Source of the DNA: an uncultured Acidobacteriota bacterium
GTDB taxonomy: Bacteria; Acidobacteriota; Terriglobia; Acidiferrales; UBA7541
Assembly: GCA_963740695.1 (NCBI GenBank)
Contig: CAVUFU010000011.1
Span: 91,986 to 155,985, forward strand
Direction: 5' to 3'
Length of the DNA stretch: 64,000 bases
Both the position numbers and the translations under genes were made by a program. Below are positions 1 through 64,000 of this stretch, one piece after another; the stretch's first letter is position 1, and each line of letters opens with the position of its first letter. The notes below the pieces were generated by a model that saw only the letters and a list, made by a program, of their open reading frames with translations, searched no databases and was not told where the DNA came from.

Positions 1-2052
1 CATCAAGCCGACCAGGCGCGTGGTGATTGCCAGACCCAGTCCCGTTCCGCCGTACTGGCGGGTGGTGGAGCTATCCGCTTGCGTGAAGGCGTCGAAAATC
101 ATGGCCTGCTTCTCTTTGGGAATGCCGATCCCGGTGTCCTGCACGCGAAAATGAAGCACCGCGCTGCCAGCGGCTTGTTCGCGGGCATCCACATGCACGG
201 ATATTTCTCCGCGCTCGGTGAACTTGACGGCGTTGCCGACGAGATTCACGAGGATCTGCCGCAAGCGCAACGGGTCGCCAATAATTTTTTCCGGAACGCC
301 GGAATCCACTTCCCAGCTGAGCGCAACGCCCTTCTGCAGCGCGCGAAAACGCATCAGTTGCAGAGTCTCGGCAAGGCTGAGGGCTAGAGCAAATTCTTCC
401 TGAACGATTTCCAGTTTTCCGGCCTCGACTTTCGAGAAATCCAGAATGTCGCTCAGCAAGCCCAGCAGGGAGTCCGCGGAGGTTTTCACCATCCCGAGGT
501 ATTCGCGTTGTTCGGCGTTCACTTCCGTGTCCAAGACCAGGTCCGTCATGCCGATGATGCCGTTCATGGGAGTGCGGAATTCGTGGCTGATGTTCGCGAG
601 GAATTCGCTCTTGGCCTGGCTGGCGGCTTCGGCGGCCTCTTTGGCGCGGCGCAGATCGTCTTCAGCCTGTTTTCGCGCGGTGATGTCGCGCGAAGTCATG
701 CATACGGTGCGTGAAACGCCGTCGCGTGAACGCACCGGGCTGACGCGCGCGAGGAACCAATGCAACTGAGAGTGAATCGCGATGGAATATTCCACGCTTT
801 CGCCGTGCCCGGTGGACATGACTCGCCGGAAGGTTTCCGTAAACGGCTGGCCGACTTCCGCGCCCAGGAATTCTCCGATGCTCGTGCCTAGCAGCCTCTC
901 CTTGGGCTGTGCCAAGGCAGCCTCGCTCGAGGCCCACACATTGCGAAAAATTCCGTAGCCGTCGAACTCGAATACGATCTCGTCAATCGCGCCCACCATG
1001 GCTTGCAGACGCGCCTCGCTCACGCGCAGTTCTTGCTCGCTTTGTTCCCGCTCGGTGATCAGCGTTCCCAGGCACAATCCGGTCAGCGAAACGATCAGCA
1101 TCAGAAATTGCAGCATGCCCAAGCGGTGCAGATCCTCCGGATAAATCCTCAGCATGAGCATCGAACCGAGATTGAGCGCGAGAACGGCGCCGGTGGCGCC
1201 CTCCATGCCGCGACGGACTGCAATCCAGATAATCGGCAGAAAAAACAAATAGAACAGTTCGTAGCTCTGCGCGAGGTTCGAGCCGAAGACGATGAAGAGG
1301 GCCAACCCGACACTGCCAGCCTGCGCGAGCGTCTCCGCCACGCCGCGCGCCCGCTTGGAGCCCGTCGGGGTCGTGGAAGGCGAGGGATTGGCACGATGCG
1401 ATGGGTGTGCGTAGAGCTCCGCGCGTTCATGCAGCCATGGCATTAGGTGGAACAAAAGAAACGGAGTGAGGCACACCAGCGCCACGCAATCGCCGATACA
1501 CCAGTTCAGCGCCGCTCTTGGATAGTCGACGGGACGAATGGAGCCATCCCACGTCAAGGTAGAGGCGCCTACCGCAGCCACGCAGACCGCCCCGCCCATG
1601 GCCACGCATAAGTACCGGAAAACGTCACTCAATCGCTGGAACGGTGATTCGGATCTCAGAATCCGCCGTAAGATCGCGGCGGTCGCTGAATATCCGCAGA
1701 CAACCGCGAGATTGACCGCCCAAAACGCCAAAGTGTGCGGCGATTGGTGGTAGTTCAGCATTGTTGCCACAACGCCCGCGACGAACATGAGCGGAGCATA
1801 GGAAAGCCCGAAGCCAACGAGCAGGGCAAGCTCCAGACCAACGGGCGGATACCACGCGCTGACTCCTGCCCACATCTGAAAAAACACCGTCACACGATCG
1901 AGCAGGAGATAAAGGGCCGCAAAAAGTATCGCCGGCCCAACGCGCCAGGGATTCCATATTAGCGGGATGCGCGCGAGGAAGCTCGGTGCGCCTGGAAGTG
2001 CCGAGGGCTGTGGAATTCGTGCACTGTGCGGCGCGTGCGCCTCGTCCTTCAC
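1..2052 (-). CDS. Sensor histidine kinase whose 3' end runs off the left edge. It has a multi-pass membrane N-terminal domain, a central sensory region, HisKA and HATPase_c.
   Basis: It is absent from the ORF track because it has no in-window stop. I checked the minus frame by hand and found no stop codon between 1 and 2079. Positions 60..1 read [20 protein letters not shown], the G2 box of HATPase_c. Positions 1200..1141 and 1980..1861 read hydrophobic TM-like stretches ([20 protein letters not shown]; [30 protein letters not shown]). The most upstream start is GTG at 2052, so the start is uncertain. Confidence 0.8.
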
Positions 2053-2266
2053 GCGAGCACCTGTTGCGAGGGAACTGGATTAGAGGATTCTGTGATCGCG
2101 CCTTCGCACGCAGGGGAGCGCCGCACACAATTCCACGCGGCAGCGAACAAAGTGCTGCGTTCGATCCATGCAATCCTGGCGCGAATTGCAAACAAGAGAA
2201 TCCTCTTGTACGAAACCGTTTCGAGCAATCTCCCAATCAAGAAGATGGCTTCGGCCGAGGAACTGC

Positions 2267-3473
2267 TCAGCGAGTAGGCCGCACGGGAAAGCGCTCGGTA
2301 AGCGCATGCGCCGAATGCGTATGAATCGCGCGACCATCGGAACTCGCCGCGGCCGCAGCGTCGGCGAGCCTTTCGGCCGGCGGTTGCACCATCGGTACCA
2401 GCGCGCCTTCGGCTTCTTTCAAGAACGTTAAGCCCATCTCGCCGCTGTGCCAGTCAATCGAGATCACGTCGCCGAGCGACACTTGCTCGGTCGCCAGCAA
2501 ACTCGCCAGCGGATACACCACGTGCCGTTCGATCGCGCGCTTCAAATGACGCGCCCCGTACTTCATGTCCGTGCCTTCGCGCAACAGAAAATCGCGCGCC
2601 GGCTGCGTCACACGAAATAGGAAGCGGCCTTTCGCGGTTTCCAGTACGCGCTGCTGCACCATCCCGAGCTCAATCTCCAGAATCTGTTCCAGTTGTTCGC
2701 TGCGCAACGGATGAAACACCACCGTCTTGTCGATCCGGTTCATGAATTCCGGCGCGAACTTCCGCTTGGCTGCTTCCGCCGCCGTCTTCTCCACCTTCTC
2801 GTCCAGACGCACCACCGTGTCCGCACGCTGCACCGGAGCAAAACCCATTCCGCCCGTCATCAGTTCGGTGATTTCCACGCCGCCCAGGTTCGACGTCATG
2901 AAAATCATCGTCTGCGACAGGTCTACCCTGCGGTTGTCGCCTAGTGTGAGCGTGGCCTTGTCCAAAATCCCCAGCAGCAATTGCCACAACGCGTCGCTGG
3001 CTTTTTCGATTTCGTCAAAGAGCAAAAACTGAAATCTTCAATTTCTCGGTGTGATACTGCGCGAGCGCCTCCTGCGTGATCAGAGGATGCGTCTCGCGGT
3101 GCCCCAAATATCCCGGAGGCGAGCCAATCAATTTCGCAATCTCGTGCGAGTGCTGAAATTCCGCGCAATCCACCTTGATCACCGCGCGCGGATCGCCAAA
3201 CAGCACTTCCGCCGTCGCTTCCACTACCCGCGTCTTCCCCGCTCCGGTCGGCCCGAGGAACAACAAATTCCCCACCGGCCGTCCGGGCGAATTCAAGCCG
3301 GCTCGAAATACCTGGTATAGATCCACCACCGCCTGCACCGCTTCGTCCTGCCCCACAATCTTCCGCCGCAGCCCCGCCTCAAAATCGCGTGATTCCACGC
3401 TGCGGCGCCCTGGGTCCAATTGGCGAGCCTCAGACGCGTCCATGTTTGCCTCCGGCCGGTCTTCCGGCGCCAC
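2267..3473 (-). pseudogene. Single-AAA+ Clp/Hsp100 D2-like ATPase, split by a 1-nt frameshift.
   Basis: ORF 3015..3473 carries Walker A (LGPTGAGKT) and the GSPPGYLG motif. ORF 2267..3025 continues with LFDEIEKA (Walker B), the sensor region and the D2-small domain. The two frames meet at an A5 run (plus strand 3024..3028). Removing one A gives a continuous ...KISVLLFDEIEKA.... Confidence 0.8.
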
Positions 3474-3661
3474 CCAAGTCCGCGAACACTGAGCGAATCC
3501 TTTGCGGGATGAGTAACGGAGGACCGTGCAGAATGGGGGCCAAATCCGCGTGGCGAAAATTCAGGCAACCGATTTGTAATCAATAGGCTGCCGCGTTGCT
3601 TTCGGTGGCCAAATCGGACCGAAAGCGGAATCATGTTTCAACTGGAACGCAGCGTACCGCT

Positions 3662-3689
3662 GTGACACGGTATTAACGGGGTGTTAAAA
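3662..3689 (+). promoter_or_regulatory. Pho-box-like array upstream of phoB: three hexamers at 11-bp periodicity.
   Basis: GTGACA-cggta-TTAACG-gggtg-TTAAAA starting at 3662, 3673 and 3684, about 80-105 nt upstream of the phoB ATG. It has the same orientation and period as the array in front of pstS. Confidence 0.4.
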
Positions 3690-3769
3690 AATCTGCACGG
3701 ACGCCCAACGCCTTGCTTCCTAGGCCCTGTTTCCCGTATGTTGTGTGCGATTCCCCGAGAAGAAAATAG

Positions 3770-4465
3770 ATGAAACGTGTCCTGGTAATTGAAGACGATA
3801 AAGACATTGTCGAGCTGGTGCGCTATAACCTGGAAAAGGACGGCTATCAGGTAGCGTCCAGCGGCGACGGCGCCACGGGCCTCGCGCAAATCCGCAAAGC
3901 GGCGCCTGATCTTTTGGTGCTCGATCTCATGCTGCCCAAGCTTTCGGGTCTCGAAATTTGCAAGGAAGTGCGCAAGGATGTGAGCCTGAACCGCATCCCG
4001 ATCCTGATCCTTACCGCCAAAGGTGAAGAAGCGGACCGCGTGGTGGGCCTCGAGCTCGGCGCCGATGATTACGTCACCAAACCCTTCAGCCCGCGGGAAC
4101 TTGCGGCGCGGGTGAAGGCTTTGCTGCGCCGCGCGGAACCCGGGACGCCCAGTGAAAAACCGATCGAAGTCGGCGCGCTGCGAATTGATCCAGCGGCGTA
4201 TCGAGTGACGCGCACCGGCAAGCCGGTGCCCATGAGCACTCTCGAATTCCGCTTGCTGTATTTTCTGGCGGCGCGGCCCAATCGCGTTTTCACCCGCGAC
4301 CAATTGCTCGACGCGGTTTGGGGCACTGAACGCTTTGTCACGCCGCGGAGCGTGGATGTGTACGTCCGGCGGCTGCGCGAAAAAATCGAAACCGATCCGC
4401 AACACCCTGCCTTCATGAAAACCATACGCGGCGCGGGATACCTTTTCGAAACCCGTGCAAGCTAG
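3770..4465 (+). CDS. phoB: OmpR/PhoB-family response regulator (phosphate regulon).
   Basis: REC domain (VLVIEDD...[10 protein letters not shown]...LTAKG) plus a winged-helix Trans_reg_C domain ([14 protein letters not shown]...VDVYVRRLR). It overlaps the downstream kinase gene and is adjacent to pst/phoU. Confidence 0.9.
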
Positions 4466-6239
4466 ACTGTTCTGGAAGCTCGGGCTTACCTACGCCGCCC
4501 TGCTCCTGGTAGTTCTGCTCGTTGTGGATCTCTATTCCGTCCGCGTAGTTCGGGCGCAGGCCATTCGCTCCGCGAACGACGCGCTCGGTTCGCTGCTGAA
4601 ACTCGCCCTCGCAGATCCTCCGAGTTCTGCCGACGATGCAACTCTGCGCAATTGGACTGCGCGCGTGGCGCAAAGCGGCGCGCGCGTCACGATTATTGAC
4701 AGCGGCGGCCGCGTGCTCACCGATTCCGTCGCGGATTCGGAAAAAATGGAAAACCACGCGAATCGTCCCGAGTTTCAGGACGCTTTGGCGACTGGCTCGG
4801 GGCATTCCGTGCATCGCAGCGTGACGCTGAATCGCGAATTGGTGTACCGCGCGGAGCGCTATCAACTACCCGGAAATCCTCCGATCGTAATTCGCCTCGC
4901 GCTGCCGCTATCGGTGGTGGATCTCTCGGTAGTTGAGCTTCAGCAACGGCTGCTCACCTCCACCCTCTTGATGTTGATCGCCGGCGTGATCGTTTCCCTG
5001 GCTTTTGCGCGGATGTTTGCGGCGCGCGTAGACCGGCTGAAGCTTTTTTCGCAGCGCATCGCGGAAGGCGACTTCCGTCCCGTTTTGCGCGAAGGGCCGC
5101 GCGACGAGCTTTCGGACCTGGCGGACAGCATGAATCAAACGGCGGAGCGCCTCGATCGCGAAATTCGCCTGCTCAGCGGCGAGCGCAATCGCTCCGGCGC
5201 GATCTTGCGCAGCATGGTGGAAGGTGTAGCCGTGATTGACGCTCAAGAGCGGCTGGTTTTTTACAATCGCGCGTTCTCGGAAATTTTCAACGTGAGCGGC
5301 GCAAGCGCCGAAGGCCGCGCGCTTATCGAAATCGTCCGCAATTCCGAATTGCTGGCGCTGATTCGCAAAGCGCTGCGCGGCGAGGAAGGACTACAGAGCA
5401 ATATCGTCATGGGGATCACCCAAACGCAAAGTTTTTCCGCGACGGCCGCTCCCGTGAAAGCGCTGGAAGCTTCGGCGACGGAGCGGGGGCCGACGGAAAA
5501 GCCTTCCGGCGCGGTCGTGGTGCTGCATGACGTCACTGAGCTGCGGCGCCTGGAGCGCGTGCGGCAGGATTTCGTCGCGAACGTCTCTCATGAATTCAAA
5601 ACGCCGCTCACCGCGATTCAGGGATTCGCGGAAACTCTATTGGCCGGCGCGCTCGACGACCCCACCAACAACCGGCGCTTCCTGGAAATCATCCGCAACC
5701 ATGCGATCCGCCTGGCAAGGCTCACGAATGATCTGCTTAAACTCGCACGCATCGAGGCCGGAAAGCTGGAAGTGGAATATTTCACCGTGGGGCTGATGGA
5801 ATTGATTGAGGCCTGCGCCGAAACCACTCTGCTGAAAGCCAGCCGCAAAGACATCACTCTCGAGATCGAAGTGCCGCCGAAGCTTCCCGCGGTGCGCGGT
5901 GATGCGACTTTGCTGCGCGACGTGCTGCAAAATCTGCTCGATAATGCCATTCAGTACACGCCGCAAGGAGGGCACATTCGCGTGACCGCCGACGCCGGCG
6001 ACCGCGACGCGGTGATCTCGGTAGCCGACACCGGCATAGGTGTCCCCCTGGCCGACCAAGAACGCATTTTCGAGCGCTTCTACCGCGTGGACGCCGCGCG
6101 TTCGCGTGAAGCGGGCGGCACCGGCCTGGGGCTTTCCATCGCCAAGCATATCGTCGAAGCCCATGGGGGCAAGCTCTGGGTCGAAAGTTCCGTGGGGCGG
6201 GGCTCGCGGTTTTCGTTCTCGATCCCTCTCGATCTGTAA
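4455..6239 (+). CDS. phoR: Sensor histidine kinase, PhoR-like (TM, HAMP, PAS, HisKA, HATPase_c).
   Basis: H-box [17 protein letters not shown] box [10 protein letters not shown] boxes DTGIGV and GGTGLGLSI. It overlaps phoB by 11 nt. Confidence 0.88.
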
Positions 6240-6351
6240 GCCCCGCATATCCCTTTGTCTTCAAATATTTACGTGCCGTTTATGCTCTTGAAACCCTCAG
6301 CGCCAATCCTGTAAACGGCAATGTTTAAGCAGCCGGGGCCTGCAGGGGAGG

Positions 6352-7077
6352 ATGTACACAGTGGCGAATGCCAAATCAAACGGCGAAGGAATCTTTCAAA
6401 GCGTGCTGGTGAATTACCTGATGTCGCAGGCCCGCACGGTGGAAGCGTCGGTGAACCGCGCGCTGTGGGCGCTGCTGGAGCGCAACGAGCGCCTGGCCAG
6501 TGAAGTGTTTCTCACCGAGCCGCGCATCAACGAAATGGAAATTTTGATAGACGAGCACGCCATTCGCATGCTGCGCCAAGGAAATTTGCTCGATACCGAC
6601 GTCCGGCTGATCGTCGCAACGCTGAAGATCAATAACGACCTCGAACGCATGGGCGACCTGGCCGTTAACCTCAGTGAACGCGCCATTTCGCTTTCGGCGA
6701 TGGACGACGTGGACATTCCTACCGATCTGGAACCGATGACCACTGCGGTCCGCGCCATGGTGTCCAAGTGCCTGGGAGCGCTGATTTATCAAAACGTTGA
6801 CTTGGCGACGCAAGTCCTGGAAAGCGACGATGTGGTGGATCAATATCGCGACCAAGTGTTCGAATCGTTGCTCGCCGGCATGACCCAGAATCCGGCATTG
6901 GCTGCACCCAACCTGCACTACGTGCTGGCGTCGCGCCATCTGGAGAGGATTGCCGACCACGCGACCAACATCGCCGAGGATATTTTGTTCTGGGTGCGCG
7001 GCCTGGAAGTCCGTCACGGGCGCGCCAAGCAAATGGAGATTAACGCCGAGAGCGCCAGCGCGGCGGGTACGTTGTAA
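6352..7077 (+). CDS. phoU: Phosphate signalling complex protein PhoU (copy 1).
   Basis: Two PhoU repeats with the conserved E/D-x-x-x-D metal motifs (NNDLERMGDLAVN; ASRHLERIADHATNIAEDI). Confidence 0.88.
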   Translation: MYTVANAKSNGEGIFQSVLVNYLMSQARTVEASVNRALWALLERNERLASEVFLTEPRINEMEILIDEHAIRMLRQGNLLDTDVRLIVATLKINNDLERMGDLAVNLSERAISLSAMDDVDIPTDLEPMTTAVRAMVSKCLGALIYQNVDLATQVLESDDVVDQYRDQVFESLLAGMTQNPALAAPNLHYVLASRHLERIADHATNIAEDILFWVRGLEVRHGRAKQMEINAESASAAGTL

Positions 7078-7360
7078 TAGTTATTTCATGTTCTGCTCAT
7101 CGGGGATTCAATTCCCGAGCCTAAAGTGAACTCGCTTTAGTGTGATTCAGGGGCGGAAGTAGAAGGCCAAATTTACGGAGCTCCCGCGCCGGGGTCAGCG
7201 CGGTAACGAGCCCTGACAAGTTCCTGCGCTGCAGCATTTGCGCGGGAAGCAACGCACCAAGTACCTCCCACTCGCGAGGCGCAGCTCGTCCACACCCCCG
7301 GGGCTGCGCCTCCACCCCTCTTTTTCGCGAGCGGTTATTTCACTCCCAATTCGCGCCGAT

Positions 7361-7388
7361 GTAACACGTCAGTAACATTGCAGTCAAA
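7361..7388 (+). promoter_or_regulatory. Pho-box-like array upstream of pstS.
   Basis: GTAACA-cgtca-GTAACA-ttgca-GTCAAA starting at 7361, 7372 and 7383, an exact 11-bp period. It resembles PhoB/PhoP direct-repeat boxes (TTAACA type) and lies 28-55 nt upstream of the pstS ATG. Confidence 0.5.
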
Positions 7389-7415
7389 AAATGATATGGA
7401 GGAGAATCCGATAAA

Positions 7416-8435
7416 ATGAAAAAAATCATGCTGGTTGTGTCGCTCTTGCTCGGCGCTGCCGCGCTGGTGGCAGCAGATGCGGGAACTGTGCTGCTGAACG
7501 CCGCTGGTGCTACGTTCCCCTATCCGATCTATTCGAAATGGTTTGACGTTTATCACACGGCACATCCTAATATTCAGATCAATTATCAGTCCATCGGATC
7601 TGGCGGCGGGATTCGCCAATTGCAGGCCGGCACGGTTGATTTTGGCGCGTCGGACGGCCCCATGAGCGATGAACAACTGGCGCAATCCAAGTTCAAGATC
7701 CTGCACTTCCCCACCGTTTTGGGCGCGGACGTGCCGAGTTACAACATTCCGGGTGTCAGCACGGAACTGAACTTCACGCAGAAAGCTCTCGCGGACATTT
7801 TCCTAGGCAAGATTACGAAGTGGAACGATCCGGAGCTCACCAAGGTCAATCCGGGCGTGAACCTGCCCAGCGCCGATATCGTCGTTGTACACCGCTCTGA
7901 CGGCAGCGGCACCACTTATATCTGGACCGATTTTCTCTCTAAGGTGAGCGAAGAGTGGAAGAACAAAGTTGGCAAAGGCACCTCCGTGAACTGGCCTGTG
8001 GGCTTGGGCGGCAAGGGCAACGAAGGCGTCTCTGGTTTGGTGAAGCAAACGCCCGACGCGATCGGCTACATCGAGCTGGTTTATGCGGCGCAAAACAACA
8101 TCAGCTTCGGCAAGGTGCAAAATGCCGACGGTAAATTCGTCAAGGCCGATCTCGCCGGCGTCACTGCGGCTGCCGCTGGCGCTGCCAAGGATATGCCGGC
8201 AGACTTTCGCGTTTCGATCACCAATGCACCGGGTGCAACCTCGTATCCCGTTTCCAGCTTCACTTGGCTATTGATTCCCGAGCACATTTCGGATACCACC
8301 AAGCGGGATGCAATCAAGGGCTTTCTGAAGTGGATGCTCGTGGATGGCCAGAAGTACAACGAGGGTTTGACCTACGCGCAGCTTCCAAAAGCCGTTGTCG
8401 CAAAGGAAATGAAAGCCATTTCGCTGATCCAATAG
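7416..8435 (+). CDS. pstS: Phosphate ABC transporter substrate-binding protein.
   Basis: Signal peptide, then GAGATFPYPIYSKW...YQSIGSGGG, which is typical of PstS. SD ggaggag upstream. Confidence 0.93.
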   Translation: MKKIMLVVSLLLGAAALVAADAGTVLLNAAGATFPYPIYSKWFDVYHTAHPNIQINYQSIGSGGGIRQLQAGTVDFGASDGPMSDEQLAQSKFKILHFPTVLGADVPSYNIPGVSTELNFTQKALADIFLGKITKWNDPELTKVNPGVNLPSADIVVVHRSDGSGTTYIWTDFLSKVSEEWKNKVGKGTSVNWPVGLGGKGNEGVSGLVKQTPDAIGYIELVYAAQNNISFGKVQNADGKFVKADLAGVTAAAAGAAKDMPADFRVSITNAPGATSYPVSSFTWLLIPEHISDTTKRDAIKGFLKWMLVDGQKYNEGLTYAQLPKAVVAKEMKAISLIQ

Positions 8436-8441
8436 TCTCTA

Positions 8442-9428
8442 ATGTCGGCCACTTCCACTACCATCGCGCACGAAGTCCCGCCCAAATCGGGACTTCGTGC
8501 GTTTGTTCATAAGTTGCGGGGAGGCGACGAAATCGCCCACCTGATCACGCTCGTTTTTGCCGCAAGCATTCTGCTTATCACCTCGTTGCTCGTAATTGAG
8601 TTATGGAGGACGTCGCAACTTTCGCGCGCCAAGTTCGGCTGGATGTTTTTCTGGACGCGCACCTGGGATCCCATTTTTGACAACTTCGGCGCGGCTCCGT
8701 TCATATACGGCACCCTGGTAACTTCGGCGATCGCGCTGGTGATTGCCGTGCCTTTGGGCCTGGCCGCCGCGATTTTCCTTTCCGAGCTCGCCCCGCGAAA
8801 GATCAGCGACGCCATCTCGTTTCTGATTGATTTGCTGGCCGCCGTGCCCAGCGTCATTTACGGATTGCTGGGAATCTTCATTGTTGTGCCGCTCATGCGC
8901 ACGACGCTCGGGCCCGCGATTAAGAGCGTGCTGGGGTTTACGCCGCTATTTTCAGGCCCGAATTACGGGGTCGGTTTTCTCACCGCTGGAATCGTTCTGG
9001 CCATCATGGTCGTTCCATTCATCATTTCAGTGTCGCGCGAAGTGTTGCTCACTGTGCCGCGCGAACAGCGCGAGGCCGCCATGGCGTTGGGCGCGACGCG
9101 CTGGGAGTCCACCTGGCAGGCGGTGGTGCCGTGGGCCCGGACCGGAATTATGGGCTCCGTGTTTCTGGCGCTGGCGCGCGCTCTGGGCGAAACGATGGCG
9201 GTGACGATGGTGATCGGCAACGACCCGAAAATTTCGGCGTCCTTGTTTGCTCCGGGCTATACCATCGCCTCGGTAATCGCCAACGAATTCACCGAAGCCA
9301 CCGGGGATTTGTACCTCAGCTCGTTGATTGAATTGGGGCTGGTGCTCTTCTTGATGACGTTTATCCTCAACGGCCTGGCGCGCATCCTGATCGTCGCCAC
9401 CGAACGCGGGGGAGGCCGCCCGGCATGA
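8442..9428 (+). CDS. pstC: Phosphate ABC transporter permease PstC.
   Basis: Multi-TM protein with the EAA-loop region [13 protein letters not shown], in operon position after pstS. Confidence 0.92.
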   Translation: MSATSTTIAHEVPPKSGLRAFVHKLRGGDEIAHLITLVFAASILLITSLLVIELWRTSQLSRAKFGWMFFWTRTWDPIFDNFGAAPFIYGTLVTSAIALVIAVPLGLAAAIFLSELAPRKISDAISFLIDLLAAVPSVIYGLLGIFIVVPLMRTTLGPAIKSVLGFTPLFSGPNYGVGFLTAGIVLAIMVVPFIISVSREVLLTVPREQREAAMALGATRWESTWQAVVPWARTGIMGSVFLALARALGETMAVTMVIGNDPKISASLFAPGYTIASVIANEFTEATGDLYLSSLIELGLVLFLMTFILNGLARILIVATERGGGRPA

Positions 9429-10270
9429 GCGGCGCTCGCTTGCTCTGGCGCAAAGCGGTCAATAACGTCATGCTGACTCTCACGGGAGTCGCCGCCTTCG
9501 GTGTGGTTTCTGTCCTATTTCTCATTCTTGGCTACCTGATTTGGAATGGCGGCGCGTCGCTCAACCTCAACTTCTTTACTCAACTTCCCAAACCGGTGGG
9601 CGAGACGGGCGGCGGCATGGCCAACGCCATTGTGGGCAGCCTGAAGCTGCTTTTTTTGGCGGCGATCATGGGATTGCCGGTCGGTCTTATGGCCGGAGTC
9701 TATCTCGCGGAATTTGGGGGCAAGACTTTCTCGTTCGTCATTCGCTACACCACGGACTTGCTCAACGGCGTGCCTTCGATCGTGATCGGCATCTTCGCGT
9801 ACTCGCTGGTGGTCCTGCCGGTGAAGCACTTCTCGACGCTGGCTGGCGGCGTGGCCCTGGCCGTCATGGTAATTCCCATCACGGTTCGCAGCACCGAGGA
9901 GTTTCTCCGCGCTGTGCCGGGAAACATGCGCGAGGCGGCGATGGCGTTGGGCGCCAGCAAATGGAAGACGATTGCTACCGTGGTGCTTCCAGCGGCTAGC
10001 GGAGGCATTCTCACGGGCATGCTGTTGTCTCTGGCGCGCGTAGCGGGCGAGACGGCCCCTTTGCTGTTCACTGCATTCAGCAATCGATTTTGGAGCCAGG
10101 GGTGGGGCCAACCTATCGCCTCATTGCCGGTGATGATTTATACCTACGCGATTGCGCCGTACGACGACTGGCACCGCCAAGCCTGGGCCGCGGGGCTGGT
10201 TCTTTTGGGGCTAGTTCTTGTATCTAATTTGGGCGCGCGGTTTATACTGGCGCGCACCAAAGCGGTCTAA
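9425..10270 (+). CDS. pstA: Phosphate ABC transporter permease PstA.
   Basis: Multi-TM protein with the motif [14 protein letters not shown]. It overlaps pstC by 4 nt. Confidence 0.92.
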
Positions 10271-10290
10271 CAAAAGGCAGGGATGCAATC

Positions 10291-11121
10291 GTGAGTGGTG
10301 CACCTCAATCCGCGCTATCAGCAAGAGCACTGAGAGATCCAGCGCCTATGGAAAAAACGACGTCACCAACGACCGAGCAGTCGCTGCGCCTGAAAATTTC
10401 GGACCTGAATTTTTTCTATGGCCCGAAGCAGGCTGTCTTTGGCTTAAATCTGAGCATTCCAACAAATCGCATTACCGCGCTTATCGGACCTTCGGGTTGC
10501 GGTAAGTCCACATTCTTACGCACACTGAATCGTATGAACGAGACGATCCGCAATACGCGGGTCGAAGGGTCCGTGCTGCTCGACGGTCAGGACATTCTGA
10601 AAATGGATGTGGTGGGCTTGCGGCGCCGCGTCGGGATGGTTTTCCAGCGGCCCAATCCTTTTCCGAAATCCATTTACGACAACGTGGCCTACGGTTTGCG
10701 GATCAATGGATTCAAAGGTCGGCTCGACGATCTCGTGGAAAAGAGTTTGCGTCGCGCGGCGTTGTGGGAAGAAGTGAAAGACTACCTCAAGAAATCGGCG
10801 TTTGCTCTTTCCGGCGGCCAGCAGCAGCGTCTGTGCATCGCTCGCGCGTTGGCCGTGGATCCGGAGGTGCTCCTGCTCGATGAGCCTTGCTCGGCGCTCG
10901 ATCCGGTGACTACCGCGAAGATTGAAGAGCTGATGTTCCAGTTAAAAGATAGCTGCACCATGGCGATTGTGACGCACAATATGCAGCAAGCGGCCCGCGC
11001 CAGCGATTTCACGGCGTTTATGCTCGATGGCAAGCTGATCGAGCACAGCGAGACTTCCAAGCTATTTACTACGCCGAAGGACCCCCGTACAGAAGCGTAC
11101 ATCACCGGCCGCTTCGGATGA
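10291..11121 (+). CDS. pstB: Phosphate ABC transporter ATP-binding protein PstB.
   Basis: Walker [10 protein letters not shown], signature LSGGQQQRL, Walker B LLLDEP. The start could instead be the ATG at 10348. Confidence 0.93.
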
Positions 11122-11176
11122 GACGCGGGACGATTAGGCGCGACGGCGCTGCAGTGGCGCGGAGAACTGAGGAGCC

Positions 11177-11842
11177 ATGGAACGACATTTTGTACACGAC
11201 CTGGAAGAGCTGAAGCAGCGGCTGCTGTGGATGGGGAGCCTCGCCGAGCGCGCGGTCCATCAAGCGGTGCACGCCGTGCTGGACGCCGAAGAACACCTCG
11301 CGGAAACTGTGCTCTCCGAGGAAGACGCCATCAATGAGATGCAGATCGAGATTGACGAGCGCGTACAGCGCCTGCTCGCCCTGCAGCAGCCGATGGCTGC
11401 CGACTTGCGGTTTCTACTCGCCGTCTCGCGGATTAATGGCGACCTGGAGCGGATCGGCGATCAGGCCGTGAACATCGCGCAATCCGCGACGCGCATTTTG
11501 CGCCACCCGCAGGTGAAGCCTTACGTGGACCTCCCGCGCATGAGCGAGCTGGCCGAAGCCATGGTGCGCGATAGCCTGAACGCGCTGGTACGCGGCGATC
11601 AGGATCTGGCGCAAAGCGTGCTGCGCCGCGATGACCAAGTGGACCGCTTGCGCGATCAACTTTTCCGCGAGCTGCTTACCTACATGATGGAAGATTCCGC
11701 GCAGGTCTTTGCGGCGTTCGAGCTGATCCTGGTGGCCAAGAACCTCGAGCGCATCGGCGACCACGCCACCAACATCGCCGAAGACGTGATCTACTTCGTC
11801 GCCGGACGCGATGTTCGCCATCCAGCCCTGGACCGCCGCTAA
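11177..11842 (+). CDS. phoU: Phosphate signalling complex protein PhoU (copy 2).
   Basis: HFVHDLEELKQRLLWMG N-terminus and two PhoU repeats (NGDLERIGDQAVNI; AKNLERIGDHATNIAEDV). Confidence 0.9.
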   Translation: MERHFVHDLEELKQRLLWMGSLAERAVHQAVHAVLDAEEHLAETVLSEEDAINEMQIEIDERVQRLLALQQPMAADLRFLLAVSRINGDLERIGDQAVNIAQSATRILRHPQVKPYVDLPRMSELAEAMVRDSLNALVRGDQDLAQSVLRRDDQVDRLRDQLFRELLTYMMEDSAQVFAAFELILVAKNLERIGDHATNIAEDVIYFVAGRDVRHPALDRR

Positions 11843-11879
11843 GATTTCGGGGAAACAGACCACTGGGGGGTGCGCCGCT

Positions 11880-12266
11880 CTAGATTCGCGCGAGCGCGGC
11901 GGCTTCATCTTCCGCCAAATCCAAAATCGAATCCAAACGCACCATTTTCAGCAGCATCATCACGCGCTTATTCGCCGCGAAATATGTGGCCTTGCCGCCG
12001 GCTCGCTTCAACGTGGTAAATGCCCGCACCAGCGCGCCAATTCCCGAACTGTCCAATTCAGTAACTCCCGCCAGGTTTACGGCGATGTGCGTGGTACCGT
12101 TGTCCAGCAACTGCTGCACCTGATTGCGGAATGCCTCTTCGGCGTCACCGAGCTTGAGCGGCCCGTCCAGGTCCAAGATCGTCGCGTTGCCCGCTTTGCG
12201 GATCCCGATATTCACATGTCCCTCGCTGCGCTGTGCAAAGCTAACCGAATTGCGCCCGTCAATCAA
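11880..12266 (-). CDS. STAS-domain protein (anti-sigma-factor antagonist, SpoIIAA-like).
   Basis: ILDLDGPL...AVNLAGVTELDSSGIGALV pattern, with the conserved phosphorylatable Ser context (DSSG). Confidence 0.75.
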   Translation of the reverse strand: MIDGRNSVSFAQRSEGHVNIGIRKAGNATILDLDGPLKLGDAEEAFRNQVQQLLDNGTTHIAVNLAGVTELDSSGIGALVRAFTTLKRAGGKATYFAANKRVMMLLKMVRLDSILDLAEDEAAALARI

Positions 12267-12296
12267 GAGGATGCGCGAAAGTCTTTTCCGCGCGGA

Positions 12297-15200
12297 TTAG
12301 AACTCGATGCGTGATTGAAATGCGATCATCCTTGGAGTGCTGTCGCCGCCCAGGCCCACGCCCAGCAGGCCGGTTGGCGGAGAAGTGGTGTAAGTGAGCG
12401 CGCCGAAACCGGTTTGCGTGGCGGGCTTTCCGGGAATGCCGGCCAGCACCATGCTGGGAAGTCCAAAATTCGGATGGTTAAAGAGGTTGAAGAATTGCGC
12501 GTCGAACCGCAGCGTCACATGCTCGGTCAATGCGAATGTTTTCGTCAGATAGAAATCGCTCCACGCAAAATCCGGCCCTCGCAAGGCATTGCGTCCGAGA
12601 CTCCCGAATTGGCAGTTCGGCACGCTATCGCCTCCCGCGCATGCACTGGTGCTCGGGTCAACGGTCGAGAGAAACGCATTTGGATTCAGCCACTGCACGG
12701 TGCCGGGTTGCGTAACTCCTGAAATCGCGCTGTGCGCGTAAAGCGGCGCGCCCGGAACCGCGCTTGCGAATTGCGGACCGCTGCCGTTCACGATGCCGTC
12801 TCCATTCGCGGAATACGGCGTGCTCAGCACCGAGAAAGGAATCCCGCTGTGCCAGAACACCGTGCCGGAGATCTGCCATCCGTTCAGCGCGTAGCCGAGT
12901 GTGCGGTTGCGCACCTTCACCGGCAATTGATACACGTACTGCGCGTTCAGGTTGTTGCGGATGTCGTAGTCGCACGGGCCGTAATCCCGCGCTAAATCTC
13001 CCGGCAGCGGCGAGAGAATTCCTCCTGCCGAAAATTGCAGGAATCCGCCATTCGAGACGGTATCCATGCAACGGCTCCAGGTGTAATTGATCTGTCCCAT
13101 CAGGCCGTGTCCCACTCGTTTCATCGCCGTCATCTGCAATCCGTGGTAGTGGCTGTTCGCTCCCGTCGAAAATTGGGTCACGGCGCCGAATCGCGGGTCC
13201 GTGGATTGGCCGTACGGGAATGGCGCGAAGCATCCGTCGCAGACCGTCTGATAGCCGTTCACCTGCGTAAGATAAGGTTGATTCACCGCGCGCGTGCCGA
13301 CGTACTGCGCGCGAATGCTTCCGTTGCTTCTCAGTTCATGCTCGAGGCCCAGGCTCCACTCCATGAAATACGGCGCATGAAGCTTTCCATCGGGCACCGC
13401 TGCGATGGCTACGGGCGGGAGACAAGTGGCGGGATTTGCTCCCGCCGCTGCGCACGAGAGCTGTCCCTGCGGGAACCCCGCAGTAAAAGTTTGATTCGCC
13501 GCGACCGTGGCATCCACCGCGCTACCCGGAACTCCCGGCGCGATTGCCGTGCCGCCGACGGTACCTAGCAGACCGCCCTCAAATGTTTTCACGTAAGGCG
13601 GATTGACTCCGACGAAATCCGCAACGCTACCTGGCAAAATATCGCTGAAAATTCCAAACCCCGCACGCAGCACGGACTTCGGCTCGAATTGCCAGGCGAT
13701 CGCCGTCCTCGGCTGCAAAATCGCAAGCGGCGTGGACGAAAATACATTGCCGAGTCCGGTCTGAATCGCGGAATTGAGCGGCTGGTTCACGTCGTGCGAA
13801 ATAGAAGCAAACGAGCCGCGCAGGCGCGCGATCTGGTCGTGCGGATTCAGCGGGTTCGAATTGAGCGTGTCGCGGACGCCGAAAGTCCAGGTAAACGTCC
13901 GGGTGACCTTCCAGGTGTCCTGCGCGTAGAGGTCCAGATTCAGAAAATTGAATGCCTCGTTTGGCGACTGCGGAAAAGTTTTTGTCGCCGTGGACGCCAC
14001 TCCGTAAATGTACTGCGGCAAAGTGGCGTAGATCACCGTCGGGACGCTGCCTTCGCGGAAATCGTAATCATTCAGCCGCAGAATGCGCGTGTTGGTTCCG
14101 AACCGCAGTTCATGCGCCCCGCGGCTCCACGCCAGATTGTCATTAATAAAGAACCGCGAAGCGCTCCGCCCCTGCACCCAGGTGTTATCGAGCCCGCCCA
14201 CCGTGGTAAACGGCGCGTTCGCGCCGCTGCCTTGCAGCACAATCGGAAACGCAGCCAGCGTCTGCTGAAAATTGGCCGGCGCGAACAAACTCTGATACCA
14301 GGAAAACGCCGGATTGAAATAATTCACCAGGTTCTGCGAGAAGACGTGCGTGTAGCCCGCCGCAAACGAATACAGCGGCTGTGGCGACACCGAGTCGAAC
14401 AACGAATTGATCGGATCGGTGTAAGCGGCCTGCACTCCTGTATCGGCCTGAAAACGAAACCATGCCATATTGTTCTGATTGATGTTGTAATCCACGCGCG
14501 CGGTCTGCACCTGCTCGTGGTCGTCGCTCGAATGCGAAATGCTCTGGCGATTCGCGCAGCCCGCGCCGTCCAGTGGATCGCCGGCCGCCGCGCTGCCGTC
14601 CACGTTCAAAGGACAACCCAGCACCGCCAGCGGCGTCCCACCGGTATTTCCATACAACGAAAACATCTGCCGGTAAAACGGTACCGATTGCGGCGAAGGC
14701 TGATAAACCGCGCCGGTAACCGCGTCCGTGCCGCCCAGCGGCAGTCGCTGCAACACATAATCTTGAAACGCCGTGCTCGGCACCGTCGTGGCCGTCACGA
14801 TCGGCAGCGCGATGCGCACCCATTCGCTGTCAAAAAAGAAAAACAGTTTGTCGTGGAGGATCGGTCCACCAAGGCTGCCTCCAAAATGGTTCACGGTCGA
14901 GCGCGGCTTGTGGTTCCCCGCCGTCGCGTTCGTAAAATAGTTGGCGGCGTTGAACCGCGAACCGTTCCACAACTCGTACAGGTTTCCGTGAAATTGATTC
15001 GAGCCGGATTTCGTGACGTAATTTACCTGTGAAGCCCCGTAACGGCCCTCGTCCACCGCATACGACAGCGTATTCACCGTCACTTCTGAAATCGAATTCA
15101 GCCCCAGCACCAGATTCGTCGAAAGCCCGCTGTTCAGATTCGTCAGCGGATCGTTCGTTTCCAGGCCGTCCACGATGTATCCGTTCGAAAGCGCCGGCAG

Positions 15201-15812
15201 CCCGTTGAATTCCACGTTCCCGTACCCGTTCGTTCCGCCCACAAAATCATTTCCGCTGCCCGCGGTATTCACCAGCGCGCCGGCCGCGAATTGCAGCGGG
15301 TAAGTCAAATCGCCGCCCGGGTTCGGCAGATTCTCCAGCGCCGGCGCGTCCAGATTTGTGGAGGTGTTCGCATTCCCGGGATTGAGCAAGGGAGGCGTGC
15401 CGGTCACCTCCACGGTTTGTTTCGTCTGCGCCACCTGCAGCACGAAATCCACAGTCTGCTTCTGGCCCAGTCCCGCAAACACCGCATCGTTCCGCTGCAG
15501 CTCGAATCCCGCCGCCTCCGCTTGCACCGCGTACGTGCCCGGCTTCAACTGCGGAAAATCAAAACGCCCCGAATCATCCGTCGTCGCGCTGCGTTTCAGC
15601 CCCGTATCCCGATTCGTCACCGTCACCGCCGCGCCCGGCACCGCGGCCCCACTCGCATCGTTCACCTGCCCGATGATCGCGCTGGTGGTTTCACCCTGGG
15701 CGAAAGTGGCTTGTGGCAATAGCGAGCCGCAGGCTGCCGCGAGCACAGCCGCGATCAGCGCGGCAGAAAGTCTGGCAGCAAGGTTGTCCCGGTAGGCGCT
15801 GGCCGAATCCAC
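12297..15812 (-). CDS. TonB-dependent outer-membrane receptor with an N-terminal carboxypeptidase-regulatory-like domain.
   Basis: 1171 aa. Signal peptide, then GQVNDASGAAVPGAAVTVTNRDTGLKRSATTDDSGRFDFPQLKPGTYAV (CarboxypepD_reg), a long beta-barrel and a C-terminal aromatic residue (...RIEF). GTG start with no obvious SD. Confidence 0.85.
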   Translation of the reverse strand: MDSASAYRDNLAARLSAALIAAVLAAACGSLLPQATFAQGETTSAIIGQVNDASGAAVPGAAVTVTNRDTGLKRSATTDDSGRFDFPQLKPGTYAVQAEAAGFELQRNDAVFAGLGQKQTVDFVLQVAQTKQTVEVTGTPPLLNPGNANTSTNLDAPALENLPNPGGDLTYPLQFAAGALVNTAGSGNDFVGGTNGYGNVEFNGLPALSNGYIVDGLETNDPLTNLNSGLSTNLVLGLNSISEVTVNTLSYAVDEGRYGASQVNYVTKSGSNQFHGNLYELWNGSRFNAANYFTNATAGNHKPRSTVNHFGGSLGGPILHDKLFFFFDSEWVRIALPIVTATTVPSTAFQDYVLQRLPLGGTDAVTGAVYQPSPQSVPFYRQMFSLYGNTGGTPLAVLGCPLNVDGSAAAGDPLDGAGCANRQSISHSSDDHEQVQTARVDYNINQNNMAWFRFQADTGVQAAYTDPINSLFDSVSPQPLYSFAAGYTHVFSQNLVNYFNPAFSWYQSLFAPANFQQTLAAFPIVLQGSGANAPFTTVGGLDNTWVQGRSASRFFINDNLAWSRGAHELRFGTNTRILRLNDYDFREGSVPTVIYATLPQYIYGVASTATKTFPQSPNEAFNFLNLDLYAQDTWKVTRTFTWTFGVRDTLNSNPLNPHDQIARLRGSFASISHDVNQPLNSAIQTGLGNVFSSTPLAILQPRTAIAWQFEPKSVLRAGFGIFSDILPGSVADFVGVNPPYVKTFEGGLLGTVGGTAIAPGVPGSAVDATVAANQTFTAGFPQGQLSCAAAGANPATCLPPVAIAAVPDGKLHAPYFMEWSLGLEHELRSNGSIRAQYVGTRAVNQPYLTQVNGYQTVCDGCFAPFPYGQSTDPRFGAVTQFSTGANSHYHGLQMTAMKRVGHGLMGQINYTWSRCMDTVSNGGFLQFSAGGILSPLPGDLARDYGPCDYDIRNNLNAQYVYQLPVKVRNRTLGYALNGWQISGTVFWHSGIPFSVLSTPYSANGDGIVNGSGPQFASAVPGAPLYAHSAISGVTQPGTVQWLNPNAFLSTVDPSTSACAGGDSVPNCQFGSLGRNALRGPDFAWSDFYLTKTFALTEHVTLRFDAQFFNLFNHPNFGLPSMVLAGIPGKPATQTGFGALTYTTSPPTGLLGVGLGGDSTPRMIAFQSRIEF

Positions 15813-15816
15813 GACG

Positions 15817-15830
15817 TTAACTATAGTTAA
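15817..15830. promoter_or_regulatory. Perfect 14-bp AT-rich palindrome TTAACTATAGTTAA, 5 nt upstream of the TonB-dependent receptor start codon.
   Basis: Read directly from the sequence. It is its own reverse complement and sits in an unusually AT-rich patch (15813..15860) of a GC-rich window. Confidence 0.35.
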
Positions 15831-16000
15831 GTACTATGATTAATGCAAGTAAAGCGATAGGAGATACGAGCGTTACGTAAGAATGCCAATGCCGATGAAG
15901 GAAGAAACAAAGCTTTGGAATTCATGCGCAAAGCTTGCGGAGTAGCGGACGGCTCTGCGGTTTGCGGTTTACTGCTTCCCTGCCCCACCACCTCCCTGCC

Positions 16001-17473
16001 TTAAATCCCTGCCAGCGCAATGGCCAGTTCTTCCACGCCGCGCCGGATTTCCCGCGCGTCCACGGCGGCGAAACCTAATTGCAACCCTTCGCGCGCCACT
16101 CGCCCTCTGCTGTACCAACTCAGCGGTATGACCTCCACATCGCGCTTCGCGGCCGCCGCCGTGGCGGATTCACCAGTGATGCCGCGCGGCAGCCAGCCTA
16201 CTGTCTGCAATCCCGCTTCGATGCTGGAAATTTCCAGTAATCCCGCGAGCCTCTGCCGGGCACTTTCCAGGAGTATGGATAATCGCTCCGCGTACACTTC
16301 GCGCATGCGCCGCAGATGCCGCCCGAAATGTCCTTCGGTGATGAAATCGCAGAGTACGGCCTGCTCCGGAAGCGGCGCGTGACGACTGCTCACCGAGATC
16401 GCCGCCGCAAATTTATCCAACAGGTCCGCGGGAATCACGAGATATCCCAAGCGCAAGGACGGGAAAAGAACCTTACTGAAGCTTCCCGCAAAGAGCACCG
16501 AACCATTGCGGTCGAGCCCTTGCATCGCGGGCACCGGCCGCCCTGAGTAGCGATACTCGCTATCGTAATCATCCTCGAGAATCAGCGCGCCAGATTTCCG
16601 CGCCCACTCGAGCAATTCCAGGCGCCGCGGGAGGCTCATGGTGATTCCCAGCGGAAATTGGTGACCTGGCGTGACGTACACCAAGCGCGCTCCCCGCAGA
16701 ACGCCGTCCCGCAGTTCCATACCTTCGTCATCCACCCGCGCTGCGGAAACCTTCGCGCCCACCGCCTCGAACGCGATGGCCGCGCCGGGATACCCCGGGT
16801 CCTCCATGCACACGCGATCTCCCGGATTCAAAAACAGCCGCGCCGCGAGATCCAGCGCTTCCTGCACGCCGGAAACTATTGCCACCTGCTCCGGTACACA
16901 CTTCACGCCACGCGACGCGCCGAGATAATCCGCCACTGCTTCGCGTAGCGGACGATATCCGAGCGGATCGCACCCGAGCAAAAGGTTTGCGGAAGCGCGC
17001 CGCCAACGACGTGCAGTGAGCTGGGCCCATAAAGATGTAGGAAACAGGTCCAAGGCCGGCAGGTTCGCACGAAAGGCGCGGCTGCGCCGAATTTCAAAGC
17101 CCGTGAAAAGATCCACGCGCCGGCCGTACTCGGCCATTCGTCGCGGTTGTTTCCGTTGGGCTCGTGGCTCCGCGTTCGCATGGCGCGCCACTTGCAGCAA
17201 TTCATCCGGCAGCACCTTGCTGACATAGGTGCCGGAACCCATGCTGCCTTCGACGTAGCCTTCGGACTGCAACTGCTCAAAGGCGCTAACGATGGTGCCG
17301 CGCGAAAGCCTGTATTGGCGGGCAAGATCACGAGTGGCGGGCAAGCGCGCTCCGGCGCGCAAACGGCCGTCTAGAATTTCCGCTCGCAGAGTGGCATACA
17401 GCCAGCGATACGCGGGAGTTGCCGCATCTCGCGGGGAAAGCGTCAGCGCAAAACCACTTGCTCGTTTGGCCAT
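16001..17473 (-). CDS. MocR/PdxR-type regulator: GntR winged-helix domain fused to a PLP-dependent aminotransferase-like domain.
   Basis: N-terminal LPATRDLARQYRLSRGTIVSAFEQLQSEGYV (GntR HTH). The remainder is fold-type-I aminotransferase-like (...SFSKVLFPSLRLGYLV with the PLP lysine context). Confidence 0.88.
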   Translation of the reverse strand: MAKRASGFALTLSPRDAATPAYRWLYATLRAEILDGRLRAGARLPATRDLARQYRLSRGTIVSAFEQLQSEGYVEGSMGSGTYVSKVLPDELLQVARHANAEPRAQRKQPRRMAEYGRRVDLFTGFEIRRSRAFRANLPALDLFPTSLWAQLTARRWRRASANLLLGCDPLGYRPLREAVADYLGASRGVKCVPEQVAIVSGVQEALDLAARLFLNPGDRVCMEDPGYPGAAIAFEAVGAKVSAARVDDEGMELRDGVLRGARLVYVTPGHQFPLGITMSLPRRLELLEWARKSGALILEDDYDSEYRYSGRPVPAMQGLDRNGSVLFAGSFSKVLFPSLRLGYLVIPADLLDKFAAAISVSSRHAPLPEQAVLCDFITEGHFGRHLRRMREVYAERLSILLESARQRLAGLLEISSIEAGLQTVGWLPRGITGESATAAAAKRDVEVIPLSWYSRGRVAREGLQLGFAAVDAREIRRGVEELAIALAGI

Positions 17474-17493
17474 GTGTAGATTCGCCTTCTAGA

Positions 17494-17543
17494 AAGTGGT
17501 ACAGCCGAAATACTGTAAGTGGTTCTTTGCTGCTGGTCCACTA
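17494..17543. promoter_or_regulatory. Candidate MocR operator: two direct repeats and one inverted copy of AGTGG(T/A).
   Basis: AAGTGGTAC (17494..17502), AAGTGGTTC (17517..17525, 23 nt later) and GGTCCACTA (17535..17543, reverse complement TAGTGGACC). They lie in the divergent MocR/cupin intergenic region. Confidence 0.45.
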
Positions 17544-17574
17544 TTGTTTAACTTAGGGTTCGGAGGAATTGACC

Positions 17575-18051
17575 ATGACCAAGCTTACGCAGAGAGCGGC
17601 CCTGCTAACCGCGATGTCGCTCGCTGCCACCGCTGGAAGTTATGCGGCCCGCGCACAGGCGTCGGGCGCGCAAGCGCAAACGCAGGCGAACGGCGCGAAA
17701 CAAGTGCGCGTCGCGTTCACCCAAGCTCTGCCGCAACTCGACGGCAGCCACCTGAAGGCCACGTTGGTGGAAGTCACCTACGGCCCCGGGGCATCTTCTG
17801 CTCCACACAGCCATCCGTGCCCCGTGATCGTCTACGTCGTGAAAGGAACCCTGCGGGCAAAAGTGAAGGGCGAACCGGAAGCGGTTTACCACGCGGGCGA
17901 AAGCTTCTTCGAAGCGCCCAACGGCGTGCACGAAATTTCCGCCAACGCCAGCAAAACGGAAGCGGTGAAATTCGTCGCTTACTTCGTTTGCGACCATGAC
18001 ACCGAACTGAGCGTGCCCCCGCCGAGCACCCAACCCGCAGGAGGCAAATAA
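17575..18051 (+). CDS. Secreted cupin-domain protein.
   Basis: Signal peptide (LLTAMSLAATAGSYAARAQA) and a cupin core (APHSHPCPVIVYVVKGTL...GESFFEAPNGVH). I prefer the ATG at 17575 over the TTG at 17569. Confidence 0.75.
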   Translation: MTKLTQRAALLTAMSLAATAGSYAARAQASGAQAQTQANGAKQVRVAFTQALPQLDGSHLKATLVEVTYGPGASSAPHSHPCPVIVYVVKGTLRAKVKGEPEAVYHAGESFFEAPNGVHEISANASKTEAVKFVAYFVCDHDTELSVPPPSTQPAGGK

Positions 18052-18053
18052 CC

Positions 18054-18527
18054 ATGAGCAGCAATGCGCCACTAACTTCGACGGAAAATAAACCGCAGTC
18101 CGCGGCAAAATCCGTTCGCACGCTAAAGCTTGAGCGGTTGGGGATTCTCTACGCGCGCTTCGCACTCGGCGCAGCGTTTCTCTCCGGCATCGCAGACCGC
18201 TTCGGGTTGTACACCGGTCGCAATGTAGGTTACGGCGATTTCACGGGATTCGAAGCGTACACCGCCAAGGTGAACTCGTTCATGCCGGCTTCGACGATAC
18301 CGTTTCTAGCGTGGGCCGCGACCGCCGCCGAATTTTCCCTGGGCGTCGCGTTGATTCTGGGAATTTGGCCGCGCTGGGTGGCGCTGGCGAGCGCGCTGCT
18401 GCTCGTGCTCTTCGGCACGGCCATGGCAATTTCCTTCGGTATCAAATCGCCGCTGGATTACTCGGTGTTTTCGGCGTCCGCTGCGGCAGTGTTGCTCGCG
18501 TTGTACGGATCAGGACCCATGAAGTGA
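18054..18527 (+). CDS. DoxX-family membrane protein.
   Basis: Four predicted TM segments and a DoxX-like N-terminus (LYARFALGAAFLSGIADRFG). It starts 2 nt after the cupin gene. Confidence 0.55.
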   Translation: MSSNAPLTSTENKPQSAAKSVRTLKLERLGILYARFALGAAFLSGIADRFGLYTGRNVGYGDFTGFEAYTAKVNSFMPASTIPFLAWAATAAEFSLGVALILGIWPRWVALASALLLVLFGTAMAISFGIKSPLDYSVFSASAAAVLLALYGSGPMK

Positions 18528-18648
18528 TTTTTTCGCACCGGACTTTTCACCGTAAGCCACGAAGGATCGGCAGCGGTCTTTGAAGATGCATTTGAATCGC
18601 GGTCAATAGGTCCCGCACCACCACATCGAGTTAAAAAGGAGCTTCACC

Positions 18649-19110
18649 ATGAAACGAAATCTGCTGCTCACCGTCGTACTTGCAATTGCCGCCTTGGCCG
18701 CGCTCCGCTCCGCGGCCGCGCCATCACCAGATTCCGGGAAAGACCAGCTTCTCGCCGCCCGCGAAGCGGTGTGGCGCGACTGGTTCGCGGGCGATCAAGC
18801 CGCCCTGGAAAGCGAAGTCCCGCCGGAAACAATCGCCATCAGCGCCAGCGAGACGACTTGGCATAACCAGAAGGAAATACTGCAATCCGCCGCCGATTTT
18901 CACGCGGGCGGTGGAAAGCTGCTGCGCCTGGAATTTCCGCGCACGGAGATCCAGCGATTCGGCGATGTCGCCATGCTCTACAGCCAATATGTGCTGGAAA
19001 CCGAAACGAACGGCAAGCGCTCCGAGGAATCGGGGCGCGTTACGGAGATATTCGTGTGGCGCGACGGCCACTGGGTCAATCCCGGCTGGCACACCGACGC
19101 CGTCAAGTAA
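18649..19110 (+). CDS. Secreted SnoaL-like/DUF4440 (NTF2-fold) protein.
   Basis: Signal peptide, and a C-terminal GRVTEIFVWRDGHWVNPGWH motif typical of DUF4440. SD aaaggag upstream. Confidence 0.6.
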   Translation: MKRNLLLTVVLAIAALAALRSAAAPSPDSGKDQLLAAREAVWRDWFAGDQAALESEVPPETIAISASETTWHNQKEILQSAADFHAGGGKLLRLEFPRTEIQRFGDVAMLYSQYVLETETNGKRSEESGRVTEIFVWRDGHWVNPGWHTDAVK

Positions 19111-19133
19111 CACCGCCTGATCGGCTCATCTGG

Positions 19134-19160
19134 GGGTCGGACCGAATCTCGGTTCGGCCC
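19134..19160 (+). terminator. Hairpin after the DUF4440 gene.
   Basis: GGGTCGGACCGA-atc-TCGGTTCGGCCC (10 of 12 bp pair), followed by tctttccc. Confidence 0.4.
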
Positions 19161-19319
19161 TCTTTCCCAGTCCTTATTCTTGGCTCCCCTCCTCTTGCTT
19201 CCTTGACGCGCGCTCGCTCGATTTGTTAGGCTGCGCGCATTCCCTTCGGCGGCCTGTTGGGGGTGTCGCTGTCAGCGGCGGCCGGAGACTGAAATTTCGC
19301 CCCTTCCCCTGGGAGAATC

Positions 19320-21779
19320 ATGGAAACGTCTTCCGCGCTCTTTGAGCTTGCGAGCGTGGCTTTAGCCTGTCGCGACCAGGACACTTTGCTAAAAACGTTC
19401 GCCGCGCGCGTGGGCGCCAGCCTCGGCGCGCGCGCCGTTTTTGTGTGGACGCACGCTCCGGCTTCGAACGGCTCGCAGCACAGCAACGGCGACGAATCCG
19501 AAGGTCTGATCTGCCGCATGCGCTGGAACGAACCCGGGGAGCGGCTCGCGCCACTGGGCGAATCCGTCAGCGAAGGACTCCTCGCCGAAATCTACGAATC
19601 CGCTGAAACGCGGCGGCTGGGCGGCAAAGAAGTGGCCGACGACGGCTTCGAGCATCTCGATGACGCCAGCCGCGCGCGGGTGAAATCCGCGCTGTTTGCT
19701 TCGCTGCCGGGCGCGCAAAGCGCCGAAGGCGTCGTGGAAGTGCTCAACAAGCGCAGCGGCGAATTCACCGACGAAGACGCGCATTTCCTGGAGGAAGCCA
19801 GCCGGCTGGCCGGGACCGCACTCACGAACCTCGACGCTATCGAAAGCGAGCGCCACGCCCAGCTTTCGACGCTGGAACGCCTGACAGCGCTCTACGATCT
19901 CGGCCGCACGTTCACCTCTACGCTCGAACTCGGGGAATTGCTTCCAATTGTCGCTGGCAAAATTCGCGACATCCTCGGCGCCGGGTCCTGCAATCTGTGG
20001 CTCGCAGACGCGGGCTCGCAGGAAATGTATCTCGCGCAAAAAACCGGCGAAGATCCCACTATCGAGGATGATGCGCGCGTCTCGCTCACGGAAGGCTTGC
20101 TGGCGGAAGTCGCCCAGCAAGCGAGCCCGAAACTGGTGGAAGATCCCGCTGCGGAAGCCGGCTTCGCCGAGCGCTTGAAAGCCGGCGGCGAATTCGAAAT
20201 TAGCTCGTGGATCGGCGCACCGTTGCGCAAATCCAATGAAGTGCTGGGCGTCGTCGAACTGGTCAACAAACAAGACGGTTCGTCGTTCGACGAAGACGAT
20301 TTGTTTTTTCTCGAGACCATCAGCGAACAAGCTGCGGTGGCGCTGCACAATGCCAACCTGCTGGAATCCGAGCGCAAGGTTCACGCCCTCGACGCGCTGC
20401 TGAAAATTTCGCGGGAAATCACTTCCACACTCGATCTCGATCACGTCCTCTCCACCGTGGTGCACCAAGCCTCTTCAGTGGTTCCGTTCGATCGCTGCGT
20501 GATCGGCTTCTTCGACCGCGGCCGTTTCGTCCTTGGAGCGCTGTCCGGCGAGCCTGAAGTTCCCAAGACGCGTGAGATGAGCGACTTGCGTTCACGGCTG
20601 GAGTGGGTCGCCGGGCAGGAACAAGCCGTCTCCGCGGATCTCTACGAAGACGGTTGGCGCACGAACCCGGAAGATGCTCGCGCGCAAATTGTTCCTTTCC
20701 TCGAAGAGCACGAAGAAAACGGTTTCTACGCGCTGCCCCTGCGTGATGATCAAGGCACGCTGGGCGTGATGGCGCTGCTTAGCAGCGACGCCGATTTTCT
20801 CAGCGAAAATAATCGCGAGACGGTGGCGATTCTCGCGAACCAGACCACCGTCGCGATACGCAACGCGCAGCTCTACCAGCAAGTCCCGCTTGCGAATTTG
20901 CTGCAGCCCTGGACGCAGCGCAAAAAGAAACTGATGTCGGCGGTACCGCGCGGGCGCTGGGTGGAATATGCGCAGCGCGTTGGACTCGGCCTGATATTTC
21001 TCGCAGTCGTCCCCTGGCCGATGCGCGTAGGGACGGATGCGACCGTGGTTCCCGCCGAGCGCCGTTTGGTCAGCGCGATTGATGGCGGCGTGGTGCAGCG
21101 GGTCTTCGTTCACGAAGGCGACAAAGTGCAAGCCGGTCAGGCACTCGCGCAGCTCGATGACGGCGACGATCGCGTGAAGCTGGCGCAAGCGGAATCCGCT
21201 CTCGCGCAAGCGCGCCGCGATCTGGCCGACGCGGAGTTCCGCAACGATCCTTCCGCGGCGGGGCAGGCCAAAATCCGCGCGGACCTGCACGAATCCGAGG
21301 TGCAGCTCGAACAGCAGCGCGTCGCCGAGGCGCAACTGCGTTCGCCCATCGCGGGAATGGTGATCACGCCGAAAGTGGAAGAGAAGGCCGGCACGCTGGT
21401 AAAGCCGGGCGATGCTTTTGCCGAAATTGTGGGAGAAGACCGCATGGCGGCCGAAATGAGCGTGCCGGAAGAGGATTTGGAGCTGGTGCACCCGGGAAAA
21501 AATGTCGCGCTGAAATTGAACGCGTATCCCACCACCACGTTTCAAGGCACCGTCGAACGCATCGGCGCGCAGACGAAATCCGCGGCGGGAGAACAATATT
21601 TTATCGTGCGCGCGGTTTTTGATAATCCGGGCGGGCTTGCGCGCGACGGCATGGTGGGACGCGCGCGAATTCACGCCGGTGGCGGATGGTTTAAGAGCGG
21701 ATGGTATCCGGTGGGATACACTCTTTTGCGTTCACCCTTCCGTTGGCTGTGGCAAGAAGCGTGGAGTTGGCTGCCCTAG
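19320..21779 (+). CDS. Three tandem GAF domains + TM segment + HlyD/MFP-type periplasmic adaptor domain.
   Basis: 819 aa. It has three GAF-like repeats, the latter two ending in ...VALHNANLLE / ...VAIRNAQLYQ-type helices. A TM segment follows (VGLGLIFLAVVPWP). Then come a lipoyl-like/beta-barrel MFP region (GGVVQRVFVHEGDKVQAGQALAQLDD ... SPIAGMVITP ...) and a short coiled-coil. Confidence 0.75.
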   Translation: METSSALFELASVALACRDQDTLLKTFAARVGASLGARAVFVWTHAPASNGSQHSNGDESEGLICRMRWNEPGERLAPLGESVSEGLLAEIYESAETRRLGGKEVADDGFEHLDDASRARVKSALFASLPGAQSAEGVVEVLNKRSGEFTDEDAHFLEEASRLAGTALTNLDAIESERHAQLSTLERLTALYDLGRTFTSTLELGELLPIVAGKIRDILGAGSCNLWLADAGSQEMYLAQKTGEDPTIEDDARVSLTEGLLAEVAQQASPKLVEDPAAEAGFAERLKAGGEFEISSWIGAPLRKSNEVLGVVELVNKQDGSSFDEDDLFFLETISEQAAVALHNANLLESERKVHALDALLKISREITSTLDLDHVLSTVVHQASSVVPFDRCVIGFFDRGRFVLGALSGEPEVPKTREMSDLRSRLEWVAGQEQAVSADLYEDGWRTNPEDARAQIVPFLEEHEENGFYALPLRDDQGTLGVMALLSSDADFLSENNRETVAILANQTTVAIRNAQLYQQVPLANLLQPWTQRKKKLMSAVPRGRWVEYAQRVGLGLIFLAVVPWPMRVGTDATVVPAERRLVSAIDGGVVQRVFVHEGDKVQAGQALAQLDDGDDRVKLAQAESALAQARRDLADAEFRNDPSAAGQAKIRADLHESEVQLEQQRVAEAQLRSPIAGMVITPKVEEKAGTLVKPGDAFAEIVGEDRMAAEMSVPEEDLELVHPGKNVALKLNAYPTTTFQGTVERIGAQTKSAAGEQYFIVRAVFDNPGGLARDGMVGRARIHAGGGWFKSGWYPVGYTLLRSPFRWLWQEAWSWLP

Positions 21780-21818
21780 CGAGCTCGAAACAGGCGCAAC
21801 GAGGAATGAGGATCGGTC

Positions 21819-22745
21819 ATGAAGAAATTTGCACTGGCGTTGTTGATCGTCGCAACGGCCATCTGTTGCATTGGCTGCGATAATTCGACTGGGGCGTCCA
21901 GCCCGACGCCCGCGCCGCCTCCAGCGGCCGTTGCCCCTCCTCCCGCTGCCGTTACCGCGACGGCGAAGCCCGGTGACATCCTCAGCGTCCTGACGGTAGA
22001 GCATCAGGTGGATATCACCGCGCAGCGCGATGGAGTCGTCACCTCGCTCACGAGAGACGAAGGCAGCTCCGTAAAAGCAAACGAGGTGTTAGGCCAGCTC
22101 GACGACCGCTCCTTGCAAATGGAACTCATCAAGGCCCGCGACGATCTGCAAGTGGAGGATAACAACCGCAAATACAAGGAAGCCGAGCTCAAAGCCAAGA
22201 CCGCAGCTTTCCATCGCCAGCAGCAACTTCGCGCGCTAGGGCTTTCCAGCGACGCCGATCTGGAAGCCGCCGATTTTGAAGCCAAAGCCGCGGAATACGA
22301 TTTGCACGGATACGAAGCGCTGGTGGAAAGCGGCCACGCAGAAATCAATCGCCTGGATCTGGAACTTGACCAGACTCGCATTCATGCGCCCTTCGCCGGC
22401 GTCGTCGTACGGCGCTACATCCGCGAGGGGCAAGCCATTTCCAAAGGCGACAAATGTTTTCGCGTCAGCCAGCTCGCTCCGTTGCAAGTGCAATTCCAGG
22501 TGCCGGAATCTTCCGGGCGTCGTCCCACCGCCGGCGGCACCGTGGAGCTCTCGCTCGTAGACGACTCGAATCGCGCGCTCAATGCGCGGATTATGAAAGT
22601 CAGTCCCACGGTGGACGCCGCGAGCGACAGCTATGACGTTCTGGCGCAGCTTATTGGGCCTGGCCTCACGGATTTGCGGCCGGGCATGGCCGTGCGCGTA
22701 AGTTGGCCCGGCACGGCGCAGCCCAATTCACGCCCGAAACCCTGA
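21819..22745 (+). CDS. Lipoprotein, HlyD/RND-type membrane fusion protein.
   Basis: Lipobox LLIVATAICCIGC, a Pro/Ala linker, and MFP motifs (RDGVVTSLTRDEGSSVKANEVLGQLDD; coiled-coil; IHAPFAGVVVRRYIREGQ). Confidence 0.8.
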   Translation: MKKFALALLIVATAICCIGCDNSTGASSPTPAPPPAAVAPPPAAVTATAKPGDILSVLTVEHQVDITAQRDGVVTSLTRDEGSSVKANEVLGQLDDRSLQMELIKARDDLQVEDNNRKYKEAELKAKTAAFHRQQQLRALGLSSDADLEAADFEAKAAEYDLHGYEALVESGHAEINRLDLELDQTRIHAPFAGVVVRRYIREGQAISKGDKCFRVSQLAPLQVQFQVPESSGRRPTAGGTVELSLVDDSNRALNARIMKVSPTVDAASDSYDVLAQLIGPGLTDLRPGMAVRVSWPGTAQPNSRPKP

Positions 22746-22757
22746 CGGGAACATTCA

Positions 22758-24905
22758 ATGCGTTTTGGACCCACCAGCCTGCAAGTCTCCAGCGTCGCAG
22801 CCAAGGGCTTGCGCCGCCCGAAACTGCGCGAGGATCTACGGATCAGCGAGCAGACAGTGGCGGGCGAGACTAGCTACGTCATCAAGAACTACGAGACCAA
22901 TTCCTACAATCGCTACGGCAGCACGGAGTATGAGCTGCTCAAATTGTGCGACGGCGCGCACACCGCTGCCGAAATTTCAGATGAATTGACCACGCTCCAT
23001 CCGGATTCGCCGCTCAGCGAAGCCGAGGTGCTCGATTTCCTCGACAGCATCGAGCCCGCGATGTGGGAACGTTCGGTGGGCGAGAAGAATCTGGCAGTGC
23101 TCGAACGCATTCGCGACGAGCGCAAGGGCCGCGTCGATCAATCCAGCGTGCTGTATATCAGTTTCAAGGCTTGGGACCCCGACAAGACGCTCGCGAAAAT
23201 TGATCCCTACTTGAGCTGGATGTTCACATCCGGGTTTGTCGTTTTCTCGCTTTTCATATTCGTCATCGCCTGCTACCTGTTGGCCGGCGATTGGGCGCGC
23301 GTGCAACAGGATACTTCCGCGCTCTACAACTTTTCGGATAAGAGCGCCTACGACATCTGGATGTTCTGGATCCTGCTGATGATTCTTGGAGGGATCCACG
23401 AATTCGGGCACGGGCTCACCTGCAAGCACTTCGGTGGCGACGTGCACCAGATGGGATTTCTGCTGATTTATTTCACGCCCGCCTTCTACACGGACACCAC
23501 GGACATCCTTCTCTTCAAACGCGGCTCACAGCGCCAGTGGGTGATCTTCGCCGGCATCTGGATCGAATTGGTGCTGTGCGGGCTTTCGGGAGTGGTGTGG
23601 CACTTCTCGGCCGCCGGTTCGGTGCTGAACGACCTGGCCTATAAAATGATGCTGCTCAGCGGCATTCAAGGCGCGTTATTAAACTTGAATCCGCTGATCA
23701 AAGCGGACGGCTACTACGCGCTTTCGCAATTCCTGCAGGTGGACAACCTGCGCGAGGATTCTTTCGCATTTCTCCGCGCGTGGGCAGAGAAATATCTGCT
23801 GCGCCATGACATCGACTTGCCCGCGGCCAGCAAACGCCAGCGCCGCATCTTCTTTCTCTTCGGCGTCGCCGCCATCATTTACAGCACGTCGCTGTTGATC
23901 CTGGTTCTGACCTTTGCGAACAACGTTCTGGTGTCCAAGCTCGGAGATTGGTGGGGCGCACTGGCGACTCTGGGCGTGGTCTATTTCTTCACGCGGAAAG
24001 GAATCCGGCAGGTTTGGCCGCCCACGCTGGCCTGGCTGCGCCAGAAACGGGAGGACTACATGGCTTGGAAAATGACGCGCACGCAACAAGCGGGAGCGTT
24101 GGGCGTCGCGCTGCTGCTCCTTCTGCCGCCCGTAGGTTCCAGTGTCTCCACTCCTCTGGTGCTCGAACCGGGGCGAACCGCGCACGTTCACGCTGAAGTG
24201 CCCGGTCAAATCGCAAATGTCTACATTCAACAGGGTCAAACCGTTCAAGCCGGACAGGTGCTCGCCATCCTGCGCAACCCTGAAATCGAAGCGGACGCCG
24301 CCATTCTTCGCGAGCAACTTGCCCTGGCCAGTAGCGACCTGCGCAACGGGCAGGATCGCTCGGACTATGAAAAGGCCGCCGGCGCGGTGCGCGATCGCAA
24401 GCGTCTTCAAGAGGAATTCTCGGTTGCCGAAAATCGCGTCGCGGCGCTGCAGATTCGCGCACCGATGGATGGCGTTATTGCCACCGCCGGTGTGAGCCAA
24501 CGCGCCGGCGCGTTTCTTGACGCCGGCGATGAACTAACCACCGTAGTGGACCGCAGCACGATGAAAGCCCGCATCCTGGTTCGCGATTGGGACCTGGAGG
24601 ACGTTCATCCCGGCGCCGCAGCGAAAGCGAAAGTGATTCCGTTTCCGTACCGCACGTATAGCGGCAAAGTGGATCAAATCCTCCCGGCAGCAGCAGCCGA
24701 TCGCCCCGTCTCCGAGACGCAAGACCTGCAGCGCCTCGGCCAGCAGCTCACCAATTACTTTGCCGTGGACATGGAATTCGCCAATCCGGACGGCTCGTTG
24801 CGCGAGGGAATGACTGGGACGGCGAAAATCGCCGGCAAGAGGTCCTCGATAGCCCACCAGGTAGCCAGGGCCACCTCGCGCTGGATTCACGCACAGTTCT
24901 GGTAG
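22758..24905 (+). CDS. Fusion protein: PqqD-like (RRE-type) N-terminal domain + M50 site-2-protease membrane domain + HlyD/MFP C-terminal domain.
   Basis: 715 aa. The N-terminus YVIKNYETNSYNRYGSTEYELLKLCDGAHTAAEISDELTTLHP...EVLDFLDSI matches the PqqD pattern by eye. HExxH is at IHEFGHGLTCKHFGG and the second M50 motif at NLNPLIKADGYY. The C-terminus is MFP-like (VPGQIANVYIQQGQTVQAGQVLAIL ... APMDGVIAT ...). Confidence 0.75.
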   Translation: MRFGPTSLQVSSVAAKGLRRPKLREDLRISEQTVAGETSYVIKNYETNSYNRYGSTEYELLKLCDGAHTAAEISDELTTLHPDSPLSEAEVLDFLDSIEPAMWERSVGEKNLAVLERIRDERKGRVDQSSVLYISFKAWDPDKTLAKIDPYLSWMFTSGFVVFSLFIFVIACYLLAGDWARVQQDTSALYNFSDKSAYDIWMFWILLMILGGIHEFGHGLTCKHFGGDVHQMGFLLIYFTPAFYTDTTDILLFKRGSQRQWVIFAGIWIELVLCGLSGVVWHFSAAGSVLNDLAYKMMLLSGIQGALLNLNPLIKADGYYALSQFLQVDNLREDSFAFLRAWAEKYLLRHDIDLPAASKRQRRIFFLFGVAAIIYSTSLLILVLTFANNVLVSKLGDWWGALATLGVVYFFTRKGIRQVWPPTLAWLRQKREDYMAWKMTRTQQAGALGVALLLLLPPVGSSVSTPLVLEPGRTAHVHAEVPGQIANVYIQQGQTVQAGQVLAILRNPEIEADAAILREQLALASSDLRNGQDRSDYEKAAGAVRDRKRLQEEFSVAENRVAALQIRAPMDGVIATAGVSQRAGAFLDAGDELTTVVDRSTMKARILVRDWDLEDVHPGAAAKAKVIPFPYRTYSGKVDQILPAAAADRPVSETQDLQRLGQQLTNYFAVDMEFANPDGSLREGMTGTAKIAGKRSSIAHQVARATSRWIHAQFW

Positions 24906-24932
24906 CGCGCCACGAACCCCTGGGGATTGGTG

Positions 24933-24972
24933 CAGAAAAAAGGGAAAGAGCCGCCGTTCCTGGGACGGCGGC
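24933..24972 (-). terminator. Intrinsic terminator for micropeptide gene 1 (possibly bidirectional).
   Basis: Perfect 8-bp GC stem GCCGCCGT (24950..24957) / ACGGCGGC (24965..24972). On the minus strand it is followed by TCTTTCCCTTTTTTCT. Confidence 0.6.
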
Positions 24973-25037
24973 CCTTTGGGGGTGCTGCTACTGCAATCCT
25001 CGGCAGGCTGGACCTAACCGGAGGAACTTGTTAAATC

Positions 25038-25145
25038 TTACTGGAACCTGATCAAGGGCTTAATGCCCGGCAGGTCGGCGCGCTTCATCAACGGCTTTAC
25101 GTTACCGGTCTTCTTGCCCTTCACTGGCTTGGCATTCTTGGCCAT
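25038..25145 (-). CDS. Lys-rich micropeptide 1 (35 aa): MAKNAKPVKGKKTGNVKPLMKRADLPGIKPLIRFQ.
   Basis: Hand translation. SD AAGGGAGA lies 7 nt before the ATG (25145). It shares MAK...KK-x3-(T/V)KPL(M/L) with peptides 2 and 3. It is below the size cut-off of the ORF track. Confidence 0.55.
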   Translation of the reverse strand: MAKNAKPVKGKKTGNVKPLMKRADLPGIKPLIRFQ

Positions 25146-25196
25146 GATCCAATCTCCCTTGATCTTGTGTTTGTAACGCCGGCTCTGCAAACTCTT

Positions 25197-25232
25197 GAAA
25201 AGGGCCGCCCCTCGACGGCATCAGCCCTTTTC
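25197..25232 (-). other. Stem-loop between micropeptide genes 2 and 1 (terminator or attenuator candidate).
   Basis: Perfect 9-bp arms GAAAAGGGC (25197..25205) / GCCCTTTTC (25224..25232). There is no clean U-tract after it. Confidence 0.35.
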
Positions 25233-25306
25233 CAGGCTGAAACTTTGCAACGCCCTCACACCGCGTTCCTGAAACAACGCCGGTTGCCGAGCGTCGCAGT
25301 GGGAAC

Positions 25307-25384
25307 TTACCTCTTGCCGACCGGAACCATCAACGGCTTCGTCGCTTCGATCTTCTTTGCCTTCTTCAAGGTCTTCTTTGCCAT
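25307..25384 (-). CDS. Lys-rich micropeptide 2 (25 aa): MAKKTLKKAKKIEATKPLMVPVGKR.
   Basis: It forms the C-terminal part of the listed 114-aa ORF 25307..25651. SD GAGGGGGA lies 6 nt before the internal ATG at 25384, and a sigma54 promoter lies 49 nt upstream. It differs from peptide 3 in the first 18 codons by 4 synonymous third-position changes and 4 replacements. Confidence 0.65.
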   Translation of the reverse strand: MAKKTLKKAKKIEATKPLMVPVGKR

Positions 25385-25432
25385 TTTTGTTCCCCCTCGT
25401 TTGATTCGCCCATTGGGCGTCGCCGCAGTAGT

Positions 25433-25449
25433 ATGCAACGCTATCACCA
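25433..25449 (-). promoter_or_regulatory. Sigma54 (-24/-12) promoter for micropeptide 2.
   Basis: The minus strand reads TGGTGATAGCGTTGCAT, with GG-N10-GC spacing exactly as in the consensus TGGCAC-N5-TTGCA/T. Confidence 0.7.
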
Positions 25450-25559
25450 AACTCGGCGGCCTCCCGCAATCCTGCAAGGCCCTATTTTTGTTGCAGATGG
25501 CGTCCCAGCATTCATGCGCGTTCTCGATCAGGGCCTTTCTCGCGTTGAAATAATCACCG

Positions 25560-25579
25560 CCTGTTGAAAATTTCAACGG
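25560..25579. promoter_or_regulatory. Palindromic upstream activator site (enhancer B).
   Basis: GTTGAAA-a-TTTCAAC has perfect 7-bp arms (25563..25577). Its centre is about 129 nt upstream of the sigma54 promoter at 25433..25449. Confidence 0.6.
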
Positions 25580-25670
25580 AGCCGCCCCCCGCGGCACCAC
25601 ATCGCGCGCGCTGCTGCCCGCCAGTCGAAGATCTCGAATTGCCAGACCCACGGGAGGAATCGAGAAGGGG

Positions 25671-25715
25671 AAGCAAAAAACAAAAGGGCCGCCAGCCTCG
25701 CGGCGGCAGCCCTTT
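25671..25715 (-). terminator. Intrinsic terminator for micropeptide gene 3.
   Basis: Long GC-rich stem (AAAGGGCCGCC ... GGCGGCAGCCCTTT), followed on the minus strand by TGTTTTTTGCTT. Confidence 0.65.
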
Positions 25716-25785
25716 CATCATCTAATTCTGGCCGGCTGGCGCGCCCTACCTCGCGACAGGCGCGCGCAAGCCCCCGATAGGGTCA

Positions 25786-25863
25786 CTACTTATACGCGAT
25801 TGCTTTCAGCAACGGCTTGGTCGGGTTGATCTTCTTCGATTTCTTCAAGGTTTTCTTGGCCAT
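25786..25863 (-). CDS. Lys-rich micropeptide 3 (25 aa): MAKKTLKKSKKINPTKPLLKAIAYK.
   Basis: Hand translation. SD TGGGAGA lies 5 nt before the ATG (25863), a sigma54 promoter lies 47 nt upstream, and a terminator lies about 70 nt downstream. Confidence 0.65.
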   Translation of the reverse strand: MAKKTLKKSKKINPTKPLLKAIAYK

Positions 25864-25909
25864 GTTGTTCTCCCACACTTGATTTGCCCGGCTGGGCATG
25901 ACGACTTAT

Positions 25910-25926
25910 ATGCAAAGTCGTCGCCA
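25910..25926 (-). promoter_or_regulatory. Sigma54 (-24/-12) promoter for micropeptide 3.
   Basis: The minus strand reads TGGCGACGACTTTGCAT, with GG-N10-GC spacing. The flanks align with the promoter at 25433..25449 (TTTGG(C/T)GA...TTGCATA). Confidence 0.7.
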
Positions 25927-26039
25927 AAGTCCAGGCGCATCGCGCCGCGCTCCAACTGCCGCCTTTTGCTGCACATGGCATTCGCACCCGGTCGCGGCGC
26001 TGTCGGCCAGCCGCGCGGCCGCATTGAATTACTCATCAA

Positions 26040-26058
26040 CCGTTGATATTTTCAACGG
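26040..26058. promoter_or_regulatory. Palindromic upstream activator site (enhancer A).
   Basis: The plus strand reads CCGTTGATATTTTCAACGG (minus strand CCGTTGAAAATATCAACGG). Arms match 8 of 9. It has the same core as the site at 25560..25579. Its centre is about 131 nt upstream of the promoter at 25910..25926, and it overlaps the stop codon of the second SET gene. Confidence 0.6.
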
Positions 26059-26546
26059 CGCCTTCGGCTGCGCCGGCCATTGATCGTGCCGCGGCAGCTA
26101 GCCGCACCACAACGGCACGGAATCTGTTCCGCGTCGGGATGAAACCGATAGTCCAGAGTCAATTCTTCCCCTTTCGTTATCGTCCGGCGGCTGAACAACA
26201 GCATGCGGCCTCGCGCCCGGCGGTACGCAAGATTGGGGTCGCAACAGTGATTGATCAGTTGAGCTCCGTTTCCACCTACGGCTCCATTGATGACCCAGCG
26301 CTTGTTGAGACTCGCCAGATAAACCGGCGTGTGCAGTGAAGACTTCCAGTGCCGGTTGTGGGCTTGCAGTACTCGGCTGTACGGCACAAGCTCACCGGTG
26401 TACTCGATCACCTTGTGCCGCGCAGGAATCGCTTCTTCGGCGAATACGCCCCAGCGATGTATGGGCGACCGCCGGACCTTCAGCCGGTAGCGGGACGCTC
26501 CCGGAGCGATGGACCTGCGCACCGGTGATTGCTTACGAGCTGGCAT
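26052..26546 (-). CDS. SET-domain protein-lysine methyltransferase-like protein (copy B).
   Basis: RYRLKVRRSPIHRWGVFA..., LINHCCDPN (the NHSCxPN motif), GEELTLDYRF (catalytic Tyr context) and post-SET CRCGAASCRGT. I prefer the ATG at 26546 (MPARKQSP...) by analogy with copy A. That ATG lies 2 nt after the copy A stop (TAA-cg-ATG). Confidence 0.85.
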   Translation of the reverse strand: MPARKQSPVRRSIAPGASRYRLKVRRSPIHRWGVFAEEAIPARHKVIEYTGELVPYSRVLQAHNRHWKSSLHTPVYLASLNKRWVINGAVGGNGAQLINHCCDPNLAYRRARGRMLLFSRRTITKGEELTLDYRFHPDAEQIPCRCGAASCRGTINGRRSRRRR

Positions 26547-26548
26547 CG

Positions 26549-27004
26549 TTAATTCAAAATGACCCGGAGCGTGCCGCGGCACCGGCGCTCTCCGCAACGA
26601 CAGGGGATCCGTCGGATTTTGACCGCGTAGCGGTAACTCACGGTCAGTTCTTCGCCAGAACGAATTTTCCGGAGGCTACATAAGTAAAGCCGGCTGCGGA
26701 CGCATCGCCACATCAAATTGGGCCGGCATGAATGGTTGATGAACTGAGCGCCGCTTCCGCCCGATCTGCCGTCCACGCACCAGGTGGAATTCATCGCGGC
26801 GATGTAGATATCGTTCGGGGGGTTGATCCTCGCGGCGTCTCCGTAAGTGAGGCGTTTTCCGGTGTATTCGATCACGCGGCGGTGGCGCGGAATCTCCTCA
26901 AGCGCAAAGACGCCGTAGCGATGCAGCGTGGAATGCGCGACCCGCAGCCGGTAGCGAGCCGCCTTCGGATTGATCTGGCGCGACTTGGGGCTGGATGCTT
27001 TCAT
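26549..27004 (-). CDS. SET-domain protein-lysine methyltransferase-like protein (copy A).
   Basis: RYRLRVAHSTLHRYGVFA..., FINHSCRPN, GEELTVSYRY and post-SET CRCGERRCRGT. Confidence 0.85.
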   Translation of the reverse strand: MKASSPKSRQINPKAARYRLRVAHSTLHRYGVFALEEIPRHRRVIEYTGKRLTYGDAARINPPNDIYIAAMNSTWCVDGRSGGSGAQFINHSCRPNLMWRCVRSRLYLCSLRKIRSGEELTVSYRYAVKIRRIPCRCGERRCRGTLRVILN

Positions 27005-27096
27005 TTCATATCAGGACGAACGATTGATGCGAGCGCGCGGCAGGAGGCTTCGAATTTTCTGTTTCCGTTCCTTGCGGCGAGCCCGTCAAAGCGTCT

Positions 27097-28449
27097 TCAC
27101 AAATTATATTTGCGGCAGAGGTAATTCAGCCGGTTGCGGTCCACACCCAACAGGTTCGCCGCGTCCGCCTTCACGTGCTTGGCCTGCTCCAGCGCCTCCT
27201 CAATCCAGCGCCGTTCGAAGGCCTCGATTTCTCGGTCCAATTTGATGCCTGTGGACGGCAGCCGGAACCGCCCACGCGCGTCACGGCCGACGGACTGCAC
27301 GATTTCCGCCGGCAGATCCTTCAGGGTGATGGCGTCGCCGTCGGTCATGATCACCAGGCGCTGAATCGCGTTCTCCAGTTCGCGAACGTTCCCCGGCCAC
27401 GGATAGCGTTTCAGTGCCAGCATGGCGTCGTCGGCGATCTGCTTCGCGGGAAACCCGTTCGCCGCGGAATACACGCTCACGAAATAATCTGCCAGCACCG
27501 GAATATCTTCCACCCGTTCGCGCAGCGCCGGAACGAATATAGGCACCACGTGAATCCGGTAATAAAGGTCCTCGCGGAATCGGTCCTGCCGCACCATCTC
27601 TTCCAAGTCTTCGTTCGTCGCGCTCACGAGCCGAAAATCCACGCGGATGGATTTTTTCCCGCCGAGGCGCGTCAGCGAACGGTCCTCCAGCACCCGCAGC
27701 AATTTGCTCTGCAGCGCCGGCGTGAGCGTCGCAATTTCATCCAAAAATAGTGTCCCTTGGTGCGCCAGCTCGATGCGGCCTTCTTTCATCGCGACGGCGC
27801 CGGTAAACGCGCCGCGCTCGTAGCCGAAAAGCTCCGCCTCCATCAATCCTTCCGGCAGCGCGGCGCAATTCACGCCGATGAACGCCCGGCTGCGCCGCGG
27901 ACTCTGCTCATGCAGCGCGCGCGCCACCAATTCTTTCCCGACGCCGCTTTCCCCGCGGATGATCACGTTAGTCGTCGCGCGGGCCATCCGCTTGATCGAA
28001 TCGAAGACGTGGCGCATGGCGTCCGTAGCGCCGATCAAATCTCCCAGCGTATTTTTGCGGCTGATTTCGTCGCGCAGGATGCGATTCTCTCGCTGGATGT
28101 GGAGTTTTTCGATGGCGCGCTCGAGCAACAGCCGCAGCACGTCCGTATCAATCGGCTGAATGAAATAATCGTAGCAGCCCGCGTCAATCACTTTCAGCGC
28201 CGTGGATTTCGTCTGATCGGTGCTCAGAACGATCACCAGCGTGTCGATGTCTCCGCACGCGAGGCGGCTCAGCATCTCCGTGCATTCGCGCAGTCCGCCG
28301 GATTCCATCGGCAGCGCAAGGAGCAGCACGTCCAGGCTCGCTTCCTGCAAGAGCCGGTAAGCAGTCTCGTAGTCCTCGCCCTCGATTACCTCAAAATCCG
28401 AACGCAGCTTCGCCACGATGCTCGCGCGCATGGCCGCGTCATCATCCAC
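27097..28449 (-). CDS. Sigma54-dependent transcriptional activator (NtrC family): receiver-like domain + AAA+ domain + Fis-type HTH.
   Basis: Walker A GESGVGKE, the GAFTGA loop (ERGAFTGAV) and a C-terminal HTH (AANLLGVDRNRLNYLCRKYNL). The receiver is degenerate (see findings). The listed start is GTG. The frame stays open upstream (AKIAI-VDDD) with only ATT/ATA codons there, so the start is uncertain. Confidence 0.88.
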   Translation of the reverse strand: MDDDAAMRASIVAKLRSDFEVIEGEDYETAYRLLQEASLDVLLLALPMESGGLRECTEMLSRLACGDIDTLVIVLSTDQTKSTALKVIDAGCYDYFIQPIDTDVLRLLLERAIEKLHIQRENRILRDEISRKNTLGDLIGATDAMRHVFDSIKRMARATTNVIIRGESGVGKELVARALHEQSPRRSRAFIGVNCAALPEGLMEAELFGYERGAFTGAVAMKEGRIELAHQGTLFLDEIATLTPALQSKLLRVLEDRSLTRLGGKKSIRVDFRLVSATNEDLEEMVRQDRFREDLYYRIHVVPIFVPALRERVEDIPVLADYFVSVYSAANGFPAKQIADDAMLALKRYPWPGNVRELENAIQRLVIMTDGDAITLKDLPAEIVQSVGRDARGRFRLPSTGIKLDREIEAFERRWIEEALEQAKHVKADAANLLGVDRNRLNYLCRKYNL

Positions 28450-28671
28450 TATGGCAATTTTTGCTCTGGGAGCCCCGGGTGCGATGAGCCATCTCCAGTG
28501 CGAACACGGCCGTTTCGCACAAAGCGTGAAGTTAAATCCGATCCCGCGTTGCCGAGATTTTAGGTGCCCACCGTCCGCATGTCAACGCCGCAAGCGCGTC
28601 TTTCGCCGCAAAGTCGCTGTGAAGCAGTACAATTTCGCAGGCCCGTAACCGCCTTGGAGTAGCGCGGCAAT

Positions 28672-29220
28672 ATGACGTCTGAACCCGGATCGCAGCCGTC
28701 TGCGATGCACACCAGGCGCGTCCTGGCTCTCGTCGGGACGGGAGTCTTTCTCGTTCTGGCACCTGGTTTCTTGGTTGTCCTCGTCCCTTTTTGGATCTCC
28801 CGCTGGGGGATTCAACCGCCGCTTCTGGGATTCATGGCGTTTCGCATACTTGGCGTCGTGTTGATGGCCGCGGCCTTGCCTGTATTGCTCGAATCATTCG
28901 CGCGCTTTGCGCTGCAGGGGCTTGGCACGCCGGCGCCCATATTCCCGACGCAACATTTGATCGTGAAAGGCTTCTATCGGTACGTGCGCAATCCCATGTA
29001 TGTCGCGGTCGTATCGATGGTGCTCGGACAAGGCCTTTTCTTCGGCAACCCGCAGGTGCTCGTCTACGGCTTTATTGCGTGGCTGGGCACATTCTTGTTT
29101 GTGCTCAGCTATGAGGAGCCCACACTCCGCAGAACCTTCGGCGCTGAATATGAGACGTATCGCGCGAACGTGCCACGGTGGATTCCGCGCCTTACGCCTT
29201 GGCGCAGCAGCACGAATTGA
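28672..29220 (+). CDS. Isoprenylcysteine carboxyl methyltransferase (ICMT/PEMT)-family membrane methyltransferase.
   Basis: TM-rich protein with LIVKGFYRYVRNPMYVAVV...EEPTLRRTFGAEYETYRANVPRWIP, the typical ICMT-family C-terminal motif. Confidence 0.65.
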   Translation: MTSEPGSQPSAMHTRRVLALVGTGVFLVLAPGFLVVLVPFWISRWGIQPPLLGFMAFRILGVVLMAAALPVLLESFARFALQGLGTPAPIFPTQHLIVKGFYRYVRNPMYVAVVSMVLGQGLFFGNPQVLVYGFIAWLGTFLFVLSYEEPTLRRTFGAEYETYRANVPRWIPRLTPWRSSTN

Positions 29221-29404
29221 GATTGTATCTACAGACCTAACGCCCGATCGTCTCATTCATGCCCGTTCTGACGCCAGGCGGCCCACGCAACTTTCGACCC
29301 GGATGAGTGTTTAATAGGGTGGAAGAAGACGGACGATGACAGTAGAAATCGTCTGAATGCAGTGAGTTACAGAGAGGCTTCATCGGCTCGGAAGGGGCCC
29401 AATT

Positions 29405-29920
29405 ATGAGATACACCAAGTACTTCATGATTTTCGCTTTATTCGGACTTTGCTTAGCGATCGCGCCGAACGCGCATGCGCAACGCGTTGTCGTCGGCGTG
29501 GGAGTCGGACCTGGGTACGTGGATCCAGCTCCCGTCTGCGCTTACGGATACTATGGATATTACCCGTACGCTTGCGCACCCTACGGCTACTATGGCCCTA
29601 GCTGGTTCTCCGGCGGCCTATTCATTGGCGCCGGCCCGTGGTATCGCGGCGGCTATTGGGGTCGCTCCGGATACTGGGGACGTCCTGGATGGGGCGGGTA
29701 CGGCGGCCACGGTTACTACGGCGGTCATGGCTACTACGGCGGCCGCGGATATGTAGGACACGGTGAGGTTGGCGGCGGTTACCGCGGCGGCAGCGCCTAT
29801 CGCGGTGGCAACAGCTTCCACGGCGGCGGTAGCTTTCACGGAAGCGCCTCTCACGGTGGGGAGGGTTTCCACGGAGGTGGCGGCGGCCACGGCGGCGGCC
29901 ACGGTGGCGGCCACAGGTAA
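29405..29920 (+). CDS. Secreted low-complexity Gly/Tyr/His-rich protein.
   Basis: Sec signal peptide (FALFGLCLAIAPNAHA). It is followed by YGYYGYYPY, GGYWGRSGYWGRPGWGGYGGHGYYGGHGYYGG and a C-terminal HGGGGGHGGGHGGGH tail. Confidence 0.7.
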   Translation: MRYTKYFMIFALFGLCLAIAPNAHAQRVVVGVGVGPGYVDPAPVCAYGYYGYYPYACAPYGYYGPSWFSGGLFIGAGPWYRGGYWGRSGYWGRPGWGGYGGHGYYGGHGYYGGRGYVGHGEVGGGYRGGSAYRGGNSFHGGGSFHGSASHGGEGFHGGGGGHGGGHGGGHR

Positions 29921-29946
29921 GTTCGACCTCGCGGTAAAAATTAAGC

Positions 29947-29982
29947 GGCCGGCAGCGAAAACTGTCGGCCGTTTCGTTTTTT
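29947..29982 (+). terminator. Intrinsic terminator after the Gly/Tyr-rich gene.
   Basis: GGCCGGCAG-cgaaaa-CTGTCGGCC stem (8 of 9 bp), followed by GTTTCGTTTTTT. Confidence 0.6.
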
Positions 29983-30140
29983 GAACCCCACAAGTTTTAC
30001 TGACTTCGCATCATTTGTGCCCCTAGCAATTTGCCTGAGCTTCCGTGAAACGAACTGCGCGTAAGTTGCACTATCCATCAAGCGAACATACCGAGCAGTC
30101 GGCCCTACCTCCCCGGCGAAAGACGAGATTGGAGAAGACC

Positions 30141-31550
30141 ATGAAAAGCGCAATCAGCCGCCGTGATTTTTTGGGTGCCACAGCAGGAGCAGCAGCTTCG
30201 GCAACTCTTCTCGGGATTTCATTTTTGGATGCGCTTCCCGCACAAGCCGCGTCTTCCTTCGTGCGGCGTGACGTGGGAGGCATGAGCGCGACGGACCCGG
30301 TGCTCGTATCGTACGGGAAGGCCGTCCAGGCGATGCAAGCGCTGCCCGATGCGAATCCGCTGAGCTGGGCCTACCAGGCAGCGATTCACGGCACGACACT
30401 ATCGGGCAGCAACACGGCTTGGGATACCTGCCAACACGGGAACTATTTCTTCTGGTCGTGGCACCGCATGTACCTCTATTGGTTCGAACGGATCATCCGC
30501 AAGATGGCCGACGACCCGTGTTGGACCTTGCCCTACTGGAATTATACTTCGGCGGCCGAGCGGACCCTCCCGCCGCCGTTTCGCGACGCTACAAGCCCGC
30601 TCTTTACGTCTAACCGCGGCGCCGGGTGGAATACGGGTGCGGCTTCCTTTCCATCAGGGGACGTGCAATATTCGGCGGCCTTGTCGCTCTCGAATTTCAC
30701 GAACGGCAGCAGCTCCATCGAGCAATCCCCACATAACAACGTTCACGTGGACATCGGAGGATGGATGGGCGTGGTGGACATGGCGGCGCAGGACCCGATT
30801 TTCTTCGTTCACCACAGCAATATCGATCGCTTGTGGGATATTTGGCTGGCACAGACTCCCGGAGCCGGCGACCCAGTGGGCGACGCGACATGGAAGAGCA
30901 AGCAATTTACATTCTTCGATGAGAACGGAAACCAGGTGCAGATGACCGGCTGCGAGGTATTGCGCGCTCAACAGCAGCTGGGCTACAGCTACGAGGGTGA
31001 GCCTGCCCAAGTGAGCCCGAAGTGCCTGCTAATCGTCCTGCCGCCCTGGCTGTTCACCGAAGAAGTCTTCGCGCAGCTGCCAGGCCCGCCTGTGGAGTTG
31101 ACCGGCGAGACGGTGTCCTTCCCTATCAATCTCGCCGAACTCAGGAAACGTATTGCTCCCGTACTCGAAGACAAGAACAAGACAATCTTTCTACAGCTGG
31201 ATGACGTGGAGACGGAGAATCCGCCGGGCGTGGTGTGGGATGTATTCGTTGGATTGCCCGAGAAGGGCGCGCCCGATACCGAAAGCCCTTACTTTGTGGG
31301 TAGCTTGGCGATGTTTGGTCCCGGGATTCGGACTTCAAAACATCATAACGCGCCCGCACACTTCCGTTTCGCGATCAACCGCGCTCTTTCGGCGGCGATG
31401 AGGAACGAATCGGAACGCACTGCGGTGACGTTCATTCCCCACGGCGTGTTGATCGAGGGGAAACCTTCACGGCCCGAAGTGAAGTCGCCGGTTCGCATCG
31501 GAAAAGCCTCGCTGATCGTGGAGACGAAAGAAGAAAACAAGAAGCAATAG
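30141..31550 (+). CDS. TAT-exported tyrosinase/polyphenol oxidase (type-3 copper) with a C-terminal extension domain.
   Basis: Twin-arginine signal MKSAISRRDFLGATAG. CuA region HGNYFFWSWHRMYLYWFE. CuB region PHNNVHVDIGG...DPIFFVHHSNIDRLWDIW. I prefer the ATG at 30141 (SD ggagaag) over the ORF-track start at 30045. Confidence 0.88.
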   Translation: MKSAISRRDFLGATAGAAASATLLGISFLDALPAQAASSFVRRDVGGMSATDPVLVSYGKAVQAMQALPDANPLSWAYQAAIHGTTLSGSNTAWDTCQHGNYFFWSWHRMYLYWFERIIRKMADDPCWTLPYWNYTSAAERTLPPPFRDATSPLFTSNRGAGWNTGAASFPSGDVQYSAALSLSNFTNGSSSIEQSPHNNVHVDIGGWMGVVDMAAQDPIFFVHHSNIDRLWDIWLAQTPGAGDPVGDATWKSKQFTFFDENGNQVQMTGCEVLRAQQQLGYSYEGEPAQVSPKCLLIVLPPWLFTEEVFAQLPGPPVELTGETVSFPINLAELRKRIAPVLEDKNKTIFLQLDDVETENPPGVVWDVFVGLPEKGAPDTESPYFVGSLAMFGPGIRTSKHHNAPAHFRFAINRALSAAMRNESERTAVTFIPHGVLIEGKPSRPEVKSPVRIGKASLIVETKEENKKQ

Positions 31551-31647
31551 CGGGCGAATCATTCGCAAGGGCGCGCGAGCGTCTGCCCGAGGATTGCCTC
31601 GACGTTCGGCGACGGCCTCTGCCGGAAGCAACGCGATCGCTTCGTCT

Positions 31648-32616
31648 CTACGAGCTTCCAATCCAAATTCCAACCGCGAATACCAATCCGCCTCCCACGA
31701 TTACTTGCAGCGCTGACGAAAAGATCGGCGTCTCCATGTAGCGGTGCCGCACCCAGCTGATGATTCCCAGTTCGACCACCACCACGACCACTGCGACAGT
31801 GAATGCCAGATGAAAACTCGGAATCAGGAACGGCAGCGTGTGTCCGAGCCCTCCCGTCGTGGTCATCGCGCCGGTGACTATCCCCCGCAGCACTGGCTTC
31901 CCTCTCCCGGTAAGCGAGCCGTCGTCCGAAAGAGCTTCGGTAAACGCCATGGAAATCCCTGCTCCCACCGACGCCGCCAGTCCCACCAGAAAAGCGTCTT
32001 TGGTCTTATGGGTAGCCAGCGCCGCAGCAAAAATCGGCGCGAGTGTCGAAACGGACCCATCTATCAGCCCCGCGAGCCCCGGCTGCACGATTTGCAGCAT
32101 GAAAAGGCGTTTGCGGGACTTGTCTTCTTCCTTGCGTTCGCCCGATACGGCCTGCTTTTCTTCGATCGTGGTGGCGGTGGCGTAATGCTGGCGCTCCACT
32201 TCCGCTAGATCGCCGATAAGTTTCCGCGTGGATGCGTCGGAGACGACGCCCAGCGCTTTTTGGTAAAAGCGCTCGGTCTCCAGCTCCATGATTTCGGCCT
32301 GCTTGCGTACCGTGGTGATGCCTAACGGACGCACCAGCCACTCCGGGCGGCGCTCGACGAATCCTTTCACGTCCTGCCGGCGGATCAGGGGAATGTGGTC
32401 GCCGAAACGGAGCTTGTACATGTCAATCAAGCTCTGGCGATGCCGGTTTTCTTCCGCCTGCATGTCCTCGAACATTTTCGCCGTGGCGGGATAGCTCTCG
32501 CGCAACCCCTCGGCGAAATCGCCGTATACACGGCCGTCTTCTTCTTCCAACTGGATCGCCAGCGCCAGAATTTGCTTCTCGCTGAGATCCCTGAACCGCT
32601 TCTTGGCCATGATCAT
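31648..32616 (-). CDS. Membrane-bound ferritin-like/VIT1 (CCC1) iron transporter family protein (MbfA-like).
   Basis: N-terminal erythrin/ferritin-like domain ([19 protein letters not shown]...[10 protein letters not shown]) and a C-terminal VIT1 membrane domain. I prefer the start at MIMAKKRF (32616/32610, SD AGGGGG) over 32742. Confidence 0.8.
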
Positions 32617-32783
32617 CGCCCCCTGAGCGTGCTGGGTGAACCAGCGATTATATCCGGGCGGCGGCAAGTTTCGTGGCGCGGTGGCGCAACCGCCGCTCGC
32701 ACCACCCAAACCGAGAAGCCCAAGGGTGACGCCGCGCATCAAACCAGCGAGCGACTAGTGAGAAGATCCGATATGGTGCCGCG

Positions 32784-33785
32784 ATGAAAGCTTGCCTCCT
32801 AAAATCCCCCGCCCCGGTGACCTCGAATCCCCTGGTGTTTACCGACGTGCCGGTTCCGCAACCGCAGAAGGGCGAAGTTCTGGTGCGCGTGAAAGCGTGC
32901 GGAGTGTGCCGCACCGATTTGCACGTGATCGAAGGAGAATTGCCGCCGCGGAAATCGCCGGTGATTCCGGGGCACCAAATCGTGGGCACCATCGAAAAAT
33001 TGGGCGAAGGTTCGCGCCGCTTTCCGCTCGGCGCGCGGGTGGGAATTCCCTGGCTGCACAGCGCGGACCAGACTTGCGAATTCTGCCGCGCGGGGATGGA
33101 AAATCTTTGCGACCATCCTACATTTACGGGTTACACGGTTGACGGCGGTTACGCGGAATATGCCGTTGCGCCGGAGGACTTCGTCTACTCCATTCCCGAG
33201 GGTTTTCCTGACGAGCAAGCAGCGCCTTTGTTTTGCGCCGGAATCATCGGGTTTCGCTGCTTGCGCGTTTCCGGGATCAAGGCCGGTGGACCCATCGCTT
33301 TTTACGGCTTCGGCTCGGCCGCCAGCGTGGCAATCCAGGTGGCGCGCCACTGGGGCGTGGAGGTTTACGCGCCCACGCGCGGCAAGAAACATCAACAACT
33401 GGCGCTCGAGCTGGGAGCGGTATGGGCCGGCGAATCCGATGCGGCGCCGCCGGTGAAGTTGGATGCCGCGATTATTTTCGCGCCTGCCGGAGAGCTGGTG
33501 CCCGTCGCCTTGAAAGCGCTGAAAAAAGCCGGCGTGCTGGTCTTGGGCGGAATTCACATGAGCCCCATCCCGTCTTTCGATTACGATTTACTGTACGAGG
33601 AACGCGTGATACGCAGCGTGGCCAATAACACGCGGAACGACGGTGAAGACTTCTTGAAAATCGCGGCGGAAATTCCGGTGCGCACGCAGATCAATGTCTT
33701 CCCGCTGCAAGAGGCTAATCGCGCGCTCAACGATTTGAAGGCGGACCGCATCAACGGCTCCGCGGTGCTGGACTGCCGGATATGA
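32784..33785 (+). CDS. Zinc-dependent alcohol dehydrogenase (MDR superfamily).
   Basis: [18 protein letters not shown] and the structural Zn Cys cluster [12 protein letters not shown]. Confidence 0.88.
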
Positions 33786-33825
33786 TGCCGCCAATTTCGC
33801 ATTTCGAGCCAAACGGAAATACCGC

Positions 33826-34479
33826 ATGAAAATACGGTCGCTCAACGTGGCGCTGCCGCGCCTGGTAGCCTGGAAGGGCCAGACATTTACCACCGGCATA
33901 TTCAAGGAACCAGTCCAAGGCCCGGTGATGATGCGGACCCTGGATTTGGACGGCGACCGGCAGGCGGATTTATCGGTGCATGGCGGGCCCTACAAAGCCG
34001 TCTACGCCTATCCGGCGGAACACTATCCTTTCTGGCGCTCGGAATTGCCGGAATTGGAATTGAAATGGGGCGCGTTCGGCGAAAATCTGACGACGGAAGG
34101 CCTGGACGAATCCAGCACGCATATCGGCGACCGTTTCCGCATCGGCGCGGCTACCGTGATGGTTACTCAGCCGCGCGTTCCATGCTTTAAACTGGCCGCA
34201 AAATTCCGGCGCGATGATATCTTGAAACGATTTCTCGCGAGCGGGCGCTCCGGCTTTTATTTTTCCGTGGTGGAAGAAGGCCTGGTGGCCGCCGGAGACA
34301 CGATCGAACGAATCCACGAAGACGAAAGCGGAATTTCCGTGAGCGATATCAATAAACTCTTCCGGGACGGACAAGATCTGGCGTTGCTGCGGCGCGCGAC
34401 GCAGCTGAAGCCGCTTCCAGTAGACTGGCGCGAGCACTTCATGGAGAAACTCTCCGTGCTGGAGCGCGAATCGTCGTGA
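33826..34479 (+). CDS. MOSC-domain protein (YiiM-like).
   Basis: GDRQADLSVHGG...GAFGENLT...MVTQPRVPCFKL, the conserved MOSC Cys context. Confidence 0.85.
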   Translation: MKIRSLNVALPRLVAWKGQTFTTGIFKEPVQGPVMMRTLDLDGDRQADLSVHGGPYKAVYAYPAEHYPFWRSELPELELKWGAFGENLTTEGLDESSTHIGDRFRIGAATVMVTQPRVPCFKLAAKFRRDDILKRFLASGRSGFYFSVVEEGLVAAGDTIERIHEDESGISVSDINKLFRDGQDLALLRRATQLKPLPVDWREHFMEKLSVLERESS

Positions 34480-34486
34480 TCGCCGG

Positions 34487-35005
34487 ATGAAAGTGGCTCC
34501 CAAGTTCATCCTGCACGAATCCTTTCGTGTGGGAATTTCGCTGAAGGGCGTCGGAGGCTTGTTCGAGGTCTTTGCCGGCGTGGTGCTGTGGCTGGTGAAG
34601 CCGCAGGCCATGAACGAAATCGTGCGGAAGATCTGCGCGGCGCTGCTGGTGGATGCGCCACACAGCACGATCGTCTTGCACGTGCTGAACGCCTCACAAA
34701 AACTGGCCGACAACGGTAGCACCCAATTCGCGGCCATGTACCTCGTTTCGCATGGCGTGGTGAAAACGCTGCTGGTAATCGCTCTATGGCTCGATAAACT
34801 TTGGGCCTATCCGCTCACCATCGTCGTTTTTAGCGCGTTCATGGGCTACCAGCTGCATCGCTTTACGCGCACACATTCCTGGGCGCTCATTTGGCTGACG
34901 GTATTCGACGCTGTGATTATTTATCTGACGTGGAAGGAATATCAGCAACTGCAGACGAAGCAGCAGCAAAAAGCAGCGGGAGCCGGCGGAAATATCGAGG
35001 TTTGA
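34487..35005 (+). CDS. DUF2127-family membrane protein.
   Basis: FRVGISLKGVGGLFEVFAGVVLW... and about four TM segments. Confidence 0.6.
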   Translation: MKVAPKFILHESFRVGISLKGVGGLFEVFAGVVLWLVKPQAMNEIVRKICAALLVDAPHSTIVLHVLNASQKLADNGSTQFAAMYLVSHGVVKTLLVIALWLDKLWAYPLTIVVFSAFMGYQLHRFTRTHSWALIWLTVFDAVIIYLTWKEYQQLQTKQQQKAAGAGGNIEV

Positions 35006-35434
35006 TTAATCGTCGAGCGGTTCGGCATCAATGCCGATGTTCTTTTCGCCCGCGGCTTTTTTCTCGTTGTACTTCTTCACCCAGGCCGCGAAGCTCTTGC
35101 CCGCCGCGGTATCGCGCCCGGTGAAGGCGAGGCCGGCGATTTCGCTGTAGGCGATGGAAAGTTTTCCCGGCTTGTCCTTCGGCATCACGCGGATAAAGCA
35201 ATCGCCGAGCGCCGGGCCTTTGATCTTGCGATCGAATATGTATCCTTCAATCTTCTGCCCATCTTTCAGCGTGATGGTCAAATCGCCGCGGTAGTCGAAA
35301 GCCTTTTCCAGCGCCTCGTGTATTTCGGAAACGGAAGCGAGCGCCGGAACCCAGCCTTCGAGATTTTCGTGGACGACGCCGAGGTGCTCCTCGACAGGGG
35401 ATTCATGCGAAACGGAAGTGTTGGAATCAAGCAT
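35006..35434 (-). CDS. Hypothetical protein (142 aa), co-directional with hpnH and 15 nt downstream of it.
   Basis: Clean ORF with protein-like composition. I recognise no family. Confidence 0.5.
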   Translation of the reverse strand: MLDSNTSVSHESPVEEHLGVVHENLEGWVPALASVSEIHEALEKAFDYRGDLTITLKDGQKIEGYIFDRKIKGPALGDCFIRVMPKDKPGKLSIAYSEIAGLAFTGRDTAAGKSFAAWVKKYNEKKAAGEKNIGIDAEPLDD

Positions 35435-35449
35435 GGTGGCTATGGAACT

Positions 35450-36553
35450 TCAGGCCTTCGGCGACATGGCGATCTGCACCAACTGGCCGGAGTCTTTTCC
35501 GGTATTCGGTGAAGCGCCGCCCATCGCGTCGGGATCTTTGTACTTGTTGAACAGCGTGCCGCGCACCGCACTGAGAAAGCCGCCGAGCGAGCCGAACATG
35601 TCGTCCACGGCGCTGGCTTCGTAGCCGCTGTGCACCATGCAGTTCGCGCATTTGGGATTGCCGCTCTCGGTGCCGTAGCGGTCCCAATCGGTTTCGCGGA
35701 TTAATTCTTCGAAAGTATCGGCGTAGCCGTCCTGCAAAAGATAGCAAGGCTTCTGCCAGCCAAAAATGTTGTATGTGGGCATGCCCCAGGGGGTGCACTT
35801 GTAATTCCGCTTGCCCATCAGGAATTCCATGAAGAGCGGGCTGAGATTGAAGCGCCATTTTTCGTGACGATTGCTCAGAATCTGGCGGAAAAGATCGCGC
35901 GTCTTGCGTTTGCTGAGAAAATGATCCTGATCGGGAGCTTTGTCGTAGGTGTAGCCGGGGGAGAGCATCATGCCCTCGACGCCCAGCTCCATCATATCGT
36001 CGAAGAAACGGCGGACGCTCTGCGGATCGGCGCCGTCGAAAAGAGTGGTGTTGGTAGTGACGCGGAAGCCGCGCGCTAACGCTAACTTGATGGCTTCGAC
36101 GGCTTTGTCGTAGGTGCCTTCACGGCATACCGCGAAGTCATGCTCTTCGCGCTCGCCATCCATGTGCACTGAAAACGATAAATATTTGCTGGGCTTGAAC
36201 TGATCGAGCTTCTCTTTCAGCAGCAGCGCGTTGGTGCAAAGGTAGATGTATTTCTTGCGCGCGACTAGGCCTTCAACGATCTCCGCAATCTGCGGATGCA
36301 TCAGCGGCTCGCCACCTGGGATGCTCACCATCGGCGCGCCACATTCATCCACGGCACGGAAACATTCTTCCGGGGTGAGCTGCTTCTTCAGAACGTGCGC
36401 GGGATACTGAATCTTGCCGCAGCCGGCGCAGGCCAGATTGCAGCGCAGCAACGGCTCCAGCATCAGGACGAAGGGATACTGTTTGCGTCCCTTCAGCCGC
36501 TGGCCGATGACGTAGGACGCCGTCGTCCACATTTGTGATACTGGTACGCCCAT
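35450..36553 (-). CDS. hpnH: Radical-SAM adenosyl-hopene transferase HpnH.
   Basis: [25 protein letters not shown] (CxxxCxxC) with a near full-length HpnH-like sequence. Confidence 0.88.
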
Positions 36554-36819
36554 TCAGTCCTTCCCCTCGGTGGCCCGCCGTAGCACGATTCCAAGCGCCC
36601 TTATGCTTGGACTCTAATGGTACCGGATTCGATGCTTCCTGTGAACCTAAGACTCAACAGGGGTTATCTATACGCAAGGGGTGTTCGGGCGCGCTCAACC
36701 CGCTGATACGGAGGTCTTTTGCGCGGGTATCGCTCTACGCTCCGGGGCCCGCGAGAAGCTTTGACGCGCTCCTCGGCATCTATATTCGCACGGCAATCAG
36801 GAATTCGGGGAGGCGCCGC

Positions 36820-37263
36820 ATGCCAGTGATTCGCACCTGCAGTAAATGTGGACAACAGAATCGCGTCCCGGCGAAGTTTCTCGCCAGCACCGGACGCTGT
36901 GGGGCTTGCAAGTCGGCCTTGCCTCCGCTCGCGGAGCCGCTCGCGGTGGATGAACAATTATTCGACGAAATCGTGCAGAATTCACCGGTTCCCGTCCTGG
37001 TGGACTTCTGGGCCGCGTGGTGCCAGCCGTGCATCATGGCCGCGCCTGAAGTAGCGCGCACCGCCGCCAACATGGCCGGGAAAGCGATCGTGCTAAAAGT
37101 GGATACGGAAAAACATCCGAAACTCGCCGCACGATTTAAAGTGAATGGCATTCCCAACTTCGTGGTGCTCATGGGCGGCCGGGTGGTGCTGCAACAGCCC
37201 GGACTGGTGGACCACGAGCAGATGGAGCGCTGGCTGCGGTCGGCCGCGCCGGTTTCGGCGTGA
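36820..37263 (+). CDS. trxC: Thioredoxin-2-type protein (N-terminal zinc finger + Trx fold) with a CQPC active site.
   Basis: CSKCGQQN...CGACKS zinc finger, then VLVDFWAAWCQPC. I chose the ATG at 36820 (SD ggggagg). The 95-codon upstream extension in the ORF track looks non-coding. Confidence 0.8.
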   Translation: MPVIRTCSKCGQQNRVPAKFLASTGRCGACKSALPPLAEPLAVDEQLFDEIVQNSPVPVLVDFWAAWCQPCIMAAPEVARTAANMAGKAIVLKVDTEKHPKLAARFKVNGIPNFVVLMGGRVVLQQPGLVDHEQMERWLRSAAPVSA

Positions 37264-37319
37264 GCGAGGTGGCCTGGCACGAGCTGGGCTGATTCATTTT
37301 TAACTTCAAAGGTGGATTC

Positions 37320-38108
37320 ATGGATCTGCAACTAGCGGGCAAGAAAGTGTTGGTCACCGGCTCGACGGCGGGAATCGGCTTCGCGACGGCGCTGGAATTT
37401 GCGGCGGAAGGCGCGTCGGTGGTGATTAACGGCAGGACCCAGGAACGCGTGGACCGGGCGATCGCGGAAATATGGAAGTCGCATCCGGACGCGCAAGTGT
37501 CGGGAGTCGCGAGCGACGTTTCGAACGCGGCTGGCTGCGTGAAGCTCGTGCAGGCGGTGCCGCAAGTGGATGTGCTGGTCAACAACATGGGAATTTTCGA
37601 GCCGAAGCCATTCGAGCAGATTCCGGATGCGGATTGGCTGCGGCTTTTTGAGGCCAACGTGATGAGCGGAGTGCGGCTTTCACGCCATTATCTATCCGGC
37701 ATGCGCGAGAAAAACTGGGGCCGCATGATATTCGTCTCCAGCGAATCAGCCGTGCAGATTCCCGCTGAAATGATTCATTACGGCATGACCAAGACGGCGC
37801 AGGTGGCAGTCGCACGAGGAATTGCTGAGAGCGTCGCGGGAACGGGGATCGCCGTGAATAGCGTGCTCGCGGGCCCTACCCGTTCCGAGGGCGTCGAAAC
37901 CTTCATCGCGCAAATGGGAGCTGGCGGAGATTCGGCGGCGTTTGAGGCAGAATTCTTCAAGAACATTCGCCCCACTTCCCTCCTGAAAAGATTCGAGACG
38001 ACGGATGAAGTCGCGCACATGATCGTCTACCTATCTAGTCCCCTGGCTGCGGGAACCACCGGCGCGGCCGTGCGTGTAGATGGCGGGGTCGTGCGCGCGA
38101 TCCTGTAG
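37320..38108 (+). CDS. SDR-family oxidoreductase.
   Basis: TGSTAGIG cofactor motif, NNMG, and YGMTK (YxxxK). Confidence 0.88.
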   Translation: MDLQLAGKKVLVTGSTAGIGFATALEFAAEGASVVINGRTQERVDRAIAEIWKSHPDAQVSGVASDVSNAAGCVKLVQAVPQVDVLVNNMGIFEPKPFEQIPDADWLRLFEANVMSGVRLSRHYLSGMREKNWGRMIFVSSESAVQIPAEMIHYGMTKTAQVAVARGIAESVAGTGIAVNSVLAGPTRSEGVETFIAQMGAGGDSAAFEAEFFKNIRPTSLLKRFETTDEVAHMIVYLSSPLAAGTTGAAVRVDGGVVRAIL

Positions 38109-38199
38109 TCGTCAGTTTAGAATCGATCATCTGCGGAATCGTCCTCTGTGCGAGAACCCACAAAAAATGCCGCGGCCGCCCCAAGGTCGCAGCGTCAGC

Positions 38200-38227
38200 T
38201 TGACAAGTCATGACGGATGAATATGCT
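38200..38227 (+). promoter_or_regulatory. Sigma70-like promoter candidate for the PNGase-A-like gene.
   Basis: TTGACA (38200..38205), a 16-nt spacer, then TATGCT (38222..38227), about 55 nt upstream of the ATG. Confidence 0.3.
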
Positions 38228-38282
38228 TTAGCGAATCCCGCACAAGCCTCGGCGGGAACTGTGTCTTCAGGGGAGTGTCGTC

Positions 38283-40007
38283 ATGATTGAATACTTCGCA
38301 GTACGCCGCTGGGCCGTTATTTTAGCGGCCGTGATTAGCTTGACCATCGTTCCGTCCGTCGTCGCGCAGCAGAATTCGGCAGCCGATCAACCGGTGATCG
38401 GCTCATCGAATACGGTGACGGCTGATCCTCCGTTGTCCCATCCCAATACCAAGCCGTGCCTGGTAAACCTCTTCACGAATCAGGAGTTCGCGGACTTCAA
38501 CATCAAGGCCTTCGATTACACGCCACCGGCGAGGTGCGCCGGGCCGTGGGCGAAAGTGATTTTCGTCGCGGACTTCAATGAGACTCCGGGCGTGCAGTAC
38601 GACCGCACGGCGGAAGTCACCATCGGAAATGTGAACGTATATTTCGGAACGACGCCGGAGCCTTCCAGCACGCTTGGTCCGACGTGGCACGCGGAGCGCG
38701 ACTTGACCGACTACAGCGCGCTGCTGAAGACTGCGCAAGCAGGGCAAGCAATTCTGGGAAACCTGGTGAATTCAACTTACACCGGGATCATTTACGGCAA
38801 CGCGGAGATCGAGTTCTATCCGGCGGACTGGGCGAATCCCGCGCCCAGAACCCCGGACGTTGTGCTGCCGCTGCCAGGCGCGCCGGGTGGCGCAGTAGGG
38901 CTCTCTTCGACCACCAGTTTGCTCTCGCAGACGTTTACGTTGCCGCAGAATATCGAGGGCGCCTATTTGGATCTGTTCACGCAAGGCCAATCCACCGACG
39001 AATTCTGGTACACCTGCTCGCCGAATAATTTAGTGGCGGAAACGGAGAACACCTGCGGCAATACCGGATTCCGCGAGGCGGAAATCTCGATTGACGGCGC
39101 GCCCGCCGGCGTTGCTCCCGTCTATCCGTGGATTTTCACCGGTGGCCTTGATCCGTTTTTGTGGTTCCCGTTGCCGGGAGTGCAAACGTTGAATTTTGTG
39201 CCGTACCGCGTGGACTTGACGCCGTTCGCGGGCGTGCTAAGCAACGGGCAAGAGCACACGGTCGCGATCAGCGTGTTCAATGCGGAAAGCTATTTCAACG
39301 TGACCGGCACACTGTTGCTGTACCTCGATCACGGCTCGAGTCAAGTGACCGGCGCAGTCACCGAAAATACGATTGGCGCTGGGCCGAATCCGCAAGTCAG
39401 CAATGATTTGAATAGCAGCGGAGGAAACGTGACCGGGACGGTGACGGTAACGTCCGCGCGCCAGTTCACTGTGGCAGGCTATGTGAAAACGTCGCACGGG
39501 CGCGTGGACACCACTGTGCAGCAAGACATCAAGTTTTCGAACGCGCAGCAGTTCGACATCACTTCCACCGTTTACCGCCAGAGCATCACGCAAATGACGA
39601 CGGTGGCTTCGAAAACCACCACCAAGGAAGGATTCCTCGTCTCCGAGGTGGACAAGAATTTCTCTTACCCTTTGACCGTGGATTATACGGAAACGGTCAA
39701 TGCGGACGGCACCATCGCTATTCCCACTACGATTAAGCAACAGTATCTCGTCGATGAAACGGACAGGCTCAACGGCTTCCCGATTTACGTGAGCTCGGTT
39801 TCGAATGCCGTTGCGCCCACCGATACGCTGGAATTCGACGCGTCGTTTAATTTTCTGGGAAATTCGGGGCAGGCAAGCTCGCAGGATTACATCTCGTTTG
39901 ATTCGCGCGGCGGGTGCTACAGCAAGAAGCTGATTGCGGAGAACAACGTGCTCACTGGGGTTTCTCGTGGCGACGGATGTGGTCGCGGAGACGCAGACCG
40001 CCGCTAA
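38283..40007 (+). CDS. Secreted protein resembling peptide-N4-(N-acetyl-beta-glucosaminyl)asparagine amidase A (PNGase A family).
   Basis: Signal peptide. YDRTAEVTIGNVNVYFGTTPEP and FREAEISIDGAPAGVAPVYPWIFTGG resemble the conserved PNGase A blocks as I recall them. This is not verified by search. Confidence 0.5.
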   Translation: MIEYFAVRRWAVILAAVISLTIVPSVVAQQNSAADQPVIGSSNTVTADPPLSHPNTKPCLVNLFTNQEFADFNIKAFDYTPPARCAGPWAKVIFVADFNETPGVQYDRTAEVTIGNVNVYFGTTPEPSSTLGPTWHAERDLTDYSALLKTAQAGQAILGNLVNSTYTGIIYGNAEIEFYPADWANPAPRTPDVVLPLPGAPGGAVGLSSTTSLLSQTFTLPQNIEGAYLDLFTQGQSTDEFWYTCSPNNLVAETENTCGNTGFREAEISIDGAPAGVAPVYPWIFTGGLDPFLWFPLPGVQTLNFVPYRVDLTPFAGVLSNGQEHTVAISVFNAESYFNVTGTLLLYLDHGSSQVTGAVTENTIGAGPNPQVSNDLNSSGGNVTGTVTVTSARQFTVAGYVKTSHGRVDTTVQQDIKFSNAQQFDITSTVYRQSITQMTTVASKTTTKEGFLVSEVDKNFSYPLTVDYTETVNADGTIAIPTTIKQQYLVDETDRLNGFPIYVSSVSNAVAPTDTLEFDASFNFLGNSGQASSQDYISFDSRGGCYSKKLIAENNVLTGVSRGDGCGRGDADRR

Positions 40008-40185
40008 CAAACTTCAGCTGGGCCGCGATCCGCGGCTCAGTCGCTTTGTTTGCCGCACACGCGATCGCGTGCTCCTTTAGCAACAATCGCTCACGCGAGC
40101 GCACGGAGGTGTGCGCGCGAAAAGCCGCCGCCGCGAATCTTTTGCGGGTAGCCGCGCATCTTACTTTCGTGTAGATTTTCTTACC

Positions 40186-41085
40186 GTGACGACACCAGCA
40201 AAATTCAACGTCGGCCTGATACAGATGGCCGTCAGTCCGCAGCCGAAGGAAAACCTCGCGCGGGCCAGCGCGAAGATCGAAGAAGCGGGTCGCGGCGGCG
40301 CGCAGGTCGTCTGCCTCCCGGAATTATTTCAATCGCAATATTTCTGCCAGCGGGAAGACACCGCGAATTTTGATCTCGCGGAAGCGATTCCTGGTCCCAC
40401 AACCGAAGCCCTGGGGCGCATCGCACAGAAAGCAAAAGTGGTACTGATCGCGCCTCTCTTCGAACGCCGCGCAGCCGGCGTCTATCACAATACGGCGGCG
40501 ATCATTGACGCCGACGGCAAGATTGCGGGCGTCTATCGCAAGATGCATATCCCGGACGATCCCGCGTACTACGAAAAATTTTATTTTACGCCGGGGGATT
40601 TGGGCTTTCGTGCTTTTGACACGCAGGCGGGAAAAATCAGCACTCTGATTTGCTGGGACCAGTGGTATCCGGAAGGCGCACGCCTTGCCGCGTTGAACGG
40701 CGCCTGCATTCTGTTTTATCCCACGGCGATTGGCTGGCATCCCAGCGAGAAAGAATCGAATGGCGCGGCGCAGCGCGATTCGTGGCGCACTGTGCAGCGC
40801 GGTCATGCCATCGCGAATGGACTTTACGTCGCGGCGGTAAATCGCGTGGGCCACGAAACTCCCGCCGGCGGCGGCGACGGCCTGGAATTCTGGGGCGGCT
40901 CTTTCCTGTGTGATCCGCAGGGAGTGATTCTCGCGGAGGCGTCCACCGATCGCGAGGAAATCCTTTACGGTACGGTGGATCTGGCGCATCTGGAAGATGT
41001 TCGGCGCAATTGGCCGTTTCTGCGCGATCGGCGGATTGATGCCTACAAAGGCATCGAACAGCGTTTCCTCGACGAGAAACCTTGA
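40186..41085 (+). CDS. aguB: N-carbamoylputrescine amidase (carbon-nitrogen hydrolase).
   Basis: CLPELF (Glu), YRKMHIP (Lys) and ICWDQWYPE (Cys) form the catalytic triad contexts. I chose the GTG at 40186; the ORF-track start at 40111 is an alternative. Confidence 0.85.
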   Translation: MTTPAKFNVGLIQMAVSPQPKENLARASAKIEEAGRGGAQVVCLPELFQSQYFCQREDTANFDLAEAIPGPTTEALGRIAQKAKVVLIAPLFERRAAGVYHNTAAIIDADGKIAGVYRKMHIPDDPAYYEKFYFTPGDLGFRAFDTQAGKISTLICWDQWYPEGARLAALNGACILFYPTAIGWHPSEKESNGAAQRDSWRTVQRGHAIANGLYVAAVNRVGHETPAGGGDGLEFWGGSFLCDPQGVILAEASTDREEILYGTVDLAHLEDVRRNWPFLRDRRIDAYKGIEQRFLDEKP

Positions 41086-42179
41086 GGCTGAATCCCAGAA
41101 TAGATCTTGTGAATGTGGAGCCGACTCCCGCGGGGTTGGGCTTTGCCATGCCCGCCGAGTGGGAGAAACACAAAGCTACCTGGTTGAGCTGGCCGCACAA
41201 TCCCACCGATTGGCCCGGAAAGCTTGAACCCATCCAATGGGTCTACGGCGAAATCGTGCGCCAAATTGCGCCTGGAGAAATCGTGCGCATCCTGGTGAAT
41301 TCGCGTGCGCACGAAACGCACGTTCGCAAGATTCTGAAACAAGTAGGTGTACGCGCGAGCCGCGTGCAATTTTTTCGCTTTGCGACCAATCGCGGGTGGA
41401 CGCGCGATTTCGGGCCGATTTTCGTGCGGCGCGCGAAACCTCGGCGCCAAGTGGCCATCGCGCGCTTCCGGTTCAATGCGTGGGCGCGTTATCCCGATTG
41501 GCAGAAAGACGATGCTATTGCGCCGCAGGTCGCGCGTCGGCTGAAGTGTGAGATTTTTCCCGCGCGTTATTTAGGCCACGAAGTCGTCCTGGAGGGCGGC
41601 AGCATTGACGTAAACGGGCGCGGAACGCTGCTGACCACGGAAGAATGCCTGCTCGACCAGAAACGCCAGGTGCGCAATCCGCATTTCAGCCGCTCCAACA
41701 CGGAAACGGCGCTGCGCGAAAACCTGGGCGTGAAAAATATAATCTGGCTCGGCAAAGGCATCGCCGGCGACGATACGCACGGACACGTGGACGATCTTTG
41801 CCGGTTCGTGGATCGCCGAACCGTGGTGCTGGTGCGCGAGAAAAACCGCTGCGACGCGAATTACAAGCCGCTCGAAGAAAACTGGGAGCGCCTGCGCGGA
41901 GCGCGTTTGGAAGATGGCGCTAAACTCAATGTCGTCGCCCTCCCGATGCCTGCCCCGCTTTATTTTGACGGCGTGCGGCTGCCCGCGAGCTATGCGAATT
42001 TTTACATCTGCAATTCGGCGGTGCTGGTGCCGACGTTTAACGATCCGCAGGATCGCGTGGCGCTGGGGATTCTGGGCGAACTTTTCGCTGGGCGCCCGGT
42101 GATCGGAATCCACGCCGTGGATTTAGTGTGGGGCTTTGGGACTCTGCACTGTTTGACACAACAGCAGCCCGCGCGTTGA
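41082..42179 (+). CDS. aguA: Agmatine deiminase.
   Basis: MPAEWEKHKATWLSWPH, EGGSIDVNGRGTLLTTEECLL, HVDD and the C-terminal GTLHCLTQQQP (catalytic Cys). Start is uncertain: the TTG at 41082 overlaps the aguB stop, and the GTG at 41109 is an alternative. Confidence 0.88.
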   Translation: MRLNPRIDLVNVEPTPAGLGFAMPAEWEKHKATWLSWPHNPTDWPGKLEPIQWVYGEIVRQIAPGEIVRILVNSRAHETHVRKILKQVGVRASRVQFFRFATNRGWTRDFGPIFVRRAKPRRQVAIARFRFNAWARYPDWQKDDAIAPQVARRLKCEIFPARYLGHEVVLEGGSIDVNGRGTLLTTEECLLDQKRQVRNPHFSRSNTETALRENLGVKNIIWLGKGIAGDDTHGHVDDLCRFVDRRTVVLVREKNRCDANYKPLEENWERLRGARLEDGAKLNVVALPMPAPLYFDGVRLPASYANFYICNSAVLVPTFNDPQDRVALGILGELFAGRPVIGIHAVDLVWGFGTLHCLTQQQPAR

Positions 42180-42363
42180 AGTCGCGCTCGTTTCCGCGAG
42201 CGGGGTGACCGGGGCGCCGAATTAAGAATTGTTAATCACGTGGCAGCTTTTTCGAATGGTTGCCGCAAACATCGCGCTATCGCCTCCTTACAGCTTCGCA
42301 ACGCATCGCAATTCACCGCCAGCCGATACGAAATAGCGGCCTTTCCCCAGTGCGCGTAGCTCC

Positions 42364-42380
42364 CGGCACCGAGATTGCAT
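42364..42380 (+). promoter_or_regulatory. Sigma54 promoter candidate upstream of the GT4-GT2 gene.
   Basis: CGGCACCGAGATTGCAT with GG-N10-GC spacing, GGCAC and TTGCAT elements, about 130 nt upstream of the GTG start at 42510. Confidence 0.45.
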
Positions 42381-42509
42381 GTCGCAAATAGAACGAGCGT
42401 TGCCGTTGGGGCAGCCTCGTCTCAATCGGCGCCGTCAATCGGACTCGGCAATTCTTGCCGATCTTGCGCCAAACCGCCGGTCGGTCGGAATTGAGACTTT
42501 CAGCAGCAG

Positions 42510-45152
42510 GTGCGCGTGAACGTCACTGAACCAATAAACGTCAAAAAAGACCCGGACGCACCGCTGCGCATTCTGGTGGTGCATGAAATGCTGCCGCACC
42601 CCGATCGTCACGGCGCGGACGTGCAATGGATGCAAATGCTGCGCGAATTGCGCGCGCAAGGCCATGAAGTGGTTCACGTGGCTCGCAGCGGGATCAACCG
42701 AGAGCGATACACCGCTGGAGTGGAAGCGCTCGGCATCAAGGTTTTTGCTCCCGATGCCGAACGCATGCGGTTTCTGGGCTTCGATTTTCCCGTGGAATGG
42801 ACTTTCGACCAACTGATGCAGGAGAACAAATTCGATCTGGCCATTCTCTTTCATTGGTTCTGGAACGGCATTTCCATTCCCGAACACTACATGGAGGAGA
42901 TCCGGCGAATATCGCCACGCACATTCATCGCGGTGCTGACCGACGACCAGCAGGGCGTGCGCGAAATGCAGATGGCTTCGCTAACAGGCTACTGGGCGGA
43001 TTATGAGCGGTCCTACGATTTTACAAGCCGGGAGTTCGCCGTTTACCGTCGCGCGGACTTGGTTCTGACCATTTCAGAAGATGACAGCCGTGCATTCTCG
43101 CGAGTAGTTCCCGAACTGCGCACCGGCCGGATGCCTATGATCGCGGCGGCGGGATCTCAGGGCGACCCGCTCGAGTCACGCAGCGGCATGCTTTTTCTCG
43201 CGAACTTCGACAACCCGGCGAATCGCGACGCCGTGGACTGGATGCTCGCCGATATCTGGCCACGCATCCGCGCACAACTTCCTTCCGCGGAGCTTGCATT
43301 GGTAGGCAACAATCTTCCTGGTGGTTTGGGCGTCGGCCAAAAGGGAGTGCTGCGCGTCGGCTTCGTTGCCGATCTTGATCCGGTCTTTGCGCGCTCGCGC
43401 GTGGCTCTTTCCCCCGTCCGCTTCGGCACAGGGATCAAGACCAAAAATCTATCCGCGCTTTCGCACGGAGTGCCCCTGGTAACCACCACGGTCGGCGCCG
43501 ACGGAATGAATCTCCGTGACAATGACACCGCGCTGATCGTTGATACGCCGCAAGGGTTCGCGGACGCCGCCGTACGCGCCTACATCGACCACAATCTTTG
43601 GCGTCGCCTCGCGCAGCTGGGGCGCGCCCACATAACGGAATATTTCAGCGAAGCTCGGATGCAAGACTCCGTTCGGTCAATGGTTCGGCAAGCGCGCACC
43701 GTGGCGCCGAAAGCATACGAGCCGGAATTCGTGTGGCCGTACATGCTCGTCGAAAAGCGATTCCCTGAGGTTGTAACGAGTGCAGCTGCTTCTCAGCGGC
43801 TCTTTCTGCGCATGAGCCGCTACGTCACTCTCGCTGAGGAATTCCTCGTGGCTCAGCGGCCGGCTGGAGCCCTCGAACAATTGCGTTACATCTTCAGCCA
43901 CGTCCGCGGCCGCGTGTCGGCGACCGGCGTGTACTTGCGCGCCGTCGAATTGATGGCGCGCTGTTATCGCGAATTGGGTGACGTGGAGAAGGCCGCACAG
44001 TACTCCCGGCGAGTCGACAAGCTTATATCGAATGGCAACGGTGCCGTCCGCACGGCCGCAAAAACGAAAAACGGACGAGAAGCACACTCGCGGCCGAACA
44101 CGCCGATGTTTTCCGTGATCATCCCAACCTATAACCGCAAGGGCGTGCTGACGCAGTGTCTCGAGGCCCTCGCGCGGCAGTCGGTCGCACCGGAAACGTT
44201 CGAGGTGATCGTGGTGGACGACGGCTCGACCGACGACACTGAGCAATTCTGCCGCGATTTTCAGGCTGCGTTCCCGTTTCAATATTTGCGCCAGCTCAAT
44301 GCAGGTGCCGGCGCAGCGCGCCGCCGCGGCGTGCAGCACGCCCGCGGCGAGTACCTGGTGCTAATTAATGACGACACAATTTCCGCGCCTGACCTGCTGG
44401 CCGAACACCGAAAGGCTCATCAAGGCTGCGCCAACGACCGGCAAGCCGTCCTCGGAGATTTTTGCTTTCCGCCGGCAGCGCAGGATCGCGCGCTGACGCG
44501 ATTCTTAATCGCCAGCCCGTTCTTTTTTCCCCAAGCAACTCTGCGGCCCGGCACGTATTGGGAATACACGTACGTGGTCACTTGCAACTTGAGCATCAAG
44601 CGCGAGGCGGTGCTGGCTGTCGGGTCGTTCGACCCGCATTTTCGCGTCGCGGAAGACTCCGATCTCGGATTGCGCTTGAGCCGCAGAGGATTTTGCGTAC
44701 GCTACATGCCCGAGGCGCAGGCCATCCATCAGCACCTTCCGTTTACGGTTCCTGATCTCATCCGGCGCGCCGGTGTTTACGGCGAGACGCAATTGCCTTT
44801 CTTGCGCAAACATCCGGCGCTGCTCGGCGACGGCGCAACATTCTTCGGGATGCTGGACGAGCCGGCTGCGGACAAATGGCGCGCCCTGATTGTCCAGCGC
44901 AAACAAGAGATCGAAGATTTGACAGCCACGCTGACTCGCATCGACTCCGTGGATTTCGCGCCCTTCTTCACGATGAAAAAGGGTGACGGCACGGTGGCGG
45001 ATGAAATCACCAGGCTGTTCCGGCGCGCCGGACCCGATGTCTACTGGTATTACTATTTTTCAGGAATGTTGCGCGCCTGGGATAAAGAAGCGGTCCATCC
45101 GTCGATCGCAGCGATACGCGCGGCGCACCCAAGCGACGAAGCTTATATTTGA
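42510..45152 (+). CDS. Bifunctional glycosyltransferase: N-terminal GT4 (GT-B) domain + helical linker + GT2 (GT-A) domain.
   Basis: N-terminus LRILVVHEMLPHPDRHGADV... and VRFGTGIKTKNLSALSHGVPLVTT (GT-B C-lobe). C-terminal half FSVIIPTYNR...VIVVDDGSTDDT...INDDT (GT2 DxD). Confidence 0.8.
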   Translation: MRVNVTEPINVKKDPDAPLRILVVHEMLPHPDRHGADVQWMQMLRELRAQGHEVVHVARSGINRERYTAGVEALGIKVFAPDAERMRFLGFDFPVEWTFDQLMQENKFDLAILFHWFWNGISIPEHYMEEIRRISPRTFIAVLTDDQQGVREMQMASLTGYWADYERSYDFTSREFAVYRRADLVLTISEDDSRAFSRVVPELRTGRMPMIAAAGSQGDPLESRSGMLFLANFDNPANRDAVDWMLADIWPRIRAQLPSAELALVGNNLPGGLGVGQKGVLRVGFVADLDPVFARSRVALSPVRFGTGIKTKNLSALSHGVPLVTTTVGADGMNLRDNDTALIVDTPQGFADAAVRAYIDHNLWRRLAQLGRAHITEYFSEARMQDSVRSMVRQARTVAPKAYEPEFVWPYMLVEKRFPEVVTSAAASQRLFLRMSRYVTLAEEFLVAQRPAGALEQLRYIFSHVRGRVSATGVYLRAVELMARCYRELGDVEKAAQYSRRVDKLISNGNGAVRTAAKTKNGREAHSRPNTPMFSVIIPTYNRKGVLTQCLEALARQSVAPETFEVIVVDDGSTDDTEQFCRDFQAAFPFQYLRQLNAGAGAARRRGVQHARGEYLVLINDDTISAPDLLAEHRKAHQGCANDRQAVLGDFCFPPAAQDRALTRFLIASPFFFPQATLRPGTYWEYTYVVTCNLSIKREAVLAVGSFDPHFRVAEDSDLGLRLSRRGFCVRYMPEAQAIHQHLPFTVPDLIRRAGVYGETQLPFLRKHPALLGDGATFFGMLDEPAADKWRALIVQRKQEIEDLTATLTRIDSVDFAPFFTMKKGDGTVADEITRLFRRAGPDVYWYYYFSGMLRAWDKEAVHPSIAAIRAAHPSDEAYI

Positions 45153-45191
45153 CGGCTGGCGATTTGCAGCCAACCGCGCGCCGCGCGCACG

Positions 45192-48100
45192 CTAGTCTGA
45201 TTCGTGAGGCTGCGGATAATCCACGTGGACCGACTGAATTTCGTACGGGTGGATCGGCACGGTGATTTGTCCGCTGGCCGTGACGTTGAGTGGTGAGCCC
45301 TCCGGCTGCTCCATCAGATTTGTGAGCGTGGCGGCCGAAGCGCCGGCGGGAACGTTGATTCGGACCTCGCTGCTTTTTCCGGCCCACTCGTAGAAGCGCA
45401 GAATCAGCGCGTCGCTATCTTCCGCCTTCTTCACGGCCGTAAGGACTACATTTTCCGGTTCTATCGTTACCAGAGACTGACGCGTCGGCCACTTTCCATC
45501 GTGCGCCTGCACCTGCATCGCTTGCAGCTTGTAATTGAAATCGTAACCGTGCCGAACGGTCAGCGCTTGCTTCCAATCGCCGGCGTGCGGATACAGCGCA
45601 TAACTGAAATGATGATGCCCGCGGTCGGCATCGGGATCCGGCCATACCGGCGAGCGCAATAAGGAAATGCGCAGCACGTTGCCTTTGGCGTCGTAACCGT
45701 ATTTCGATTCGTTGATCAGACTGAAACCGTGCTGGGCGTCTCCCAAATCCGCCCAGCGCAATGCCGGAACCTCGAATTTCGCTGCTTCCCAGCTGTTGTT
45801 ACGCGTGGTGGGCCGCTGGATCGACCCATAAGGGATTTCGAATGTGGCGTCGCCGCTGGATGCCGCAAGCGGAAATGCCGCTTTCAGTAGTACATGTGTT
45901 TCATGCCAATCAATGTCATTGACCACGTCGACGCGATCCAAACCCGCGTAGAGTGTGATGTCCTGCACGAATTCCGATTGCTGCCACCTGCGCTTCACGC
46001 GAATCACGGCGCGCAACGGGCCGTGCTCGATCAGTTGCACCGAGTCGGCCTGATCGAGGTTTGTGAAATGTTGCTCGAAATCCGAGTCAATATTCCATGC
46101 GTCGTAATCTTTCGGTGTGTCCTTGAATGCCACCAGTTCGTTTCCGCACCCGTGCGCGGGGATCGCTTCGAATTTCGATTTTTTGTCGTAAAGGCTGGTG
46201 ATGCAGCCGCTGTGCGAATCAACCGACACGCGAAGCAGCGAGTTTTCCAGCGTTAGGCCATCGGCAAGCAGATCGCTTCTCGCGTCGTTGCTGCCGGGAA
46301 TCACTTGGAGCACTTCGTATCCAAGAGATGGCATATCTTCCGCTTTAATCAGCAGCTGATAGGTGTGCGTCGCAGAATCGGACGAAAGCACTTGATACAG
46401 GAGCGGTTTCCCGCGCGGGTCCAGCACGGATATTCCATTTTTCTCAGTCTCAGGCAATTGCACGTCGGCAGTGACCAGATCAGTTCGCTCCCATGCGAGA
46501 GGATTGAACACGAGGACGGAGACTCCGCCGGCACCAGCCGCAGCCGTGTTCACGTGGCTCGCAAGGGAGCGCAGCGCGTTGGACGTTGCCTCAGTGGTAG
46601 CCCAGCGCACCGCGTCGTAATCCTTCTGAGCATCCTGATAGATGACTCCGATGCCCGAACCCGCAGCAAGATCGTGAAATTGGTTGAAGAGAACTTTTTT
46701 CCAGGCCTCGGCAAGCTCCGTAGCAGGGTAGGCCGCACCCAAGAGCCACGCCAGCGACGAATATTTCTCGGCGTTGAGCATTTCTTCTTCGCTCTCGCGC
46801 ATATTGCGCTTGTGATTAGCTTGCGTGGTGAAAACGCCGCGGTGATATTCGAAGTATAGCTCGTCATTCCAGACCGGCAGGCTGATCTTGCCATCGGCGG
46901 CCGGCGCCAGCTTCGTATCCGCTGTAGCGATGGACTTGTAATTCCACACCGGCGAATTCGCCGTATCCAATTTCGTTTCGACGTCGGAGAAAAAGCCTTG
47001 CGCGATGCCGAAAAAGGCTTTGGGAAACACCATTTGCGGCTCGGTCCATTTTTCGCCACTGTCGAGCATCGCGCGAGTGGGACCGCCGCCGTGATCGCCA
47101 ACGCCAAACAGGTGCATCATTTCGGTGACGCCGGGATTACGGCCGCGTGACGTATTGACATCCGCCGCGATTCGCACCGGATCAATTTCGTTGGCATAGT
47201 CGTGCGGAAAATAGGTGAGCACGCGGCTGCCGTCCGGCGATTGCCACCAGAAGAGCTTCATGGGCAGTTTGTTGGTGTCGTTCCAGGCCATTTTTTGCGT
47301 TACGAAAAAATCAATTCCGGACTTCTTATAAATCTGCGGCAATTGCCAGTTGTAGCCAAACGAATCCGGGTTCCAGCCGATGCGCACATCCACACCGAAT
47401 TTATCCTTGAAGTAGCGCTTGCCGACGAGCAGTTGGCGCACCAGCGATTCGCCATCGGGCATGTTCAAATCCGGCTCGACCCACATGCCGCCGACCAATT
47501 CCCAGCGGCCTTGCTTCACGCGGCTGAGAATTTCCTGGTAAACGGAGGGATATTTTTCCACCATCCATTCGCTGTAAGCCGCGGCAGATTGCGTGAAAGT
47601 GTATTGCGGATACTCGTCCATGAGCTGCAGAGCGGTGGAAAACGTCCGACGGACCACGTCTACCGTTTCCGTCCATGGCCAGAGCCACGCTGCGTCAATG
47701 TGCGAGTTCCCCGTCAGGCGCACGGAAGTTCCTTGCAGGCTGGGCTTAAGCAACATCAGCGAGGTCTGCGCTTTTTCGAGCGACGCATCGAAATCCTTTT
47801 GATTTGCCTGGTGCAGCGCGTTCAAGTCCACGACAGCCGAAGCGGTTTCCAATTGCCGCTGGGTGGTTTGAGCGGCTGCGCCGAGCGATGGAATCAGCTC
47901 TGCGACCGACTGAATCTCTTCGAGTAGTTGCGCCGGATTGGGACGCGATGGAGTGAACTCGACGCGCAGATTGGCGCCGGCAAAATATTTCTGGTCAACC
48001 GTGTGCAGCAGCTTTATGGCTACCAGGACTTTGTCGCCGGGCTTCGCCTGATCGAATAAGACGATCGGTTCGAGGTCCTCGCCCATTGCGACGCGACGTC

Positions 48101-48551
48101 CATTAAAATAAATAATTTCAGGCATGGGCCCGTTCGCGTAGGCCACAAATTGCAGCCACACTCTCGAGCCGGTAAGGTCATAGCCGTTCAGAGTGTTGGG
48201 AATTTCGATCCAATGGCGGTACCAGACCGCTTCGGTCGGCGCGCGCGTATCTTTTCTAACGATTTGCCAACTTGCATCATCGAGATCGGCGGCTTCGCCG
48301 TGGGCGACATCGCCAGCATGAAAGCGCCAGTCATCCGCCGGCAAACTGACCAGCGAGGACAGTTCTCTCACGGTGGCCTGCGTCGGTGCAGACAGCGACT
48401 TCACTGCTTTGTCGGCGTCCGACTGTGAGCGAGCCGTAGCGCTGGTCAAGACGCAAAGCAACAACAACTGAATTGCAACGACCGGAATTCTACGCGCGAC
48501 GCGCGAACGTCTTGCACCGCGAGAAAAGTTCATTGAGCGTCCTTCCTTCAC
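45192..48551 (-). CDS. Secreted GH38 alpha-mannosidase.
   Basis: Signal peptide. GNSHIDAAWLWPW (GH38 metal/nucleophile region), FGVGDHGGGP, and the long C-terminal beta-domains. Confidence 0.88.
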   Translation of the reverse strand: MKEGRSMNFSRGARRSRVARRIPVVAIQLLLLCVLTSATARSQSDADKAVKSLSAPTQATVRELSSLVSLPADDWRFHAGDVAHGEAADLDDASWQIVRKDTRAPTEAVWYRHWIEIPNTLNGYDLTGSRVWLQFVAYANGPMPEIIYFNGRRVAMGEDLEPIVLFDQAKPGDKVLVAIKLLHTVDQKYFAGANLRVEFTPSRPNPAQLLEEIQSVAELIPSLGAAAQTTQRQLETASAVVDLNALHQANQKDFDASLEKAQTSLMLLKPSLQGTSVRLTGNSHIDAAWLWPWTETVDVVRRTFSTALQLMDEYPQYTFTQSAAAYSEWMVEKYPSVYQEILSRVKQGRWELVGGMWVEPDLNMPDGESLVRQLLVGKRYFKDKFGVDVRIGWNPDSFGYNWQLPQIYKKSGIDFFVTQKMAWNDTNKLPMKLFWWQSPDGSRVLTYFPHDYANEIDPVRIAADVNTSRGRNPGVTEMMHLFGVGDHGGGPTRAMLDSGEKWTEPQMVFPKAFFGIAQGFFSDVETKLDTANSPVWNYKSIATADTKLAPAADGKISLPVWNDELYFEYHRGVFTTQANHKRNMRESEEEMLNAEKYSSLAWLLGAAYPATELAEAWKKVLFNQFHDLAAGSGIGVIYQDAQKDYDAVRWATTEATSNALRSLASHVNTAAAGAGGVSVLVFNPLAWERTDLVTADVQLPETEKNGISVLDPRGKPLLYQVLSSDSATHTYQLLIKAEDMPSLGYEVLQVIPGSNDARSDLLADGLTLENSLLRVSVDSHSGCITSLYDKKSKFEAIPAHGCGNELVAFKDTPKDYDAWNIDSDFEQHFTNLDQADSVQLIEHGPLRAVIRVKRRWQQSEFVQDITLYAGLDRVDVVNDIDWHETHVLLKAAFPLAASSGDATFEIPYGSIQRPTTRNNSWEAAKFEVPALRWADLGDAQHGFSLINESKYGYDAKGNVLRISLLRSPVWPDPDADRGHHHFSYALYPHAGDWKQALTVRHGYDFNYKLQAMQVQAHDGKWPTRQSLVTIEPENVVLTAVKKAEDSDALILRFYEWAGKSSEVRINVPAGASAATLTNLMEQPEGSPLNVTASGQITVPIHPYEIQSVHVDYPQPHESD

Positions 48552-48662
48552 ATCAGGTGGCTTGAATCACAGAGGCATCCCCGGGTCGTACGATCCACGC
48601 AGACGTGGAACCCGGTTCTCGATTCGCGGCCGGATTATAAAGCAACGCTATCCTCTTGTAGT

Positions 48663-49589
48663 ATGGTTTCCGACGAACCGGACTGGCTGAACAACACTTC
48701 AATGACGCAAGACGAATCGAACTGGCGCGACTGGCCGCTGGCGGAGCGCGAGCGGCAATACTCGCCGAGCAGTTGCGTTCCGGTGCTCGCTCCTTACCTT
48801 GCGGCATATGCCGCGCGCAGTCGCGAAGCGGAGCGGAGCCGCCGATGCCTGAAGAATTTGCGCTGGGGCGAGCAGCCGGACGAAACATTTGATTATTTTC
48901 CCGCTGACGCCGCGGATGCACCGTTGCTGGTTTTCTTTCACGGGGGCTATTGGCAGGAGCTATCGAAAAACGAATCGCTGTTTGCTGCTCCGGATTCCGT
49001 CGAGAATGGCATAGCATTCGCGGCGATTGGCTACACCCTGGCGCCAAAAGCGACTCTCGCGGCTATTGTGGACCAGTCGCGCCGCGCAATCGCTTCACTG
49101 CATCGCCAGGCTGGCACGCTGGGCTTCGATGCGCACCGGATCTACGCGGCGGGCAGTTCGGCTGGAGCGCATCTCGCTGCCATGATGTTAGTGGCTGGCT
49201 GGCAGGCCGACTACGGATTGCCCGGCACTGCCGTTGCAGGCGCGATTCTGATGAGCGGGATCTATGACCTCGAGCCTCTCGTCGGAACTTACATTGACGC
49301 GGCACTGCACTTGACCGCCGCCGATGCGGCAACGCTCAGCCCGTCTCGCCTGGCACTCGGAGCGCCGGTGAAAACGATTGTCGCGTGGGGTGAAAACGAG
49401 ACGTCCGAATTCAAGCGGCAGAGCCGCACGTTTGCGTCGAAGCTGCAGATGAGTGGCTTTCCTGTTTCGGCGTTTGAGGTGGCCGGCGCCAATCACTTCG
49501 ATATTGTGTTCGGGCTGGCCGACACAACCACACAGTTAGGAGGCGCTACGATAGATCTCATTCGAGCGGGCAACGACGCACCGGTTTGA
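48663..49589 (+). CDS. Alpha/beta-hydrolase arylformamidase (kynurenine formamidase, eukaryote/AFMID type).
   Basis: FFHGGYWQELSKNES oxyanion-hole block and GSSAGAH nucleophile elbow. Its context is the kynurenine pathway cluster. Confidence 0.65.
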   Translation: MVSDEPDWLNNTSMTQDESNWRDWPLAERERQYSPSSCVPVLAPYLAAYAARSREAERSRRCLKNLRWGEQPDETFDYFPADAADAPLLVFFHGGYWQELSKNESLFAAPDSVENGIAFAAIGYTLAPKATLAAIVDQSRRAIASLHRQAGTLGFDAHRIYAAGSSAGAHLAAMMLVAGWQADYGLPGTAVAGAILMSGIYDLEPLVGTYIDAALHLTAADAATLSPSRLALGAPVKTIVAWGENETSEFKRQSRTFASKLQMSGFPVSAFEVAGANHFDIVFGLADTTTQLGGATIDLIRAGNDAPV

Positions 49590-49632
49590 CGGCGCTCACC
49601 GCAATTCAGAGCGCGTGCCGTGCCGCGAAATC

Positions 49633-50910
49633 TTACGGTTGGATTTCCGCCAAGAACTTTTCCGCAAAAGTGTGAACGTCGACGAAGGTATTGTAGAGCG
49701 GGACCGGCGCGGCGCGCAGGATATCCGGTTCGCGCCAGTCGCAGATAATTCCCTGCCGCGCCAAGCGGCCGCACAAAGCGCGGCCATTCGAATTAGTCTG
49801 CAACGATAGCTGCGCGCCCCGTTGCGCGGAGTCGCGCGGAGTGTTGATCGCGAAATTCTCGCCGGGTTGATCGGTCAATAGATACTCCAAATAACCGGTT
49901 AGTTCCTCGCTTTTTGCACGTATGCGATCGAGTCCGACTTCGTCGAAAAGTTCCATTGAAGCGCGCAGCGCGGCCATCGACAGAATGGACGGATTGCTCA
50001 ATTGCCAACCCTCGGCTCCGGCAATGGCTTGGAATTCCGGTTCCATGCGGAAACGCTCATCCTTGTTGTTTCCCCACCAGCCCGCAAATCGCGGCAAATC
50101 CGGATTTCGCGCGTGGCGCCGATGCACGAAGCATCCGGCGATACAGCCAGGCCCACCGTTCAAATATTTATAGCTGCACCAGACGGCAAAGTCCGCGTTC
50201 CAATCGTGAAGCCGCAGCGGAATATTTCCTGCGGCGTGCGCCATGTCGAACCCGACGACGCAGCCTTTGGCTTGGCCGGCGGCGATAATTCGCGCGCAGT
50301 CGAAGGCTTGCCCACTGTAGTAGTTCACGCCACCGAGCATGATGAGTGCGATCCGCTCGCCCTGTTCGTCAATTAATCGTTCGACGTCCTGCGTGCGAAT
50401 CGTCTTTTCTCCCGGGCGCGGTGCGATTTCGATCAGCGCACTTGCTGGATCGTTGCCGTGAAAGCGGATCTGCGATTGCACCACGTATTGATCCGAGGGA
50501 AACGCATTCGCTTCGATGAGGATTTTATTTCGCGCGGCTGTAGGCCGGTAAAAAGACACCAACATGAGGTGCAGGTTCACGGTAAGCGAGTTCATCACCA
50601 CTACTTCTTCCGGTAGCGCGCCGACGAGCCGCGCAGTCGAACCCGCGAGCAGCTCGTGATATGGCATCCAGGGATTTCGCGCGTGAAAATGGCCTTCCAC
50701 GCCAAGCTTGGCCCAATCTTCGAGTTCCGTTTCGACGTAACCGCGCACTGACTTCGGCTGCAATCCCAGAGAGTGGCCGCAGAGATACACGCAGTCCGCG
50801 CCGCCCGGGCTTTTTGGGATGTGAAAGCGGTTGCGATAGGCCGCAAGCGGATCGCGAGCGTCCATTGCGACGGCAAAGGCGCGGCCGCTTTCGAATTTCG
50901 CGGCGGCCAC
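49633..50910 (-). CDS. kynU: Kynureninase.
   Basis: Typical N-terminus (DPLAAYRNRFHIP) and the PLP lysine context WCSYKYLNGGPG. Confidence 0.9.
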   Translation of the reverse strand: MAAAKFESGRAFAVAMDARDPLAAYRNRFHIPKSPGGADCVYLCGHSLGLQPKSVRGYVETELEDWAKLGVEGHFHARNPWMPYHELLAGSTARLVGALPEEVVVMNSLTVNLHLMLVSFYRPTAARNKILIEANAFPSDQYVVQSQIRFHGNDPASALIEIAPRPGEKTIRTQDVERLIDEQGERIALIMLGGVNYYSGQAFDCARIIAAGQAKGCVVGFDMAHAAGNIPLRLHDWNADFAVWCSYKYLNGGPGCIAGCFVHRRHARNPDLPRFAGWWGNNKDERFRMEPEFQAIAGAEGWQLSNPSILSMAALRASMELFDEVGLDRIRAKSEELTGYLEYLLTDQPGENFAINTPRDSAQRGAQLSLQTNSNGRALCGRLARQGIICDWREPDILRAAPVPLYNTFVDVHTFAEKFLAEIQP

Positions 50911-52299
50911 TTAGAGATTCTCCAATGGCGTGAGGTCGCGATGAATCAACAAGTCGGCCTTTTGCCAATCCAGGTCTTCGACCCGCGTGGTGGAATCACA
51001 CAACTCCGCGAGCAAGCGATCCTGAATTTTTCCGCGCGAAAGCGCCACGGAATACGGCACCCGGTGAAACGTCACCATCGCGTACTTGGGAACAAAGAGA
51101 CGCGGATATTTGGCTTCGAGCGCCAATTCGACCTTTTTGTTGAACAGAAATCGGGGATCCGCCACGCGGTCGCGCATTTCGATGAAGTTTTCGAGAGCGA
51201 GGCCGGCGATAGCATCCGTATTGGCTTTCCGCGCGTGCTCGAATTCCGTATACAGTTTCGCCCAATCGGGACCGTGGCGATCCAGAAGTTCCAGGAACAC
51301 CGTGCAATCCTCGAAAGCGCAATTCATTCCTTGCCCGAAGAAAGGAACGATCGCGTGGGCCGCGTCTCCCAGCAACAGCGCCTTTCCGCTTACGTGCCAC
51401 GGCGAACATTTGATCGTGACCATCGCCCCGGTCGGATTGGCAGCGTAGTTTTCCTGCAGCAGCGGCATCAACGGAACTGCGTCAGAAAATCTTTCCCTCA
51501 AGAATGCTGCCGCTTTTTCCGCAGTATCGAGCATTGCAAAGCTTTCGTCGCCTTCGAAAGGCAAAAAGAGAATGCACGCAAAAGTGCCGTCAATATTCGG
51601 CAACGCGATCAGCATATAAGCTCCTCTCGGCCAAATGTGCAACGCGTTGGGCTCGAGCAGGTGTTTGCCGCCCGGACCGGCGGGAATCGTCAACTCCTTG
51701 TAGCCATAGTCGAGATATTCCTGCGAGAGATTGAAACGTCCCAGCTTTTGCATTTCCATTCGTATCGCAGAAGCCGATCCGTCCGTGCCGATCAAGGTGT
51801 TGGCCTCGACACGGTTTTCGCGTCCCGTTTCTTCGTTGCGAAACCGCGCGGCCCCTGTGGCCGCGTCGAACCCCATACAGCGCTCGCCGAAATGAATCGT
51901 GACGCCGCGCGCTTCCGCGGCGTTCATCAACGCGACGTTAAGATCGGCGCGCGAAATCGAATTGATCACCTCGGAATCGTTTTTGCCATAAGGCTGGAAC
52001 GTGAGCTCGCCCGCGAGCGAATGCATCATGCGTCCCTTCATCGGCACGATGATGCGGCGCAGTTCGTCCCACAGACCCGCCTCGTGCAACGCGTGAATCC
52101 CGCGTGTGGAAATCGCGAGATTGATCGAGCGGCCCGCGCTTCCGCGCACGCGACGCATGTCTGGCCGACGCTCGTAAATCTCGACGCGAAACCCGCGCTG
52201 CACCAGCGAAATCGCCAGCAGCGGGCCGGTAAGTCCCGCGCCAATCAACGTAATGGATTGGGAACGATTGTTCATATTCAGGAAAGGCGCGCACAGCAC
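50911..52299 (-). CDS. kmo: Kynurenine 3-monooxygenase (FAD-dependent).
   Basis: GAGLTGPLLAISL dinucleotide fold, LLGDAAHAIVPFFGQGMN. The likely start is the MNNRSQ ATG at 52275. Its stop abuts the kynU start. Confidence 0.88.
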   Translation of the reverse strand: MLCAPFLNMNNRSQSITLIGAGLTGPLLAISLVQRGFRVEIYERRPDMRRVRGSAGRSINLAISTRGIHALHEAGLWDELRRIIVPMKGRMMHSLAGELTFQPYGKNDSEVINSISRADLNVALMNAAEARGVTIHFGERCMGFDAATGAARFRNEETGRENRVEANTLIGTDGSASAIRMEMQKLGRFNLSQEYLDYGYKELTIPAGPGGKHLLEPNALHIWPRGAYMLIALPNIDGTFACILFLPFEGDESFAMLDTAEKAAAFLRERFSDAVPLMPLLQENYAANPTGAMVTIKCSPWHVSGKALLLGDAAHAIVPFFGQGMNCAFEDCTVFLELLDRHGPDWAKLYTEFEHARKANTDAIAGLALENFIEMRDRVADPRFLFNKKVELALEAKYPRLFVPKYAMVTFHRVPYSVALSRGKIQDRLLAELCDSTTRVEDLDWQKADLLIHRDLTPLENL

Positions 52300-52321
52300 G
52301 ACAGAATCGCGAGGACGCTGA

Positions 52322-55258
<2,937 letters not shown>

Positions 55259-55262
<4 letters not shown>

Positions 55263-56719
55263 TCACTCAACTTAACGCAGATATTGTTCAGTTCCGAATA
55301 AAAGTTCAGCGAATGCATTCCGCCTTCTCGGCCAATACCGGAAAGGCCGGCGCCCCCAAAAGGAGTCCGCAAATCGCGCAGAAACCAGCAATTCACCCAA
55401 GTGATTCCTACGCGCAGCTTTTCCGCCACGCGATGTCCCCGCTTCAGATTCGAAGTCCACACGGAAGCCGCCAAGCCGTATTTCGTGTCATTTGCTTTTG
55501 CGATAGCTTCTTCTTCGGTATCGAACGGCGCGACATGGCACACGGGGCCAAAAATTTCTTCCTTCACGCAACGGGCAGATTCCGATAGTCCGGTAAAGAC
55601 TGTCGGCTGAATGTAAAAACCATTATCGCGAGCATCGCCGAAGGCAGGAATGCCGCCGCCCGTGACAACGGTCGCGCCTTCTTCGCGCGCCAATTGATAA
55701 TAGGAGAGCACTTTCGCGCGATGTTCCTTTGAAATCAAGGGGCCCGTAGTCGTGCTTTCTTCCGTCGGCCAGCCGAGACGCAAGGTCTCTGCTTTTTGTT
55801 TGAGGGCGGCGACGAACCGTTCAAAGATCCTGCGCTCGACGTACACGCGCTCCGCGCAAAGACACACCTGACCCGTGTTCATGAACACGGCATCCGCAAG
55901 GCCGTTGAGCGTGCGCTCGAAATCGCAATCGGCAAAGACAATGGCTGCGTTCTTTCCGCCCAACTCAAATGAAAGCGGTTTCACGGTTGGAGCGGCGGCG
56001 CGCATGATCGCAGCACCCGTTCGCGATTCGCCCGTGAAAGTGAGAGCATCCACGCCATCGTGCGTGGTCAAAAATTCGCCGGCAGATTCCGGTCCAAAGC
56101 CGTGCACCAGATTGAAGACTCCTGGCGGCACGCCTGCCGCTTGCATCACCTCGGCCAGCAAAGTCGCAGTGGCGGGCGTCTCTTCGGAAGGTTTGACGAT
56201 CACGCAGTTTCCACAAGCGAGCGCGGGAGCGACTTTCCACGTCAGCAGCAAGAGCGGCAAATTCCAAGGCGTGATGATGCCGACGACTCCGAGCGGCTTG
56301 CGCACCGCATAGTTCAGCGCGATGACACCGTCGAGAGTTTCCGTACGAAATGATTCGAGGCCGGCGGTCTTGATGATGTCGGCGAAGGCGCGAAAATTTG
56401 TGGCTCCGCGTGGAATGTCAATTTCCGCCGCGAGCGAGATGGGCTTGCCGGTGTCCGCGACTTCCGCGAGCAGAAAATCCTGGAAGCGCGCTTCGATTCC
56501 ATCCGCGAGCTTGTGGAGCATGGCCGCGCGTTTCGTAACCGGCCAACAAGCCCATTGTCCGGCAGCGGCGTTGCAAGCAGCTGCGACCGCTTCATCCACC
56601 ATGGCGGCGTCCGCTTCCGACACGTGCGCGATGACGGAACCATCCGCCGGGTTAACGTCGGCAAATTCGCTTGCACCGCTCACAAAGCGGCCGTTAATGT
56701 AGTTTTGCAGGAGCTTCAC
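55259..56719 (-). CDS. NAD-dependent aldehyde dehydrogenase (2-aminomuconate-6-semialdehyde dehydrogenase by context).
   Basis: FELGGKNA (Glu) and [12 protein letters not shown] (Cys) motifs. GTG start. Confidence 0.85.
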
Positions 56720-56863
56720 GAAGAATCCGCGCTCGCGTGGCTTCAGCCATGACTACGATCCCGCGCCGAAGCCTTTAGCACGATACCAAAAACGCCTGAG
56801 GATGGGGCGGCGAATCGGCCGCAGCCGCTTCGCTCACGATTCGCGGCGGACCGCACGAAGATA

Positions 56864-58435
56864 CTACTTGTTTGATGGCTGCGGCGGCGCATCTTGCGAC
56901 AGCACCTGCTGCGGCGTGGGAATTTGCGACGCGTCCCATCCTCCACCAAGAGCTTCGACCAATTGCACGCTGGCGGTCATTTGCTGGATGCGCAGGTTGA
57001 CGGCGGTCTGGCGATTGCTCAGGAGCGTGGTCTGCGCGGTGATCACGTTCAGGTAGGGATCAATTCCGAGTTTGTAGCGGTCTGTGGCGATTTTCAAATT
57101 GCGTTCCGCGGAGGCTACAGCAGTATCTTGCTGCTGTATTTCCACCGAAAGAATCCGTAAGGAGGAGAGATTGTCTTCCACTTGCTGGAATGCGGTCAGA
57201 ACCGTCTGGCGGTAGTTCGCCACGGTTTCATCGTATTGGGCGCGATATTGCATCACGGTGGCGCGGCGTAATCCCCCGTCGTAAATCGTTTCAGAAACAC
57301 TGGGTCCCGCCGAAAAGAAGCGGCTCGGCCAGGTGAACCAGCTGGTGAATGAGTGGGATTCAAAGCCAAGGGAGGCGCCGAGAGTGAGCGTCGGATAATA
57401 GGCCGCATACGCCACGCCAACCTGCGCGTTGGCTTGTTCCATCAGCCGTTCGTTCGCTGCGATATCGGGGCGCCGCTCGAGCAATTGCGACGGGACACCG
57501 AATGGAATCGCGGGTGGACTCGACTTTAGCGGCTCGGCCGGAATCGAAAAAGCGGAAGCGGGCTCGCCGACAAGCATCGCGACGGCGTGCTCGTACTGAG
57601 AGCGCAGAATTCCCAGGTTGGTATCGGCTGCTTGCGTTGTTTCCAACTGCGTTTCGGCCTGCGCCACGGCTTCGTCGGAGTCAATTCCCGTCTCGTACAA
57701 AACTTTGGTGAGGTTCAGCGATTCCTGGTAGGCAATCACGGTGGAATCGAGCAATTGTTTCAGATCGTCTTGGCCGCGAAGTTGATAATAATCCACGGCG
57801 ACTTCCGCTTGCGCCGTCAAACGCGCATTTTCGAGATCCGCCGCGCTGGCTTGCGCCGAAGCCGTGTTCGCGCGCACTTCATTGCGCACGCGGCCCCACA
57901 AATCGGGCACCCAGGTTGCGTCAAACGGCAAACTGAAAAACGTCGAAGTCCCGGGTGTTACGGCCAGCGACGCCGCGGCGCCTTGCCGCGAGGACGTGAT
58001 CGCCGGCCCGACCGATACTGTTGGATAATACTGGGCTCGCGCTTCCTTCACCAAAGCTCGCGCCGCCATATAGCTGGCCATCGCGGATTGCACGTTTTGG
58101 TTCGAAATATTCACTTTCGCTTCGAGCGCGTTCAATTGCGGGTCGTTGAATATCTCCCACCACTTGCCGTGAAGGACGTTGTCGCTGGGCTGCGCCACTT
58201 TCCAGCCGTCCGTTTTGCTGAAATCGGCAGGCGTGAGTTCCTTGTACGCGGTGGGAGCTTGCGCATCCGGCTTGTGATACTTGGGCCCGACGGTGCAGCC
58301 GGCAAACAGAAGCGCCGCGCTGACGGACGCTATGAGCACACGAAAATGAAGTTTTTCAATCATGCGAAGTTTATTAGTCCCGTTTCCCGCTTGCTGGTTG
58401 GCGGTTAGAGTAAGTTTTGAAATGCGATGCATCAA
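56864..58435 (-). CDS. RND efflux outer-membrane factor lipoprotein (NodT family).
   Basis: Lipobox LLFAGC followed by TVGPKYHKP, with two OEP repeats. Start is ambiguous: the TTG/ATG at 58435/58432 overlapping the upstream stop (TGATG), or the ATG at 58363. Confidence 0.88.
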   Translation of the reverse strand: MMHRISKLTLTANQQAGNGTNKLRMIEKLHFRVLIASVSAALLFAGCTVGPKYHKPDAQAPTAYKELTPADFSKTDGWKVAQPSDNVLHGKWWEIFNDPQLNALEAKVNISNQNVQSAMASYMAARALVKEARAQYYPTVSVGPAITSSRQGAAASLAVTPGTSTFFSLPFDATWVPDLWGRVRNEVRANTASAQASAADLENARLTAQAEVAVDYYQLRGQDDLKQLLDSTVIAYQESLNLTKVLYETGIDSDEAVAQAETQLETTQAADTNLGILRSQYEHAVAMLVGEPASAFSIPAEPLKSSPPAIPFGVPSQLLERRPDIAANERLMEQANAQVGVAYAAYYPTLTLGASLGFESHSFTSWFTWPSRFFSAGPSVSETIYDGGLRRATVMQYRAQYDETVANYRQTVLTAFQQVEDNLSSLRILSVEIQQQDTAVASAERNLKIATDRYKLGIDPYLNVITAQTTLLSNRQTAVNLRIQQMTASVQLVEALGGGWDASQIPTPQQVLSQDAPPQPSNK

Positions 58436-61400
58436 TCGGCCGGCTCCTCAGTTGCAGGTCCCAAGGCGTGGTGGTGCGTGCGAGCCCAGCGAACGCGCAA
58501 ACGATCCAGGGAGAGATAGACCACCGGAGTGGTGTAAAGCGTCAGAACCTGGCTGACGATCAACCCGCCGATGATAGTAATGCCGAGCGGTCGGCGCAAT
58601 TCCCAGCCCGTACCGGTTCCCAGAGCGAGCGGCAAGGCCCCGAACATGGCAGCCATGGTGGTCATCAAGATCGGCCGGAAACGCAGCAGGCACGCCTGAT
58701 AAATCGCTTCTTCGGAACTTTTATTTTCCAGGCGCTCGGCCGCCAGCGCAAAATCGATCATCATAATGGCGTTTTTCTTCACGATGCCGATCAGCAGGAT
58801 CACGCCGATCAGCGCAATGACACTGAGATCCACATGGAACAATAAGAGCGCGAGCACCGCGCCGACTCCAGCGGAAGGAAGCGTGGACAAAATCGTGATC
58901 GGATGAATGTAGCTTTCATAAAGTACGCCGAGAACGATGTAAACCGCCATCAGCGCGGTGATGATCAAAAACGGCTGAGTCGCGAGAGAGTCCTGAAAGG
59001 CCTGCAATGTTCCCGAGAACATTCCGTGAATCGTCGACGGCACGCCCATTTGCTGTTCCATGCGGCTGATGGCTGCAGCAGCATCGCTCAGCGCGATATT
59101 GGGCGCCAGATTGAAGGACACCGTGACCGAGGGAAACTGACCTTGGTGATTGATCGCAAGCGCCGCAATTTTGGGCGCGTAGTGCGCGACGGCGCTTAGC
59201 GGGACTTCCTTTCCAACCGACGGGCGGATGTAAATATCGTCCAAGGAAGTGGGGTCCTGCCAGAACTGCGGCGCGACCTCCATCACCACGTGATACTGGT
59301 TCAAAGTCGTGTACATCGTGGATACCTGCGCCTGGCCAAACGCTTCGTACAACGTGTTATCAATCATTTTCGGCGTAATGCCCAGGCGTGCCGCGGTGTC
59401 GCGATCGTAAACAAGCTCGGCTTGCAGGCCGCTATTCTGCTGATCGGTATTGACGTCGGTCAGAATGCGCTCTTTTTTCATCGCGCTCAGCAGGCGCGGG
59501 CCCCAGGTCACCAGGTCATCGATGCTGTCGCTCTGAATCGTGTACTGGTACTGCGCGTTGGTGTGGTGGCCTCCAATGCGCAAGTCCTGTCCGGCTTGGA
59601 GGAAAACCGTCGCGCCGGGAATGGAAATCAGTTTGGGCCGCAAGCGATCAATCACCTGGCTGGAACTGATCTTGCGTTCTTCGAGAGGCTTCAGTGCCAG
59701 ATAGATGAATGCGGTATTGACCGCGCCGCCGCCGCCGGTGAAGGCTCCAACGTTTTCTACGGCAGGGTCGGCCTTGATGATGTCAACGAAGCGCAGAGTA
59801 AGCGTCTGCATGGCCTGGAAGGAAAGGTCCTGGGCGCCTTGTACGCCGCCGAAAGCAGTGCCGTTGTCCTGCAGCGGGAAAAATCCCTTGGGGACGATCC
59901 AGAAAAGAAAAACATTCAATATGATGGTTACCAGCAGGACGAAGAGCGTCACGGTGGAATGTTCCAGCACCCATTTCAGAGTACGCTCGTAAAAACCCAG
60001 CATGCTGGAAAAAACCTTTTCACTGGCGCGAAACACCGGGCCGTGTTTTTCCTCATGAGGGTTCTTAAGCAGCCGCGAGCACATCATGGGCGTGGTGGTC
60101 AAAGAGATGGCCAGCGAAACTACGATCGCCACCGACAAGGTGACAGCGAATTCGCGGAACAAGCGGCCGATGATCCCACCCATCAAGAGAATGGGAATGA
60201 ATACCGCAATGAGCGACAAGCTGATCGAGAGGACCGTGAATCCGATTTCCTCCGCGCCTTTCAAGGCGGACTCCATCGGGCTCATGCCCTGCTCCAAATA
60301 CCGCGAAATGTTTTCGATTACCACGATGGCGTCGTCCACCACGAAACCGGTGGCAATCGTGAGCGCCATCAAAGATAGATTGTCGATGCTGTAGTTGCAC
60401 AGGTACATCACGCCAAAGGTGCCGATTAGGGAGACGGGAACGGCCACGCTGGGAATCAAAGTAGCGCGCGCATTGCGGAGAAAGAGAAAAACAACCAGAA
60501 TCACCAGCCCGACGGAGACGGCGAGAGTTCTTTCGACTTCGTCCACGGAGGCCCGGATCGTCAAGGTGCGATCCAACACAATCGTCCAGTCCATGGCGGC
60601 CGGGATGGAGGCCTTCAGCGCCGGAATCGCCGCCCGGATGCGGTCTACCGTGTCAATGATGTTGGCCCCGGGTTGCCGGAAGATGATCAGCAGCACGCAG
60701 GGCTTACCATTGAGGTATCCAGCGGCGCGAATATTTTCTACCGCATCTTCGACGTCGGCGACGTCCGAAAGTTTAATCGCCGCGCCTTTGTGGTAGCCGA
60801 TGATCAAGTCCTTGTAGTATTTGGCTTTCAGAAGCTGGTCGTTGGCGACGATATCGGCCGTCGTGTTTCCGTCGGTGATTTGCCCCTTCGCCAGATTCGC
60901 GTTTTGAGTGCTCAGCATGGCGTTAACGTCTTGCAAGCCGAGCCCATAGCCATTCAATTGAGTCGGATTCAGTTCCACGCGCACGGCTGGCAGTGAGCTT
61001 CCGCCGACGGTTACCTGCCCAACCCCCTCGATCTGCGAGAGCCGCTGCTCAACGACCGTGGATGCTGAGTCGTACATTGCGCCGCGGTCGTAAACTTTCG
61101 AGGTCAATCCCAAAATCATGATCGGGGCGTCCGCGGGATTCACCTTGCGGTAGGTAGGATTAGAAGGCAGGTTTGCCGGCAGATAGCTCCGCGCGGCGTT
61201 GATCGCGGCTTCCACATCGCGGGCGGCGCCGTCAATATTCCGATTCAAATCGAACTGCAGCGTGATGCTGGTAGTACCGAGAAAGCTGGAAGACGTCATT
61301 TCGTTGACGCCAGCGATGCGCCCGAATTGCCGCTCCAGCGGCGTCGCCACCGACGAAGCCATGATTTCCGGGCTGGCTCCGGGCAGGCTGGCGCCCACGG

Positions 61401-61536
61401 AAATCGTCGGAAAATCAATTTGCGGCAGCGGAGAAACAGGAAGTACCTGGAACGCCACGGCTCCCGCGAGCGCAATTGCCACGGTGAGAAGCGTAGTCGC
61501 GACCGGCCGGTGAATGAATGGGGCGGAAATATTCAT
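58432..61536 (-). CDS. RND multidrug efflux permease (MdtC-like, AcrB family).
   Basis: 1034 aa with 12-TM RND architecture. N-terminus FIHRPVATTLLTVAIALAG and the conserved VVDDAIVVIENI. Confidence 0.92.
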   Translation of the reverse strand: MNISAPFIHRPVATTLLTVAIALAGAVAFQVLPVSPLPQIDFPTISVGASLPGASPEIMASSVATPLERQFGRIAGVNEMTSSSFLGTTSITLQFDLNRNIDGAARDVEAAINAARSYLPANLPSNPTYRKVNPADAPIMILGLTSKVYDRGAMYDSASTVVEQRLSQIEGVGQVTVGGSSLPAVRVELNPTQLNGYGLGLQDVNAMLSTQNANLAKGQITDGNTTADIVANDQLLKAKYYKDLIIGYHKGAAIKLSDVADVEDAVENIRAAGYLNGKPCVLLIIFRQPGANIIDTVDRIRAAIPALKASIPAAMDWTIVLDRTLTIRASVDEVERTLAVSVGLVILVVFLFLRNARATLIPSVAVPVSLIGTFGVMYLCNYSIDNLSLMALTIATGFVVDDAIVVIENISRYLEQGMSPMESALKGAEEIGFTVLSISLSLIAVFIPILLMGGIIGRLFREFAVTLSVAIVVSLAISLTTTPMMCSRLLKNPHEEKHGPVFRASEKVFSSMLGFYERTLKWVLEHSTVTLFVLLVTIILNVFLFWIVPKGFFPLQDNGTAFGGVQGAQDLSFQAMQTLTLRFVDIIKADPAVENVGAFTGGGGAVNTAFIYLALKPLEERKISSSQVIDRLRPKLISIPGATVFLQAGQDLRIGGHHTNAQYQYTIQSDSIDDLVTWGPRLLSAMKKERILTDVNTDQQNSGLQAELVYDRDTAARLGITPKMIDNTLYEAFGQAQVSTMYTTLNQYHVVMEVAPQFWQDPTSLDDIYIRPSVGKEVPLSAVAHYAPKIAALAINHQGQFPSVTVSFNLAPNIALSDAAAAISRMEQQMGVPSTIHGMFSGTLQAFQDSLATQPFLIITALMAVYIVLGVLYESYIHPITILSTLPSAGVGAVLALLLFHVDLSVIALIGVILLIGIVKKNAIMMIDFALAAERLENKSSEEAIYQACLLRFRPILMTTMAAMFGALPLALGTGTGWELRRPLGITIIGGLIVSQVLTLYTTPVVYLSLDRLRVRWARTHHHALGPATEEPAD

Positions 61537-61538
61537 GG

Positions 61539-64000
61539 CTAATCCGCGGGTACTGACTCCGCGCTTCCGTGGCCCGCGCGATATGCCGACAATCGCTTGG
61601 CCAGGTCATCAAAGAAAATGTAGATCACCGGCGTGGTGTAGAGCGTAAGCACCTGGCTCAGGAGCAGGCCGCCCACCATCGCGATGCCCAATGGCCGGCG
61701 CAATTCCGAACCGATCCCCGTACCGAGGGCCAAAGGTAAACCGCCCAGCAGCGCGGCCATGGTGGTCATCATGATGGGACGAAAGCGCAGCAGGCAGGCC
61801 TCGTAGATAGCATCCTCGGAATTCATGCCGTGTTTGCGCTCGGCTTCCAGAGCGAAGTCAATCATCATGATTCCGTTTTTCTTTACGATGCCGATCAACA
61901 AAATGATTCCAATGAGCGCCACCACGCTCAATTCCTGGCCGAAGATCAGCAGCGCCAGAATCGCTCCCACGCCTGCGGACGGCAGCGTAGAGAGAATCGT
62001 GATGGGATGGATGTAACTCTCATAAAGAACGCCGAGCACGATGTAAACGGTGATCAGCGCCGCCAAAATCAAAAGCGGCTCGTTGCTCAGCGAAGCCTGA
62101 AACGAGGCCGCCGTGCCCTGAAACGCAGCTTGTACGCCCAGGGGCATCCCGATTTCCTGCTGCGCCTTGTCAATTGCCTTCGTGGCTTGGCCCAGCGACG
62201 CGTCCGGAGCGAGATTAAAAGAAATAGTGACCACCGGGAATTGCCCCTGGTGATTCACCGAAAGTGGCGCGGTTTTTGTTTCGAAATGAGTGAACGCACT
62301 GAGCGGCACCGCTGCTCCATTCGGCGTAGAGACAGCCGAAGGCGTCGCCGAACCGCTACCCGCAGTGGAGCTCGATGAACTTGCTCTGGGAGAACTGCTG
62401 GAGGAAGAGCCGCCGGAAGCGGTATTCGCTGTGACGATGGTACTGGTGGGAGAGGTGGTGAGCGACGAGGAAGCCAGCGCCGACCGCACATAAATATCGT
62501 GCAACTTCGTAGGACTCTTCTGGAATTCCGGCATCGTTTCCAGAATCAGGTGATACTGATTCAACTGGGTATAAAGCGTGGAAACTTGCCGTTGGCCAAA
62601 ACCGTCATAAAGTGTTTGATCAATCGCGGAAGGCGTGATCCCCATGCGGGAAGCCGTCACGCGGTCAATCACCAACGATTCCGCGAGCCCGCCATTCTGT
62701 TGGTCCGTCGCCACATCGCGCAGCTCGGGAATTGCTTTCAACTTGGCGATCAACTTGGCGGTCCATTCGTTCAGCTCGTTCAAATCGGGATCTTCCAGCG
62801 TGTATTGATATTGCGTGCGGCTGACGCGATCCTCCACCGTCAAATCCTGCACCGGCTGCATATACAATGTAATGCTGTCCACTTTCTCGAGTTCCGGCTG
62901 CAGCCGGCGAATCACATCGGAAGCGTTGATACCCCGGTCGGCGAGCGGCTTCAGGTTGATTAGAATCCTTCCGCTATTGAGCGTCGTATTCGTGCCGTCA
63001 ACTCCGATAAAGGATGAGAGGCTCTCGACCGCGGGGTCTTTCAGGATGATCGCGCTGAGTTCCTGCTGCTTCTGAGCCATCAATGGAAACGAAATTGTCT
63101 CCCCGGCTTCCGAAATGCCCTGGATGATGCCGGTATCCTGGACGGGGAAGAACCCCTTGGGCACGATGATGTAGAGGATGATCGTCAAGACCAACGTCGC
63201 CACTGCCACGATTAGCGTTGCTACCTGATGCTTTAGAACCCACTTCAGCGTGCGCGCGTAATAATCAATGATCCATTGAAAGCCGCGTTCCGATAACTGA
63301 TAGAAACGGCCTTGCTGGGCGGCTGGGTCGTGTTTCAGCAGGCGCGCGCACATCATCGGCGTCAGCGTAAGAGAGACAACAGCGGAAACCAGAATCGTCA
63401 CGCTGAGGGTGATCGCAAATTCGCGGAAGAGCCGTCCGACGATATCGCCCATGAACAGCAAAGGAATCAAGACCGCGATCAACGAAATCGTCAGCGAGAC
63501 GATCGTAAATCCGATCTGTTCCGAGCCCAGCAGGGCCGCGCGCAGCGGTTGATCGCCTTCCTCGATATAGCGGGCGATGTTCTCGATCATCACGATGGCG
63601 TCGTCCACCACGAAGCCCGTGGAAATTGTCAGCGCCATCAAAGTTAAATTGTTGAGGCTGTATCCCGCCAGATACATCACTCCGAAAGTGCCGACCAGTG
63701 ACAGGGGAACCGCAACGCTGGGAATGATCGTGGCACGAATATTCCGCAGGAATAAGAAGATCACCATCACCACCAGCGCCACGGTCAGCATCAATTCGAA
63801 TTCCACATCTTTCACCGAAGCGCGAATCGTGACAGTCCGGTCCGTAAGAACGGTCACCTGTACCGCAGCGGGCAAACTGGTTTGCAGCAAGGGCAAAAGA
63901 GCCTTGACGCGGTCCACCACCTGAATGATGTTCGCGCCCGGTTGCCGCTGGATATTGACGATCACCGCGGGGGTCATATTCATCCACGCGGCTTGCTTCA
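61539..64000 (-). CDS. RND multidrug efflux permease (MdtB-like), 5' end beyond the right edge.
   Basis: The frame stays open to position 64000 (…[25 protein letters not shown]). It carries [12 protein letters not shown] and a Ser-rich insert (see findings). Its stop lies 2 nt before the next RND gene. Confidence 0.9.

Follow-up and report, generated by a model that had tools for sequence, protein, structure and literature searches.

Tandem SET-domain genes adjoining lysine-rich micropeptide genes with sigma54-type promoters in an Acidobacteriota bacterium: candidate peptide-tailoring lysine methyltransferases

Two small SET-domain proteins, SET-A and SET-B, are encoded in tandem in the 64,000-nucleotide stretch of the genome of an uncultured soil acidobacterium analysed here (the window), between the gene for a sigma54 enhancer-binding protein and a group of genes for lysine-rich micropeptides. 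Comparison of this locus with its relatives suggests that the two SETs may serve a sigma54-induced micropeptide system as optional tailoring enzymes that methylate lysine, a reading to which we give an even chance. [quoted passage not shown]

The only targets of the SETs characterised in bacteria are histones of the host and a small number of nucleoid proteins (PMC3980110), and ever since SETs were discovered outside pathogens it has been asked what they do in free-living species. The present locus offers a candidate SET substrate within 200 bp of the enzyme, which is conserved with the enzyme across three SET clades, and because the candidate peptides can be made synthetically, the substrate question is directly testable. 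If the proposed role is correct, the peptides would represent a native substrate of SETs in free-living bacteria, possibly a prokaryotic analogue of the SET/histone-tail relationship. The soil Acidobacteriota would then harbour a new class of natural products or signals, widespread and made up of methyl-lysine peptides.

Organization and integrity of the tandem SET genes

SET-A (positions 26549-27004, minus strand) starts with ATG and encodes a 151-aa protein of clade A, comprising a minimal SET domain with a shortened SET-I region and a post-SET region. SET-B (26052-26546, minus strand) encodes a 164-aa protein of clade B, which has SET and post-SET regions, a SET-I region of full length, and a basic tail at its C-terminus. 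Alternative starts of SET-B would yield 181 aa (a TTG-initiated ORF at 26052-26597) or 176 aa (the public gene call). In the alignment of the two proteins, which share 45% identity, SET-I of SET-A is shorter by approximately 7 residues. A preliminary description of this DNA had proposed that the genes form a tightly coupled tandem, and this is the arrangement observed: both minus-strand ORFs are intact and are joined by TAA-cg-ATG, with the SET-B ATG located 2 nt past the SET-A stop. The same stop-2 nt-start spacing is retained in all three of the other genomes that carry both genes (TGAccATG in L002 and L006, and TGAtcGTG in L001; the prefix L denotes loci of other genomes) and is therefore common to all four. 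The palindrome previously described as overlapping the SET-B stop codon was also located as claimed, since its span of 26040-26058 includes the stop at 26052-26054.

Both proteins scored far above the curated cutoff of the Pfam SET model (PF00856; 68.4 bits for SET-A and 66.1 bits for SET-B vs 22.4), and their dN/dS values (0.16-0.22 for SET-A and 0.13-0.15 for SET-B) indicate purifying selection on both. A chance origin of these genes is implausible given E-values of 1e-18 per domain, dN/dS of 0.13-0.22, and hundreds of homologues. That SET-B is a decaying copy was ruled out by its dN/dS (0.13-0.15) and by the intactness of all its motifs.

Sequence motifs and predicted folds

The NHxCxPN motif is present as NHSCRPN in SET-A and as NHCCDPN in SET-B, the catalytic-tyrosine motif reads EELTVSYRY and EELTLDYRF, respectively, and VIEYTG, with its conserved tyrosine, occurs in both. 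A predicted zinc site is formed by the cysteine of NHxC and the post-SET cysteine cluster of the general form PCRCGxxxCRG (PCRCGERRCRG in SET-A and PCRCGAASCRG in SET-B). In the clade alignment, N90, H91, C93, E119, L120, and T121 are invariant, and the post-SET cysteine columns are invariant or nearly so. The best PDB sequence matches were the KMT2B/KMT2A SET domain for SET-A (E 3.5e-16) and yeast Set1 for SET-B (E 2.4e-24). AF2 models were obtained with pLDDT values of 70.5 for SET-A (moderate quality only) and 82.7 for SET-B; the top Foldseek match of the former was the MLL1 SET domain, and the latter matched the MLL1/MLL2 SET domains with TM scores of 0.70-0.75. Both models were matched with a probability of 1.00 to the SET domains of MLL1, MLL2, SETD2, and G9a (TM 0.6-0.75). 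The complete SET and post-SET motifs, the KMT2/Set1-like predicted fold, and the purifying selection bear out the earlier impression that both proteins look catalytically competent, and SET-A and SET-B would be active, cytoplasmic protein-lysine N-methyltransferases of the minimal SET plus post-SET type.

In their catalytic core, SET-A and SET-B resemble the KMT2/Set1 (MLL, COMPASS) enzymes, which provide the best sequence and structure matches (TM up to 0.75) and share with them NHxCxPN, ELTxDY, post-SET CxCx4C, and a chain that ends soon after the post-SET region. Judged by their sequences, however, they are not members of that family: the 151- and 164-aa proteins consist of the SET domain only, without the N-SET region, WIN motif, other regions, and activating WDR5/RbBP5/ASH2L partners of the large multidomain KMT2/Set1 enzymes, and their host is a bacterium devoid of histone H3, whereas the substrate of KMT2/Set1 is histone H3K4. 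The residue aligned to the product-specificity tyrosine of MLL1, which we take to be Y3942, is valine in SET-A and, by homology, leucine in SET-B.

The closeness of the solved structures of eukaryotic H3K4 methyltransferases, together with a weak match to the LegAS4-type NCBIfam model T4SS_AnkI (E 1e-3), would fit secreted 'nucleomodulin' effectors that act on histones of a eukaryotic host, like LegAS4/RomA of Legionella, NUE of Chlamydia, and BtSET of Burkholderia. The match to that model, however, scores 18 bits where the cutoff is 550. Inspection of the two proteins by eye revealed neither a signal peptide nor ankyrin repeats or extra domains, and no secretion-system gene was present among the scanned neighbours. 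Moreover, members of the family are widespread among Acidobacteriota MAGs from soil and peat, with conserved chromosomal synteny. A secreted nucleomodulin role is very unlikely on current evidence.

A further candidate feature, the N-terminus of SET-A (KSRQINPKAARY) as a peptide-like pseudo-substrate, was dropped because its I-x-P segment is kept in all SET clades, including those unlinked to peptides.

The micropeptide family

Three micropeptide genes lie downstream of SET-B on the minus strand: micropeptide 1 (25786-25863; MAKKTLKKSKKINPTKPLLKAIAYK, 25 aa), micropeptide 2 (25307-25384; MAKKTLKKAKKIEATKPLMVPVGKR, 25 aa), and micropeptide 3 (25038-25145; MAKNAKPVKGKKTGNVKPLMKRADLPGIKPLIRFQ, 35 aa). 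The last is conserved over its full length, contains two KPL motifs, and is a called gene on the source contig. They belong to a family of 22- to 45-aa, single-core peptides with a conserved N-terminus, MAKKTLKK[AS]KK[IL]xxTKPL, followed by a hypervariable C-terminal tail of 3-30 aa, in which K-P-L is the sole invariant tripeptide. The proposed leader sequence is MAKKTLKKAKKIEATKPL. About 180 peptide genes were found in the fetched loci, with several copies per locus, and 617 members were found in the database search for this family, which was headed by a 45-aa member. The peptide-seeded metagenome scan used a degenerate DNA pattern; approximately one-third of its matches fell by chance within longer ORFs and were removed. 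The micropeptides are flagged here for natural-product research as a large unannotated peptide family: its database members number over 600, neither Pfam nor NCBIfam has a model for it, and gene callers often miss its genes.

Third codon positions of the micropeptide genes vary while the amino acids stay invariant, a comparative pattern which shows that the micropeptides are translated. This variation, together with the conserved Shine-Dalgarno sequences and promoters, ruled out non-coding RNA or chance ORFs as explanations of these genes.

Sigma54-type promoters and the activator gene

A conserved palindrome is located approximately 195 nt upstream of each peptide start, and a sigma54-type promoter approximately 65 nt upstream. 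In the source locus, the upstream activator-type element of micropeptide 1 (26024-26058) pairs a palindrome, CCGTTGATATTTTCAACGG, at 26040-26058 with another site, TTGAATTACTCATC, at 26024-26037 and is followed by a sigma54-type promoter on the minus strand (TGGCGACGACTTTGCA, 25911-25926) with GG-N10-GC spacing. The second element (25543-25579) likewise combines a palindrome, GTTGAAAATTTCAACGG (25563-25579), with a site, CGTTGAAATAATCA (25543-25556), and precedes the second sigma54-type promoter (TGGTGATAGCGTTGCA, 25434-25449, minus strand). The promoter consensus TTTGGCGAnnGCTTTGCATATAA is kept at 80% or more of the aligned loci. The palindrome was found upstream of 108 of the 174 peptide genes but in only 35 of 1190 control windows, and a strict sigma54 promoter match 65-75 nt before the start was found at 103 of the 174 genes compared with 9 of 1190 controls; both features are enriched more than 20-fold over the control windows. 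Terminator-like hairpins were detected on the minus strand by a terminator scan after micropeptide 1 (25688-25707) and at the end of the peptide region, between the convergent genes (24945-24977).

The gene for the sigma54 enhancer-binding protein (27097-28449, minus strand) encodes a receiver-like N-terminus, an AAA+ sigma54-interaction domain, and a Fis-type HTH (Pfam Response_reg, E 3e-9; Sigma54_activat, E 1e-68; and HTH_8, E 1e-7). It lies directly upstream of SET-A with a gap of 92 nt, in which the terminator scan found no terminator-like site, and its synteny with SET is seen at about 30 loci. Upstream of it, a sigma70-like match (TTGACA-17-TAAAAT, 11 of 12 positions; 28557-28585, minus strand) is possibly the promoter of an operon comprising the activator gene, SET-A, and SET-B; as a single match in a region in which 1.2 are expected by chance, it is weak evidence. 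SET-A and SET-B are probably co-transcribed with the activator gene and translationally coupled to each other, and the activator would bind the palindromes and fire the sigma54 promoter ahead of each peptide gene.

The convergent M50/HlyD operon

The convergent plus-strand operon encodes a GAF-HlyD protein (19320-21779; 819 aa, in which three GAF domains are combined with an HlyD adaptor domain), an HlyD/RND-type membrane-fusion adaptor (21819-22745; 308 aa), both identified from profile matches and synteny, and a 715-aa fusion protein (22758-24905). The fusion protein is composed of a putative PqqD-like (RiPP recognition element-like) N-terminal domain, an M50 intramembrane metalloprotease, and a C-terminal HlyD-type periplasmic adaptor. 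Its M50 motifs (HEFGH and NPLIKADG) are intact, Pfam detects HlyD and Peptidase_M50, and it is syntenic in about 30 loci. The PqqD match covers residues 40-103 and recurs in 9 of 10 orthologues, with E-values of 1e-4 to 3e-3 that lie below the Pfam cutoff; the match to the YydH/LiaK RiPP protease (E 1e-12) is likewise below the family cutoff. The scan of the window ORFs between 12 and 40 kb revealed no ABC, RND, or TolC protein that could act as a partner of the HlyD adaptors.

In its domain makeup, the 715-aa protein resembles RRE-dependent RiPP leader peptidases, and the locus shares with RiPP clusters the placement of short precursor-type genes, conserved in the leader and variable in the core, beside enzyme genes. 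Its best NCBIfam match is daptide_HExxH (E 5e-53). In daptide clusters, the leader peptidase MpaP is an RRE-fused M50 intramembrane protease (bioRxiv 10.1101/2023.03.08.531785), which the PqqD-like domain predicted ahead of M50 in the 715-aa protein would match, and the two systems have in common adjoining short precursor genes, each with a conserved leader. Unlike MpaP, however, the 715-aa protein carries an extra C-terminal HlyD domain and scores 180.6 bits against a cutoff of 300, and the tailoring enzyme at this locus would be a SET protein. No daptide decarboxylase, aminotransferase, or Rossmann methyltransferase (MpaB/C/D/M) was present among the neighbouring genes scanned. With its protease under the equivalog cutoff and the MpaB/C/D/M enzymes absent from the scanned region, the locus does not appear to be a daptide cluster.

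A gene for a PEMT/ICMT-family membrane methyltransferase (28672-29220, plus strand; Pfam PEMT, E 5e-14) is divergent from the activator gene. It is syntenic in the closest relatives only, and its membership in the system is uncertain and would be peripheral.

Association of SET genes with peptide genes

The link to lysine-rich micropeptide genes made in the preliminary description was upheld: the small ORFs downstream are real and are conserved with the SETs across two gene orders and three SET clades. SET pairs without such ORFs in relatives had been named there as an observation that would speak against the idea, and the opposite was found, the adjacency being conserved. The order activator-SET-peptides occurs in the main loci (the source locus, L001-L026, L065, and L081-L084), whereas in minimal modules (L009, L010, L017, L021, and L030) the order is peptide-SET and a search of the flanks yielded no activator or M50-HlyD match near SET. 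The short peptide-seeded contigs L125 and L161 are also ordered peptide-SET. The adjacency occurs in clade A, clade B, and a third clade (P0142, L071, and L052) and in MAGs labelled Acidobacteriota, Vulcanimicrobiota, Verrucomicrobiia, Limnocylindrales, and Methylomirabilota.

A SET gene was present at 15 of 82 peptide loci, at 7 of the 35 flanked by 1 kb or more on each side, and at 2 of the 14 whose flanks reach 3 kb or more, and complete activator and M50-HlyD loci without SET were also found (L106, L117, L126, L167, L176, L194, and L198). Since most peptide loci thus lack SET (only about 15-20% have it), it is an accessory rather than a core component of the peptide system. Another, separate SET clade of acidobacteria, which is linked to malate dehydrogenase, lacks such peptides, so SETs of this phylum have non-peptide contexts too. 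A universal linkage between SET and peptides was ruled out by the SET-less majority and by this clade.

The presence of SET is accompanied by a change in the peptide tails. Lysine occurs in the tails of 20 of 23 SET-adjacent peptides compared with 14 of 30 SET-less ones (Fisher p = 0.0035, phylogeny not corrected for), and the composition shifts from R > K without SET to K > R with SET. These observations are consistent with methylation by the SETs, with SAM, of lysine epsilon-amino groups on the peptides, most likely those of variable-tail lysines. Some SET-linked peptides have no tail lysine (e.g. TTIPR, MVPRG, and TVAIGRR), which would fit the invariant TKPL lysine or another leader lysine as the target. 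Methylation might then act as a gate that controls whether the M50-HlyD machine recognises, cleaves, or exports the peptide, or it might adjust the charge of a cationic peptide that stays unprocessed. SET enzymes typically read the residues flanking the target lysine, and the invariance of K-P-L and the two KPL motifs of the 35-aa micropeptide 3 would suit such a leader target. TKPL is, however, just as invariant in the SET-less majority of loci, and its conservation must therefore be imposed otherwise, e.g. by the protease or the recognition domain. In the third SET clade, moreover, the peptides carry TKTL, TMPL, or VRTL, two of these three without lysine at that position, and the lysine that co-varies with the presence of SET is that of the tail, not of the leader. 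Methylation of a leader lysine thus appears rather unlikely, and tail lysines are preferred as the targets.

The SETs might instead methylate a cellular protein, such as the activator, sigma54, a ribosomal or nucleoid-associated protein, or the M50-HlyD machine; regulatory coupling would then account for the placement of the SET genes in the locus. In the main loci, the SET genes directly follow the activator gene, sometimes overlapping it, and have no sigma54 promoter in front; because they stand outside sigma54 promoter control and behind the activator gene, a regulatory target would fit too, and the malate dehydrogenase-linked clade provides an example of SETs without peptides. Prokaryotic SETs characterised with endogenous targets, namely Chlamydia cpnSET on Hc1/Hc2 and Methanosarcina Go1-SET on MC1-alpha, act on DNA-binding proteins (PMC3980110). 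Like SET-A and SET-B, these are small stand-alone SETs, and they act on lysine-rich basic proteins of their own cell (PMC3980110), but these targets are chromatin proteins rather than the neighbouring sigma54-induced micropeptides proposed here, and the two enzymes are not known to be linked to a protease or exporter. A cellular target seems unlikely given that it is the peptide, not the activator, that stays beside SET in the minimal modules and that peptide tail composition co-varies with the presence of SET. Peptide substrates remain the preferred reading.

Proposed pathway and relation to known systems

In the proposed pathway, each micropeptide would begin with a conserved, lysine-rich 'leader' that ends in TKPL and would continue into a short 'core', hypervariable and C-terminal, and after lysine methylation by the SETs the products of the convergent operon (the PqqD-like/M50/HlyD fusion protein, the second HlyD adaptor, and the GAF-HlyD protein) would remove the leader and export the product. 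A precedent for a SET enzyme in such a role is GigC of Epichloe festucae, a SET-domain lysine N-methyltransferase that dimethylates a core lysine of the epichloecyclin RiPP; deletion of gigC leads to the accumulation of desmethyl peptides, and the methyltransferase is optional among related clusters, although the lysine is conserved (PMC10540207). Compared by role and context, not by sequence, the two cases are similar in that a SET gene adjoins a ribosomal-peptide gene, and the optional status of GigC mirrors that of the accessory SETs described here. The GigC system is found in a eukaryotic host and has a multi-repeat signal-peptide precursor, kexin processing, and DUF3328 cyclisation, none of which occurs at the SET-A/SET-B locus. 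This locus instead features sigma54 control, 22- to 45-aa single-core peptides, and the M50/HlyD machine.

A literature search covering SETs of bacterial RiPPs, lysine methylation in RiPPs, and sigma54-controlled micropeptides of Acidobacteria yielded no bacterial case and GigC as the sole precedent, and the combination of SET, sigma54 activator, and PqqD-like/M50/HlyD protein was not found in the literature searched. SET-A and SET-B might be the first bacterial SET RiPP-tailoring enzymes, N-epsilon-methylating leader-bearing, sigma54-induced micropeptides that are then trimmed and exported by the PqqD-like/M50/HlyD machinery; in this full form, the proposal is tentative and we regard it as somewhat doubtful.

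SET lineages and their pairing

Although bacterial SET proteins had been regarded as uncommon when this DNA was first described, this does not hold in the present lineage: 428 relatives were found in a scan of species-representative genomes, and a protein search returned 3461 homologues. The description of SET-A and SET-B as a paralogous pair is correct insofar as the two are related, but they did not arise by simple duplication. SET-B is 50-57% identical to other acidobacterial SETs, exceeding its 45% identity to SET-A, and by these comparisons the two are old, separate SET lineages. Their placement in separate clades also ruled out a recent tandem duplication.

The pair occurs in four genomes (the source genome, L001, L002, and L006), whereas other syntenic Acidiferrales loci contain a single SET, namely A only in L003 and L011-L026 and B only in L065 and L081-L084. 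The pair may thus be described as the co-residence of two old SET lineages, each probably able to serve the locus alone. The idea of an obligate SET-A/SET-B heterodimer, which would be akin to dimeric minimal SET enzymes such as the viral vSET, draws on the stop-2 nt-start coupling in four of four A+B genomes, whose conservation favours equimolar synthesis of the two proteins, and on the independent recurrence of tandem SET pairs. Other such pairs are A+A' (L004, L005, and L102) and pairs of a third lineage (L031, L108, L129, and L143), and one ORF of L032 (335 aa) and one of L034 (317 aa) each contain two fused SET domains, which gives a Rosetta-stone hint that the domains act jointly. The fused proteins, however, represent a lineage other than A and B, unlike which the catalytic-tyrosine region of their N-terminal domain is altered (ELTAYFSHP). 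The A-only and B-only loci contain the same peptide set, so each enzyme must work without the other, and heterodimerisation as an obligate form, raised in the preliminary description, is improbable since each type occurs alone in syntenic loci. SET-A and SET-B, as separately functional enzymes, would probably divide the work with respect to peptides, lysines, or the degree of methylation, or be partly redundant. The A-only, B-only, A+B, A+A', and fused double-SET loci constitute a natural experiment on the division of work among paralogous methyltransferases.

The tandem SET genes

SET-A (26549-27004, minus strand; 151 aa, ATG start) and SET-B (26052-26546, minus strand; 164 aa) each consist of a SET and a post-SET domain, and the ATG of SET-B lies 2 nt past the SET-A stop codon (TAA-cg-ATG); coordinates and ORFs agree with the preliminary description of a tandem pair of 151 and about 164 aa. 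The stop-2 nt-start junction is retained in all genomes carrying both genes (TGAccATG in the related loci L002 and L006, TGAtcGTG in L001), consistent with translational coupling. The palindrome CCGTTGATATTTTCAACGG (26040-26058), described earlier as overlapping the SET-B stop, indeed spans this codon (26052-26054).

SET-A and SET-B share 45% identity and score 68.4 and 66.1 bits, respectively, against the Pfam SET model (cutoff 22.4). The NH(S/C)CxPN motif and post-SET cluster (PCRCGxxxCRG) previously noted were found in both, together with EELTxxY. Against orthologues in L001, L002, L006, and L003 (dS 0.46-1.0), dN/dS was 0.16-0.22 for SET-A and 0.13-0.15 for SET-B. Both appear from their sequences to be functional genes, and their products are very probably active SET lysine methyltransferases.

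In sequence searches, the nearest solved structures to both proteins were KMT2/Set1 catalytic domains (E = 3.5e-16 for SET-A; E = 2.4e-24, yeast Set1, for SET-B). AF2 models (mean pLDDT 70.5 and 82.7, respectively) superpose on the SET domains of MLL1, MLL2, SETD2, and G9a (Foldseek probability 1.00, TM up to 0.75). SET-B aligns with the SET-I insert of Set1 almost without gaps (one single-residue gap), whereas the SET-I region of SET-A is ~7 residues shorter than that of SET-B. Because SET-I lines the substrate groove in solved SET complexes, the two proteins may differ in substrate reading. The position aligned to the MLL1 product-specificity Tyr, which we take to be Y3942, is Val in SET-A (by alignment) and Leu in SET-B (by homology with SET-A), neither of which predicts the degree of methylation.

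Distribution and lineages of the SET proteins

A public 176-aa gene call (P0121) with 100% identity to SET-B is located on a 1.3-Mb ENA metagenome contig (ERZ25039548 contig_39945) with the same local gene order as the window, and this contig is probably the source or almost identical to it. The named homologues are from 'Candidatus Acidiferrales bacterium' (Acidobacteriota, Terriglobia). A scan of 185,579 species-representative genomes, one per species, identified 428 relatives, and the protein database contains at least 3461 SET-B homologues. SET proteins are thus common in Acidobacteriota, and the earlier view of bacterial SETs as uncommon does not apply to this phylum. Among bacteria and archaea, characterised SETs act on host histones (NUE, LegAS4/RomA, BtSET, and BaSET) or on chromatin proteins of their own cell (cpnSET on Hc1 and Go1-SET on MC1-alpha) (PMC3980110). 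No support was obtained for an effector role (18 bits with the LegAS4 model, cutoff 550).

The two SETs do lie side by side, but their description as a paralogous pair requires revision. Many single-copy acidobacterial SETs are closer to SET-B (50-57% identity) than SET-A is, and a neighbour-joining tree built from 108 SETs clearly separates clades A and B, named after the two proteins. The pair represents the co-occurrence of two old SET lineages. Among relatives, the main locus is syntenic (activator, SET slot, peptides, and then convergent M50-HlyD, HlyD, and GAF-HlyD genes), and the content of the SET slot differs: A only in L003 and L011-L026, B only in L065 and L081-L084, A+B in the window, L001, L002, and L006, and two A-type copies in L004 and L005. 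The same peptide sets occur in A-only, B-only, and A+B loci, indicating that each SET works without its partner, which weakens the previously proposed heterodimer, at least as an obligate one. Other doubled SETs were found in L102 (A+A') and L030 (peptide-SET-peptide-SET), and a third SET lineage contains either adjacent ORFs (L031, L108, L129, and L143) or two SET domains in one ORF (L032, 335 aa; L034, 317 aa). The fused forms are a Rosetta-stone clue to a capacity of paired SET modules for joint action, though in another lineage; the first SET domain of the fused or adjacent forms has an altered catalytic-Tyr region (ELTAYFSHP).

In 26 loci (L035-L080; e.g. L073:7012-8423), SET genes of a distinct acidobacterial clade (Bryobacterales/Solibacteraceae MAGs) directly follow the malate dehydrogenase gene, with no Lys-rich micropeptides nearby. 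This neighbourhood is another, unlike conserved context for a bacterial SET.

The micropeptide family and its linkage to SET genes

Three Lys-rich micropeptide genes are located downstream of SET-B on the minus strand, namely pep1 (25786-25863; MAKKTLKKSKKINPTKPLLKAIAYK), pep2 (25307-25384; MAKKTLKKAKKIEATKPLMVPVGKR), and pep3 (25038-25145; MAKNAKPVKGKKTGNVKPLMKRADLPGIKPLIRFQ; 35 aa), and none matches Pfam or NCBIfam families. A peptide profile search yielded 617 database members, which have no Pfam domain on record and are all 'hypothetical' or unnamed except one labelled Hcp by JGI. In the family pattern, K-P-L is invariant, the N-terminal ~18 residues hardly vary, and the tails (3-30 residues) are hypervariable. 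In 144 distinct copies, third codon positions (and the first position of Leu codons) vary freely while the amino acids are fixed, indicating that the genes are translated. Public calls on ERZ25039548 contig_39945 include pep3 and a spurious 82-aa ORF; the 25-aa genes pep1 and pep2 are absent (L205:3531-4677, equivalent to window 25307-25863), so the family is under-represented in protein databases. Unlike pep1 and pep2, pep3 is conserved over its full length, contains two KPL motifs, always lies beside the M50-HlyD gene, and lacks a clear sigma54 cassette. Its product is a candidate substrate, decoy, or accessory factor.

Some long tails (...DISITKSIDKSSPS and ...NLSITKVLDKTSPTL; L066:7480-7617 and P0312) show a sub-threshold match to an internal segment (profile positions 36-66) of the Pfam model T6SS_HCP, which represents the tube protein Hcp of type VI secretion (E = 0.002-0.003), and one of these micropeptides is the JGI-annotated Hcp.

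One to five micropeptide genes lie beside the SET gene in 36 of the 80 SET-seeded genome loci. The SET gene precedes the peptides in the main locus and follows the peptide in minimal modules (L009, L010, L017, L021, and L030), in which no activator or M50-HlyD match was found near the SET gene; the latter order also occurs on short peptide-seeded contigs (L125 and L161). The pairing extends to three SET clades: A, B, and one including P0142, L071, and L052, in whose peptides TKPL is replaced by TKTL, TMPL, or VRTL. The proposed SET-micropeptide link is strongly strengthened. The pairing was seen in MAGs labelled Acidobacteriota, Vulcanimicrobiota, Verrucomicrobiia, Limnocylindrales, and Methylomirabilota, labels that may include binning errors. 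In the third clade (Terriglobales-type, sometimes transposase-flanked), sigma54-driven Lys-rich micropeptides are located upstream of the SET gene (L206:4777-4860; L071:7626-7872; L052:8683-8916), e.g. MAAKKPTKKLKKAKKVPNVRTLMKFMK behind the promoter TGGCAC-N5-GTGCA.

Metagenomes were scanned with a degenerate DNA pattern for KKxKK[LIVMF]xxTKP[LF]; the resulting sample, which carries no bias as to SET, comprises 82 loci with genuine micropeptides. A SET gene was present in only 15 of these, in 7 of the 35 with at least 1 kb on both sides, and in 2 of the 14 with at least 3 kb. For a gene family with about one copy in each genome, an adjacency of 15-20% is still very large. Full activator and M50-HlyD loci without SET were also found (L106, L117, L126, L167, L176, L194, and L198), and many peptides are orphans yet have a sigma54 cassette. 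From the SET side, in contrast, peptide linkage is nearly complete in the three clades. SET is accessory to the peptide system, and this asymmetry is as expected of an optional tailoring enzyme.

Regulation

Each pep1-/pep2-type gene has its own cassette. A palindrome (GCGTTGAAATTnTCAAC) and second site (TGAnTAATTCAAC) lie ~195 nt before the start codon and a sigma54-type promoter (TTTGGCGAnnGCTTTGCATATAA) ~65 nt before it; the cassette also includes a small GCCC...GGGC hairpin and a Shine-Dalgarno sequence (GAGGGAGAA). The strict sigma54 pattern is present at the expected distance in 103 of 174 peptide genes and 9 of 1190 control windows, and the palindrome in 108 and 35, respectively. At 24900-26060 of the window, the palindrome-promoter-peptide cassette is tandemly duplicated with a period of ~479 bp, and the peptide-coding parts of the two copies are 82% identical. 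Two to five cassettes are present in relatives, suggesting frequent gain and loss.

The gene for a sigma54 enhancer-binding protein (27097-28449, minus strand) is located 92 nt upstream of SET-A, and no terminator-like site was found in this gap. The SET genes are probably co-transcribed with this activator, perhaps from a sigma70-like site (28557-28585), a weak candidate because it is a single consensus match. The receiver-like domain of the activator reads DVLLLALPMESGG, with Ala at what we take, by eye against NtrC-type receivers, to be the phospho-acceptor Asp position, and likewise in L013; this suggests that the activator is not phosphorylation-controlled.

Candidate substrate and known systems

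The SET substrate is likely to be the neighbouring micropeptides, at either the TKPL or the tail Lys, and most of this predicted assignment is carried by the tail. TKPL is invariant with or without SET, a conservation better accounted for by a recognition or cleavage step that all loci share, and some third-clade peptides have no Lys at this position. In the peptide-seeded sample, 20 of 23 SET-adjacent and 14 of 30 SET-less tails contain Lys (Fisher p = 0.0035), and across all loci 66 of 74 and 14 of 30 do (p = 1e-5), both statistics ignoring kinship. Tails contain 15.5% K and 5.5% R with SET and 8.0% K and 10.5% R without, and their lysines are often at or beside the C-terminus (...GKR, ...YK, ...GKK, and ...WK). 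Since kinship is uncorrected and some SET-linked peptides have no tail Lys, the tail Lys is only moderately favoured as the target. All functional readings given here are inferred.

In a 2024 review covering RiPP methyltransferases, the fungal epichloecyclins are the only case listed of Lys side-chain N-methylation (PMC11285071). This methylation is due to GigC, a SET-domain enzyme. Deletion of GigC leads to accumulation of desmethyl peptides, and clusters that lack the methyltransferase nevertheless retain the core Lys (PMC10540207), a feature shared with the present system. Full-text literature searches found no bacterial counterpart or description of these micropeptides. The enzyme family is known, as is the SET-on-ribosomal-peptide logic from this one fungal case, and the system is therefore not wholly new in kind, yet its occurrence in bacteria, its regulation, its peptide family, and its export partners appear new. 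The finding holds and is of wider interest than a curious gene pair, though partly for another reason than proposed.

Convergent operon and neighbouring genes

The convergent operon encodes a 715-aa M50-HlyD protein (22758-24905, plus strand) with intact M50 motifs (HEFGH and NPLIKADG) and a C-terminal HlyD adaptor domain. In NCBIfam, it scores best with the daptide intramembrane metalloprotease model (E = 5e-53), although its 180.6 bits fall below the cutoff (300), and with the YydH/LiaK epipeptide protease (E = 1e-12). The N-terminal segment matches PqqD, a RiPP recognition element (RRE), in 9 of 10 orthologues, all below cutoff (best E = 1e-4). In daptide biosynthesis, an RRE-fused M50 peptidase cleaves off the leader (bioRxiv 10.1101/2023.03.08.531785), and the 715-aa protein resembles it, albeit with a score under the family cutoff. 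Two further genes upstream encode a HlyD adaptor of 308 aa and a protein combining three GAF domains with a HlyD domain; the scanned neighbours included neither a pump nor an outer-membrane channel. In its gene content, the operon is similar to machinery for RiPP processing and export.

Three genes at 28672-31550 (plus strand), divergent from the activator gene, encode a membrane methyltransferase of the PEMT/ICMT family, a 171-aa protein rich in Gly, Tyr, and His, and a tyrosinase. The closest relatives share this synteny for all three genes, which could thus serve further tailoring or cross-linking or form an unrelated neighbour module. The 171-aa protein has a hydrophobic N-terminus that is signal-sequence-like in appearance.
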